This document shows, piece by piece, positions 1 through 64,000 of a stretch of DNA of 64,000 nucleotides. The notes under the pieces were generated by a model that was not told the DNA's origin, did not search any database, and worked only from the letters and a program-made list of their open reading frames with translations. Every line of letters starts with the position of its first letter. The first letter of the stretch is position 1. A program made the position numbers and the translations under genes. This DNA is from Podarcis melisellensis (lineage: Eukaryota), in NCBI GenBank assembly GCA_964234715.1, contig OZ174278.1; one strand, written 5' to 3'.

Positions 1-182
1 CAGTGGAGTAGATTCAGTTTGGTACCGTCAAGAGCCGGATTAGGGGGCAGATGTTCGGGGCCCCACTCAAGAGAATGGATAGGATGGTCCCCCAACGCAA
101 CAGTGCTGGCTTATTAAATAATAGGCACCGCCATCTCAAGATCCACCACCACCATTAAACCAGAGTCTACAATGATCTAATT

Positions 183-318
183 CAGGGTTTCCCAAACTTG
201 GGTCTCCAACTGTTTTTGGACTACATTTCGCATCTTCCCTAGCTAGCAGGACCGGTGGTCAGGGATGATGGGAGTTGTAGTCCCAAAACAGCCGGAGACC
301 CAAGTTTGGGAAACCCTG
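183..318. mobile_element. Palindromic non-autonomous hAT (Charlie/MER5-like) MITE
   Basis: 25-bp perfect terminal inverted repeats CAGGGTTTCCCAAACTTGGGTCTCC / GGAGACCCAAGTTTGGGAAACCCTG; 8-bp target-site duplication atctaatt (175-182) / atctaact (319-326). Confidence 0.88.
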
Positions 319-3300
319 ATCTAACTAAACCACTGGGTGGAGGTAGGAGCGCAGAGAGAGAAAGCGTTTTCCCTGTCTCCTCTTTAACACACACACACGT
401 TATTCCTGCTTGTTTGCAATAGCCTTTGTTCCTTGTAAGGTTGTGTGCACGCTGCACATCTTTTATATTTAATGACCAGGACATCGTGGTCAATGCAGGC
501 CAGTGCCTGGCCAGGAGACACCCAGAAGCGCAGAGAAAACTCACCCTATATTCGATCGCTCAAATGCCATGCCTGGGTAGACACGTGTGAACACCGTACA
601 CGTGGCAGAGGGACTCCCTGTTATTTCGTGCATGAGCTAGTGCATTGTGCCCGTAAAACTATATAGCTCCTCGTTTGCTCTTGGGGATTCCCTCGCACGT
701 ATACAGTTCAATATATCAACCCTCGTCCCATTTTTCAGTCAAATGTACACCTCTAGCTGTCTGTACACTCCAAGTCTATTGTTCTCCCCTTCTTCTGTAG
801 CGTGTGTGTCACCTCTTTTCTTTTGAGTTCATCGCCTGGACAACAGCGAGACACTGTGATGTAAGCCCAGGGATGGGCAGAGTTCAGGTTTGTCAGATCT
901 ACTTTGCTCCCCCCCCCCCCACTTCTTATAGGAGCCCAAGATCTACCAATGCAGAGTCACAGACTATAAGGAAAGTGAGCATATTCTGAGCCCAGGGATT
1001 TGTTTTCGGTCCCAAGATCTCAGCTCACGGTTCTTTCACACAAAAGCCCCCTCCTGGTTCCTTCATTTCCGCAACCTACTTTCAGGTAGGAAAAGCCGTT
1101 TTGTTCTTGCTGTTGTTGAGCAATCGGGAGTTAAAAGCCTTCGCCCAAATACTGCAAATCACCGAGAGATCGACCAGCCGACGCTGGTGTACCTCCTCCT
1201 ACCGACCCCTGAGGCAGGCATTCAGAGTAAATAATTCTTAAAAGGAAACAAACCCACAGGTAGAGGTTTCATATTACCTACATCACAATTATTTGCCGTG
1301 GAGTCCCTTCAGACATTCAGCGGTCAGTCAACAAGTATGGAGAAATAGCGTTGTGAACCTGTCCTCCCTAATACCTAGGTGCGTAAAGTGTCTCTGATGT
1401 GGACGTGGAAAAGGTTACCTAAATTCAGGGCTGCTTCCTGAAGGATGAGTTTTTCTGCATCCGAAAGAACACACTCGGTTTAAAAACATTGCATGCCGGT
1501 AGGTAGGAAATTAATGTGGTGGTAAAACTGCGACAGAGTGTTCACACGTGCAAGGCTGTTGTTGCTGCAGTTACCCTGCGGTAAAAATGAACGTGTGAAG
1601 CTGGGCAGCTAAATGTCAGTCGGCTTCACTGACAAATTCTGCCTTGAAGGTGCTGTAAGACGCGACGGCTCTTTCTCTCACGCTGTATCTTTTCATGGCC
1701 CCCTTCACACGTGCAAGTAATCAAGCAAGCAACCAGCTCGTGTCAAGAAACCCTTCATCTGAATGGCACAAGTCTACACGTGTGCATCTTTATTCGCCTG
1801 CCTTATAGCCATATTGAGAAATCACAAATCCCATAGAAGTCAATGGGATTCATTTCAAGTAAAAGAGCTTAGCCGAGTTGGGGCGTTACTTGGAAGTAAG
1901 CGAGATCAATGGAGCTTAAGTAAATAAACGCGCTCAAGTCAGCGTGGGTGAAATGCAAAACCGCCAATTTACTCCAGCTCCAATAACTTTTTTCCTCCTA
2001 TGGGCGTGGTTTGTCGGTCGTTGCTACTTTAAAAATAAAATTTGGCAAGAAGATGAAGAATGAGCTGGGGGTTTAAAAAAAAAGCCCAAAACAAATCAAC
2101 TCAAAATGAATTCAGACTCCGGAGATCATAACCTTCGAGCGCGATGCTTCCCTCCCCCTTTCCACCCCCACCGGTAACTAAGACAAAAGTGGATCACGGC
2201 TGATTTAAAGCCTTGTTTGTGTGAGAGCACATTTTCCCCCTGCTTAGAAGAGATGAAGTCTTTGAAGATGGCCAACTTCGTGTCAATAAGTGCCTTTTCT
2301 TTGAGCCATATTCAGATGGGAAAAGTCTTGCTTGCCAATTGCCATAGAAATCTTAACGCACCATGAAGATTGCCCAAGCGCCGAGCCTTCCGTTCTGGCG
2401 CAAATTACTTTGAAGTGGCGCAAGACGTGCAGTGGTCAATTTCAGCTCTATAGACCGAGGGGAGAGGGAGAGATGGGGCGTTGGAAGGCAGAAAACAAGA
2501 AGGGGAAAACTTGTTTTAGGCTCCTCATTGTCAGATATCTTTTATCTCTGATATATTTCCCATGAATGATTCATGCCTTGGAGTAGGGTGCGGGGTGGGC
2601 TTTGTGTGCTTTTCACCAGAAACTCAGTTAGTCCACCCTTTCCCCAATCCGAAAGGTCCTCATTCTTCATGGAGTCTAAGCAACTCTTTGCAACCGGTTG
2701 CACCTTCGCCACCTGAGGCCAAAATCAACCATGTTGGCTGTGGGAAATCGTATTGAGGAACTCAACACGTGAACAGTAATGTGGACACGGTTAAGATACA
2801 AACTTAAAGGATAGTTGTATTAAGGTTCAGCAGAACTTCATTCCTGTTCACTCCTTGTCTAGCATTTTGCAGCTCCCACATGCTATCTTGTCCCATCTAC
2901 ATTACTTTGATTTCATCAGCACTATCTCCAATTGGTTTTGATAGCACTTTTGTTGAGAGTGGCACACTGTCCACTGTTTGAACGTTTAGATTTAAGGTAA
3001 GTACGTAGGCCACATTGACGAAGTGTCCACAGTGCTTAAGAGACACCTCAGTAATACTAACTTCCCTCTTCTATTGTGTGTCAATATTTAAGACAGAAGC
3101 CTGTTCTCCATCCACCCAAACTGTTATGATCTCTATTAAAATCCAAAGCTTTCCCCCCCCCAACTTCCTGCACCTCTTAGGTGGACGCCATTTTCATTCT
3201 AAAAGAACAAGGGTTCATGGCAAGTCCCAGCACCATTTTTTCTAGAACAAGAGCACTGTTTAAATCCATATACAAATATATCAATTCACATGAATGAACT

Positions 3301-3939
3301 TTGCCACATCCTCATGTATGTGGTTTAACCATGTCCTTTAATTTATCAATGAGATTGGCCTTCAGATTCTGGTGGATTTCTTTAGACTGCTTACAAACAA
3401 GACCAACTTCCACTAAACATGATTTGGATGAGCCAAACCATTTGTACCAAATTTCTCATGGCAATGTATAAGCACACCTATAAAATAAGTGAGAAGGTTG
3501 TTTTGTACTTAATGATTTCCCTTGCAATTATTTTTCTTTCAAGGATGGGACAATCACTGAATTCCTAACTTGAGTACTCTGTAAGCCACTCTGTTATCAT
3601 AATTTGTCCCCCAACAATAAAGCACAAGTAAAAAATAAGATTTTTTTTAAAATTTTACTTTTAACCATTCTTGCTTTCTTATGACCAGGTTTACAGATAT
3701 GAAGGAGGTATTGCATGTTTTAAAAATATGAGGAAAAGCAGTGGCACAGCAGACAAACAGTATGTTGCTCCTGGTACCCCCAAATGAAAATCCCATTTAC
3801 ATGGAAGTAAGTCTATTGAAACCAAATACTTACTTCCCAGCAAATGTATTTCCGTGAAGGCATTAATTTCACATTAAACAAAACACGAAGGTGTAGTAAT
3901 GGATAGTGCAATCTATTTGGTAGGAGGGAAACAAAGTGT

Positions 3940-6497
3940 ATAAATTAAACATTTTTTTTAATTCAGGAAATTTTCTAAAAAAGCTCACCAAAACATAAAT
4001 TATCCTTTAAAAGTCCATGTCTTACTTCATGATAGTTTTTCCTTATTATTCAAATGGGTTTTGAAGGAGAAAAGGAATGCAATTCAAATAAACAATTTTA
4101 AGAAGTGGTTTGTATTCAAGTTCTCATTTATATATTTATAGATATAGATATTAAAATGAATGTCCTTTTTCTGTTCATGTAACAATATGATCAGGACATT
4201 TAAAGGCTTCCAGATGGACAGCACCATGCACTGTACTAAGAAACAAATATCTCTATAAACTATATTGAATCACCAACACACTGCACAGGAGACATGCAGG
4301 AAGGACCTGTTTTCACATTACATTGTTCATTCAAGTAACTTGAAAAATATAAGGACTTTCCCCCGCCCCCCAGAAAAACAACCACAGAATCATAGACAAC
4401 CTATCACCAAAATTAATAATATTCTTCTTTGGTGTGCTCTGTACTCTTTAAAAAGAAATAAGAAAGAAGTTGATATCTAAAAATAAAAAAATAAATTAAT
4501 TCCGCTGTACAAAATAGATCACTTCCACATACAAGTTATAACAATGACAAGACTACGTATCACAGCACACAAGACACAAAAAAATCCCCACACATTTCTA
4601 CAAGCCCTGGTAATGGGTTGGTGACTGGTTACTTATTCAGTGGTCTCAGAGGATAAATTAGTGCTCTTTAGATTATCTGTAGGGTGTTTATGATGAACCA
4701 GCATTTTACACGTGAAATATGTCGTACCAACTGCATCAGAATTTGTCAGCATTCCATGACCTCACTCTATAATAGCTTGGCAGCTAGGCCAAAGGTAATC
4801 TACTCAGCATCCCCCTCCCTCCATTTTTACATTTATGACAGTTTGCTTTCCCCAGTGCACTTTGGTCAATGGCACACCGCAAAAGAAACAGGATCGCAGA
4901 TGCTGAAAAAAATAGAGCTAGAAGTAATTTATGAAACCTTTTGTGCATGCAAGGGTGTTAAGCTGGATCAGTAAAATATAGTATCTTCCAGAAAGTCATG
5001 TGTCACTCTTAGCATCATAACTCTTTCAACAGGGAGACTTTGACATAGTAACAGCTGTGAAGTTCACAGCACTTTTGACCTAACATTATAGGCTGGGCTT
5101 CATTCCCAAATATGCTTACTCATAAATCCAATTTACTCTGATTCAATGTGACTGGCTTGCAAGGAAGCGTGTTTAGACTCATGGCCTCTGCTATATCACA
5201 TATAAAGATAGATCTCATTTAGCGACACTCCCATGACAAGGAAAAACCATTAAGCAGTCCTGCTAAGACACGTACTAATGAGTAACACTGAAACCAGTGG
5301 GACAAATGTCTTTAGAGCACAATTCGTTGAATGTGTTAAACAACAATAATCATAGCAACTGATTTAATTCCCTCCCCTTTCAGGGTTAGAGCTTAGAAAG
5401 ACATTAAAAAAAAAGGAAAGGAAAGGAAAGGAAAATTAAAATAACTGAGACATTAACAGTGCAATCATGTGGAGGTCTACTCAGAAGTAAGTCCTATTGA
5501 ATTCAATGGGACTTACAGTCACACCAGTGTGTATAAGGTACTGCCTAACAGTACTGTTCTTAAGTATTCTTATTGGAAGTAAGCCCCTTCAGTGCAACTT
5601 TCTTCCGAGTAAGCATGTTTAGGATCAGATGGCTAAAGAAATAAAATGAAACAAAACCCAACCCCCCCTTGCTCAATAGCGTTTGTGAAATCCTACACAA
5701 CTAGGATTGTGACTGCTCTCCCTCCCTCCCACCCAGCATATTTACTTGGAAGCGAGTTCCATTTAAAACAATGGACTGATCTTCCATATAAGCAAATTTA
5801 GCACTGTTCTATAAAGGTGCCACCTTGAATCTTGTGGTGGTGAATTTCAACATTGGTTTTAGTGCGATGCAAACTGCAACCCAAGGTCTACGTTTCAGCA
5901 TTCCGTTTTGAGATTTTGAGGACTTAAGATTTCAGAGGCAGTGAACTGTACCTATACATTATCGTACACGTACATATACAGTACTTGGATGCAAGAAACC
6001 AGTTGGCAGTTTCACAGGTGATGGCTGTGGGATAGAGGCCTAGATGGAAGAACGTGCCTTTTCAAAAATAGGTGGACAAGCTTAAGGAATCCACTCCTAG
6101 CACAGAGAAAGCCCATTAGCTTCCCAGTTACATTCATAAGCCACATTCCTCCTGCTTTTATTTTGGGAAAACTATCACACCGAATTGTCAACCTGGCAGT
6201 GCACACACTGAAGTTCAAGCAACACAAAGGTGAACTCCTCTGACGTCTTCCATAAACATAGGGTAGGGTAGGGAAGATGCACAATGGATTACTGTTACAG
6301 TCCGGCTTGGTGGTTTGCTTTTTAAAAAAAGATTATTCTTTTTAATTAGAAAAGAGAGAGACACACAAGTCCAATGTCTTAATTAAATTAGTTACATGTT
6401 ACAAACACCATAGGGTTTCATAATACTGAATAAATAGCCCAAATTAACCAAGATGGCATGATCGTGCCATCTTCAAAGTTCTGCCTCCCTCCCAGTT
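3940..6497 (-). other. ZIC5: ZIC5 3' UTR (distal end inferred)
   Basis: Follows the TAG at 6498-6500; AT-rich. Candidate poly(A) signal ATTAAA on the minus strand at 3957-3962, followed by a U/GU-rich stretch. The end point is an inference. Confidence 0.5.
5456..5546. repeat. Short (~80-90 bp) palindromic MITE-like repeat, representative copy
   Basis: Inner palindrome GTAAGTCCTATTGAATTCAATGGGACTTAC; many related decayed copies across the window. Confidence 0.7.
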
Positions 6498-6949
6498 CTA
6501 ATGAATAGTTCTTGTCTCAGAGTTCCTATAAATTTCTTCCTCGTTCTCTTCCTCCTCAGAAGATGTGGCATTACTGGATGGCGTATGGAGGTGGTTCGGG
6601 GCCCCAGTGGCTTGGCACACATACCATTCATTGAGATTGGTGACCTGAGGAGAAAGGTTGACAGGGCGGCCCCTGCCAGAGTCCTGGAGAGGGGACAGAG
6701 GGGCACCCAGTGGTGTCCCCGTGGGTTGGTAGCCATGAGATCCTGGGGTAGGAGAAGGCGGCGGGGATTTGCAATGGATCTTCATGTGCTTGCGCAAGGA
6801 GCTCGGATGTGTGTAAGACTTGTCACAGCCTCTGACTTTGCAGAAATATGGCTTGTCACTGGTGTGGACATGAGAGTGTTTCTTTCTGTCACTGCTATTG
6901 GCAAACTTCCTGTCGCAGCCATCAAATTCACATTTAAAAGGCTTCTCTC
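6498..6949 (-). CDS. ZIC5: ZIC5 coding exon 2 (zinc fingers 4-5, C-terminus, stop)
   Basis: Acceptor ttctctttcag|GA at 6949 (phase 1). Translates (G)[66 protein letters not shown]...[16 protein letters not shown]...RTIH*. KKHSHVH and the extension beyond NEWYV are ZIC4/5-subclass features. Confidence 0.96.
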
Positions 6950-8899
6950 CTGAAAGAGAAAAACATCCATAATGGACCTCTTTGTGAAAGGAAAGAAAGA
7001 AATCCCCAAACTTTGAATTTACATGTCAAACCAAACACAGGAACAGGGGAGACAGAGACTAGAGAGGATTGCAAAACAAAGAATCAGCAGATAAAATTGA
7101 CTCCAGTCTTTACCATCCCTCCAATAGCTTAACTTTTCAATCATTATTATTATTATTATTATTATTACTACACAGAGAGAGTGAGCAGGTTTACATTTGC
7201 TCAAAAATGTAGTCCACAATGTTAAAGAATATTTTCTAAACTGTGATCATGACATTCAGATAAACATATCCAGGACAATGGGAATGTCTCTCCTTATTCC
7301 ATGCCCATATTTCTCTTGTAAATGAAAAATTTAAATGATGGATTAAAGTAGGGGCTTACACATCCATACACGGATATGGCTTTATCTCCAGACAAACCCA
7401 TATTGTCCTAATCCCTTCCCTTGTGGTTTGCAAGAGGAGATTCTCCTTTTTCTAAAATAAAAGTAGCACCTGTTTAAACACATTGCTCTCCCTCTTTTCC
7501 TTTTTTTTAAACCATTGTCAACAGATCAGGCTCTCAAAGAGGGGCACCCTCTCTTCCCCTCCCTTCTCTGACATTCTTAGCTTTTTACAGCTTGCTCATT
7601 ATTGAGAAAGCTACCCACTCCATGAGCAGTGAGCTGGCCAAGATCTCTTTACCTAGGACTAGTTTATGCTTCGAAATAAGATGGTGAATCTGTTTAAATA
7701 GGTTTAATGTGCACCTTGAGGGTGATTGTGAAAGCCACCCTCAGGGCCTTTACTTCTGGCATCTCACTGGCTCCAAGGTGCAATGCAATTCTACAATTAT
7801 TTTCCAAGGTTCTGGAAGCAAAAAGGCAGGAATAATTTCTGCTGCCACAAGTGGACATGGGTTTAGCATTACTTTATTTCAAAAAGGGATTTTTTAAAAA
7901 AATTAATCCCATCCATACATGGAGGCAAAAATATGGTAAAATATGAATTTTATTTATAGACACCCAAATAAGACATCAGGATTGCACCCCAATATTAATA
8001 CACGTTTCCTAGTCAACAAGGTAATTCAGTATTTTCATCCAACTCAATCTTGAGCATGTTTACTCAGAAATATTACATAGTTCCACTTGGCTTCCAGGAA
8101 AGCACATGTAGGATTGCGACCTTTGTTGTTTTACTGGTGAAAACAGCATCTATCTACTCCTTTTTGGGAAAGGCAGAAGGTTTAATTTATGGCATTCCTT
8201 TTCCTGTGTAAATACAGGCAGATCCCAACTTACCAATTCTACTTCAATCACAAATGCATTATTTCAACCAGAAAACGTCTCCTGGTGATATGTGGCAATT
8301 GAACAGAAATTATACAGCCTTTCAGAAGTCTCAAAAGTATTTCCAACGAAATGTCGTTGCTATAAAATGGGATAAAGATTCTACATGAAAAAGTTAAAAG
8401 ATCCAAACCTCAGCGCCAAGCCTATTCACTTGGCAGCAAGTAAGGCCACTGAGCTCAGTTACTTCCAAGTAACTGTGTTTCGGATCATTCTGGTCAACAT
8501 AGCCTAGTGTTGTCCTTTCAGCTGAAATATCCTGAGACAGAAGGTTGGTGTTTTGCTATTTATTTAAGGAAAGCATTTTAGGGTTACTATATGTCCTTTT
8601 TTTCCAGGACACATTCTCTTTCTAAAAATGATAGTGGCCATAGGTGTCCATAGTTAAATGTAGAAGCCAAAAAATGTGTCTTATTTCTTGCTCTTCAAAA
8701 TATGGCATAATTGGGTTTACATGTGCGTTTGTCTGTCTAGAACCTGTTTCAGCAATCGCTAATCAGATTTGTCTGCTTTTAACTTCGGTCAACTCTATTT
8801 TTTAATATATATATTTAATTAAGGCCAGCAGCACTAGGTTTTGGGAAGAGGACCGACTTTCAAGGGATGCCCTGGTTGCTATGCTCATACATCCCGAAG

Positions 8900-10620
8900 C
8901 GAGATGCCCATGCCATCCTGATGTTTATTTTGGTCTTGTCTCTGACGAAAGGTTCACGTCAGAGTTTAACCATTTGCAGATTATCTCGGTTTTAAGGCGA
9001 GAGATGCGCAGTCGAAAAGCAACGGTTCTCGCTGAGGAAAAGGCTGCTCGCTCCCTTTTGCGCGCCGAGAAAGGAAACTTCACCGCCTACTAATTCGAAG
9101 CGAGGTCGGAGGCCCGTTTCCACAAACCGCGCGAGCGGTTCAGGGCTCAGGGAGGCAACAACTAGCGGCATCGATCAAGAGACAAGCCGCCGGCTATCTT
9201 TAAAAACAAAACCAACCACACGAAAGCCAAGCGCAGGGCGATTTCCCCCCACCACCATTGGGAGCTCAACTCGTTCTCAACCAAACAGAACAAAAAAAAA
9301 AGGGGGGGGGAGGAAAACTCATTTGCTGCTTAAACCCAAACATACGATCCTTGATCTTGAAACTCAAATTTCTTACGTTAACACGAACCTATTCTGGTCT
9401 TAGGGGAGAAGCCTGTAGGAGAGCGAGAAGAAACCAAGAAGGGCGCGAAATTGCAAAATTACGCACAGAAATGCCGAGGTTGCTCCGGACAATCTTACAA
9501 CTCCCGTTTGGCTGCGTCAAATGAAGCGGGAGGCGGAGCATTTTGACTCCCGGGCCTGGGAATCAGGGACCCCTCGGTTGGGCAGGAGGAACCTCCTGGA
9601 GAGAAGGGGAAAGGGCGCCTGAAGCCGCTCTCCTCGGCTTCCGGGGAGTCGTTTTGCCCTCGCCCGCAAGAGGAGAAAGTGGAGCTGTTAACGGGCAATA
9701 GAGCTGCTTATGCTACAGTCAACTCGAGCTCCCTGGCCAGGGCTTCCGTGCCAGCACGTGGCCGTGGAAAGAGTTCCCTGCCAGCACCGGATCTTGCAAA
9801 CCGTGCAGAAGCGTTTTGCAACCGTGTGCCCCTGCAACACTGTTGCAGAAAAAACACCGAGCAGCTTTCTGCGGCGCTCCTCGGCCCCTCCGGATCTTCA
9901 GTCGTGGGTCTTTTGTCTGCAACAGGCGGTGGGGATCGGGCCGGCTTCGGATCCCCACCCAACCCTACCCGACCGATGGGCACCGGTCAGGAGGAGCGGC
10001 GGGGCTCCAGCTATTCCCCCACCTGCAGGAGCCTCGGCCCGAAGGAACCAGACTCGGATCTTCTTCCCAGCGGCAGTAGCAAGGGCACTGTGTGGGCAGC
10101 CTCAAGCGGGCGAGGGCGAGATGAGCCGAACATCGGAGTTCTCCAGCTGGAAAAGGAGCTGTGTGAATGGAAGGACGAGCTGGAAAGCCCTCGCGAGGCT
10201 TTCCTCCTGCCCCTCCTCCCAGAGCACCAGCAGGGTTTTCCCCGGGCGAGAGCCCTACGATTACTGCGCAGAAACCAGCCCTTGCAAGTTGCAAGCATCT
10301 TCTTTAGGAGAGTCTGCAAAACTCCCAGTAAGGCCCTTCCGGAGCAGACTCGGCCTCCAAGGCCTAAAGGCACCGCGCTCCTCTTCGCTTGCAGGACAGA
10401 TCCACACCCCCCCACTCCCCGCTCCATGGGGCTGCGTGGGAGGGGGGTCTCAGGGCTCGCACAGATGGGCTCAACCCTGCGGATTCACCATCTAAAAATC
10501 GATAGCTTTTGCCGCCAGGGGCTATTTGCATGGGAGTTTGAACAGCGCGTTGCACCTTGTCCGCCTCGCCACCCCCCTTTCCTTTTCCTTTTTTTTTTTT
10601 TTTTGCAACAACACACAATA
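8900..10620. promoter_or_regulatory. Intronic CpG island in ZIC5 intron 1
   Basis: Abrupt rise in CpG and GC content from about 8.9 kb compared with the CpG-poor 2.8-8.8 kb segment (visual estimate). Confidence 0.6.
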
Positions 10621-11782
10621 AATCATGAAAACAATTAGGTGGAGCCCCCTCCGGCCTTTGCCCCCCCTTCCCTATAAGCAGCCTCCGGTGGATAATATCT
10701 GTCTACACGCAACTATAAATCCCAACCGCCTTTTAAGTGAAGCCAAAAGGCCAGGGGCAAATCAAAACCAAGCTGTAAAAGATACAGCGCCATAAACGGA
10801 ACTTCATTGAAATGGCTAGTCTGGCGGAGACACGCACAAAGGCACACCCGCGTCGCCTTCCCTTCCCATTTGTTCTCAAAAGCACTATTCCGAATCGCTA
10901 TAGCAGCGCTCCCTCCATTGAAACACACCTTTAAACCAACAACATATCTTTTAAAAGCCCCTGCCTATCACTTCCCCAAAAACAACTAAGGGAGAAAAAC
11001 TCCCCCCGGGAAAGTAAAATATTGGTGGTCTCATTTGAAAAGTACCCCCTCTTGAGAGGCAACATGATCAAATCCCCTGACTCTCTCCTTCATATATAAA
11101 AAAGAAAACAAAACCCAAACAAATAAAAGCATAGGAGAAACTTTTTGAAAAGTGAATTGACCAGAATAAAGTTTGGGGTTTGCCCTTTCTTTCCACTATC
11201 TAAGAGGAGTACTGGACACCATAGGTGCCGGCTCCCTGGGCCCCTGGTGCCCGAGGACCCACAAAATTCACCATGAAGGGACCTGGCCTGGCACCCACAA
11301 ATTTCGTCGCCAGGACCATGTACGCTGCATAGCACCCACAGCCCCGGGCACCCACGGTCGCGGGGCCAAACAGGCACTCCTGCTGGGCACACCGCAGGCC
11401 TTCGTGGGACTCCTCCGTTCTTCCCACTTTCGTGGGAGCTCCTAGCTATCCACAGCGCTCTTAGTTTGCCTGCTGAGGAATTCTGTGGCGCCGGGAAGCC
11501 TTCCTCGCTCTCACCAAAACCGCAGCGGGCACAACGCAGAAGACCCGCGAGCCATTCCCAAACCACGCATACACAGACAACGCAGACATATCAAGGAAGA
11601 CTCACTCTCCCACTGCAGCCCCAAAGAGCTGGTGAAATTACTTATTCATGACAAACGTCACACGTCTGAGGGTACGTAGGAGATAGAGGAAGGAGGGAGG
11701 AGGGGGTAGAGAAAAGAAGCCAGCACCGCGCGCCGGAGAGACGCGGCCGGAGAAAGGCGCGCGCTCCGGTCGTGCCACCCAC

Positions 11783-12986
11783 CTGTGTGCGTCCTTTTGT
11801 GGATCTTGAGGTTCTCGGAGCGCGCGAAGACCTTCCCGCAGCCGGGGAAGGGGCACGGGAAGGGCTTCTCGCCCGTGTGCACGCGGATGTGGTTGATGAG
11901 CTTGTACTTGGCCTTGAAGGGCTTCCCTTCGCGGGGACACTCCTCCCAGAAGCACACGTGGCTGCTCTGCTCGGGCCCGCCGACGTGCTCCACCGTGACG
12001 TGATTGACCAGCTCGTGCATGGTGCTGTAGGTCTGCGAGCAGGGCGGCGCGGCCGCCTCGGCCTCGATCCACTTGCAGATCAGCTCTTGCTTGATGGGCT
12101 GCCGCATGTAGCGCAGGAAGGCGGCGGCGGCGGCAGCGGAGGAGGCGCCCGCAGGGTGGTGATGGTGTGGAGGCGCGTGGTGCGCATGTGCGGGAGGCGC
12201 TGGCGCCTGTTGCAGGACGGCCGCCGCCAAGTTGACCGGGTAGCCTTGCGGCGCGGCGCCGTAGGACGCTTCGGAGGCGGCGGCGGCGGCCGCCACGGAC
12301 GACGGGCGGAAGGGCTCCACGCGCCCGTAAAACTCGGCAGCCGCCGCGGCAGCCGCAGCCACGGCCAGCCCCAGCCGCATCTGCCCGTTGAGCGGGTGGT
12401 GGCCTCCGGACGGGCCCGCCGGGTGGTCGTGCAGCCCCGGGAAGGCGGCGGCGTGAGGCTGCTCGCCGCCGGCGCCGTAGGTGCCCGCCGACGAGATGAA
12501 CATGGGCGAGCTGGCCGGGTGTTGCTGCAGAGGCCGCTCGGCCCGCCGCGGCGCCGCGTACGAGGGGCTGCCGGCCGCGCCGTTGGCGCCCGCCTGCGAC
12601 GACGAGGCGAAGGCGGCCTCGGCGCCGGCCGGGCTCAACTTGAGCGCCCCCGACGCCACGTGCTCCGGCCCGAAGGGGGCCGCGGCAGCCGGGTCCGAGG
12701 AGCCCAGGTCCCCCGGGTGCAAGGGCTGGAAGCCGCCACCGCTGGTGGCGCTGCTGCCTCCTCCGACGCCGACGCCATGCAATGCGGCCAGGTCGGCCAA
12801 GCGCAGGCTGGGGCTCCTCTTGCAACTCAGCGCGGGCTCCATGGCGCCGCAGCCCCGGGGCCCATCCAGGCGCGAGGGGGTCGCCTGGGCCGGCCCCGAG
12901 GGGGCGGTGGCCTTCCTCCCCCTGCCTGCCGCCGCCGCCGAGGCTGTTGCTGCCGCCGTGGCCAGCGCCGCCGCCTTGCCAAACAT
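11783..12986 (-). CDS. ZIC5: ZIC5 coding exon 1 (N-terminus, ZF-NC, zinc fingers 1-3); ATG at 12986 (551 aa total) or 12842 (503 aa total)
   Basis: MFGKA...[19 protein letters not shown]...LNGQMRLGL...[18 protein letters not shown]...[58 protein letters not shown]; donor CAG|gtgggt at 11783/11782 (phase 1, compatible with exon 2); divergent from ZIC2 as in the known ZIC2/ZIC5 pair. Confidence 0.96.
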
Positions 12987-12999
12987 GGAGCGATTAAGC

Positions 13000-13200
13000 G
13001 GCTCTTTAACTTCTTTTGTCTGCTCCGTTTCCCAACTCGGCTGCTGCTGCCATCCTCTCCCCGCTCTGGCCTCCAGCGATTGGCAGAGCGCTCGGCACAT
13101 TTGAGCGGCGCGGTTGGGAACCAGAGTTTGGAAATGTGCGCGGGTGGGATTGGAGGGAGGCCGGTGATTGGCAGAGGCCAGGCCAGCGCGATTGGCTCCC
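13000..13200 (-). promoter_or_regulatory. ZIC5 proximal promoter with four CCAAT boxes
   Basis: ATTGG at 13079, 13149, 13167 and 13191 (all CCAAT on the minus strand); TATA-like GTTAAAGAG near 13002-13010; CpG island context. Confidence 0.7.
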
Positions 13201-13520
13201 ATTCAGGCCGGGCGCTCAGCGGGGAACCGCCCTCGCGCTCTTGTCTGCTTTCGCGCTCTCGCTCGCTCTCCCCACCCCCCGACGCCCCTTTTCTCGCTCT
13301 CGCGCGCGTTTCTCCCTCCCCCCCCCAAAAAAAGTTGCACTTGCTGAAAGGAAGGAAGAAGGGGAAAAAGTTAGCGCCCGGCCGCAGAGGGAGTGCCAAG
13401 CGAGCGGCGTGCCAGGGGGAAACACGCGGCGGCACGCTTGCTTGGAAACTGTCAGGGAAGGCAGCCCGGATCTCTCTCCAGGCGCGCAAAGGAGAGTTGC
13501 TGCTTCCCAGTTACCTGGGA

Positions 13521-13621
13521 TAGAATTGTAGAGTTGGGAGGGACCCCCAGGGTCATGTAGTCCAACCCCCCTGAAACGCAGGAATCTTTCGCCCAGCGTG
13601 GGAATCGAACTCACGACCCTG
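13521..13621 (-). mobile_element. 5'-truncated tRNA(Lys)-derived SINE with CR1-type 3' tail
   Basis: Minus strand reads AGGGTCGTGAGTTCGATTCCCACGCTGGGCG (tRNA-Lys-like 3' half, B box), then AAAGATTCCTGC...GGTTGGACTACATGACCCT...CCAACTCTACAATTCTA (CR1-like tail). Confidence 0.8.
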
Positions 13622-13859
13622 ATATGAGCTGTTCAGTGAGGAGCCGCCGCAACTTTTTGCCCAGCCTGAAACCACTGCCTACTGCGACTCGGCATAATGT
13701 TCTTGCGGGCACATCAGCTGCAAGTTTTAAAGAGTGTTTGTGCCCGAACTTAAAAACACACCGGGAGGGCATTTGCTCGTGTGAAAAAGGATCCTTGGTA
13801 CAACAACCCATGATAATTGGTAATGACATACTTTACACCTTGGTGAGAACGACATAAGG

Positions 13860-13985
13860 CACTTGGGAGGGTTTGAAGCAGAGGTTGGATGACCATCTGC
13901 CATGTATAATGGAGTTGACATTCCTGTGTTGCCAAGGGTTGGGCTAGATGACCCTGGGGTTCCTTCCAACGGTATGATTCTATGT
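13860..13985 (+). mobile_element. CR1 LINE 3' end fragment
   Basis: TTTGAAGCAGAGGTTGGATGACCATCTG...GGGTTGGGCTAGATGACCCTGGGGTTCCTTCCAAC...ATGATTCTATG, the typical CR1 terminus. Confidence 0.8.
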
Positions 13986-16701
13986 GTCTATTTTTAGGAC
14001 TTGGAGCCTAGGGCTGCGATGGCACCCACCAGACTGTAAGCTTCTTTGTAACTATTTATAGGTAGACTCAGTATGCAAGGCGAGCGTCCTAAACGCCCTA
14101 AAATAAATGCGCCCTAAATGAATTGTATGGATGTAAATCGCACAAATAAATACAAACTCAACAAGTGGATGGGGAGCTGTGTAATTCATATACAAGCGCA
14201 TATGAAAGTCCCGTTGCTTTCATTGACTTCCTCTCCAGCACATGTGCTTAGGACCGAAGCGTCGATTGGAAGGAGATATTTTGGTGCAGTTACAATTATT
14301 ACTGGCTTCAGAATAGAAGTGAATATAAGCTGTTGCCTTAAACGCCGAGACACGACTGCGGTAGTCAAGATACGCAACAAATGCTTCATGAGAGTTTCTT
14401 CGTGACTGTGTGGAAAGAACTACAACGATTCATTTCCCTAAGTAATGGAAATAACTGCTCCCATAAGCTGGTGTAAAAAGAATTAGTTCTTAGGGCGGGG
14501 TAGGGGGGTTCATCTCAAACGGCTGAGTCTCGCAGGAGACGTCAGATCCGCTTCTCCATCTCAATGAAGCCTAAAAATAGATCAGTCAGGTCTTGCTCTT
14601 TTTAAAAAACGTGGCTGATAGAATGAATCGTCAGGATGCGCCATCCTTACTTTTGTACGATTCTTCTCTCTCCTTCCAACACTCCCGCCTCCACCGTTTC
14701 CCTGAAATTTCCGTCCTGTTTACACAGGAAAACCCTAAATCCCCGTGTACGCTCCTGCACGCCAGCGCTCTGGGAGGAAAGCCTGCCTTTGAGCTGCTGG
14801 GACTTATTTGAGGAACAGGTGTACAGTCCTCGGGGGAAATTTCGCGTGGACGTTTCCTGCGAGGATGCTGGTGGGGTCCGTAGGATGCTGAGAAATGTAC
14901 GCCTGCGGATCGAACCGGAGCAGGGGTAGAGGTTGGCGCCCCGATCCGAATCCGTGCGTTTTCCCCACCCCTCCTCATTTGGTACAAGTCCATTAATTTA
15001 AATAGATGTGTGGATTCTGTTGGAAACTTGGGAGACCTATTACAAATTAACTGAATTTACGAATGGAGCGGCAAACACCTGCACATTTCCTTAAAAAAAA
15101 ATTCAAATGCACCAGAAAAGTGGGGTGTGGGTGGGACTGAGCTTTCAGCTCTGAAAATAAAGGAGGAGGGACGTCGCCTTCCTTCTTTTCGCGACCGGCA
15201 AAGCTGAACAAAACTTAGTCGCCGCAGCGGGAGCAAGTCCTGGAACAGAAATAGGCAGTAGTATTTCCATAATGCAAAGTAGCAGCGCCTGAAATAGCAC
15301 CGAAAAGCTCTTGGGGCGGCGCTAGCACTTGGTTCAACACGCCGCACTGCATGGTAAAGGCTGACTTTTTGGCAACACGTCTTTCCAGTAGTTCTGCGCC
15401 TAATTTGAAACAGGCGGAGACGAGGTGAGCCAATTTCAGTCCTCGGAGTACATGCAGTCAGACGCATTCCCCATTTTTAAGTTAAAAGAGAGAGAGATGG
15501 AGAATATGAGAGAGGGAGAAAATCTTTCTGTTAGGGACCACGTGAAAATCGCCAACAGCTCTCCAACTAGCCCTTAGGTCGCCGAGCTAGCGCATCGCGC
15601 AGGCGGCCAGGCGTTTGATACATTCATTTCAGGGGTTTCCATAAAGAGATCTTGCAACCCAACTATTAACATGCGGGCTTCACGTCCTCTTTTCGCCTTG
15701 TGCAACCTCGCGCCTGTTTTCTCTGAAGTAAGACCCACTGCCTCCAATGGGTCTTATTCCCTAGTGTGTTTAGGATTGCAGCTTTACAGACACCGTACAA
15801 AGTTAAAAGACACACACATAAGCATACCGGTGTGATGAAACTCACTATTATTATTATTATTTTGCCCCCAAAGCCGGCTCCGCAGGGCATCAACGTGTTT
15901 CCAAATTCATTTTGAAGCTTGATTGCTGATCAATTTTGATTTTTTTTTGGGGGGGAGTCTACAGTATGGGGGTCTTTTAAAAAAGAGGGGGCTGGGTTGC
16001 CTGATAGATAGTTTTCGAATGAAATGAAAGCTTCTTTCGAAACAGGAATTTCTTGTTTTTTTAAGTATGAAAAATATATTGAGTTATACTTGAATTTCCG
16101 ATATGTAATGGTTTAAACGGGGCGCGGGGAGGGGGAGTTCCAAACCTGAATAATAGTTTGGAAGTTATGTCCTGGCCTCCGTGTACAACTCTTGTTAAAC
16201 GCAGCGTGATATGGATCTGTCATCGATTTAGTGCGTCTTAATTCAAATATATGTCGCTGATCAATTCCCTTGTTTGTGGGGACTATAAACAGCGGAGAGA
16301 TGGCTGGGTGGACAGACAAACATGGATGGCAGGTAGCGAATAAGGCTTTTTAATCGTGAAAGTTGTAGTGGACTTGCAGGCAGATTAATTCAAACCTATG
16401 ATTTTCCCCAGCTGCTATCAGTGAAAGGGTTATCTTTGCGATAAGACAACTTTTGAAGAAGCATGCTGTTTCTTGCATTAAATTTGCATACTGTCAGCTG
16501 CACTGCGAGGGCACGCACGGGAGAAACCGTGCACGTTACAAACAAGAGGCACGGTCCAGCAAAACTCAAGCACTTTGTTCAGCAATCTTCCCATTGAAGC
16601 CAATGGGGCTTATGAGCAATTCGCGCTGGCTGGGTGGTGCCGCAAATGTTCCATACAGATAGAAAGGGCACTGTGGACCATTCTAGCCTCTGAATAAGGG
16701 A

Positions 16702-16825
16702 CACGGCCTTATACCGAGCCAGGCCATTGGTCTATCTATCTCAGTATTGCCTACACTGACTGGCAGGCTCTCCAGGATTTCAGACAGGGGTCTCTCCTGG
16801 CCCTTCCTGGAGATGCCAGGGATTT
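16702..16825 (-). mobile_element. Decayed squamate tRNA-derived SINE fragment
   Basis: CCTTATACCGAG..CCATTGGTCTATCT..CTCAGTATTGCCTACACTGACTGGCAG..CTCCAGGATTTCAGACAGG..CTGGAGATGCCAGGGATT; related copies at about 19372-19530 and 54030-54290. Confidence 0.6.
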
Positions 16826-17016
16826 TAAGATTGCTGTAAGTCTCTTCCTGGTCAAGGCAGAGATGTGCACCGTAATTCCGAAATGTATGTTATTCCAAGT
16901 AAGCGAACAAACACACTATTTGATTCTAAACCGTCAATCTATTAAATATGGAATCTCTTCTCCTCCTCACGTTTTTTTGCTGTCCCCCCTTCCTCCCCCG
17001 CTTCTTTACTTCCCCT

Positions 17017-17075
17017 CTTTTCTTTTCTTTTCTTTTCTTTTCTTTTCTTTTCTTTTCTTTTCTTTTCTTTTCTTT
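17017..17075. repeat. (TTTTC)n microsatellite
   Basis: Direct reading. Confidence 0.9.
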
Positions 17076-19013
17076 CTTTATTAATTTCAGTCCACGGCAC
17101 GTTTAGCAAATCAGCTCTCCAGAGTTCGTGTTTTTGTTTGCTTGCTGCTTACGGCATTTGTTTGACGGCGGCATTATGCAAATATATGCTAATGATCACG
17201 AAGCCCATTTGCAAGTAGTTGTCTTTAGTGCACACATGTTATTGATATTTAGCGGGAGGGGGGGACGATATTCCAGAAGAGAGAAAATGCCTTCTGGGGA
17301 ACAATTAAAACGAGAGAGCAATTAACAGCTCTTCTCAAGAAGATCTTTTTTAAAAAAAAAAAAAGAAAATGAAAAAACAGCCGTGCAGGCAGTAGAGGCA
17401 CGGGATTCTTCAGGCAGACAAAACAAACAGACACACACACCCTTGAAAAATCCTGCGCGCACACTTGCACGGGAGTAAGTCCTGTTGTATAGCTTTGGAC
17501 TTAACTTCCGCGCAAACCTGCTAAGCTGTTCTGATGAAGGCGCGGATTCTCCTCGGGACGCGCGCCTTGGATTCCTACCCACGAGACGACGCAGAGGTCA
17601 GCTCTGCGTTGTACTTACTTAGACGTAGCGTTCACGGAAGCCAGCACAGCTTTGTTTAGGAAAGGCAGGTCTCGTCGAGGGTAGCTGGAGGGGAGGGCGC
17701 CACCCATTTTCCTCCCCCGCCAGCACCCTCGGAGTCTGCTGGCTGCGCTTGGATCCTCTCTCGTCTTATCCGCCACCCCCCGCCCCGTCCTTGATGGTGC
17801 TGCGCGTAAAGGAAAAGCTGGACACCCCTCGCCCCAACCAGCTACCCAACATCCCTAAATGAAACCAGTAATACACTCAGGGAGCTGAGTCACGGACTCT
17901 TCGTGGCTTGTCTAACCACTCTGGTTGTTCGGTTCTTCTGTTCCCCTGAACGCAGGCTCCCTCTCTCTCTCCCTCTCTCCACCTCTGCCACTTAACATGA
18001 CCCGACCTGTCAGGTGAGCCTGGTGGCTGCCAAGCTGGCTTTCGGCGACAGGCCCAAGCACTTGCACAAAGCGCTCTGGAGAAGGGCAGCAGGAGGAGGT
18101 GGAATAGAGCGCACCATTGGAGAGGAGGCAGGAACGGGTTAAAAGTGTTCCTTCTTCCGTAGGGCTCTTGCCTCGTCAAGGGACTAGTTCAAGGCTTCCT
18201 ACAGGGCCCGCGGGCCCTTCTGCCTTGCTCAGAAGTGGGGTCTCGGGGGGCGCAGCCTGAGACGCGAGTGGGTTTTTCTCAGAAGTGATTTCCACGGGAA
18301 AGTGGGTAATAAGCAACTTGCCAAGGGAATGCGTTTTTCCATATGAAAATTTACTGGCGCACGGAAGCAAAACTGCCCAAATATGTTGTTTAATTCCTAG
18401 ATCGATTAAACTACCTTGGAAACAAATCCTTTTTAAAGGGTGGGGGAGAGCGGTTTCCTTTCAATGAACCCTCTCTCTCCTGTGACATATTAAGGGGTTT
18501 GCTTACAACACCCACACACCCCTTCACCCCCTCCACACATACACAATTGCTGTCTGTGCCTCTTACCATTGCATATTTGTGCCTAGCCTGGCAAAACATA
18601 GCTGGTTGTTTCAGTGCCAGAGGTGACTTGTTCTGCCTTGCTAAAGAGGGGCTCCACAGGTCCAGTGGCACTCCTCTTCCTTCGCCAGTGCACAGATCCA
18701 CACCAAACAAATGACTCTAACTCATGTCTTTTATCGACAATTTTAATGTTCCTTTTTATTTTTGGAAACCGCTTAGAGGTCCTGTTACAACCAAGCGGTG
18801 TGAATTTTGTTAAATAAAAACAAAGCAACATCACCAGCAAGAGTGCAAGCCTGTACATGTCCACAACTCTGCTCAGAAGGACGTGCTATTCCGTTCAATG
18901 GGGCTTACTCCCAGGTAAGTGGGTGTAGGATTGCATACTAAAATGACCCATGTATGTTGTGGGGAATGTCCTGCTTTAGTCTGGCGGGCATACGCAGCCA
19001 AGTTTCAAGATCA

Positions 19014-19095
19014 AGGCTGCAATCCTGCATGCACTTACTTAGAAGTAAGCCCCATTTAAACCCGCGAGACTTCCAAGTAAACATGCATAGGCTTG
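19014..19095. repeat. Short palindromic MITE-like repeat copy
   Basis: GGCTGCAATCCT..GCACTTACTTAGAAGTAAGCCCCATT...ACTTCCAAGTAAACATGCATAGG; a neighbouring copy at about 18845-18936. Confidence 0.65.
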
Positions 19096-22000
19096 TGATC
19101 TTCCATACATACTTGGGAAGTGGGATGACATAAAGGAGGGCATATAATAAGTATTTCTGATGGTTGGTATAGGTATATATAAAATGTCCTATGACAGATA
19201 TCAACCATCTGGATGATTTACCCGTGGGGAACGTCATCCCGCTCCTTTCCTTTTGTCCCCCAACATTGCCTCCGAATGCTGACGTGGAACCAGAGATCTG
19301 AGGACATTTTATGGAGTATAGAAATGCGAAGGCTTTTAGAGAAATCACAAGCGCACCAACTTAAACAGAAGAAGTTGCCTTACACAGGGTCAGATAATCG
19401 GTTCATGTAACTCGATATTGCCTAAAACACGAACCAGCAGGTGCTCTCCAGGGTTTCAGATAGGGAGTCTTTCGGAGCCCTGTCATGGCGAGATGTTGGA
19501 GGCTGGACTATGGACTTTTGGCCCTTCCTGCAGGTCCCGAGTACTTTAGTGGTTTTCTGTTTCTATGTTATTTGATTAATAACGATTTTTCCTTTGGCTG
19601 GGGAAATTACAACACTGAGACTGCAAACGTTTGTAAACATACCATAACTTCCACTGAACCCGATGGAATTTAATTCTGTGTAAATGTGCCTGGAAGCTTG
19701 CTCGGTTTGGAAACTATTTTAGAAGATCCTCGGGCAGCTCAACTCCTATGCACGTTTGCCTGGAAGTAAGTTGCACTGGCATGGTGGACTTACCCAGTTA
19801 ACAGTCCTACACAGCCTCTACTCACGACGGGTGGAATGGAGTTCAACGGGGCTTACTCTCAGGTAAAGGGAGATAAAGTGGGAGACTAAAAGCTGAGATT
19901 CCTTAAACTGCATCTTCCAAAATTAGCAGCCAAACTGCAGTGCCATCATTCTCAGCTACTGGAAGGAACTGCGCCATATTGATCAGCTTTTAATCACTTT
20001 TTTTTAAAAGTGCATTATAAAGCTGATGCGATCATAGAGCAACAACTGCTTGATCTACTACTTCACGTTTACTGAGAAATAATTCCCCCTCTATTCAGTG
20101 GGTCTTGCTCATCATCGGCAAGTGTCTAAAGGACTGCAGCCTTAGAGAACCGAAACAAAGCTGTCACGCTCAAGGGGGTACAGGAGGGCCATTGATGAGT
20201 TGATAATGCTATTTCTGATAGTCTCGCTATCCCATAATTCCTCCCCCCCTTTTAAAATAATGCGTAGTGTGCACATCTACTTTCAGGAGGGAAAACGAGG
20301 GAGAAATTCAATGCGTGTGTGCGGATACACATGTGTATCTATAAGCCTATATAGGCGCATCCTTCCGGTTCCCTCTATTTTCCCCCCCACGGTCAACGAT
20401 TGGAAGAAGCTGTTCCGATAAATCAAACGGTGACACTTTGACGGCTGGCCTTGTATAAGCAATATGGTTCCCATATGGCCCCGTTATTTATGAATGACAG
20501 CAGAAAGTGTATTACATATTCGCTCGAGAGCGGGAAAGGAGAGCGCTTTACTTACGGACAACTTGCCCTGCTTCCCCTAACCCGCAGCGGCAGCCTCCCA
20601 TTGAAAGGGAGAGGAGCCGAAAAAGGATAGGGCAAGGTAAATGGAGCAAAGTCCTCAGGGAAGCGTCCTTTTTAAAAAAATGAAAATAATAAATCCAAAA
20701 CTAGCGACCAAAAGACAAGCAAACAAAAACAAGCAAACCAAAAACAAAGAACTCCCTAAGATCGATTTTGCAAAAATGGAGCATTCATTCCACATGTCTT
20801 CTATTTCAAAGGCGGAGTTCAGCACTGATTCAACTCTCTCCCATTGAAATGAATGGTTCCTTTTGCCGGGATCGTGGCCCGCGGTTAAAACACACACGCA
20901 CCAGGCAGAGAGGTTTGTCTTGCGGATTATGCGCGTCTTAGCAAAACCAACACAAAGCAGGCCTTATCTTCCTTGAGACTCCTCTCTCCCCAAAACCCAC
21001 CGCTGCTGCATAACACTGAAACCGCTGGCCAAGGCGGAGAATAATAAATTTTAATAGTGGGAGGGCATTTCGCTGTATTTCTCTGTGGACACCCTAGGCG
21101 TTGTAGTGAGCCTGGCCTTTTTTAAAAAAAAAAACCAAAACCAAAAAAAACTCAGGCATTTAAAAGTTACAACTTTGGCTGAGACTTTCATTGACTTCCC
21201 ACTTTGCTTGTATATTTGGCTTCTTGTAGACTAAAACCTGACAAAGCGTTTACAAAAAAAGAAAAGAAAAAAGAAAACTTATTCCAACATGTCCTTTTAC
21301 AGAAGGAGGCTCTCTGCCCCCTGCTCTTCCCGCTCCAGCAGCACATGCCGTCTTCAGAGGTCAGAGGTCGAATGGCCTAGAAGTGGCTGAGCGAGGGGAT
21401 ATCAAAGGTGACCTGCAACTTAATATCCTGTTGATGAGCCTGTTGAATTTACAAGTGTCTGTGATACAGACAACAATCGTGGGCAAGTGAGGAGCCACTG
21501 AAGAGAGCTTGTCCACCTCCCAGTCTTTTCGGGTGAAGCAGAGGAGGCTGGGCCTCGACAGGATTTCTCAAATCAGGATTTGGATTTTACAGGAGAAATC
21601 AGACACCTCTTCTGCACACATTTCTGTCTTGTACAATTTAACAACAACAGCAACAACAACACCAGAAGCCAGCACCATATTTGCTAGGAAACAAATCTAA
21701 TTGATTTCAGTAAGAAGTAAAGGAAGCATAGAAACCTAACAACCTATTGGATCAGATCCAGCCAAAGTTTGATTTCAATAGGGGTGAAAAACCATTCATA
21801 GCTTGAAATCAAGGGACGGAACAACCTGACCCTATGCATACTTACTCGGGAGTAAGATGCTAAATCACTTGCATATTAACTCCTAAGTCAGGGTGCATGC
21901 AGTTTCAGAACTCATTGCGCTTGGCTGGCTTCTGCCTGTTTGCTTGGGAGTAAATCCCATTGACTTCGCGCGAAAGTATTTTCGACTCAGGCTGAATCAG

Positions 22001-23122
22001 AGGTGCATAATTTTGCCAGTAAATTTGATTGAGCACAGTGGGACCTCTGAAATAAACGTGCATAGGATCGGGCTACACGGGGAGGCTGGATTCCAGACGC
22101 TTTTTGGGTGGGGGAGCTGAAGTCAATGGGATTTGTTTGGAAGCAAGCTTTCCTTTGCAAATATAATTCTTATACAGTCACCTACACAGAGACAGCCCTG
22201 TCCTCGGGTCAAAGGAAAGCCAAGCCACAGCTAAATAAGCTCCATCACGGGGACCCAGCAAAGGCGCAGCCCTAGAGATAAACGGATACCGTTGAGTTCC
22301 CCACCCCACACACCCCCAGATGCCAGTTGCAGGGGAACGGTAGCTCAGAAGCGGCAGATCATTGCAAAATAACGAAGACAGCGAGAGACACTGAGCGAAG
22401 CTGCCTTTCCTTCGTTCTAGCCTTGGAGAAAGCAAAAAGCAAAAAGCAGAAGCGTGGAAGGAAACTTACAGACCAGGGGGGGCATGTTTCCCCAAGAGCT
22501 GGTGGCGATGGTGACAGACCGGTCACGTATCTAGCAGGCTGTAGGCCGGGCCCCCCAAGAAAGCTACTCTGGCTGAGGAGGAATCCGATCCCTTCTCTCC
22601 TTCCCTTCGCCCTGCTAACCCACTTCCCGAAGGGATTTTGACTGCTGGCCGCTTTCTTCCCTCGCAAAGAATGAGCTTTAAAGGCTGTACTCCGGCCAAT
22701 GGCCCATGAAAGGGACGGCAGGTTTCTTTCTTGGCTCCTCTTCTCCCCCCACTCCCTTCCTTTCCTTCTCACCCCCGTGACATTGGTTGGGGGGGGGAGA
22801 AAAAGGAGGTGTTTTTTTTTTGGCTGTTTGGAGAGAAATAAAGCACTTCTGGGGAGGGGGTGGAAGGACGGCGATCTAGCTTTGAACTTGGATCAGCTCC
22901 TCTGTTTCCTACCGGGAGGGGAGAAATGGGAAAGTTTGAAAGAAAAGCGGCGTCCAGCCTGCGGGGGACTCCGGCCGGAATTTACGAATTTACCTCCCAA
23001 AAGTGTCCTGAACAAGCCGCCGAGGCCGTTAGACAGCGGGGGAGGGATCTGAGAGAAAGGAAAGGAGAGAGAAAGAAACGTGTGGGTGGGTGGATGTGTG
23101 AATGAGACTTGAGGCTACATTC

Positions 23123-23255
23123 NNNNNNNNNNNNNNNNNNNNNNNNNNNNNNNNNNNNNNNNNNNNNNNNNNNNNNNNNNNNNNNNNNNNNNNNNNNNNN
23201 NNNNNNNNNNNNNNNNNNNNNNNNNNNNNNNNNNNNNNNNNNNNNNNNNNNNNNN
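23123..23255. other. Assembly gap (133 N)
   Basis: N run. Confidence 1.
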
Positions 23256-24849
23256 AAATATTCTAGGAGCCTTGTCACAGTTCCTTGAAAGTGTTCCACT
23301 ATAAAGCGGATGGGATTTACCTACAGGCGGACGCGCCTTAGACCAGGGCCTAAAGGAACTGCGCGCAAGGCTCCGTGGTGTTTGTCTTGCTCCTCCAAGG
23401 TCTCTGGATGTCGGAAGGTGCGGGGGGACCTTTTTAGCTCTGCTTCTCTTTGCCAGCGCTCAAACCCTGGAGAGAAATAGGTAGGTGGGTGTGTGGGTGT
23501 GTTGGGAAGTCAGGCCCAGATAAACGCAGGCTGGTTGGGTCCATAGAAGGGCGGGGGGGGGGGGGAGAGAGAAGCGCCCCACCACCTCCATCCTGCAAGC
23601 TGGCAAGGGGCACTGAGGGAGCTGGCCGAGGGCTGCGGACAAGGAAGGGATGGAGGCAGTTTGCGATTTGGAGGAAGGAAGAGCCACGCGGCCGTGAGGT
23701 GTGCAAGGCTCACGCTCGTTCTGAGAACAGCGAAAAACGGCTCTTTCAGCGCCTAGATCCACGCCTAAAGCTATACCAGGCAGCTGGAAAGAACAGAGTC
23801 CGTTCATGCAGCGTTTCCAATGGACTAAAATGCATCTTCGTGCCCAAATAAAAATGTAATTTAATCAAGGAAGGAAATCATGGATGATGTACTATTTATA
23901 TGTGCGCATTATGTATGTGCGTGGTACATCTAAATAGCTCTCTCTACCTGTATCTCCTTCCTTCTCCCTACAAGGACTCAAAATCGGTTTGGAAATGGGC
24001 CTGTGCAGGTGCAAAAGAATACAGCAGAAAGCGTAAAAAGGTTTTGTCTTATGCTAATATGGCCTAAGGGGGGGGAATAGAACACCCCCCCAACCCAGGA
24101 GCAACCCCATTTCCTTTTCTAGTTTCCATTCTCATAAGACCACAGAGCTCATTTGTATTCCTAAATGGGAAAAAGAAAGGCCGCCGTTATTTTTCCTAAA
24201 AAGACGGGGAAATATTTCTGGATACTGCCCTTTTTATTTCCTCAGCAAATTTGCTTTGGATTGCAGGTTTGGGTGGTTTTTTAATTTTTTTAATCTAAAC
24301 AAGCTCATTCAGGAAACAGATCTGTCCTGGCAGGAGTGTGTAATGTGTATTTTCAGTTAGCAATCTTAGAATCTAGTTTGCAAATTTCCGTTCGTGAGGC
24401 TTTGCGATGTGATTTGTTACAAACACACACAAACGCAGCGGCAAAAGGTTGCAATCACGGGTTGTGGCTTTTTTCAACACCCCTTCCCCGCTATGCAGCT
24501 CGCTCCCATGCCGCCTCCTGACAACCGCCCACTAACCCGCTCTTTTCTTTTACACTACTCCGAGACATCTCTATTTACACCCGTGTCAGCAGCCTCCCAG
24601 CGAAGTCCATATCCTGTTGGAATCGATGGGAGGGAAACTCCCGTCGGTTTTTAGCGGATCTGAATGGCACCTTCGCTCGGAATCTTTCACAAAACGCACA
24701 CGCAGATATTCTCCATCCCAGATATTCTCATCTGCTGTGGTTCCCTCTCCTTTGACACCCCCTCGCCCAATCTCTCTCTTAAAAAACAAAACAAAAAAAC
24801 ATGCCTTGCTCTCTCTCTCTCGCCACCCCAAAGGGTCCTTTTGGTCCGG

Positions 24850-26547
24850 TTTCCCCGCGAGAAACGCACCCGAGAGGTAAACTGGATCTCGTTGGGAACC
24901 GATCCCGCCCCCCTCCCCACCGCGCCCCCCTCCCCCAACCCACCCTCTGGCTGCCCTATGATCCGAGCGCTGCCCCTCTCTCGCCTCTGCCCGGGGCGGG
25001 AGCGGAGGGGAGGGGGAGCGGAGGGGAGGCGGGTCGGACCAGGGGACGCGCGAGTGGCTATTAGCCCGCCTTGGGGGGAAGGCTTGGATTGATGGGGCCG
25101 GGCCGACCAATGAGACGGCGCCAGGAGATCGGCCTGGCTGCTGTTAAAGGGGGCGGTGGGAGAGGAGCTGCCAGTCCAGCCTAGGAACTAGCGGGAGAGG
25201 CTGGGAGGAGGAGGAGGAGGAGAAGGGGGTGGCGAGGAGGGGGGGATAAAAAGCAGCCACAGCAGCGGCGCCCACCGCAACCAGCAGACGGAGGCGAGAG
25301 GCGAGCAGAGGGAGAAGCCGGCCAGCGCCCCGGGAGGAGGACCGACCCGCCCCCCCCCCCCGCCAAAAAAGAGGAGGAGGAGGAAGGACCGCATCTCACG
25401 GCTGGAGCATCTCCATGGCGGGCGCTGGCGGCGGTGCCTGAGTGGGACCCGCGCCCGGGCTGAGGGACGGACCTTGGGCGCTCCACTCCCCCCTCCGCCC
25501 CTCCGCCTGTGTTATTGTTCTGGGCTGCCTCTCTCTCTTTTTTTCTTTTACAAATCCGCATCTCTCCCCCTCCCCTCCCCCCCCTCAATCTCGTCCCCTC
25601 CTCCTCCTCCTCCTCCCCAACTTAAAGCGAGCGAGGTTGTGGCGAGGGAAGAGGCGCCCGATTCCTCCCTCTCGTGAGGAGAACAGCGGCGGCGGCGGCG
25701 GCGGCGGCAACTTTGGAGCCCGTGAGGCGGAACCGAATGGCGGGCAGAGCGGGAGGCGGAGGAGGTGGCGGCAGCGGCAGCGGAGGAGAAGAAGAAGAAC
25801 GGGAATAATATATCTATATACACACACATATGTGTGATATATATATATATATAAAAAACAACAAGGGGTGGTTAGAAGAGTGGGTGGGGGACCCGAATAT
25901 TTCAGAGGAGGGGCTGGAGAAGGCGGGGAGGGGGGCACCGGGGCGGGGTAGCAGCGCAGCGGAGAACCGTGTGTTTGTTTTCTGAGCGGAGAGTGTGCGT
26001 AGCGCGCGAGCGGAGAGCCGGCCACTCGCGCGCGCCCCGGCGTGTGCGTGAGCGCGCGCGCGCGAGGGAGTGTGCCTATATATCTCCTCGCCTGTTTGTG
26101 TGAGAGAGAGAGGGGCTGTCGGTGTGGCTGTGGCGGTGTGACATCTCTTCGCCAGAGGGCTTGTGTGTGTGGTACTGTTGTTGTTGTTGTTGTTGTGGGT
26201 AGCTCTTTCCCCCCATTTCTCCCCCCTCCTTCTCAGGGAAAGGCGAGTCCCCTCTGCGTCCCTCCCTCTCCCCCCACCGCCCCTCTCCTCTTCCCTCCCT
26301 CCTCGGCTCCCTCTCTCTCCCTCCCCTCCGCCCGCTCCCCTCTCTGTGCCTTCTTCCCTCAGAGCTGCCCGCCCGCCCTCGCCTCAGCTGCTTTAATACC
26401 CTTCGGCTGGCCGCCTGCGCCTGAACTCTCGTCGTCGGCGCGCGGCTCTTTCTCCCGCTCGCGCAGCAGAAGAAGAAGAGGAGGAAGAAGAAGAAGAGGA
26501 AGACAGAGAGCCCCTCGCTCGGACCCTCGCCGGGGCTCCTGGGCGGC
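24850..26547 (+). promoter_or_regulatory. ZIC2 promoter CpG island / 5' region
   Basis: Very GC/CpG rich; CCAAT at 25107, GTTAAAG at 25143 with an adjacent GC box, TATATA at 26077, (GGC)n and purine/pyrimidine tracts. The TSS cannot be determined from sequence. Confidence 0.7.
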
Positions 26548-27640
26548 ATGCTTCTGGATGCGGGGCCGCAGTTCCCGGCGCTGGGCGTGGGCTCGTTCGC
26601 CCGGCACCCTCCTCCTCCGTCGGCGGCCGAGATGCAGGAGCGCGAGCTGAGCCTGCAGAACAGCTTCGTGGACTCGGCGGCGGCGGCGGCGGCGGCGCAC
26701 CTGGGCGCCTTCAAGCTCAACGCGGCGGCGGCGGCGGCGGCGGCGGCGCACGAGCTGTCTCCGGGCCAGGGCTCGGCCTTCAGCTCGCAGGCGCCCGCTT
26801 ACCCGCACGCGGCGCATGTGGGCTCCTACTCCGCGCCGCCCTTCAACTCCCCCAGGGACTTCTTGTTTCGGAGCCGGGGCTTCGGCGACGCGGCGGCGGC
26901 GGCCGGCGGCGGCCAGCACGGGCTCTTCGGGGCCGCGGCGGCGGCGGCGGCGGCCACGGGCAGCCTGCACCACCCGCACGCCGAGGCGCAGAGCCACCTG
27001 CTGTTCCCGGGCATCGGCGAGCAGCACGGCGCGCCCGGCTCGCCCAACGTGCTCAACGGGCAGATGCGGCTGGGCTTGCCCGGGGAAGTCTTCGGCCGCT
27101 CGGACCAGTACCGCCAGGTGTCCAGCCCGCGCGCGGACCCTTACTCGGCGGCGCAGCTGCACGGCCAGTACGGGCCCATGAACATGAACATGGGCATGAA
27201 CATGGCGGCGCACCACGCGCACCACCCGCACCATGCCCACCCGCACCATGCCCACCCGCACCACCACCATCACCACCACCACCCGGGGGCCTTCTTCCGC
27301 TACATGCGCCAGCAGTGCATCAAGCAGGAGCTCATCTGCAAGTGGATCGACCCCGAGCAGCTGAGCAGCCCCAAGAAGAGCTGCAACAAAACTTTCAGCA
27401 CCATGCACGAGCTGGTCACTCACGTCTCCGTGGAGCACGTCGGCGGGCCCGAGCAGAGCAATCACATCTGCTTCTGGGAGGAGTGTCCCCGCGAAGGGAA
27501 GCCCTTCAAGGCCAAGTACAAGCTGGTCAACCACATCCGCGTGCACACGGGCGAGAAGCCCTTCCCGTGCCCCTTCCCCGGCTGCGGGAAGGTCTTCGCG
27601 CGCTCCGAGAACCTCAAGATCCACAAAAGGACGCACACAG
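26548..27640 (+). CDS. ZIC2: ZIC2 coding exon 1 (ZOC, poly-Ala/His tracts, ZF-NC, zinc fingers 1-3)
   Basis: [20 protein letters not shown]..., ZOC-like [12 protein letters not shown]2-type [26 protein letters not shown]; donor CAG|gtcagt at 27640/27641 (phase 1). Confidence 0.97.
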
Positions 27641-29958
27641 GTCAGTCCACGAGGGATTTCACGCTCTTTGCCGGGTCGGAAAGGGTGGTTGGTGGGTGTG
27701 AGACTGTGGGGAAGGGAAGGGGGCATTGCGACACAAATGCACAGCAGGAGAATCCTTTTCCCCTAAACCTCCCCGTGCATGCTCCCGCACATGAATCTGC
27801 TTACTCGGAAAGGTGTTTAATTTTGTCCAAACCCTTTAAAGGAAGTGATGCTTTATTTGATCGTAAAAAATAAACACGTAAGAAGTAAAATAAAATTGCT
27901 TCCAAATGTCTTCCTTCTCTTAAGGCTGCCTGAACTGGGCCGGGCTCCTCGGGATACTTAGGGGAGATGCAGTGGGATCAGATACTTAGGGAAAAGTAAG
28001 ATACACTGGCATCAGTCAGTTGCCAAGGGAGTCTCTCCTTCAGAGTGGGACGGCTCCCTTCAAAGAAGCAAAAACCGCCCGAGCAGATAACTGGAAATAT
28101 ACGAAGGGACCTTACAGGTTAATTCTGTAGAGAAGCGAGTGTTGTTCCTGTCGGTATGGTCTACTTTTAAGGAAATCCGTAAAGCTGAGCAGCTGACTAG
28201 GAAATCTCTTCCTTTGAAATCCACCGGCTTCATTTCCAAATATATTCAGCTCAGAGGTGTTCCTGCAATGAACGCCGCGTTTCCAGAAAATGGGTAAATA
28301 AGTGGGTAGTTTAAAAAGGCATAGTTGTGCCGTTTTATAAATGTGATGGTAGGAATCTAAAACAGAGCTGAATTTTACATTTTGTATTTTAGACCTATAT
28401 TCTAGAAAAACTACCCTTAAGAGGGAGGGGGGAGCTCTTTTCCTTTCTCCGCCCCCCTGGTCATTTCACCGCGCTTTTCAGGGACTGCTTTCCATTAAAT
28501 TGAAATGGAGTGAGGCGGGACCATAAAATTTTCTCATTTGCAAAAGTGTTTTGAAAGTCTGACTTGGGGCGCCGGAAGGCGGTTTTCCACTAATTTATTA
28601 TTTTTGTTAAAGCAACATGTAATAAACAACAGAGGATTTAAGGTTGATAAACTTCCGGGGGTAGGATTCCACCCCTTCCTAACGCTGCCACCCCAAAATG
28701 AGGACTAATGGGTGAGAAAGGAGGCCGCGTTTCTGGGTGATAGAAATCGTGTGAGTCCAGGTAGTGGAATCAAACAACTGCGTTTCCCAGGCTCCTAGAT
28801 AATTCTTACTTCAGCCGGCCAGATTTCTACTGGAGCATTTTTATTTTTATTTTTGGGGTCCGCACCCTACCCCGCCCCGGGGGAAAAAGAAGACCAGCAA
28901 ATATTTGAGCAATTTCCGGGCATCAGTGTTGACTGAGAGAAAGGAGCAAAAACTCTGTGAGCCTTTCTGGTTGTGTTGCTGAAGTGCTAAGAACGGGTTT
29001 AGGTGCGAGACGGGCTTTAACAAGGTTTAGCAAATCCGAGACGTTGATTTGCATGGAGATGGCCGCGTTTTGCGGGGGGGGGGGGCGGCGGCTCTGAGCG
29101 GATGTCTTTAAGGAACAATTTAGGTGCTAATGGAATTTCGCGTTAAATTGCGCGTCTCTCCCACCTCCGGTTTCAAGGGCGGGGGAAGGATCCGGCGGTG
29201 GCTGTGTTTGAGTTCTCACACCTACAAATTGCTCGGAAATCTGGCGAAGGGGCGAAGAAGCTCTAGGAAAATTCCAAGGGAGGGTTGTGCATGTGTTTTT
29301 TGCTTCGGTTTCTCTCGCCCTCTTCGCCCCCCATCATCCCCAGCGGATATTTTGAGAACTGACTTCCAATGTCCTTGCATGAAAGGGGTGAAAAATACTG
29401 CAGCAGCCTGCTCAGATCTGGAGTCGTTTGCGGCTTGACGCGGTTTAAACAGGGGGTGGGGGTTGGTTCTGGTCCGGTGGCTGTTTTTAAATGCACGAAC
29501 TGGGAAAGGCTCCTTGGCCTGGCTTTTAAATGCAACACCAGTTGGAATGAAAACAAAAGAAATACGTATCCCGAAAGAGACACGCAAATCTCTTTATTGG
29601 GTTCCTTGGGGAATCGCGCTTTTAAAAACAATGACCACAGACCTGAGGACTTTCTTGAATTCCCCCGTTTTCCTTGTATTAGCTGGGACCCTGGCCCGGT
29701 ATTTCTTTCCGAAGCTGCATAATCCCCTGCACAACTCACCCAACTCATTTCCCTCACATCCTAAATTCGACTGAGCTCCTGCGGAATTCTCAGACGAACA
29801 TTTAAAGATCAGATGCCAATGAAAAGAGGCACATACGAAAAGGAGGTCGTTTTCCTTTAGCTGACCAAAAAAAACCCCGAGGATGTTCAAGTTTCTTCCA
29901 AGATCTCACAGCCACTAAATGTTTGTTTTATGGTTCTTGGTAAAAGATCGCTTTTTAG

Positions 29959-30303
<345 letters not shown>

Positions 30304-30643
30304 TAGCCCAAGGCTGCGGAGTTATTGGGAAGCAAGTCCCGCTCAAACCGGAGTGGTTTCCCAATAAACCTGCTTCAAACCAAATTCCAAAGAAAATGTT
30401 GTGTATAGCCGGAAGAGAGGGACCTTTTGGGCTCCAACCCAGCTTCCTGATCTGTTACTAACTCAGGGGGATTTATGCAACCTTACTAAATGTAGGATTT
30501 CAGCACTGGGGAAGGGTCGGCGGCGGTGCTGAGCCTATTGAGCGTCTTGAAGCAAAGGAAAGGGGTGGGAGAGATCTGGGAGCCTTTTCTGTGTCCTTTC
30601 AACGCAAGTTGCTTAGTTTGCTTTCTCGCTGTTGGCCTGGCAG

Positions 30644-30994
30644 GTCCACGAATCCTCCCCGCAAGGCTCCGAGTCGTCGCCCGCGGCCAGCTCCGGCTAC
30701 GAGTCGTCCACTCCGCCGGGCTTGGTGTCCCCCAGCGCAGAGACCCAAAGCACAGCCGCCAGCAACCTGTCCTCTGCAGCGGCCGCCGCGGCTGCTGCTG
30801 CTGCCGCCGCCGCTGCGGCCGCAGTCTCGGCGGTGCACCGGAGCAGCAACGGCGGAGCGGGAGGAGGCGGCGGCGGCGGGGGGAGCTCGGGCGGCGGCGG
30901 AGGGGGCAGCGGCGGCGGCGGAGGAGCGGGCAGCGGCGGAGCCAGCGCCAGCCACGGCGGCCTCACGTCCAACTTCAACGAGTGGTACGTCTGA
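30644..30994 (+). CDS. ZIC2: ZIC2 coding exon 3 (C-terminus with 16-Ala tract, Gly-rich segment, stop); full protein 535 aa
   Basis: Acceptor ggcag|GTC; [30 protein letters not shown]...A16 VSAVHR...SNFNEWYV*; exon lengths 1093+164+351=1608 nt, in frame. Confidence 0.97.
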
Positions 30995-31160
30995 AGAGGC
31001 CTCCTGGCCCTGCCGCCGCCGCCGCCGCCGCTCCAGCCAGATGCTTCGAAAATGAAGGAAGGAAAGCAGGAAGGAAGGAAGGAAGCCGCCGTCGAAGTCG
31101 CTCTCCGCCTTCCCTCTCTCTCTTTCTCCACCCCGCCGCCCCCTTTTGTTTGGACTGGGA

Positions 31161-31310
31161 NNNNNNNNNNNNNNNNNNNNNNNNNNNNNNNNNNNNNNNN
31201 NNNNNNNNNNNNNNNNNNNNNNNNNNNNNNNNNNNNNNNNNNNNNNNNNNNNNNNNNNNNNNNNNNNNNNNNNNNNNNNNNNNNNNNNNNNNNNNNNNNN
31301 NNNNNNNNNN
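31161..31310. other. Assembly gap (150 N)
   Basis: N run. Confidence 1.
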
Positions 31311-32100
31311 TGCGGTTCTACCCGCCACGGGACACCCGCTGCCTCCTGAGCCTTGCGGACATTCAGTTCTGCCGGCGAGGGGGGCCCCTGCCGCCCCTCC
31401 TGCCTCCAGCGCCTTGGGAACAAAAGATCAGACACAAGGAGGGAGGACCCGTCGGTCCTGGGACCAGCCGGCCCCCAACCACCGCCTCCATCCCCCTCGG
31501 ACTCTCTGTGTACATAGAGAAGTCTTCGCTCCTTCCGCCAAGGAGGTGGTAATCATAAAGTTTTCTCGGTGTATAGAAATTGGTCCACTTTGTGAACTAT
31601 GGATTTGGTTCTTCCCTCCCGCCCCGCGCTTTCTCTCTCTCTCTCCCAGAAGTGATGCTCTCTCTCATTCTCTGCCTCCTGTCCTCTCTCTCTTGTTAGC
31701 TCCCCCCACCTTCTCTTTCTCTTTCCTTCTCTCTTTTTTTAAATTCACCCATTTTTAAAGGGAAAGGGGGGGAAGTAAAGTGGAAGCAAAATGGTTTCTT
31801 TTGTAATTGTGGTATTGAATATTGTGTTCCTTTTTTTAAAAAAAAAGAGGCAACTTTGATTGTAAACTTCATTCAGCTATAGACTGGAAAGATTTTAAAA
31901 CAAACAAACAAAAAAACACACGTGCCAAAGTCTCCATGCCGTTCTTCGAAACAAACCCAGATTGATTCCTCCTCCTCTTCCAATGCTTGTGAATGTATTT
32001 TCTGTTAGCTGGATTTACATGTGATGTTTTAGTGCATTTTGCAAGTTCTATTTGTTAGTTCCTGTTTGGAAGTTTGTGGGGAGGGGGAAATAAACGTAGT

Positions 32101-32264
32101 NNNNNNNNNNNNNNNNNNNNNNNNNNNNNNNNNNNNNNNNNNNNNNNNNNNNNNNNNNNNNNNNNNNNNNNNNNNNNNNNNNNNNNNNNNNNNNNNNNNN
32201 NNNNNNNNNNNNNNNNNNNNNNNNNNNNNNNNNNNNNNNNNNNNNNNNNNNNNNNNNNNNNNNN
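32101..32264. other. Assembly gap (164 N)
   Basis: N run. Confidence 1.
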
Positions 32265-32356
32265 GTTTCAGAATTTTTTTATTTGAAGGTTCATGTGGTT
32301 TCATCATTTCTTGTGATATGTTTTTTTTTTTTTGAGAGTAATGCATACAGAAATAT

Positions 32357-32362
32357 AATAAA
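32357..32362 (+). terminator. ZIC2 polyadenylation signal AATAAA
   Basis: Canonical hexamer at the end of the AU-rich UTR block; a second AATAAA lies at 32089-32094. Confidence 0.75.
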
Positions 32363-34451
32363 ATGTGTTGAAACTGCAGTGACTGACATTCCCCTCCCTC
32401 TTTCTTTCCTTTCCTTTCTTTCTTGGTATGTCAAAGGTTTTCTTATGTTGATTAGAGTGTGCCTTAAAGAAAGGCCAAATTTGCTATACGCTGCAAAATG
32501 TTTTAGATATGTGATTGAAATCACATGAGGGCACAACTTATACAAAAACTAAGTTTTATTAGTTTAACTAAGTATTTAAAACAAATCTACATCCTGTCTT
32601 AATATACTGGATTTACGAAGCCAATATCATACCAAGAATGATACTCCTAGGCTGCACTCCTGTGCATTTTTACCTTGGAGTAAATTTAATTGAAGACATT
32701 ACTGGGTAAATATGTGTGGAATTTAACTACACAGGGCTTTGCAACTCTAGTGCTGGATCTAGTCAAAGATTAGTAGTTTTAAGGGCCATTTCAGTGGAAG
32801 AATTAAGCATGTGTTTCACCTTTTTCCCTGTGAAAATCAAAAGTCTTCCAAGTTCTGCCAGTCTCCTATATTTCAAGTCAATTTTATACCCTTATAGACT
32901 GTCAGAACCTTTATTGCTTGTAGTTTGCCCTTATCTCCTTTTTTACTTTTATGAAAGGTCCCATTTTTAATCTGGATTTTTTTGTACTCATGTTAAGTTT
33001 ATTTTTTAAGCACTGTTCACATGCTTTACAATTTATTTGTTTTTAAATCTAGGAGTAGATCCCAAATCCTTCTCCATAAAATCTGGATTCCTTAAAAGTT
33101 GGAAACACTTCTTCCCTTGTTTAGAATAGTTCTTATGCTTTTTATTTTGCACATTTATCTGTACTAATATATTTTCCCTCCACCAAAGATGAGGAAAAAA
33201 GAGATGAATTAGATAGGCTTTAAAAAAGCAGTACCCCCCCCCCTTTTCTTTGTAGTGCTGGGGAACAGTACAACCATGACTTTGGTGTGACAGTATGTGT
33301 TAAAGATGCAATGGCTAAGAAAACAAAAATTTTAGGGGCTGTGTAATTTGGTGGATATGGCTTTAACAAAATTATTCTCCCCACCACAAATTTACCAGTG
33401 TGTGTGTGTGTTTGTTTGTTTGTGTATGTGTGTATAATTTAAAATAATATTCTACATGAGTAAATAGGTATATAATTAAGAATGATGACCTAAATTAACT
33501 TTTGCTTGTCTGCAAGATTGTAGATTCTCCTCTATCCTCTTGACTTCAACCCAGAATCAGTGCTTTGGACATGCTTTGATTTTATGAGCCACTTTCTAGT
33601 AACCAGGACGTGGAATTGAACTGTGAAGCCTTCAAAAAAACCTTCGAAAGCCTGGCATTTGCCCAAAATCCAGTGCCAGCCACCTGGGCACCCAAAAGAG
33701 GCACGCATCCTTCCCCCCTTTTTCCAAGCCCTGTGCAAGTGTGCTCCTGGCACTCCTCTCACAAAACTCCGCAGCGCCAGCCAAAAACCGCTCAAACGAT
33801 ACATTTGCCTCTCCAGCCCAGTCGCTTGTTTTCATTGCATTCCATCCAAACCCCCCACCCTGTTTGGAATTTATGTTAGCAACACTATCCCTCTTTGGCA
33901 GGGAAGAGAAGAGCCTTGGACTGTAGTCCTAGGCCCACCTCCTCGAGAGCAAGTCCCGCTAAGCACAGTAGGACCTATTTCCGAGTAAAATTTCATTTTG
34001 GGGGCAAGCTTTCCGCCTGATGTTTGGTGCGGGGGAAACAGGGGCGATAGATTCGCGCTTGGGCCTGGAAGAGGATGCCCTTGAGGGAGCAATTTAAAAA
34101 AAAAATTTTTTTTTTTGCTGCGGTCCAAAAAACACAACCTGGCACGCTTCCTTTACTCCCCAACTTGGAGCGGTCTCTTCCTTCGTAGTCATTCATTCAT
34201 TCAGTCATTCTCCGCTGCATAATGTAAAAGCCCCGAAGTAATCAAATGGCTGTTAAAATCTCATTTTCCTCCCTTAATAATATTAGGCGAGAGAGAGAGA
34301 GAGAGAAACCCAACCCAATTTTATTAAAGGAATTAGCATATGGCGCTGATCTCTGGGAGAGAGAGAGATCTCGCTGGCTGGGAAACTACAGCAGGGCACC
34401 GTCGGAAGAATGGCAAGAGAGGCCCCAAAAAGCGTTGGATTGAAATTGGCT

Positions 34452-34452
<1 letters not shown>

Positions 34453-34506
<54 letters not shown>
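34453..34506. repeat. (TG)n(AG)n compound microsatellite
   Basis: Direct reading. Confidence 0.9.
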
Positions 34507-34509
<3 letters not shown>

Positions 34510-35666
34510 TCCGTTGTTCAGCGTCCGCTCCCTCCCGCCATTCAATGGCCTCCACCAGATTAAGTCTGATTTAAAGTTGAACGCAGGGGAAAGACTGGGA
34601 ACGTCTCTGCTCTCTCCTTTTCTGTTTCTGACCACGGCTTTGTTCCTGGTTTTTTGTGTCTCCCAGAACCTGGAGGAAGGGGGACTCCTGGATCCCCGGC
34701 TGAAGGGTCAGCGAGAAAGATCCCTTCGATCCCTCCGGAAGAGGCTCGGGCGAGAGACGGCGGTGCTGCTGGCCTTGGGCTTGTGGGTTCCTCGGCTCTC
34801 CTTTCGCCAGAGGAAGCAAGCGCCGTCCGTCCGAGTCGCCCTCCATTACGGCCAGCCCACACCAACAAATGACACGCCGCAGCTTTGTGGTCCTCGCTCG
34901 TTCCCCAGCCTCCCCGATGTCCCTCGGGTCCCACCGCGGCACCCACCCACACCTGCAGGCGATGCTGGGTTGAAAAAACAGAGAAGCCTCGGGCGCGCCC
35001 GGGCACTGAGCTCTCCACCAAGTGGTCCGGGTCCCTGCCTGACATCAGCAGCCTTCTCTTCCTTTCAGGCCCCTGGGCAGGGCAGGGAGAGGGACTCTTC
35101 TCTACCCACCCCCACCCCTTCCCCTAGGCTAGCCTTGAACTTGAACTTGAGCTGGCCTTGGCTGCCACCATCGCCCTAGTCTTGCCAGCCAGCACCCACA
35201 AAGACTCGGCATCTTGGACGGGGAGGGAATCCAGGCAGCTTTAGAAACGGATGGCGAGGCGAAATAGAGACCTGCCCAGGAGATGGAGGTTTACAGATAC
35301 AGATACATGGCGAACGCCCGTCTGAATCAGAAGAAAGTGGGCTCCAATACTCATCTCTCCTGTATAATGCATGAGAGAACATACGTCTAGGATGTATGTA
35401 ATAGAACGCACTATAAATAATACAAAGCAGCTGCGTAAAAAAGCTGGTGGAGGGAGAGAGGCAGCCCCCACTCCACCGTGTCCGGCTCGAAACCCCGAAA
35501 GTTGCTCATCCCTTCAGACTCTGCGAACTGGTCTCCTTGGATTCAACGAGACTTACTTTCGAGTATACATCGGTAGAGATCAGGGCTAAAGCCTTGCAAA
35601 AATTGCAGACCCAGAGTAGTCAAACGGATATGCATATCCAGAAATGACTAAAAAACTAGAATACGC

Positions 35667-35725
<59 letters not shown>
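35667..35725. repeat. (ATT)n microsatellite
   Basis: Direct reading. Confidence 0.95.
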
Positions 35726-35726
<1 letters not shown>

Positions 35727-36240
35727 ATTTTCCCCTTTTCCCCTTCTGTTCCAGCTCTCCCCAATCGCTCAGGTTTGAGTCTGTCTTTCAGCTTTGATTC
35801 TGCAAATATTTCCCCCGCCTTTGGTTTCGTTTATGTTTCCTAATTATGATTTGTGATGATTGCAGCAACATTTAACTAGACTAGCAGCCGCCGTGTTCTA
35901 TTACCGAGCAGTGCTATAACTAGTACGATGTGCTCTTGGGTGCTAGGAGTAAATATGCGGCAGTGTCAAACTGCGTAAGTTGTAAGTATGCAATACCAAC
36001 TTAAGTAGTTGAATGGGGACTAGTAGTGGCACTTTGCGCTCTCATCTGTAAAAGGGAACCTGAAGAACCGACGCGCGCGTTACCGATGCAGTGGCAACCG
36101 GTTGCTAAACCACAGCAGCCCCAAAGAACTGTGTGTGGAAAGGTAGCTCGATTAAAAACAGTGAGGGGTGTGTGGTTTGTGTGTGTGAACTTCCCAGGAA
36201 GGTACGAAGGACAGAGGACTTTACCCACCCTGCCAGACCT

Positions 36241-36298
36241 GAACTGGCGAGCAGGCACAGTGATAACTTGAACTGGCGAGCAGGCACAGTGATAACTT
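36241..36298. repeat. Perfect 29-bp tandem duplication
   Basis: GAACTGGCGAGCAGGCACAGTGATAACTT twice. Confidence 0.95.
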
Positions 36299-37901
36299 AA
36301 ACCGATTTGGGGAATCCCAGTTTTAAATGGCCTGATCTGAAACAATCTAGTTTAACATTTTCTCTTCCAGCGCAATCCCGCGTGCGTTTCCCCGGGAGAG
36401 AGTGTTTTTGTGTCCATCGGGGACCGTTCCCTCACCAGCAAGTGTGTAGAGGGTGGCAAGCTTCGAAAATCTTAAAGACAAACTCGTCGAAGGGGGTCCA
36501 AGCCAGCCTCCTTTTCAATAAGGCGGAAGGAGAATTTATCAGTTGCGGGAAATCCATTTCTGCTATTGAGTACACTGACTTGGGAAGGTGGATTTCGGTG
36601 GGACCGAGTTCCACCAAAGAAGCACCCTCGACCTCTCTCCTTTCAAGCCAGTCGAAGAAAACCTCCTCTTGCTTTTTGGAGGCGAAATGCTGTTTGTGAC
36701 TGCTCGCTTGGGCGTTCCTGGGCTGTCCTGCTCAGCTGCGCTGCCGACACAGAAGCTTTCCCTCTCGAAGTTGGGCACGATCCAGCCGAAAATCGGGACA
36801 CTTTGCAACACGCGCCTCACTGTTACCAATGGGACTTGAAAGTGCTTAGCTTTGTATGAACGGGGCCCAGCTGGGGACACCTTACTTAATGGTCGGTTCC
36901 CCGCTGATGCTCGGGACGGAGGTTGCCCCCAGCCCAGCCACGGAGAGGCGAAGGATAAATGGAGGTCAAGGTCAGCCAGAGTAGACAGCAACCCTATCCT
37001 CAGCACTGAAAGGGGTCGGTTCCCAAGTAAGTGGACGTCGGCGAACAGCTTTAACGCAGCTTCTCTCTTAAGGCTTCCTTCGCTCGGTTAAAGACTGCAA
37101 TCGTCGGCACGCCTACCTGCGAGCAAATCCCACTGATATTAAACACTGAAGGAGATAGGGTGCATAGGATCGGGCTGTTACTCGGTGGTTCTTTGGAGGA
37201 AAGTGCTTTCCTTCCTACTACAACGTCAAGGCACGAAAACCCGCTCCAGCCACTTTTCCCAGCGGGACTTGCTTCCGAGGAGACGCGCCTCGAATCGCGC
37301 TGCCCAGGCATTGCTCCAGAGAGCGAACCCTGCAGGACGTTCTCCTCCGCAAGCCCCTCTGGAAAGACTCGCAAGGGCTTGCGCACAAGACGGTCGGAGA
37401 GGAGGCTGAACTGGAAGATAGTTGCCAAGGGATTTCCAAAAACTCCGCTTCATTAAAAGTATACTTCAGCCTGCAACCTGAGACTTAACTGGAAAGAAAA
37501 CTCCCCTGGAAACCAGAGGGGCTTTTTAGCAAGTGGGTTGCAAAGGAACCGCCCCCCCCCCCAGGTATGGAGGGAGGGAGGGAGCTTAGCCATGGTGCTG
37601 CACAAACGGAAGATGCGACAAATCTGGTGGGCAGGGGAGAGGGGACTTTGGCTTTGCAAGGCTGGGCCAGTGGGATATGGAGGGCCAGTGGGAGAGGGAA
37701 GACAGTGGAGCAACTTGCTCCGTTTCGATTCTAGGGCGGCAGTTCTACCCGCACTTGGGAGTCGGTCTTCTTTAAAATAATAGCATTTGCTTCTCAGTAA
37801 ATATGCTTTTAACGCTTCATACGCAAGCCGAAGGCTATATCCCAAAAGACAGGGTCGGTTTCCCCCGCCCACAGCAGGAAAGGGCTGGAGAAGGAAGACA
37901 G

Positions 37902-37903
<2 letters not shown>

Positions 37904-37982
<79 letters not shown>
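37904..37982. repeat. (TG)n(AG)n compound microsatellite
   Basis: Direct reading. Confidence 0.9.
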
Positions 37983-39709
37983 TCACTTCAAAGGCCTCAC
38001 AAGTCTAGAGAGGAAAAGCCAAAACAAAACGCCTTGGCCCCGTTTACTTCCTTTGGAGGTGCTCCTGCCTGGGAACCGGGCCGACTCCGATTCTCTCTGC
38101 CACCACTACTCCAAGCAGAAAACTTGTGACTGGCGAGACCTTTCTCCATCACCGACTGAGTGCATTGGTAGCATTGGTAGCAATGACAATTTATGGCTCT
38201 CAGAAGCGACAAGGAATCGGTCTCATGCGCACACATGAGCACACAGGAGATAAGTAAATAATAATTTTATAAACTATATAGGGTGATCTGTTCATCCGTC
38301 TACAGTGAGATAAGATAAGAATACTGTATATAGTTTCCTGGGTTGAAGATTAGGGGAGGTGTCTTTCGGTTACCAGGGTACGGTGGGCATATTTAAAATG
38401 TGCAGTGTTTGATCAGGGAGTCGAATTTCAATCCGCCACCCATGGTAAGACACCGGGGTCCATTACCAACCCGATCCTAAACACGCGACCTCCTATAAGC
38501 CAAGACATTGAGGTTGGCGCTGTCCCCGCTTCGACGACGTCTTGCAAAATGGTCTATAATTATAAACTCCATAATTAAATGGAGCTGGGTGTTCCAAGGC
38601 AGCAAAACGCCGATAGATGTGAGGGAACAGGAGTCGAGGCAGCTCGAAGTCGTGTGTTCAAAGTAAGCTGTTTCGGTACGTATACAAGATTCTACCCTCC
38701 CCCCAAGTAAGTCAGGACAGCGTACAGTAGGAGTGCCCCCCCCCCACAACAACCCTGTGAGGAACTACTGGCTTATGAGGTCATCCAAAGAACAACCGCC
38801 AACTCGGCTAGGATAGCCCCCTGCATTTTTCAGAGCGCTACAACTATAATTCAGCAACATAATTCTCTCTCTCTCCATGGCTCCTCTTCCCACAAGGAAT
38901 CTCCTCCGCTTTCTCCTGCCGGCTCTTGGGGGAAAGCCGCCTCCCTCCAACCCAGACATCTTGTCCTGGGGTGCAAAACTCCACCTGCCCCGTGGGAAAT
39001 GGGGGTTTCCAGCAGCACCCAGGGCACCCTGGCAAGAGAAGCAAGGGCCTTGGGGAGGTGGCTTGCCTTGTGGGCCTAGGCGGTTCCCTTTCAGATCCCA
39101 AGGGAATTCGCCCCTTCGGAGCGCACGTGCTCGGGATCTGGGCGTGCCAGATGGCTGCTGCGTGCGGGGTGGTTTGTGGGCGCTCTGGCAAGGATGACAC
39201 CTGCTCAGAGCTGTTCTTCCTTTGCACCTCCTTCCTCTCTCGCTTGATTTTGTTGCCCATTCCCTTCTCCACCCAAGAAGTCGTGGGGCTGAAGCGGGGT
39301 TGTGGCGGTGGTGGGGAGATGAGGACCCCAGAGGAGATGGCACTGGGGCCAGCTGGGCGACAGGAGGGCGAGAGGGAAAGGTCACCCCCAGGCGACACCC
39401 CCCCATTTATGCTGCGGGGGTATTGATCCGCCCAGAAAGATCAACGTGAAAGCCGGTGTGTCATGCATACTAATCAGAGCCGTTTGCAGAATTTAATTAG
39501 CCTTGACTTTCCTCCACTTCGTTCTCCTTCTCCTCCTCTCGGCGATATTTTACGCGTCTTGCCCAGGCGAGACTGCCTGCTGGCCGCGTGGCGACGCCTC
39601 CTGCCAAAGAGGATCGGCCTGACTTGCTACTACTCCGGGCCAGGAGCGGACGAGCACCAAGGAAACAGGCGTCCTTCCAGGCCCCGCCCTCTTCTGAAAA
39701 CAAATAAAT

Positions 39710-39803
39710 AGGGTCGAGGGTTCGAGTCCCACGTTGGGCAAAAGAGTCAGGAGGTTGGACTAGATGACCCTAGGGATCCCTTCCAACTCTACCGTTCTAT
39801 GAT
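39710..39803 (+). mobile_element. 5'-truncated tRNA(Lys)-derived SINE with CR1-type tail (second copy)
   Basis: AGGGTCGAGGGTTCGAGTCCCACGTTGGGCAAAAGA...GGTTGGACTAGATGACCCT..CCCTTCCAACTCTAC..TTCTATGAT. Confidence 0.8.
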
Positions 39804-40979
39804 CATACGAAACAACAAACCTTTCCTTGGACAATAGATGCCTTCCGCATTTCGACTTTTAGGCCCAAATTGCAGTCAGAGAGGAAAGGAGTACCAGTGG
39901 GAGGCTTCACGGCTTACTTCCGTTGTTTACTTCGGAGTAAGCCCGCTTCGGGTTCAGGTACACAAGCCCGCAGTGGTGATAAGCAGTTTGCTTGCCCCGA
40001 TCCAAAGAAAGAAAAGCGAAGCCCGCTTACTCATAAACTGCGCTGCAAGCAATAGGCTTTACTTCTAGTGGGGACTTCCGCATCTGTTATTTACGGCAGG
40101 AGATCTCACTTGCTCAGGGCGGCTTATTCCCCAGATAAAGGAAGCACGAGATCGCAGCTTTCCCTAGAAGTCTGTCTACATCTGAGCTTAAATGGGTCTA
40201 CTCGAAATTAAGGCCCGTGAATAGAACTTTATTTCAGGTAAGTGCGACTGGACTCGCAGCCTCTGGAGAACCCGATCCTCCAGACACGGTATTAAGGCTG
40301 TAATCCTGTGCATTGTCCCCTGGGGGAAAAGCCCCATCGACTAGAGTGGCACTTCCTCCTCAGTAAACATGCTCTTGTAAAGCTACCATCTTCAATCCCA
40401 TTCAACTAATCCAGATTTACTCCTAAATAAACATTTAGTAGACTGCCAGCTTAATTGATTTAGCCGCTACACTCACTTCCATCTACACGCGTCTAGGCTC
40501 GCTCTGGATCCTCAAAGTATTCACAGCGCCCATTGCAGCGACGGAAAAAAAAAATTTACTCAAGGGAGAAGCCCCCACTGGCACGTGATTAACTTCTGGG
40601 GTTGCAGCAGCTAAACTGTCCCAAGACACCTTCCTTCCAAGTACGCATTGCCACTCTCCCAGCCGCCAGCTGTTCCGTTTCCTTGCCTCTGGTCCACGGA
40701 GCTCTTTACGCGTTTAGGTTGCAGGGTTGCTCTGTGGAGGGTGGAGAGGAAGGGTGGTACCATGGGGCAGAATTTGATGGACGGATGTTCAGGGGCCCCT
40801 CTTAGGGCTCCTCGATGCAGCAGGGCGCGCTTACCATGTATTGGAGTAAGTGTGGCAATTCACACGGCCATCATTCTAAACGGCGGGGGTGGGTGAGTGG
40901 GGAGTAATAAAACCATTGTCCCGGGTCTAAAATTACCATAGTGCACCACTGGGGGTCGGGGGGGTAGAAGAAAACGAAA

Positions 40980-41207
40980 GTAAGTCCTCGCCTGCCTTTT
41001 TCTCCCTCTGCCCATTTCTGCCTGGCATAGATGGGAGCGAGCGGGGAGGCGAGCCAGGACTTTCCCATTCTCCCAGCTGCTGTCGCCTAGCCTCGTGCAG
41101 CGACGCACCATTCTCGCTCCAAACCCATTTCCAACAACTTCTTTGTTAATCCGGAATCCTCGAGAAAGGCGATGGCTGGGAGAGGGAGGGGGGAGCCGTC
41201 TGGGAGT

Positions 41208-41251
<44 letters not shown>

Positions 41252-41860
41252 CTCCACATCCACGTGGTTCTCAGCAGGTCTCCAGCCCCGAGTCTTTGCG
41301 CTCGCTCGCCATTTGCGCACTGATTTATGATGGAAGTAATTTAAACGGGGAGAGTTTACGGCTGGAGTTATTAGACGGAACACCTCCGCCTGACACCGCC
41401 GCTCTTCCTTCTCTCTCTCTCTCTCCCCACCGCGCAACCCGTTTCCCAAGCCTGCAGCTGCGAGGCACGGCTAGCGCCAAGTTCAGGCCGAGCCGCCGCC
41501 GCCGCCGCCGCCGCACATTCCTCCACCGCGCGCGCTTCCTTCTCCTCCGGGATCAAAGGCGCAGCGAGGAAGCGCGACGGATTTGAGAAGGCGGGGACGT
41601 GTCCACTCATACTAGACCTTGAAAGGAGGGGGGGAGGGAGGGAGGGAGCACAACACCCCAAACAAACACGGAACCTAACCCAACGAAGCTGTCGCTTCGT
41701 GCCCCCCTCATCTCCAGCCATTAAACAAAAATTAACCCGGCACTTTTGGGGCGTCTCCAGTAAACAAAATTGAAATAACCAGCTATGATGGCGGCAAAAT
41801 GACCGACTATGATGGCGGCGGCAAAATCAGAGACTGTTTAGTCTGGCATCTCTTCTCCCA
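40980..41860. promoter_or_regulatory. Orphan CpG island downstream of ZIC2 (candidate enhancer or lncRNA promoter)
   Basis: High CpG, (GCC)n tract, clustered TF-like motifs, no credible ORF. Confidence 0.55.
41213..41247. repeat. (CA)n microsatellite
   Basis: Direct reading. Confidence 0.9.
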
Positions 41861-44582
41861 AGCCGACTCCCTGGAAACTGAAGTCAGGCATGGGGGAGGG
41901 CGAGGGAGATCTTTTTTAAAAAACGGAAGGGGGGAGAGAAAAGAAATGTTCAGGGAAGTGTGTGAGAGAGACAGAGAGAGAAAGAATCCTGTACAATTAA
42001 ATAGAATACAGCGTGTGAACTGTGAAAGGAGACACACACGCAGAGAGAGAGTATATACATTAGGCTAGAAAATGCACAAAGTGTTTGATGGAATGAAACA
42101 GCTTAGGATATATACCATAAAACAACTGGCACAACAGGTTCGATCCAGGGCAAGTGAAGCACGTTTGTAGAGTTTATGTCCTTGCGAAAGAGGGCAACAG
42201 CAGATTTCAGCGGGAAGCTGTGTCCGGGCGGTGCCCAATGTAATAAAAAAACAGGGAAACTGGGAGGCAGGCCGCAAAAAAATAAAGAACGAAAGGAAGA
42301 AAGTATGTTATTTTAAGTCGGGCTCATTACAGAAATAAGGAACAAGAATGCATCTCTAGAAGGCCCCTACAGGACTCTTTTCAATAGAGAGGTCTCAGCA
42401 GGTGAGATGTTTTGTTCCTTGCTGGTGCCAGAGCCTATTCCATAGGTGAAACCCCTTCAGGTCCTCAGTGGATCAAACCTTTTGGAATATCAAGGGCTGT
42501 TGAGGAATATCCAAGGTGTTGACCACACTTTCAGCTCTTAATCCCGCAAAGTTTTGCGGTATCAAAACACTAACACATCACTTTTACCAGGGAGGCAAAG
42601 TAACTGTCCCGCAATTTCAGGAGAAACCAGGAGTTCTGGTTTCAATAAAAGTATGAATCCACGCGGGTCCCTCCGTCGCAACCCCACCCTGATTTCATAT
42701 GCCCTGAAGTGCTTCATTCCCCTTTCCACCCATTCTTATTCGATCGTAGCTTTATAGAAGCATGATACTTAAGTAATCCGGAACAGAACAGTTCTTTAAC
42801 TTATTAACCTTTTCTGCCCCTTCAAGTTGAAGAGGAAGGCGAGAAGGGGGGGAGGGGAGGAGGAGATAAATTCCCTTAGAAAGAGGTTTCAAATATTTGA
42901 GTTCTGGGGAGCAGAGCAGTCACCGAACTGGGAACTGGAGCGAGCTGAATACAACTTAATTTTAGAACACCATTCCAGGGTTTTTATTTCTCTAGATAAA
43001 TGCTGGGGAGGGTTTATGGTCTTGTAAACTGGATACCCGGAGTTGCTATAAATGGCTGACTGTAGACTCCTGCGATCCGTATTTGGAAAAATTGAACTAA
43101 TTTTTTTCATTCCAAAGACCAGCTTCTAAGGACTCTTTCCCTGTCTTATTCGTTGTTGAGAATTCTACTATCAAGTGCGTATATTTGGGGTATATGAAGG
43201 CTCCCAGACCAGTCTGCCTTTTGGAACGGTTTCGAATTCCCCCTAAACCTCCCCCCAAAAACCATAGCGAGGCGTGGATTTCTATTTATGACAGGTGGGT
43301 CCGCCTTAAGAATTCGTGGTTATTCTGGCAGGTTTGACGTCCTTAAATACAAACAGTTAGATTTCCAGGCAATCCATTTCCAAGCAACTAAATGTGTTTA
43401 CCTGCTAGTAAGTCCCTCTTTTTAAAGGGACTGTATCTCAGTCAACCAGGGGCCTCGTCTGGCTTCTAGCATTTTGTGTTGCCAAGGAGGCCTGAAGACA
43501 TGAACCAGAGCGGAGTTGCCAGAACGGAAATACAGGAAGTCGAAGATGCTTACTTAATTGTGCCAAGAATTAACAACACACAGTGAAACTATATAAAATT
43601 GCAAACACGTATCTAGTCCTTATCAGTTATTCCTTTTCACTCATTGTCTAAAATACCGGAAGGCTAGAAATGTACCTCTGACCAACGAGGTACAATACTG
43701 TCTACAGACTTCCCTTACATCCCCGCAAGAAAAAGGGATAGAGAACTAAAAAAAACAAAAGTAAAGAGTGGGGAGGAGATCTTAAAGAAAGGAGAAATAA
43801 AGCACAGCTCTGAACTCAGGGAAGCAGGAGATCGGCCTTGCTGATTCCAGACAACACGCGATTATTCCTGAGAAGCACCTAAGTCTCTCCAGCCAACTAA
43901 CTGACCGAACTACATATTATTATAAAAACTTGAAATGAATGTATGCCTTGAAGACACATTTGCTTGATAAAGGATGACAATTTAGCCTGTGTGTTCGTTT
44001 TTAATTCCATGTTATGGTTATTATGAGGCATAAAAAACGATCACAGCAAAAGACCGAGGCGCTGTTTGTGAGTATTGGAACAATTAGACAGATTCGTACA
44101 ATTACATGCAAATAGATGCAGTACACGCGTGTTCTCAGTTAGTGCTTATGCCGGTGGTATGTCTATCGCTGTCTGTCCATCTCTAAATTCATTTCACTGA
44201 CCTTTTCATTTCCTTTATTTTAATTCTGAAGTGAAATGAAAAGTTTTGCAGTAATCCTTGCTGGCCGCTGCTGACCTGCCCTTTGCCCATTCCCATCTTT
44301 GCTGACATCTCAAAGGGTGCTTTCTGGTCATTCCCTCCAAATAATATACACATTGATACATATTGAAACTCTCTCTCTCCTTCCCCGCCCACAAATTATT
44401 TCCAAAGCCCTCCATTTCCTACTTGATAAAGAAGATTTGGAATGGAAAACTGGGGTTTAACGAAAGTGACGCCTCAGATTCCTGGTGGAATGCGCCTAGG
44501 CAGTTTTCCTTAGATGTAGAGAAATATTCAGTGTTTCCTTCTCTTAGTGTCACTACACTGAACGTGACCTACGCACCCAGTA

Positions 44583-44675
44583 AGGTTGCAGCCCTATTCC
44601 CACTTATCTGGGAGGACAAGGCCCATTTCATTCAATGGGACTTACTTCTGAGTAGACTTGTATAGGATGGCGCTG
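44583..44675. repeat. Short palindromic MITE-like repeat copy
   Basis: GGTTGCAGCCCTAT...CCCATTTCATTCAATGGGACTTACTTCTGAGTAGAC..TATAGGAT. Confidence 0.65.
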
Positions 44676-46047
44676 TAAGTGTGCTTAGGGCTGCAACCGT
44701 AGAGACAAGTCGAGAGATGTCCCTTTCTAGGCAACATAGAATCACCGTTTATTTGACCCGAGCGCCGCTTTCCCACGTTTTAAAAGCAGGTCAGTGCAGG
44801 GTTAGGGCTTATTATAGTTCGCCCTGCTGTGTCTCTTTCCTCCCTCCCGGCTTTGACTCAGGATCGAGGCTCTGTGCGGCTGAAATCGACGTTACACTCC
44901 ACTTGCTCCAGACGCTTATCCTTGGAAGTGGGTAGTCGAATTGACTCAGGATCAAAAAGTGGGCACGTGGTAAAAATTACGACCTCGACGTCTGGCACAC
45001 GTTAAAGAGGCGTCAAGAAACTTTAGACAAAGTGCATTCATCATACTTCGGGAGGAAAAGCGATACCCTGAACTCAACGAGAAAGTAAATACGCTTCCAA
45101 GTCAAGGGAGCTGGTTTACTCACGCCTAAACGCCTCATTTGGAAGCGATCGTCGCTGAAACTAATAGCGCTGGCTTGCAAGTACATAGATTTCAGACCCC
45201 TGTGGCAATGTGCTTATTTTCTGCCTATGGTATGGCCCTCCATCCTTCACATGGGAGTATAGATAGACCCCATATTCTAGTGATTTTTATCTGGAGGTAT
45301 GTCTCCGTTTCTTTCAGTGGCGTTTACTTCCAGGTTAAGCGTGTCACTTCGAAATAGTACGAACGCCGCAGATCGTCGGCTTTTGTCCTGCGAAACATCA
45401 ACACCTGCCGATTGTTATATTTTATTTTTCAGCCCGCCTTCTCAGGCCAGATAATGCCACCCGGATCATCAACTCGGAGGTGAACTGAAGCTCATCTGAG
45501 ATCAAGCTGCAAATGATCCCGTTTAGGACTGGAGCGGAGAGGCGAGACTTTAAAGCACGCCTGTTTGGAAGTCGAGACCACTCAAAGTAATGGTGAAACA
45601 GACCACTTCCGAGCAAGAAGAAAGATCTAGGCAGAGAGAGACCCACTGTCCTCAGCAGGCCCAACAAGCATTCACAAGAGGACTTGGCATCATCCGTTTA
45701 GCCCACAAGCTGCAATGCTACCCGGGTTGTGTAAAAACCCGGTGATGCACTTCGAAGTAAGCATCTAGGGGGTCGCAGTCTCACACCAGCAGAGAACTGC
45801 TCACCTGGAGCAGGGCTTGTTTCACTTTTAGGTGAAACAACCCTGTGCAAACTTTCCCACGAGCAAGCCTTCTTGTAGACAGAGGGCCTTGCTTCCCAGT
45901 ACCTGTAATGGGATCGCGCCAAGACTCTTTTAGTTGAATTCAGTGACCATACGCTGTAAAGTCTAGATCCGGAGCGACGGTGGAGAAATGTACTTAAGTA
46001 ATTTACAGCACCATTCCACACGAAAAGACCCTTCTTATGGATTATAG

Positions 46048-46185
46048 AAACGCCCTCCCATCAGATGTCAAGGAGATAAGTAACTATACAACCTTTAGAA
46101 GACATCTGAAGGCAGAAGTATTTGATGTTTTGTTGCATTTTTTATATGTTGGAAGTGGCTGGGGCAGCCCAGTCAGATGGGCGAC
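46048..46185 (+). mobile_element. L2 LINE 3' end fragment
   Basis: AACGCCCTCCCATCAGATGTCAAGGA...TTTAGAAGACATCTGAAGGCAG..., T-rich stretch, GTGGCTGGGG..CCCAG.CAGATGGGCG; resembles the end of squamate L2 ORF2 (NALP..V....F...LK) and its 3' UTR. Confidence 0.7.
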
Positions 46186-49100
46186 ACACTACCATCATCA
46201 TCATCATCATCATCCACTAAGTTCCACTCAGAGTTGACCCACTGAATTGGGTTTATTAACTGCAATGGGTCTACTCTGAGCAGGACTAGCATTGGCTATG
46301 TCTGCTAAACATACGTCTCGACTCAAAAAATAAAAGGAAGAAAGTCGCTTGGCATCAGTGAGACATCTTGCCATGTGGATTGTGTTGAGGGCAAACGCGA
46401 AAAGCCGGGGCTGGTACTAATAATGCTTCGATGAGAGGCAGAAACGGTTTCCACTGGCTGCGATTTGGACGGCTCAGAGTCCGGTTAAGTTGGCCAGTAT
46501 CCTTCCATCATTTTTTTTTTTTAATTATTGACAGAGGTTTCCTGGCAGAAATATTCTTCTAGCGTTCCGCCCCACCTACAGAGAGACGTTTCTTTTCCTT
46601 TTAAAATTTTGTGCAACTGACCTGACTCCAGCCAAAAGGGGATGTGGCCACCGGGAGTGAGGCAACGCGGGCAATAAATTAGCCTTCTCTCGGTAGCTCT
46701 GAGGTCTCTCCAAGGGTCCCTGGACTGTTGATCTAATTCATTCAAGCGGCGGCCTCTTGGCCGCGCTTTCCATTCCGATCCTAAACCATTGTCCTCTTAC
46801 TGACTCCAAGGGCGCGGCGGCTTCTAGCTAAACGCAGTTAGGATCGCGTGTTGCTCGGGAGAGAATCCTGTGGAAATCTAGGTATAGATAGTACCCTCCC
46901 CGTAAAAAAAAATACCCGGCAGAGATAGCGGTGCTACCTGGGACCTTTGTGGCGAGTTCGAATCCGTCTGTTAGTGTTGGATATCCACGTATGTACGTGT
47001 GTGTGTGTGTGTGTAGGGGTGGAATGGGTGGAAAAGGCAAAGCGATATTCGAGGCATGGAATTTGGACATCATCTTTTCCAAGGGAAAGTACAGAGAACG
47101 GAACTCAAGCAAGACCAAACCCGGGAAAGATTTAACTGCGTAAAATGAGCGGCGCCTTCAGAAACCGGATTCCAGCGCTGCATCGGAGGCTTTTCGATTT
47201 AACTGGGGAAGCAAGCAGCGCATGCAAATATTTGCACTTCTGGTGCCGCACTCCCGGCCCGTTTTCCTCTCCTGCCTTAAATTTCTTTCTAAAACTTATA
47301 TTCTCCAGAAGTTAAGATTCAGATTAAAAAACAACAGGAACCACGGTCACCTCCCGCTTTCGTTTGTCCCCATTAACAACATTCACATGTGAAGGCGCGC
47401 ATCTCATAGTCACTTGTGAAAACCGCCCCTATATTGGTTTATCAAATGCGACCCGCGCCTCGATCCTACATGGCCAGGAAAGGTCACTTTTTCCCGGATC
47501 TTGTACGATTTTCTTCTCTAGTTAGAAATGAAGTTTATGATATTGTATGGTGTTTTTCGCGATTAATACTATCAATAACATGAATTATTAGGACGATAGT
47601 GCCATTTATGCTTTTTGTACCTCATTTGAGAAACATCCTCGCTGAAATTAAGACCCGGCGTTTAAATTTATTACCTAGGAAGTTACACGACTTGGAACTT
47701 ATTTTCAGAGAAGCTGTCCCCCTTTTCACCCCGCAGCCCTATACATTTTTACTAGGACGCAAGTTCTATAGCGTTCAGTAAGGCTTACTCCCAATAAAAC
47801 GCCCCCAGGTTGCACCCAAACAGATCTCTGTGTCTATATGCCTATTCAGAAGCCAGCCCCATTAAGTTTATCGCATCTGTGGAAGTGGAAAGCTTATTTC
47901 GTAATAAATGCAGCACGCCACGGAGAGCTGGAAAGGCTCATTGAGTTTTGGCACTTTCTGCTTGGGATCGAGGTGCGTCTAAGGCGTGGGGCCAGGATCC
48001 AAAGCTTCACTTTACTTGGCAGGGCTTTTTCCAGGGGACTCCTTTGCGGAGGAAGCGCGCTGGAGAGCTGCCGCCTCCCTTGGAAGTCAGTTCCCCCTGG
48101 AAAACAAAGAAACTTCCTCCCCAAGTTTCTGGGCTTGGGAGGCTGCGCGCGGGTCGCTCCATCTCGGAGGATGGCGAAGGACGTCCCCTCTCCCCTCGCA
48201 GCCCGCCTCTCCTCTTTCCCCTGCAGCGCCTTTGGCCACGGGCCCCACGGCTCCCTCGGCCGCCCTGCGCTCGGCTTGTTTCCTTTCCAAGGTGCCTTCA
48301 TTGTCCCGACAGGTCTATTAAGGCTGCGTGGAGCTATTTCTCGGGCCGCTCTTGAACAGTCCGTTGCTCAAACACAACAGCCAACAAGCGCCAGCTGCCA
48401 GGACAACTAAAAAAAAAGAACAAGAAGAAGAGAGAGGGAGAGAGAACCAAACCTATTATGGGGATATTTTCTGAGCAGAAAAGGGGGAGAGCTGTGTTTA
48501 ATTAAAAACATTCAGGATCCCCCGAAACAATGGAGTCTCAAGTTCAAGTGGTGTCCCGTTGAAGGAAGACTTTGGCGAGGGGAGGAGAGAGAGGCGACTC
48601 CGTGTAGCCCCCCACCCTATCTGGAGGGAGGAGGGGGCTTAATTAGCTAAAGGAAAAGCTGTTTTGATTAGGAAATGCACCCCCTCCCTCTCTCCGTTTT
48701 AGCCGCTGGGTTTTTCTTCGCCTGCAGAAGCCTCTTGCGGCAAGTTGCAAAGGGAACTTGCATGGCTGCTTTTTAAAAGGCTTTGTTGCCTTGTCAAGGC
48801 AAGTTAGTGGGGGCGCATGCCCGGAATACTAAAGGGCCTTTTCACACGTGACGCCCCGAAGCGTCTTTGACCCACTGTCTCGCGTTCTTTTTTTGTACAC
48901 GCGTGTGAATCCTGTCCGCGAGGCCAGGGTGGGGGAGAGAAATATTTGAAAATGGAATGCGCATCCGGGACAATGGGCATTTTATTCGCGCCCTCATTAG
49001 GACCCCCTGAAGCAAGAAACCGCATTCAGCTGCACGTGTGAAAGCGCGCCGCTGATTTTCCAAAGAAGGCGACTCCGGAGTCGTTTCCAAGCTGCACGTC

Positions 49101-51427
49101 GATCTAAAAACCATTTTGTTCGAAAGAATCTTGAACGACGATTGGAATGGGAAGTGGTTACACTTACAAAAAAAAACCATTCTTCCAGTCCTAGAAGCTA
49201 ACGGGGAAAAGTGAATGGTGTGTCGTGAGAACGCTCCCGCCACAACTTGAACTGGTTTAATACCTCGGTTTGGAGGGATTGTCAGTTTACAACCCGATTC
49301 CAAGCACCTTTACGCGGAAGGTTCGCCACATTAATTTAAAAAGAATCTTATTTCGAAGGAATACATGTTAGCTTGCCAAAAATAAATATCATATTAACGG
49401 ACACGTGGACACGGGCAATTTAAGTTCGCAAGTCTTGTCTCAAGCCTGAACGTGTTTAGGAGACGGGGGTGACAGTGGGCTCTAATCTAAAGATTCAGGT
49501 TTAACAGGCTTGTGGACCGAGCAGTTGAAAAGGCTTGGGGTAGTTCTGTACTAATACATTTTTAAAGCCCGGCACTCCGATCCTAAGCAGTTTGGGAGCA
49601 ATTCAGACCCACTTCGGATCAGGAATATTTCCGCCCTTCGAACTTAAAGGGGTCTAAATGCCCCTCCCCGCCGTATTTAAAACTGCCCCGCTGAAATTCA
49701 AACCTTCTATGGACAGGGGGACGCGAAATAAGCGCGTTGCGTCCAGAACACATTTTTTGTTCGTTTATTCTCTTGCAAGCAGCAAATTATTATTATTATT
49801 TTTAATCAGCACAACCAGTTTAGAAGCATAGCTGGAGCAGCGCGCGAGTATGCGCGGGCGCGGAGTTAAGGACAGTTTGCAGAAAGCTCGCTGCCTCCCA
49901 GGTTTGGGATTTGCCGTTGGCCTTCTTAGGGGAAAGTGTGTTCTTTGCGCCTTACCTTGGAAAGACGCCAATAAGCCAGGAAAGACTTTATTCACAAGCA
50001 TCGGAAAGGATATAGAACGAGCAGCCACTCACCCTGTGATCACTTTCTGGGCTCTGGGCTCTACAGGTGCTAGAGTCTTAGGTCCCTCCCCCCCCATGGT
50101 CATGGGATGTGGGGTGGCATGGAAGTAGAGCCAAAATAATTATTTTTTACCTTGCCCCCACCCCATGGTAGTTTGGCACACATAGTGCCCTTTTGTGCCC
50201 TTAGGAAAGGATATCCCTAGTTCCTCCCAGGTTGCATCGTTCCTGCCACCAACCAGCATGTATGCACCTTGACTGTGCGAGGCACAGTTCCATTTGTCTT
50301 CAGAAATGCACACTCTCATCATGTGCTCCGTTTAAAAATGCCAATTTCAGATTATATTTTCAAATAATTTGCTCATTTAGTGGAGAGAGACAATTGACTT
50401 CACCGACAGAGAAGGTTCAATTAGTGGGACTGGGGATTAAGGGTGCAGGTTTATTTTTCCTAATTATGGGGTGTTATTGTAATAGAGGCACATTTCCACA
50501 AAAGCAGTGATTGGCAGCTTTTGTTGAATTACATTGTGAGTTGCCTTACACAACTGTCTCAGAAAGGCATATATGTGTTGAGGTTTTGGTATTGTGCAAA
50601 TCAGCATTTATGTATTAATGAACTGATAATCTATAACAGGAGCAATTTTATGCGCAAGAAGCAAGCCAGTGTTGTTAAGCTGGTGTAAAGTCACACCAGA
50701 TCCAAACTCTGTTCAGGAGTGGGGCTTCTGAGCCAGGCTAAGCCTGGCAGAGGGAAAACAAGCCACTGAAATAGTGTTTGAGTTACACCATCCTTTTTTG
50801 CTGGCTTAATTTATACCAGGTTAGGATCCAGTCTGTCTCCCCTCTCTGATCCTGCCCCAACCACAAACAGGAATGTCCCCTTGATCATCCCTTTTTCAGG
50901 GTTTACACCATTTTACACCAACTGGGCTTGGTGGAGATATGCTACTGTAGCTCGGGTTGAGCTGAGGAGGAGGAAGTTAACCTACTGGATCAGCTGGAGA
51001 TCCACTAGATCCTAACCTACTCATCCCAGCAGATTTTACTGGAGGGTTGTTCCCTAAGGATGCCATCCTGTATCTACTTTCCTAGGAGTACACAATGTGC
51101 ACATAATTCTGAGTAGACACTTGCATAAAATTGCAGTACACGAAGGAAACAATCAATAAAACATCCATTGACAACCCTAGTTATTTTGTTTTCCTGTCCA
51201 TTTCCTTTTCTTTGGATTATATTGTTTAAGCTGTAGGTAAACATTAATGAATTAACCAATAAATAGTAGGGATATATATCCAGCTTCTCATATATTCTTG
51301 TAACTTCACATCCATGTTCCTAAAAACCACATTGAACTACTACTACTAACATTAGTAGGGCATGTCCGTGAGAAGGGGAGAGTTCATTCATGTGACATCC
51401 CCTTCAATAAGTAGGAATCACCTTATG

Positions 51428-51943
51428 GCTGGGTACACACTACTGTATACGTAAATTGGGTTCCCCAAAAGAATCCTGAGAACTGTAGTTTGTTAAGGGT
51501 ATTGGGGATTGTAGCTCTGTAAGAGTAAACGATAGGGGACACGGGTGGTGCTGTGGGTTAAACCACAGAGCCTAAGGCTTGCCAATCAGAAGGTCGGCAG
51601 TTCGAATCCCCGCAACGGGGTGAGCTCCCATTGCTTGGTCCCTGCTCCTGCCAACCTAGCACATCAAAGTGCAAGTAGATAAATAGGTACCGCTCTGGCA
51701 GGAAGTTAAACGGCGTCCGTGCGCTGCTCTTGTTCGCCAGAAATGGCTTAGTCATGCTGGCCACATGACCTGGAAGCTGTACGCTGGCTCCCTTGGCCAA
51801 TAAAGCGAGATGAGCGCTACAACCCCAGGGTCGTCCGCAACTGGACCTAATGGTCAGGGGTCCCTTTACCTTTAAGAGTAAATGATAGCTCCCAGGACTC
51901 TTGGTGGGTGAATGTGCTTTAAAGGTATGGTGTGTGTGCAGCC
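51428..51943. mobile_element. Decayed MITE (GGCTG..TACACAC termini) interrupted by a SINE
   Basis: Inverted termini GGCTGGGTACACAC / GTGTGTGCAGCC; internal arms match the uninterrupted relative at about 54063-54222. Confidence 0.55.
51536..51873 (+). mobile_element. Sauria-type SINE, near full length
   Basis: tRNA-derived head with A/B boxes (GGTGGTGCTGTGGG; GTTCGAATCC), GTGCAAGTAGATAAATAGGTACC core, (ACCTTT)-type tail; 15-bp TSD AAGAGTAAA(C/T)GATAG at 51521-51535 and 51874-51888. Confidence 0.92.
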
Positions 51944-51992
51944 TAAGTCAGACCATAATAATTTGGTGAAAGGTGTGTTATAAATACCATAG

Positions 51993-52000
51993 AGATAGAT

Positions 52001-52038
<38 letters not shown>

Positions 52039-52064
52039 GATAGATAGATATAGATAGATAGATA
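51993..52064. repeat. (GATA)n microsatellite
   Basis: Direct reading. Confidence 0.95.
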
Positions 52065-54292
52065 CGAACTTAATAACAGGCTGCTATATCAGACCAAATG
52101 TGAGCAGATAATTCTGTTTTCAGATTAATGCCTGTGGGAAACCCTTAAACAGAGCCACAACCCTCCCCGAGTACCTCCTGCATTTTATGTTAACTCTCCA
52201 TTGGTCCCACTGCCTTAAGATCAGAGCAGCCTGAGGAATCAACCCCAGAAAGACAAGTGCTATTTACAAATCATAGTTGATGCAGAACTCAAGCTACATA
52301 ATTCAGAATGTTTCCAATGGTTCCAAGTCACTGGCATTGTTTTGGAGCATGCGGCTTTGCAGCTACATTCTGTCCCACCAGACCTAAACCCAATAGCTAT
52401 ACTCAGGTCCACATGACTAACTGGTCATACCAGCTTCAATGTTCTTTGCTGCTAGGACTGAAAAGGGGAAATATCACTTGTGAAACAAATGGATCCAAAG
52501 TTTAAACTTGGGAGTGCCCAGATGCACTGTGGAGATTCTTAACCTCCAAGAGGGACATGTGAGAAAATATTGCAGCATAGAGTGATTTTGTTCAGGGTTC
52601 CAGTCAGCTCTCCCTATTCCAAACAGCTCTGCCAATTCCAAACTACTCAGTTTCATTCCCCTTCCTCAATAGGCAGTCAGCATTATGTGGCTACACAGCA
52701 TGCTGAGTCCTCCTCATGGGGGTATTTTGGGTTCTCTTCTCTTTAGGCTTCCCCCCTCCAAATATCTGTTGTACTTCTGCAAACCTTGTCCCCAATCCTG
52801 ATGATGAGCACCTTTTCTGTAGGGTGGCCACATGTCCTGATTTACAGAGGACATTCCTCATTCCTCTGTTTGAAGGGCTATTTTATGTCTGGTTTATACA
52901 TAAAGAGCCATCACCAGAAGCAAGAATGGGGGCCTTGAAGTTGCCCATTTAAACAGTAAGTACCTGGACAGGAGAATAAGCAGGCACACAGATTACTTTG
53001 ATCTCAGGTCTTCCCCAGTATGGTGTAAAGTACTGTATTTCTAATTAAATTTATAGAATAGTCTTAAATTTGCATCATATGTATAAATTAGCACATGCAA
53101 ATATCACACAAATCTGTGTATCCCCCTGCTTTTGGATGTGATGCTTCCATTTTGACTCCAGAAGGATCCCCACTCAGAGAACGAGTTCACTAGGAACTGT
53201 CATTTGAATTCTTTTCATGCTTTTTCTCTTTGAGCATCACAATGATTTCTGTGCTTCCTTTTCAGGAAAGCTGTCTCACTAAACTTTGCTGTGGTACTGG
53301 AGGAATAAGAGGATGCCAAATGCTGAGGTGATGGCCAAGCACAGGGGAGGGACACCACTTTCACACCCTGCTTCTAAGCTGCCAGTGACACCTGGGTGGC
53401 TGCTGCTGGATACCAAATGCTGGACCAGATGGGCCTTAAGAGTGATCTAGCAAGGCTATTATTGGGTTTGGACCTCCTGGATGTTAAATAATGGAGGAGG
53501 GTGGGGAAGAAGTCTCAACATCTCCTGGTGTACTCAAACCAATGCAGAACAATGACTTAATGTCAGGACTGACTCAAGACATTTTCCTGTGTGAGTAATG
53601 GATAAGTTGGTGGCCTCCACTCCATTACACATAAAGAATCTGATTTGACTGGCACTATCAAGAAGATGGAAATGGATCATGGAAAGTAGCTGTGGGGAAT
53701 GGCTGCATCTCCAGCAGCTGCCTCATTCTGCCTAATGGTAGGGTCAGACCTGCTTGATTGGTGGTCAGATAAAAAACAATACAGGGCTTCTGCACCTTGA
53801 ATAGCTGTGCGGAAAAGGTCACCCAGGCTCTAATATGCATACATCTTGTTTTGCTTATTCACTTGTTTTTATCCTGTATTTTATTCTGTGAACCGCCCTG
53901 AGGTCTTATGATGAAGGGCAGTATAGAAATCTGATAAACAAACAAACAAACAAAATAAAGATTCTTATATGGCTGTCAGGGACAGGAACAGCCACTGGTT
54001 TTGCTGCATTGTGCTTACGGCACAACAAAGGAAGCTGCCTTAAACAAGTATTTGTCCATCTAAGGCTGCATACGGACTATACTTTAAAACACATTCTATG
54101 CTCATTTCCCTCCTCGGTACTGTAATTTGTAAAGGGTTGCTGGGAATGGTAACTTTTAAGAAGCAGAGAAATAATGTGTTTCCAATGTGCTTTAAAGGTA
54201 TAGTGTCTATAGTGTATATGCCAACTAGGCTACTGTTTGCTCTGGCAAGGGATCTCCAGGGCTTCAGACAGAGGTCTATCCCACCACCTAGT

Positions 54293-54443
54293 CTGGGAGT
54301 GGGGAATTCTAGCCCTTACCCTTGGCCCTCCAGATGTTGCTGAACTACAGCTCCCATTATCCCTGGCCACTGGCCATGCTTGCCGGGGCTGATGGGAATT
54401 GTAGTTCAGCAACATCTGGAGGACCAAAGTTTTCCCATGCCTG
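54293..54443. mobile_element. MER5-like palindromic hAT MITE
   Basis: Inverted arms CCTCCAGATGTTGCTGAACTACA / TGTAGTTCAGCAACATCTGGAGG. Confidence 0.8.
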
Positions 54444-55104
54444 GTTTATGGCTTCAGCTTCCACCGCATATGCCTTATTCTATGCACTACCGGGCCTGCA
54501 CAGCAGATCCTGGAATCAGATCATTAGTCCCATTGACTTAAGCAATATTATACTGGTTTGTACTCTATTACATAGTATGACTGGTTTGTAGATCAAGCTG
54601 GTTGTTAGTTCCCATGGGAACTTCCCATTTTCCACTTGCAAGTTGATTTTGTTTCAATGACTGGGAAAGTTGGCCTTGATTTGACAAAAAAAGAAAAGGG
54701 GGGAAAACAAGAAAAGGTAAACAAGCAAATAATAGTAGTATCCTTGTTCCAATGTTTATGTTCAACCTCCAGGGCTTAGTAATATTAAGGAGTCCTCATA
54801 CTTCAATTTTCTTTAATTTTTGTTTACCCGGATTATGTTTTCTAAGGCACTGGGAAAACTCCCACACAGGAAACAGCCCTTAGAAGAGTAAATATCTCTG
54901 CTGAGTGTTCCACAAAGACGCTGTTGTATAGTCTCTCTGCGAAGCCAATGATACTAACAACAGTAATAAAAACATTCTTTTTCAAAGAATTGGCGTCCAG
55001 TACACCCAGCTATGCATGTACTAAAATATTGTATTTGAACCAATACCTGTGGAAGGATTAAGCTTGCTGGCTAAATACCTGTGTAGAATGAAGTATAATA
55101 TCAC

Positions 55105-55220
55105 CAAAGGGGTAGCTATGTGAGTCTGCTGCTGCAAAAACAACACTTCTTGTGGCGAAGAGACTAACAGACTGATTTATTATAGCAAGAACATTTGAGC
55201 GACTTCATCAGATCCATGAA
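55105..55220. mobile_element. Decayed Penelope-like repeat fragment
   Basis: GTAGCTATGTGAGTCTG..GCAAAAACAAC..TCTTGTGGC..AGACTAACA..ACTTCATCAGAT; similar to 63217-63342. Confidence 0.5.
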
Positions 55221-56427
55221 ACATTATTCTCACTCGGCAGATACCTATGAAGCCTATCACCCCAGGCCAAGTTGTAGATCAGCAACATCTGAGGTGGCGG
55301 TTGGGGTGGGGTAGGATGTGGAGAATGGTTCTCGACTCTTGATAAATATGTATATGTACTTATTCACACAGGCATTTGATTCCCTGACAATAAGAAATAC
55401 GTGAAGAGACTGGGAAGAATACATGGGCCAACCCCATTCTCAGCTGCCAATGCATATATCAAGCATGTTCCCCAATCACTGTATGTTCAGTATCAGTTTG
55501 TAGAGAGATGCATGCACATGTATAAGCTTTCCTCCATGGGGATGGAAACCCTGATTGAGCAGGATTCCCATTCTCACGGAAGAAGCCCTATGCATGTGAA
55601 CACATGGCTACCTTTAAACTGACGTTGAACACAGGTTTTCATTAACCCCTTCATGTGTTTGGTGCCCACAGATATTGGACACCTGAACAGAGCTACATAC
55701 ACCTGGTACAGAGACAGTTCTACCTATGGACCAACTGCTCAATTCTGCTTGGAAAGATTCCAAAACTCTGATTAAATCTGAATTAATCAACCAGCAATGC
55801 CAACACGATTTCCTGGGCCCAATATACTGATGGATTGAGCCCTCTACATAGACCCACCCACAATCTATTGGCAAGATCTAGCTTTACCTCAGGAAAGGCT
55901 GAACCTAGGAACCTGGTGCAATTTTCATACTTGTTTCTGGTAGTTAAATAAAGTTATCCTAGCCTACCTCACAGGGCTGTTGCAAATATAAAAGGGGGAG
56001 GGGCATTTAAGATGCACAATTTTGAGCTCCTGGATGGCAGGATACAAATCTACTATATCACAAATCACGTGAAGAAAAATAGACATGCAAAAGCCAGAAA
56101 AGCAGCTCCACCTTGCTTTTATCGCAATGTTTCATAGTCAAATTTACTACAAAATACCCCCCCCCCAAGTCTGTCAACTCTGATGAACAAGCAAGCAAAC
56201 AAACAAAACTCTAAGTATGTGCACATTTACAACTTTGGCATCAGAAATACCAACGATCAGCCTAGTCTACATCACTGGGCTGTTGTGAAGATAAAAAGCA
56301 GGAAGGGGAAGGCAACATACACAGCTTTGAGATTTTGCGGAGCGGGGGCAGCAAAATATAATTATACAACAACAGGTGATAAATACCAATGATAGCAAAA
56401 CACCTTAGCAAAACACAAACGCACAAC

Positions 56428-56573
56428 CAGTGGCGTAGCGTGGGTTGTCAGCACCCGGGGCAAGGCAAGTAATTTGCACCCCCTAACCCGTGGATTTGCG
56501 CCCCCTAACCCTACCCCCCAGATGTTGCGCCCGGTGCGGCTGGCCCCCCCTGCACCCCCACGCTACGCCACTG
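56428..56573. mobile_element. Young non-autonomous hAT MITE
   Basis: 17-bp perfect TIR CAGTGGCGTAGCGTGGG / CCCACGCTACGCCACTG; perfect 8-bp TSD CGCACAAC (56420-56427, 56574-56581). Confidence 0.92.
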
Positions 56574-58365
56574 CGCACAACATTTTGCTCTCTTTGTTGA
56601 ATAAAAAAGCATCACTGCTTTAAAGTTGGCTTATGGGGCACTTATGGTAACTTGTTGCAGTAGCAAGGTGCTTTTTAATTTTTTTGGCTGTACTTGCTTA
56701 TTCATTTTGCATTTTATATTTTTGCTTTACTGTATATTAATAAATAACAGCCTGGTGATGACAAGCAAATAAGTAGTGAGGGGGGTGGGACATGGAAAAT
56801 TGGAGCGGGGCGGCGGCGGCGCGGAACAGGTCATTGAAATGTCACCATTTTTTCTCAGTAGGAAGGAAGCACCATTCATTTCAAGGAAGTTACTTCCAAG
56901 TAAAGCATACCAAGCAGCACATTTGGGGAGTGAATGAAATAATGTGGACAAGGTGGAAAGTGCTTAAGCAAACATACCGCAAGGCAGACTCTCCTCCATC
57001 CAGCATCATGCTAGCAGCAACAAGATTCTCTGGTTTCTTCCTGCTTCTCTAAGAGGCCTCCCTTCCGAGGGGTGGTCAGCATTCCTTCCTCTGATTGCTT
57101 AGCAACACTGATTAAGCATCCTTAGCAACAGCAGCTTCTCCGTATCTGCCATCTTGGAACTGTGCTTCCATGTTTTGTTTTCTAATTTTCTTTAGAAATG
57201 CTCGATTTACCTTCATTTTTTTTTTTTAATGAAAGCTCTGAGTCTGGGGGCCCTGCTTGCTTGGGGCCTAGTACTTGTGTACCCCATTGGAATCTCTGCG
57301 AATAATTCAAAAATGAATTCTGCTTCAGCCGTTTCACTCTGGAGCTCCTATCTGAAGCCTTTTTTTTATTGAAGGACAATGTCTCTGAGATCATCAGCGG
57401 AATATCCTGGGAGACTAAAATGTTCTCCCACTGGCTTCTGAATGTGGTCATTATTGTTAGATTTCTGTCCATTTACTGTCTTGCTTGGAGACTGACCGGT
57501 TTCTTGCTTGCAGATGGCAGAAGGTCATTACTGGCCTTCGATGGCAAACAGAATATTTCATGATGAGGAAGTTAATGAGTCCCCAGTGTTATCAAGGCCA
57601 CAGTCTTTAACCTGGAAATAAGCTCTGTGGAACTCCAAGAGACTACTTTCTGAGCAGACATGCAGAAGACGGTGCTGCCGAGTCCTGTAACAGTGTTGCC
57701 GATGGAGATCTAGGAAAATAATGGTTTCATTTTAGGGCCTAGCCCTTGAGTTCGGCCCTCTCCTAGATAAGCCTTTGTAGCTTTGTGAGAGCCATTTTAT
57801 AAAAAGAAACTGACTGTGAGGATGGGCCTACTGTCCAAGGTGTTTTCAAAGGCCTTGACTTGCCATTTCTGTCTCTCCTTCTGTTCTCTTTCCTCTTGGT
57901 TATTAAAATTTTGTAACAATATCGGGTGGTAGAACCTTGGAAAAATCTTCAGTTATTGAAAGCAGACTTAAAACAAACATCCAGGCCTCCTCCAAACTCC
58001 TGTGAAGAAGGCCCTCTTCCTCCTCTTCCAGACTGACTTCTGGAATTTTCCTAGAGGCACAGGCTACTGAGCATGTGGTGTTAGTAAGGAAGAGGGGTTC
58101 AGTCAAGATGCCTTTGTTTGTTTTGCAATGTATTCTCCTGCTCCTAATAACGCTAACAGCATGGGTTACATACATGTGCAAGCTTAGAATAAACCCTAGG
58201 TCTCGTCCATCCATTTTGTAGTTTTAAGAAACACACATTATGGAATTCCTTCCGGTAGGAACCCCCACTCAAGGGAACGGAACAAATGTATTTGCATTGA
58301 AAGGCTTTTGGCTGTAAAATATAGATCTCAGATGTATTCTGAGAGGAACCTTGAAGCATGTAGAT

Positions 58366-58586
58366 CAGTGGTTCCCAATGTTTTTTTGGCCATGCCCCAC
58401 CTAAGCATCTCTAAAATCCTGATGCCCCCCCATGACATACAATTCTTATTATTCAAAAAGTGAACTCCTGTTCACATGGAGGAAGCCTAAAAGGTCATTA
58501 ACTTGATTTAAACGAGCTTCCAAATTGCCCCCCTTAAAAATCAAAATGTCCCCTGTGGGGCATGTGCCCCATGTTGATAACCATGG
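58366..58586. mobile_element. Non-autonomous hAT-Charlie-like element
   Basis: Termini CAGTGGTTCCCAA / TTGATAACCATGG (decayed TIR); TSD ATGTAGAT / GTGTAGAT. Confidence 0.75.
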
Positions 58587-60523
58587 GTGTAGATATATGT
58601 GACAGTCAGCAGTGCCGAATTCAACCTTGTGGAAGGCCCATGGCAGTTTAAATCTTGGGGAGTGGGGAGAGGCTCGCAAGTTATCTCCTAATAAGTTTTT
58701 GTAATTTTCTTTCAAAATCAAATCAATATTATTTTGATCTGTTGATGTGGGGCCCCTAAAGGCTCATAGGCCGATGCCTAGACTATTTGATAAATCCAGT
58801 TTCTGGAGTGAAGCGGTGTGAAGTCTGTTGCCCAGCTGTGCCACGTAGATGGCGAGTGAATCTGTTTTGGGGACTGGTCTCGCCTCTGATTGTTGCTGTT
58901 TTTAACGTTTTGTTAAAAACGTTTTAATGGGGTTTTCCACAGACCTCCTTTCCTGTGGGTCCTGATGATGACAGTGCAATTTGTGTCTCTCAGATAAAGG
59001 GAGGGGGAAGGCTTTAGGTACCAGAACTGCTGAAGCGTTATCTTATCAGTCATGTTCACTGTGGCTTTCCTACACACTGTGAGGCCCTGAAATATATCCC
59101 TGGCAAGGCAACTGAGCTGAAGAGTCAATGGGTCTCCAAATCTGCAATAACTGTGGGTGATAAAGGATCCCCGTCCTGACAAAGAAGCCAAAGGTCGGGG
59201 GAAAGGCACAAGACCAGCCACTGCTGAGCCTCTTCGGCTTCTACAGCCCAGCAAACCCCAAAGTTGTCCTGGCAATAGTAAGAGCATCTCAGCCAGAAGC
59301 AGCTGGGCAGGGATGCAGGGAGGAAAGGCGAAGGGGATACTACAGGCCTTGCTGCCTCATGGAAGTTATGAGGTGGGTGAGGCCTTTGCTGTTTCTGTGA
59401 AGAGGCAATTAAACACAGAGCAGGGAAAAGGCTATGAGAGTTGTGTGGTATTTTTCTAGTGCCCATAGAGAATGAGAACTAGTGTGGTATTGCACAGAAT
59501 TATAGGTAAAGAACCTCCTTTGTCTGAGGTGGAGTGAATACTGGCCAGAGGGGGTGAAGGCCTTGACCTGCTGCCACGTCTATCAGGATGAATTCTTCCT
59601 CAGTATCTAGTTAGGTTATTTGGTTTATACTTTACTTTGCCCTGGAAAAGGTAAAGAAGCATCCATTTGATTAGAGTATGGCGACTGTAGTATATTATAA
59701 TGACTGTCTATCCTGCAGTTATTAAAGTAGTGAATGTATATAGACCAAGAAAATTTTATTAAAAGAATAAGTTAAGACAATTTGGAGTATGCAGGAAAGG
59801 ACGAAAAGAAATGTACAGAACCGCAGAAAGAGGGGGAAGGGAGTCGAAGTTGAAAATGTTAAAATTATGGTTAAATAATTGTAGATGTAGATAAATGAAA
59901 TAATAATAATAATAATAATGATGATGATGTAGCTGCCCTCTCCAGTGTATAACTATAAAAATATGTAATGGTTTTAACAAAAGCAAAAGCATGGTCTGAT
60001 GTGTGGACTGAAAATAATACATAGGAAACTGGTATAGCTTGCAGGCTAAGAGTGTTTTAAGAAGTCCCTAGTTTCTGTACATACTTATTTAGAAGAAGGA
60101 AATCCTTGAATTCAGTGGGGCTTTGTTCCATGTGGGTAATTCTGGGATTGCAACCTTTTTAGTCAGACCATTACATCTCGGATTCTACCTCTATCTATAA
60201 TATAGCTTATTTTACACAGCATTAGTTTGTTAATGTTTGTGAAGTGGCTGGAACATCTGAAGTACATTACTGTATCTAAAATCTGAAAATAAATTCAGTC
60301 CATTCTGAAACAGCAAATATGTCACTATTTATTGAATTCTGTATCTTCATGCTGTCAGAGAAATGTAATGCTTTCCAGTTGCATCTACAGTAACAATTGA
60401 GACAGCAAAAATTCTCATGCTGCTCATATATAATTGAGGGTGCTTGGTGACACATAAAGTTCAGTCCTGATGTGACACTCCCAGCCACCCCTAAAAAAAT
60501 CTGTCTGCTTTGGAGCAGGGCAA

Positions 60524-60603
60524 ACAAAATGAACACCCATAATACAAAATGGACACCCATAATACAAAATGGACACCCATAATACAAAATGGACACCCAT
60601 AAT
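60524..60603. repeat. 20-bp minisatellite, 4 copies
   Basis: ACAAAATG(A/G)ACACCCATAAT repeated four times. Confidence 0.95.
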
Positions 60604-60669
60604 CTAGTTAAGCAGCAGCAAAATTCCAATAGCTCTGTTTTTACTTTTAAAATATAATGTAATCATTTA

Positions 60670-61157
60670 CCGTATTTTTTGTCCCATAGGACGCTCCGTC
60701 CCATAGGACGCACCTAGTTTTTTTTGGGGGGGAAATAAAGAAAAAAATGTTTTCCTTTATTTCTCCCCCAAAACCAGGTCGGGGAACAACGGGATGGCAA
60801 CGCTGCGCGTCCCCGCTGTCCCCCGAGCTTGTAGGGCTGGCCGATGTCTGCCTGACGCGAGGGGCGCTCTGCTTCAGGGTGTGTTGTGCGCCGGGCGGCA
60901 GGTTGCTATCCGCAGCGTGGGGAGCCCTGCGGGAACTCCTGCAAGGCTGCCTAGGCTGTGGATGTGTTCCCGAAGCGCCGGGTGCTCTGCTTTCAGGGTG
61001 CCCGGCGCTCCAGGAAGCAGGCTGCTATCCGCAGCCTAGACAGCCCTGCGGGAACTGTCTTCCTGAAGCCTGGAGAGCGAAAGGGGTCGGTGCGCACCCA
61101 GATTTCCCCTTCATTTTTGGAGGGGAAAAAGTGCGTCCTATGGGGCGAAAAATACGG
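60670..61157. mobile_element. Non-autonomous Tc1/mariner(pogo)-like element
   Basis: TIRs CCGTATTTTTTGTCCCATAGGACGC / GCGTCCTATGGGGCGAAAAATACGG flanked by TA on both sides; GC-rich interior with an internal direct repeat. Confidence 0.88.
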
Positions 61158-63216
61158 TATATTAATTTAAGCAACTATGTAAGTATAGTTCTATAGAACG
61201 TATGCTCACTTGTGGATCAGTGGTTATGGAAGTGCTAGCAGTGCTAGCAGTGATCCACTTCACCCTTTCAGTACTCAACCCTTTCACACAGCTTCACACA
61301 TTGCATTTGGGTTACACATAGGCATCTGGTTGGCTACCATGAGAACAGGATGCTGGACTAGATAGGCCAACAGGATCTTGTTACATCTTTCTTGAGATGA
61401 CCTGCTGTGCTTGCTCATGGCTCAAATCCTTCTTCAGAAAAGAATGGGGGTGCGTAACATCAGTCCCTATGTTTGGCTGGCAGTATGAAGCCTTTGCACT
61501 GGCCAACATACTGAAATATTTGCCTTCTGTCCAGGGCCAACCCATGACATTTTGCTGCCTGAGACAAAGTACAAGATGGCGTTCTCCCCTCCCACAGCTC
61601 TACCAATGTACAGAAACTGACTGGACTGGCAGCTGAATTTGGTGATGGTAAGGCTGCCCCTGCTTTTCTCTTTGCTTTTTTAATGAAATAGTACATCCCT
61701 ACTTCAGCCATTTCACTTGGGAGATCCTGTACTAAAGAACATCCCCTCTGTTAAAGACATATGTTTAATATGCATAAAGTATTATGCGTGTACGCATTGA
61801 AGTTAAAATGCTATGCAGAGAGGTTTACATTAGGCAAGAGAGGTTTGTCAATGAAAGGCTTGGTGTTTCTGTTTCAGTCTTTAGGTTAATCAATGATTGC
61901 AGGGGAAACCTAAGGGATCTCTCACAGCAGGAAGGTGAAACTTGAGAACTTAGCGTTTTAGTTCGTCCTTACAGCCAGCGGCAGTAGAAGCTCAGCTCAG
62001 TGATCCTGAGCAAGCAAGATGCTTGGATAGGATCTCTCTCTCTGAGACCAGAGAGAGGACAGTTTTGAGACTGTAATAAGGACTAAAATGAAGTCTGGGC
62101 CACATTGCTAGTTTGTTAAATTGCAATGTATTACTTTGTATTTTTGCAATGCTTTATTTTGTAACTAGCCTAAGACAGTTCTGCAGTAAAACTTTTGAAA
62201 CTCATTCATTTCTACTCTGCATAAGGTACAGAGCAGTCATTCCACTTGCAACAACTTTTAACACCCTTTAAAATAGATTCAGTTATGGTTGCCCTCAATC
62301 CCGGAGTGCAAGATTGCAGTTTTGAGGTGGATGGATGGGAAAAACACACTCTGGGTTTTTATGGAGCAAATGTCACTCCCCCCATTTTCATTATACGGCA
62401 CAAATATTTAATAAGGTATTTGCTCTGATTAAACTTATAAGGCAGAGCACAGCACATTGGTTTCTGATTCCCTTTCCTAATTGTTATTCAAGAGTGTATG
62501 GACATATGTCTTGGCTGACCCTTCTTGATTCTGCCTGTAGGCATCCCAGAACGCTGTGTTTCTACATTCTCCAGGGTCATTTCTTTCACTTCTTTGGAAC
62601 ATCATTTCTGGAGCAGATTGGGGAATAGAGATCTATTAAGTTTCTGGCAGTTCTTTCACCTGGTTGGAACAGCCTGCTTGACTACACACTAAAGGATAAA
62701 AAGCCTGATGGCCATAAGGTCAAACTTTCAGAGAGAATAAAGCAGGCTTGTGGTATAAGCTGAATATTAATGTCTAGACTGCTGCCTATATTGCAAGCAG
62801 AATGCTACAGATACTTAACTAACAGGGGCTGCTTGAAGTCCCACTGCTGAAATTACCCTTGAAAAATGGCAAGGAATATCAGAGTGTAAAGGATTCATTT
62901 GCATTCCTTGCCCTACTGTTTTGTTCTTAATATCATTGTTTTTTTGTTTTATACTTAATATTGAATATTGCTGTTTATTTTTATATCACCTTTTAGCTCC
63001 AAGGAGCCCCAAGTATTCCTCCAAACAGGTTTTTAAAAAACCTTGCTGAGAATTTCCCTTCCACAACCATACCATCATCTGAAAAGGTACTTCTGATCAC
63101 AAGCTCTGGGCAGAAGGACCTCCCTTTTCTCTAATTGTGTGACTTTTAAATGGACCAAAACCCAGTTTTCTAGGAAACACCTTTATGCCACAGATAATCA
63201 CCATAACACAGCATTT

Positions 63217-63342
63217 TTCAGAGAGGTAGCTGTGTTAATCTGATGCACCAAAAACAAAGAAGAATCTTGTGGTACCAATGTAGACTAACCAATTTTATTA
63301 CAACATAAGGTTTTGTGGACTAGAGCTCACTTCATTGTATGC
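63217..63342. mobile_element. Penelope-like repeat fragment
   Basis: TTCAGAGAGGTAGCTGTGTTAATCTG..AAAAACAAAGAAGAATCTTGTGGTACC..AGACTAAC..CATAAG.TTTTGTGGACT..CACTTCAT, resembling reptile Penelope terminal repeats (from memory). Confidence 0.55.
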
Positions 63343-64000
63343 CTTTTATTTCAGAACCACCACAGTTCCACAGATGTTGGTGAAAGATGTCATCAATCCC
63401 CAGAGCCCTTGTTTTTCTGAAAAAATGATAATAGTAATCTCTCATCCTCTGTAACACAAGAAGTTTAAGGGAAGTGTGAGGACCATAGCAGGAGGCTGCT
63501 GTCTCATATTTCTTACCTGTTGCAATACATTTGTTTTTTTCCCCACCAGATTGTGTACCAGCAGACATGAAAATCGATAAGGCTACCATCTGGTGTGCAA
63601 TGCAATGTAAAACATGCTTACCTGACGAACTTTGACCACCTGCACCCACTAGAAAATATTTCTATTCATTAGTGTTTAATATTTTTCAGTTCTTCACAAA
63701 TATAGATCAGCGACACTGATGTTTGCAAATCTACAGCAGTCTTTTTAAAGTTTCAGTTCACTTATAGAGCATTTTGTGCTGGTGCTTGCAGAAGTGGGGA
63801 ACATATTAAGGGGTTGTTGTGTGTGAATGAAGAAAACATGGTACAAAATTGACCTGAAATTCGAGAAAGAACAAACAGGATGTTTTTGATTTGGTCTTTT
63901 TATTTATACACATAGTATAATCTGAGTGAAAACGTGTATGCTAGAGTAAGTATATATTTTTTTCTTTGGCAGATTCATAATGCTGCTTTAGTATCCCGCA

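Follow-up and report, generated by a model that had tools for sequence, protein, structure and literature searches.

Probable recurrent gene conversion between the inverted paralogs ZIC2 and ZIC5 in Podarcis and other squamates

The genes ZIC5 and ZIC2 of Podarcis melisellensis lie head to head, in divergent orientation, in the analysed window (a 64,000-base stretch of contig OZ174278.1), and their first exons share a nearly identical tract that codes for the second half of zinc finger 1 and for fingers 2 and 3. It is very probable that non-allelic gene conversion without crossover, acting between the inverted copies, has repeatedly homogenised this tract of about 240 bases. Gene conversion had been proposed from the Podarcis sequence alone, and the comparative DNA of other reptiles strongly supports it. 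The two genes are members of separate ZIC subclasses, whose split predates the vertebrate genome duplications (PMC7403390).

The locus and the shared tract in Podarcis

The assignment of the two genes as ZIC2 and ZIC5 orthologs is based on the annotation of their best matches, their divergent neighbourhood and their exon counts of three and two, respectively; the Pfam domain zf_ZIC is reported for orthologs of both. Splice sites and reading frame were checked by local joining of the exons. ZIC2 exon 1 shows no mismatches and one gap relative to Zootoca ZIC2, and ZIC5 differs from that of Podarcis raffonei by two compensating indels and one substitution. The public P. raffonei ZIC5 model has a start farther upstream, at 13202. 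The assembly gap between the genes lies on the upstream side of the ZIC2 ATG, at a distance of about 3.3 kb; on a Zootoca contig free of gaps, both its flanks map collinearly and in the same orientation, with 105 bases between them. This gap leaves the tract finding untouched.

Table 1. Positions of the ZIC5 and ZIC2 features in the Podarcis window
Feature	Position	Strand	Remark
ZIC5 tract copy	11781..12027	-	9/247 mismatches to ZIC2 copy; coding share 11783-12027, intron GT 11781-82
ZIC2 tract copy	27396..27642	+	coding to 27640; donor GT 27641-42
ZIC5, probable recurrently converted core	11799..11896	-	tract positions 131-228
ZIC2, probable recurrently converted core	27527..27624	+	tract positions 131-228
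ZIC5 exon 1, 10 bases at coding 3' end	11787..11796	-	tract positions 231-240; variable-site table
ZIC5 exon 1, upstream homologous part, apparently unconverted	12028..12122	-	ZFNC / start of finger 1
ZIC2 exon 1, upstream homologous part, apparently unconverted	27289..27395	+	
ZIC5 coding exon 1	11783..12842	-	start at conserved MEPALS ATG
ZIC5 coding exon 2	6498..6949	-	fingers 4-5 and C-terminus with stop; unconverted control
ZIC2 coding exon 1	26548..27640	+	
ZIC2 coding exon 2	30050..30213	+	fingers 4-5; unconverted control
ZIC2 coding exon 3	30644..30994	+	C-terminus with stop
Assembly gap, ZIC5-ZIC2 intergenic	23123..23255	.	outside the feature

The similarity described in the sequence-only reading was reproduced. 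The reverse complement of the ZIC5 copy aligns to the ZIC2 copy without gaps, and only two of the nine mismatches fall in the final 174 bases, in which two blocks, one of 56 and one of 116 bases, match perfectly. Eight mismatches lie within five codons in which the proteins differ (T/N, S/T, N/S, I/V and V/I), and the ninth (CTG/CTC) adjoins the V/I codon. The codons TGT, GAA, AAA and ACA are common to both copies. The identity had also been said to stop exactly at the splice donor. The sequences are indeed unrelated directly after the GT, but the coding exon ends earlier, at 27640 and 11783, with the G that opens a split Gly codon; the two matched bases that remain are the invariant intron GT. 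Outside the tract divergence is evident: the block immediately upstream has three synonymous differences in 15 aligned codons, the wider ZIC5 upstream part contains indels and synonymous differences, and the exon-2 fingers of ZIC2 and ZIC5 differ by 27 synonymous and 12 non-synonymous changes in 54 codons (pS about 0.95). The expectation that synonymous sites should be nearly saturated is correct for exon 2 and fails in the tract, where even unlinked ZIC1 has a pS of only 0.44-0.46 to ZIC2.

Comparison of the tract among reptiles

Comparative DNA came from Zootoca, Crotalus, Pogona, Varanus (ZIC5 only) and the turtle Pelodiscus, the one non-squamate sampled at the DNA level. Within species, the ZIC2 and ZIC5 tracts differ at 9 of 243 sites in Podarcis, 14 in Zootoca, 19 in Crotalus, 25 in Pogona and 45 in the turtle. 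Synonymous divergence between the paralogs is 0.07-0.34 in squamates (Podarcis 0.07, Zootoca 0.17) and 0.74 in the turtle, and the longest perfect block measures 72-113 bases in squamates versus 20 in the turtle. The exon-2 fingers have a pS of 0.9-1.0 in every species compared. The core at tract positions 131-228 is identical between the paralogs in Podarcis and in Crotalus and is one site off in Zootoca and in Pogona. In Crotalus and Pogona the identical core stops about 15 bases short of the exon end (tract positions 225-228); in the lacertids the homogenised tract extends to the exon end. Squamate ZIC2 tracts are closer to turtle ZIC5 than to turtle ZIC2, of which an A/T shift of turtle ZIC2 (GC3 0.63) may be the sole cause.

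If conversion has occurred, tract sequences are expected to group by species rather than by paralog. This was found, mainly at positions 98-228; in exon 2 and at the tract ends the grouping follows the paralog. Species-grouping sites outnumber third-pattern sites 5:0 in the Podarcis/Zootoca quartet, 7:0 in Podarcis/Crotalus and 11:0 in Zootoca/Pogona, with 3-11 versus 0 across the squamate quartets. Exon 2 gives 0-4 species-grouping and 0-2 third-pattern sites, and 20-36 sites that group by paralog. Podarcis and Zootoca differ at 6 sites in one gene and 9 in the other, of which 5 coincide (hypergeometric P = 2.8e-5); at these five synonymous sites ZIC2 and ZIC5 have changed alike. Tract position 171 has three states (G/G, C/C and T/T), and each is common to the ZIC2 and ZIC5 of a single species. 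Trees recover a ZIC5 clade from exon 2 (100/100) and from the tract ends (99/96); the tree of the core 98-228 has no paralog clades and pairs Zootoca ZIC2 with Zootoca ZIC5 (93/96). An AU test against ZIC5 monophyly in this 131-column core gave a lnL difference of 26.3 with p = 0.079, which alone is not significant. Run-length permutation in the style of GENECONV, done with our own script instead of that program, gave P values between 5e-5 and 1e-4 for the four squamates; the turtle had 0.93 and control pairs 0.04-0.58.

Some positions indicate a direction of transfer. At tract positions 97, 232, 237 and 240 ZIC5-specific bases are present in Crotalus, Pogona and Varanus ZIC5, and those at 232, 237 and 240 also in turtle ZIC5. 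ZIC5 of both lacertids, Podarcis and Zootoca, carries ZIC2 bases at these four positions where other ZIC5 genes keep their own, which indicates one or more events with ZIC2 as donor and ZIC5 as recipient. Tract positions 231-240 of lacertid ZIC5 are the footprint of such an event. At the protein level, Gln33 of ZIC5 is widespread among squamates, and five lacertid species, in separate assemblies, have the ZIC2 state, Glu. In birds, crocodilians and turtles, Phe and Tyr at residue 26 co-vary between ZIC2 and ZIC5; this was considered as a trace of old conversion and is indecisive, since Chelonia ZIC3 also has Tyr.

Probable mechanism and alternatives

On this reading conversion is recurrent and older than Podarcis, and squamates have had no fewer than five distinct episodes. 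The comparison shows independent conversion in the lineages leading to Podarcis, to Zootoca and to Pogona, in the stem of the lacertids and in the shared stem of snake and agamid. Turtle ZIC2 and ZIC5 appear to have escaped. The exchange partners would be the inverted copies 15.4 kb apart. Conversion would be confined to the tract because protein constraint keeps enough DNA identity only there, and introns and exon 2 would offer no identity for strand invasion. The identity could be self-reinforcing. Crossovers would not be tolerated, because the 15-kb interval would invert and ZIC2/ZIC5 chimeras would arise. Nine ZIC5-specific bases are kept within the otherwise converted sequence, a point against simple conversion that would call for a series of short tracts, for mismatch repair of a patchy kind or for selection. 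Survival of five paralog-specific amino acids inside the tract implies selection, and the earlier suggestion that selection retains such residues fits the data: in Podarcis the surviving ZIC5-specific bases lie only in or beside the five diagnostic codons. Purifying selection may discard converted alleles that lack these residues, leaving a patchwork. GC3 is higher where paralog divergence is lower, and the few polarised shared changes have no weak-to-strong excess; GC-biased conversion is not supported by them.

Similarity of this kind could also arise during assembly or polishing, if the correction of one paralog drew on reads of the other and the copies became falsely alike. Many short reads would fail to resolve the perfect blocks, which reach 116 bases. 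There are assembly gaps near the locus in the window, and a true substitution in one copy followed by spurious copying would leave the same signature. However, four independent squamate assemblies give a like signal with differing boundaries and private differences, the turtle assembly lacks it, and no species has lost the diagnostic codons within the tract. Podarcis and Zootoca have the ZIC2-like 3' end of ZIC5 in common, and the five lacertids share Glu33 in their ZIC5. Sampled 31-mers of 10500-13500 were found at 97-99% in contigs of three runs from the same organism and at 83% in a run from another study. We consider such an artefact very unlikely. Even more improbable is that no exchange took place and that extreme nucleotide-level purifying selection or a shared GC3 codon bias maintains the similarity. 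Conservation of the tract is unusually strong even where the paralogs are unlinked (ZIC1 and ZIC2 are 88-89% identical), GC3 reaches 0.88-0.94 in the lacertids and the snake, and some A/T-ending codons are invariant across all sequences. Yet constraint predicts the same bases everywhere, whereas both paralogs shift together in each species at synonymous sites. Unlinked ZIC1 of Zootoca and Crotalus, the paralog used for this control, lacks high synonymous identity, with a pS of 0.44-0.53 to ZIC2 and ZIC5 and a longest perfect block of at most 29 bases. For Zootoca ZIC1 the values are 0.46-0.53, compared to 0.17 between ZIC2 and ZIC5, and the turtle genes encode nearly the same peptides in spite of their 45 differing sites. 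The 10-kb flank of Zootoca ZIC1 covers the 5' end of ZIC4 and stops short of its finger exon.

A further option is that the tract was copied from the spliced transcript of the partner gene by RNA- or cDNA-templated conversion. The stop of lacertid identity at the exon-intron junction would agree with this, but loss of homology at the intron accounts for the boundary equally well. Moreover, the Crotalus and Pogona cores end before the exon does, no exon 2 sequence was carried over and the intron is intact, which makes a transcript template highly unlikely.

Related systems and implications

Interlocus conversion is a known process, and for its occurrence in the ZIC2-ZIC5 pair no report was found in literature searches that combined these genes with gene conversion or concerted evolution. 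Concerted evolution of close, inverted paralogs of developmental transcription factors is described for Dlxa/Dlxb of Capitella and engrailed/invected of hexapods (as described and cited in PMC3199776). As in ZIC2/ZIC5, these paralogs are divergent overall, their near-identity is limited to the exon of the DNA-binding domain and includes silent sites, and proximity-dependent gene conversion is the explanation given (PMC3199776). ZIC2/ZIC5 differ in being a vertebrate C2H2 zinc-finger pair duplicated before the vertebrate genome duplications (PMC7403390), in the species-specific shared substitutions that show recurrence in several lineages, and in the survival of diagnostic residues in the tract. 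In salamanders, the sodium channel genes Nav1.1/1.2/1.3 and the Nav1.4 exon 26 duplicates are old linked paralogs with non-allelic conversion over short exon tracts; similar to our case, events are at most exon-sized, the linked paralogs are partly inverted and detection was of the GENECONV type (PMC8476164). However, conversion in newt Nav genes spreads adaptive substitutions (PMC8476164); none are evident in ZIC2/ZIC5, where homogenisation appears to be opposed by purifying selection. The mammalian X-linked genes ZXDA and ZXDB, filed under the PANTHER 'ZIC and GLI' family, are likewise zinc-finger paralogs undergoing conversion, independently in different mammalian orders, but they are not ZIC genes and the paper is silent on ZIC1-5 (PMC2724270).

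Because up to 116 bases are identical, short-read mapping, expression counts and variant calls in exon 1 of ZIC2 and ZIC5 are ambiguous. The squamates, with probably ongoing exchange, and the turtle, which appears to have escaped with its 45 differences, form a natural series on the identity needed for ectopic conversion, and the series also lets theory address how selection keeps paralog-specific residues within converted DNA. Part of the DNA-binding domain of ZIC2 and ZIC5 would still be exchanged despite the ancient subclass split; a variant born in one gene could be copied to its partner, and zinc-finger sequence would not be independent evidence in ZIC family trees. Tentatively, and with less than even probability, the exon-1 tract might, throughout the jawed vertebrates, be a long-lived conversion hotspot that sustains itself and is off in lineages with decaying identity, such as softshell turtles. 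It might move amino-acid changes between a ZIC protein of subclass A and one of subclass B, such as the return from Gln33 to Glu seen in several families of squamates and the Tyr26 that birds, crocodilians and turtles have in both genes, and ZIC1-ZIC4 might behave likewise. If this is true, neither subclass would evolve its DNA-binding surface independently of the other, and ZIC phylogenies built on the fingers would mislead in part.

The near-identical tract and its locus

The sequence-only reading had proposed gene conversion between ZIC2 and ZIC5 from a near-identical stretch of their first exons, here called the tract, which encodes zinc fingers. The reverse complement of the ZIC5 copy aligns without gaps to the ZIC2 copy with 9 mismatches in 247 bases, including perfect blocks of 56 and 116 bases. 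As had been noted, eight of these mismatches fall within the five codons at which the two proteins differ (the diagnostic codons) and the ninth adjoins one of them. The identity was also said to stop exactly at the splice-donor GT. The similarity does cease right after this GT, but the exon itself ends at 27640 in ZIC2 and 11783 in ZIC5, and the final two matching bases are the GT of the intron. When inverted similarity between the arms was searched with blastn (5000-20000 against 20001-34000), the sole match was 11781-12122 against 27289-27642; the exon-2 fingers escaped detection, their DNA being too diverged.

Features of the ZIC5-ZIC2 locus in the window
Feature	Position	Strand	Remark
ZIC5 exon 2	6498-6949	-	
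ZIC5 tract	11781-12027	-	
ZIC5 coding exon 1	11783-12842	-	to 13202 in public model
ZIC5 residue 33	11928-11930	-	tract codon
ZIC5 upstream open frame	12843-13202	-	120 codons
Assembly gap	23123-23255		between ZIC5 and ZIC2, intergenic
ZIC2 exons	26548-27640, 30050-30213, 30644-30994	+	
ZIC2 tract	27396-27642	+	
ZIC2 residue 26	27472-27474	+	tract codon
Assembly gaps	31161-31310, 32101-32264		directly downstream of the ZIC2 stop (30994)

The two genes are transcribed in divergent directions. Translated ZIC2 exon 1 matches Zootoca vivipara ZIC2 with no mismatches and one gap, and the long ZIC5 exon-1 frame equals Podarcis raffonei ZIC5 except for one substitution and two compensating one-residue indels. 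By these matches the window belongs to a Podarcis wall lizard, P. raffonei or a very close ally. The ZIC5 frame is open upstream of the conserved MEPALS start, and the public P. raffonei model (623 aa) begins at an ATG in front of it. In other squamates the predicted ZIC5 proteins range in length from 258 to 661 aa, which leaves the position of the start codon uncertain. The flanks of the intergenic gap (21600-23122 and 23256-24800) keep their order and orientation on one gap-free Zootoca contig, spaced by 105 bases versus 133 N in the window; neither tract is affected by this gap. The two gaps behind ZIC2 probably lie within its 3' untranslated region. G+C content is very high across the whole locus, where codons for Ala, Gly and His form long runs, such as those at 27200-27290 and 30800-30960.

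Divergence and grouping of the paralogs

Annotated ZIC proteins were located by exon-by-exon search and cluster-member listings, after which the loci were retrieved. Comparison DNA comprised ZIC2 and ZIC5 of Crotalus tigris, Pogona vitticeps, Zootoca vivipara and the turtle Pelodiscus sinensis, ZIC5 only of Varanus komodoensis, and, as the one unlinked control, ZIC1 of Zootoca and two Crotalus species, primate matches being set aside. The codon-aligned tract, along which positions are numbered below, has 243 bases (81 codons) and is free of indels in every sequence compared.

The paralogs differ at 9 tract sites in Podarcis, 14 in Zootoca, 19 in Crotalus, 25 in Pogona and 45 in the turtle, and the proportion of synonymous difference (pS, Nei-Gojobori counting) is 0.07, 0.17, 0.22, 0.34 and 0.74, respectively. 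For the exon-2 fingers pS is 0.90-1.0 in every species. Synonymous sites had been expected to be close to saturation, which does not hold for the tract: unlinked ZIC1 gives pS of 0.44-0.46 against ZIC2 and 0.52-0.53 against ZIC5, indicating a tract that is generally constrained and unsaturated. Even against this baseline the linked squamate pair is far more alike, and its longest perfect tract blocks measure 113, 72, 97 and 94 bases, whereas the turtle pair reaches 20 and no ZIC1 pair exceeds 29. The turtle ZIC2 tract (Pelodiscus locus 10757-10999) has unusually A/T-rich third positions (GC3 0.63 versus 0.80-0.93 in squamate ZIC2) and is about equally distant from all other ZIC sequences; seen from squamate ZIC2, the nearer of the two turtle sequences is ZIC5.

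Within the tract, bases are shared by species. At five synonymous sites (153, 156, 165, 192 and 207) the difference between Podarcis and Zootoca is identical in ZIC2 and ZIC5, and the overlap between the lacertid differences, six in ZIC2 and nine in ZIC5, has a hypergeometric P of 2.8e-5. The nine sites that group by paralog in this quartet all lie within or beside diagnostic codons, and none shows the third pattern. For Podarcis/Crotalus the ratio of species-grouping to third-pattern sites is 7:0, and for Zootoca/Pogona it is 11:0. Three states occur at position 171, each common to both genes of a single species. In exon 2 species grouping (0-4 sites) and the third pattern (0-2) are equally rare, with 20-36 sites grouping by paralog.

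In maximum-likelihood trees ZIC5 is monophyletic both for exon 2 (100/100) and for the two ends of the tract (1-97 and 229-243; 99/96). The core, 98-228, mixes the paralogs and pairs the two Zootoca genes (93/96); constraining ZIC5 to one clade there costs 26.3 lnL units, but the AU test, with just 131 columns, is not significant by itself (p = 0.079). Our own GENECONV-style script, which permutes the longest matching run over 139 polymorphic sites of tract and exon 2, gave P = 5e-5, 1e-4, 1e-4 and 5e-5 in the four squamate pairs, 0.93 in the turtle pair, and 0.04-0.58 in ZIC1 pairs and cross-species paralog pairs.

It is very improbable that the likeness is an assembly artefact, with one copy overwritten by the other. 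The signal is present in four independent assemblies with differing boundaries, the diagnostic codons remain intact, and features are common to two lacertid genera, with Glu33 common to five lacertid species. Furthermore, nearly all 31-mers sampled from 10500-13500 were found in contigs built from sequencing runs of this organism. Constraint or codon bias keeping the paralogs alike without exchange is likewise very improbable. Both predict the same base everywhere and are therefore unable to yield the species-specific sharing observed. Gene conversion between ZIC2 and ZIC5 is thus the interpretation supported by these sequence comparisons, which also extend it: species-wise shared bases, core trees, run-length tests and the ordinary behaviour of ZIC1 agree.

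History and direction of exchange

Several episodes can be distinguished from the distribution of bases. Those at 48, 183, 186 and 204, common to all four lacertid sequences and absent in other squamates, mark a conversion episode on the lacertid stem, and those at 153, 165 and 192, found solely in the two Zootoca genes, an episode in Zootoca. The Podarcis-Zootoca contrasts require either a Podarcis episode or an additional one in Zootoca. Position 171, together with bases at 126 and 195 that both Pogona genes share with no other squamate, marks a Pogona episode. T/T at 165 and A/A at 186, common to Crotalus and Pogona, point to an older one.

The direction can be read at four positions. ZIC5-specific bases occur at 232, 237 and 240 in ZIC5 of Crotalus, Pogona, Varanus and turtle, and at 97 in ZIC5 of the first three. 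In both lacertids ZIC5 carries the ZIC2 bases at all four, and therefore this event went from ZIC2 to ZIC5 and is older than the Podarcis-Zootoca split. A change at position 24 is confined to Podarcis. Residue 33, invariantly Glu in ZIC2 proteins and also Glu in non-squamate ZIC5, is Gln in ZIC5 of most squamate families, namely in an amphisbaenian, a skink, Varanus, Pogona, six snakes and one gecko. Every one of the five lacertids has Glu in ZIC5, as do Elgaria and two geckos (Paroedura and Gekko kuhli). Recurrent Gln33 to Glu changes fit footprints of repeated overwriting by ZIC2. Residue 26 is Tyr in both ZIC2 and ZIC5 of birds, crocodilians and turtles, and Phe in both genes of squamates, mammals and amphibians. 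Bird ZIC1 and ZIC4 retain Phe. The shared Tyr26 is a possible old conversion, left at that because a turtle ZIC3 has Tyr too.

Possible mechanism and related systems

Ectopic repair between the inverted copies would require a stretch of high identity, which only the exon-1 finger segment offers; there the near-invariance of the fingers would preserve identity in the DNA. Each conversion would lengthen the perfect blocks and favour more conversion, and decay of identity would let a lineage escape exchange. Persistence of the five diagnostic residues in converted DNA implies selection against alleles losing them, or short, patchy tracts. A crossover in the tract would flip the 15-kb interval and join the 5' half of ZIC2 to the 3' exons of ZIC5, and therefore only non-crossover products are expected to survive. 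The tract data do not establish any conversion bias in favour of G/C.

The ZIC pair arose by tandem head-to-head duplication preceding the vertebrate genome duplications, with subclasses A (ZIC1-3) and B (ZIC4-5) arising later (PMC7403390, PMC6175831); conversion is unmentioned in both papers. ZIC1 and ZIC4 likewise form a head-to-head pair in Zootoca, some 7.4 kb separating ZIC4 from the start of ZIC1 downstream; the part of ZIC4 covered (1-2574 of the retrieved ZIC1 locus) does not reach its finger exon. Close analogues of ZIC2/ZIC5 are the inverted Dlx pair of Capitella and engrailed/invected (PMC3199776), and sodium-channel paralogs of salamanders (PMC8476164). The process is well understood, and our full-text literature searches found no paper tying ZIC2/ZIC5 or ZIC1/ZIC4 to gene conversion or concerted evolution, the single match under 'ZIC' concerning ZXDA/ZXDB. 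Between 60-99% of the 31-mers from 10500-13500 recur in each of at least seven organisms, which means that sequence exists for many very closely related lizards. With these, conversion tracts that are polymorphic could be sought at the population level.
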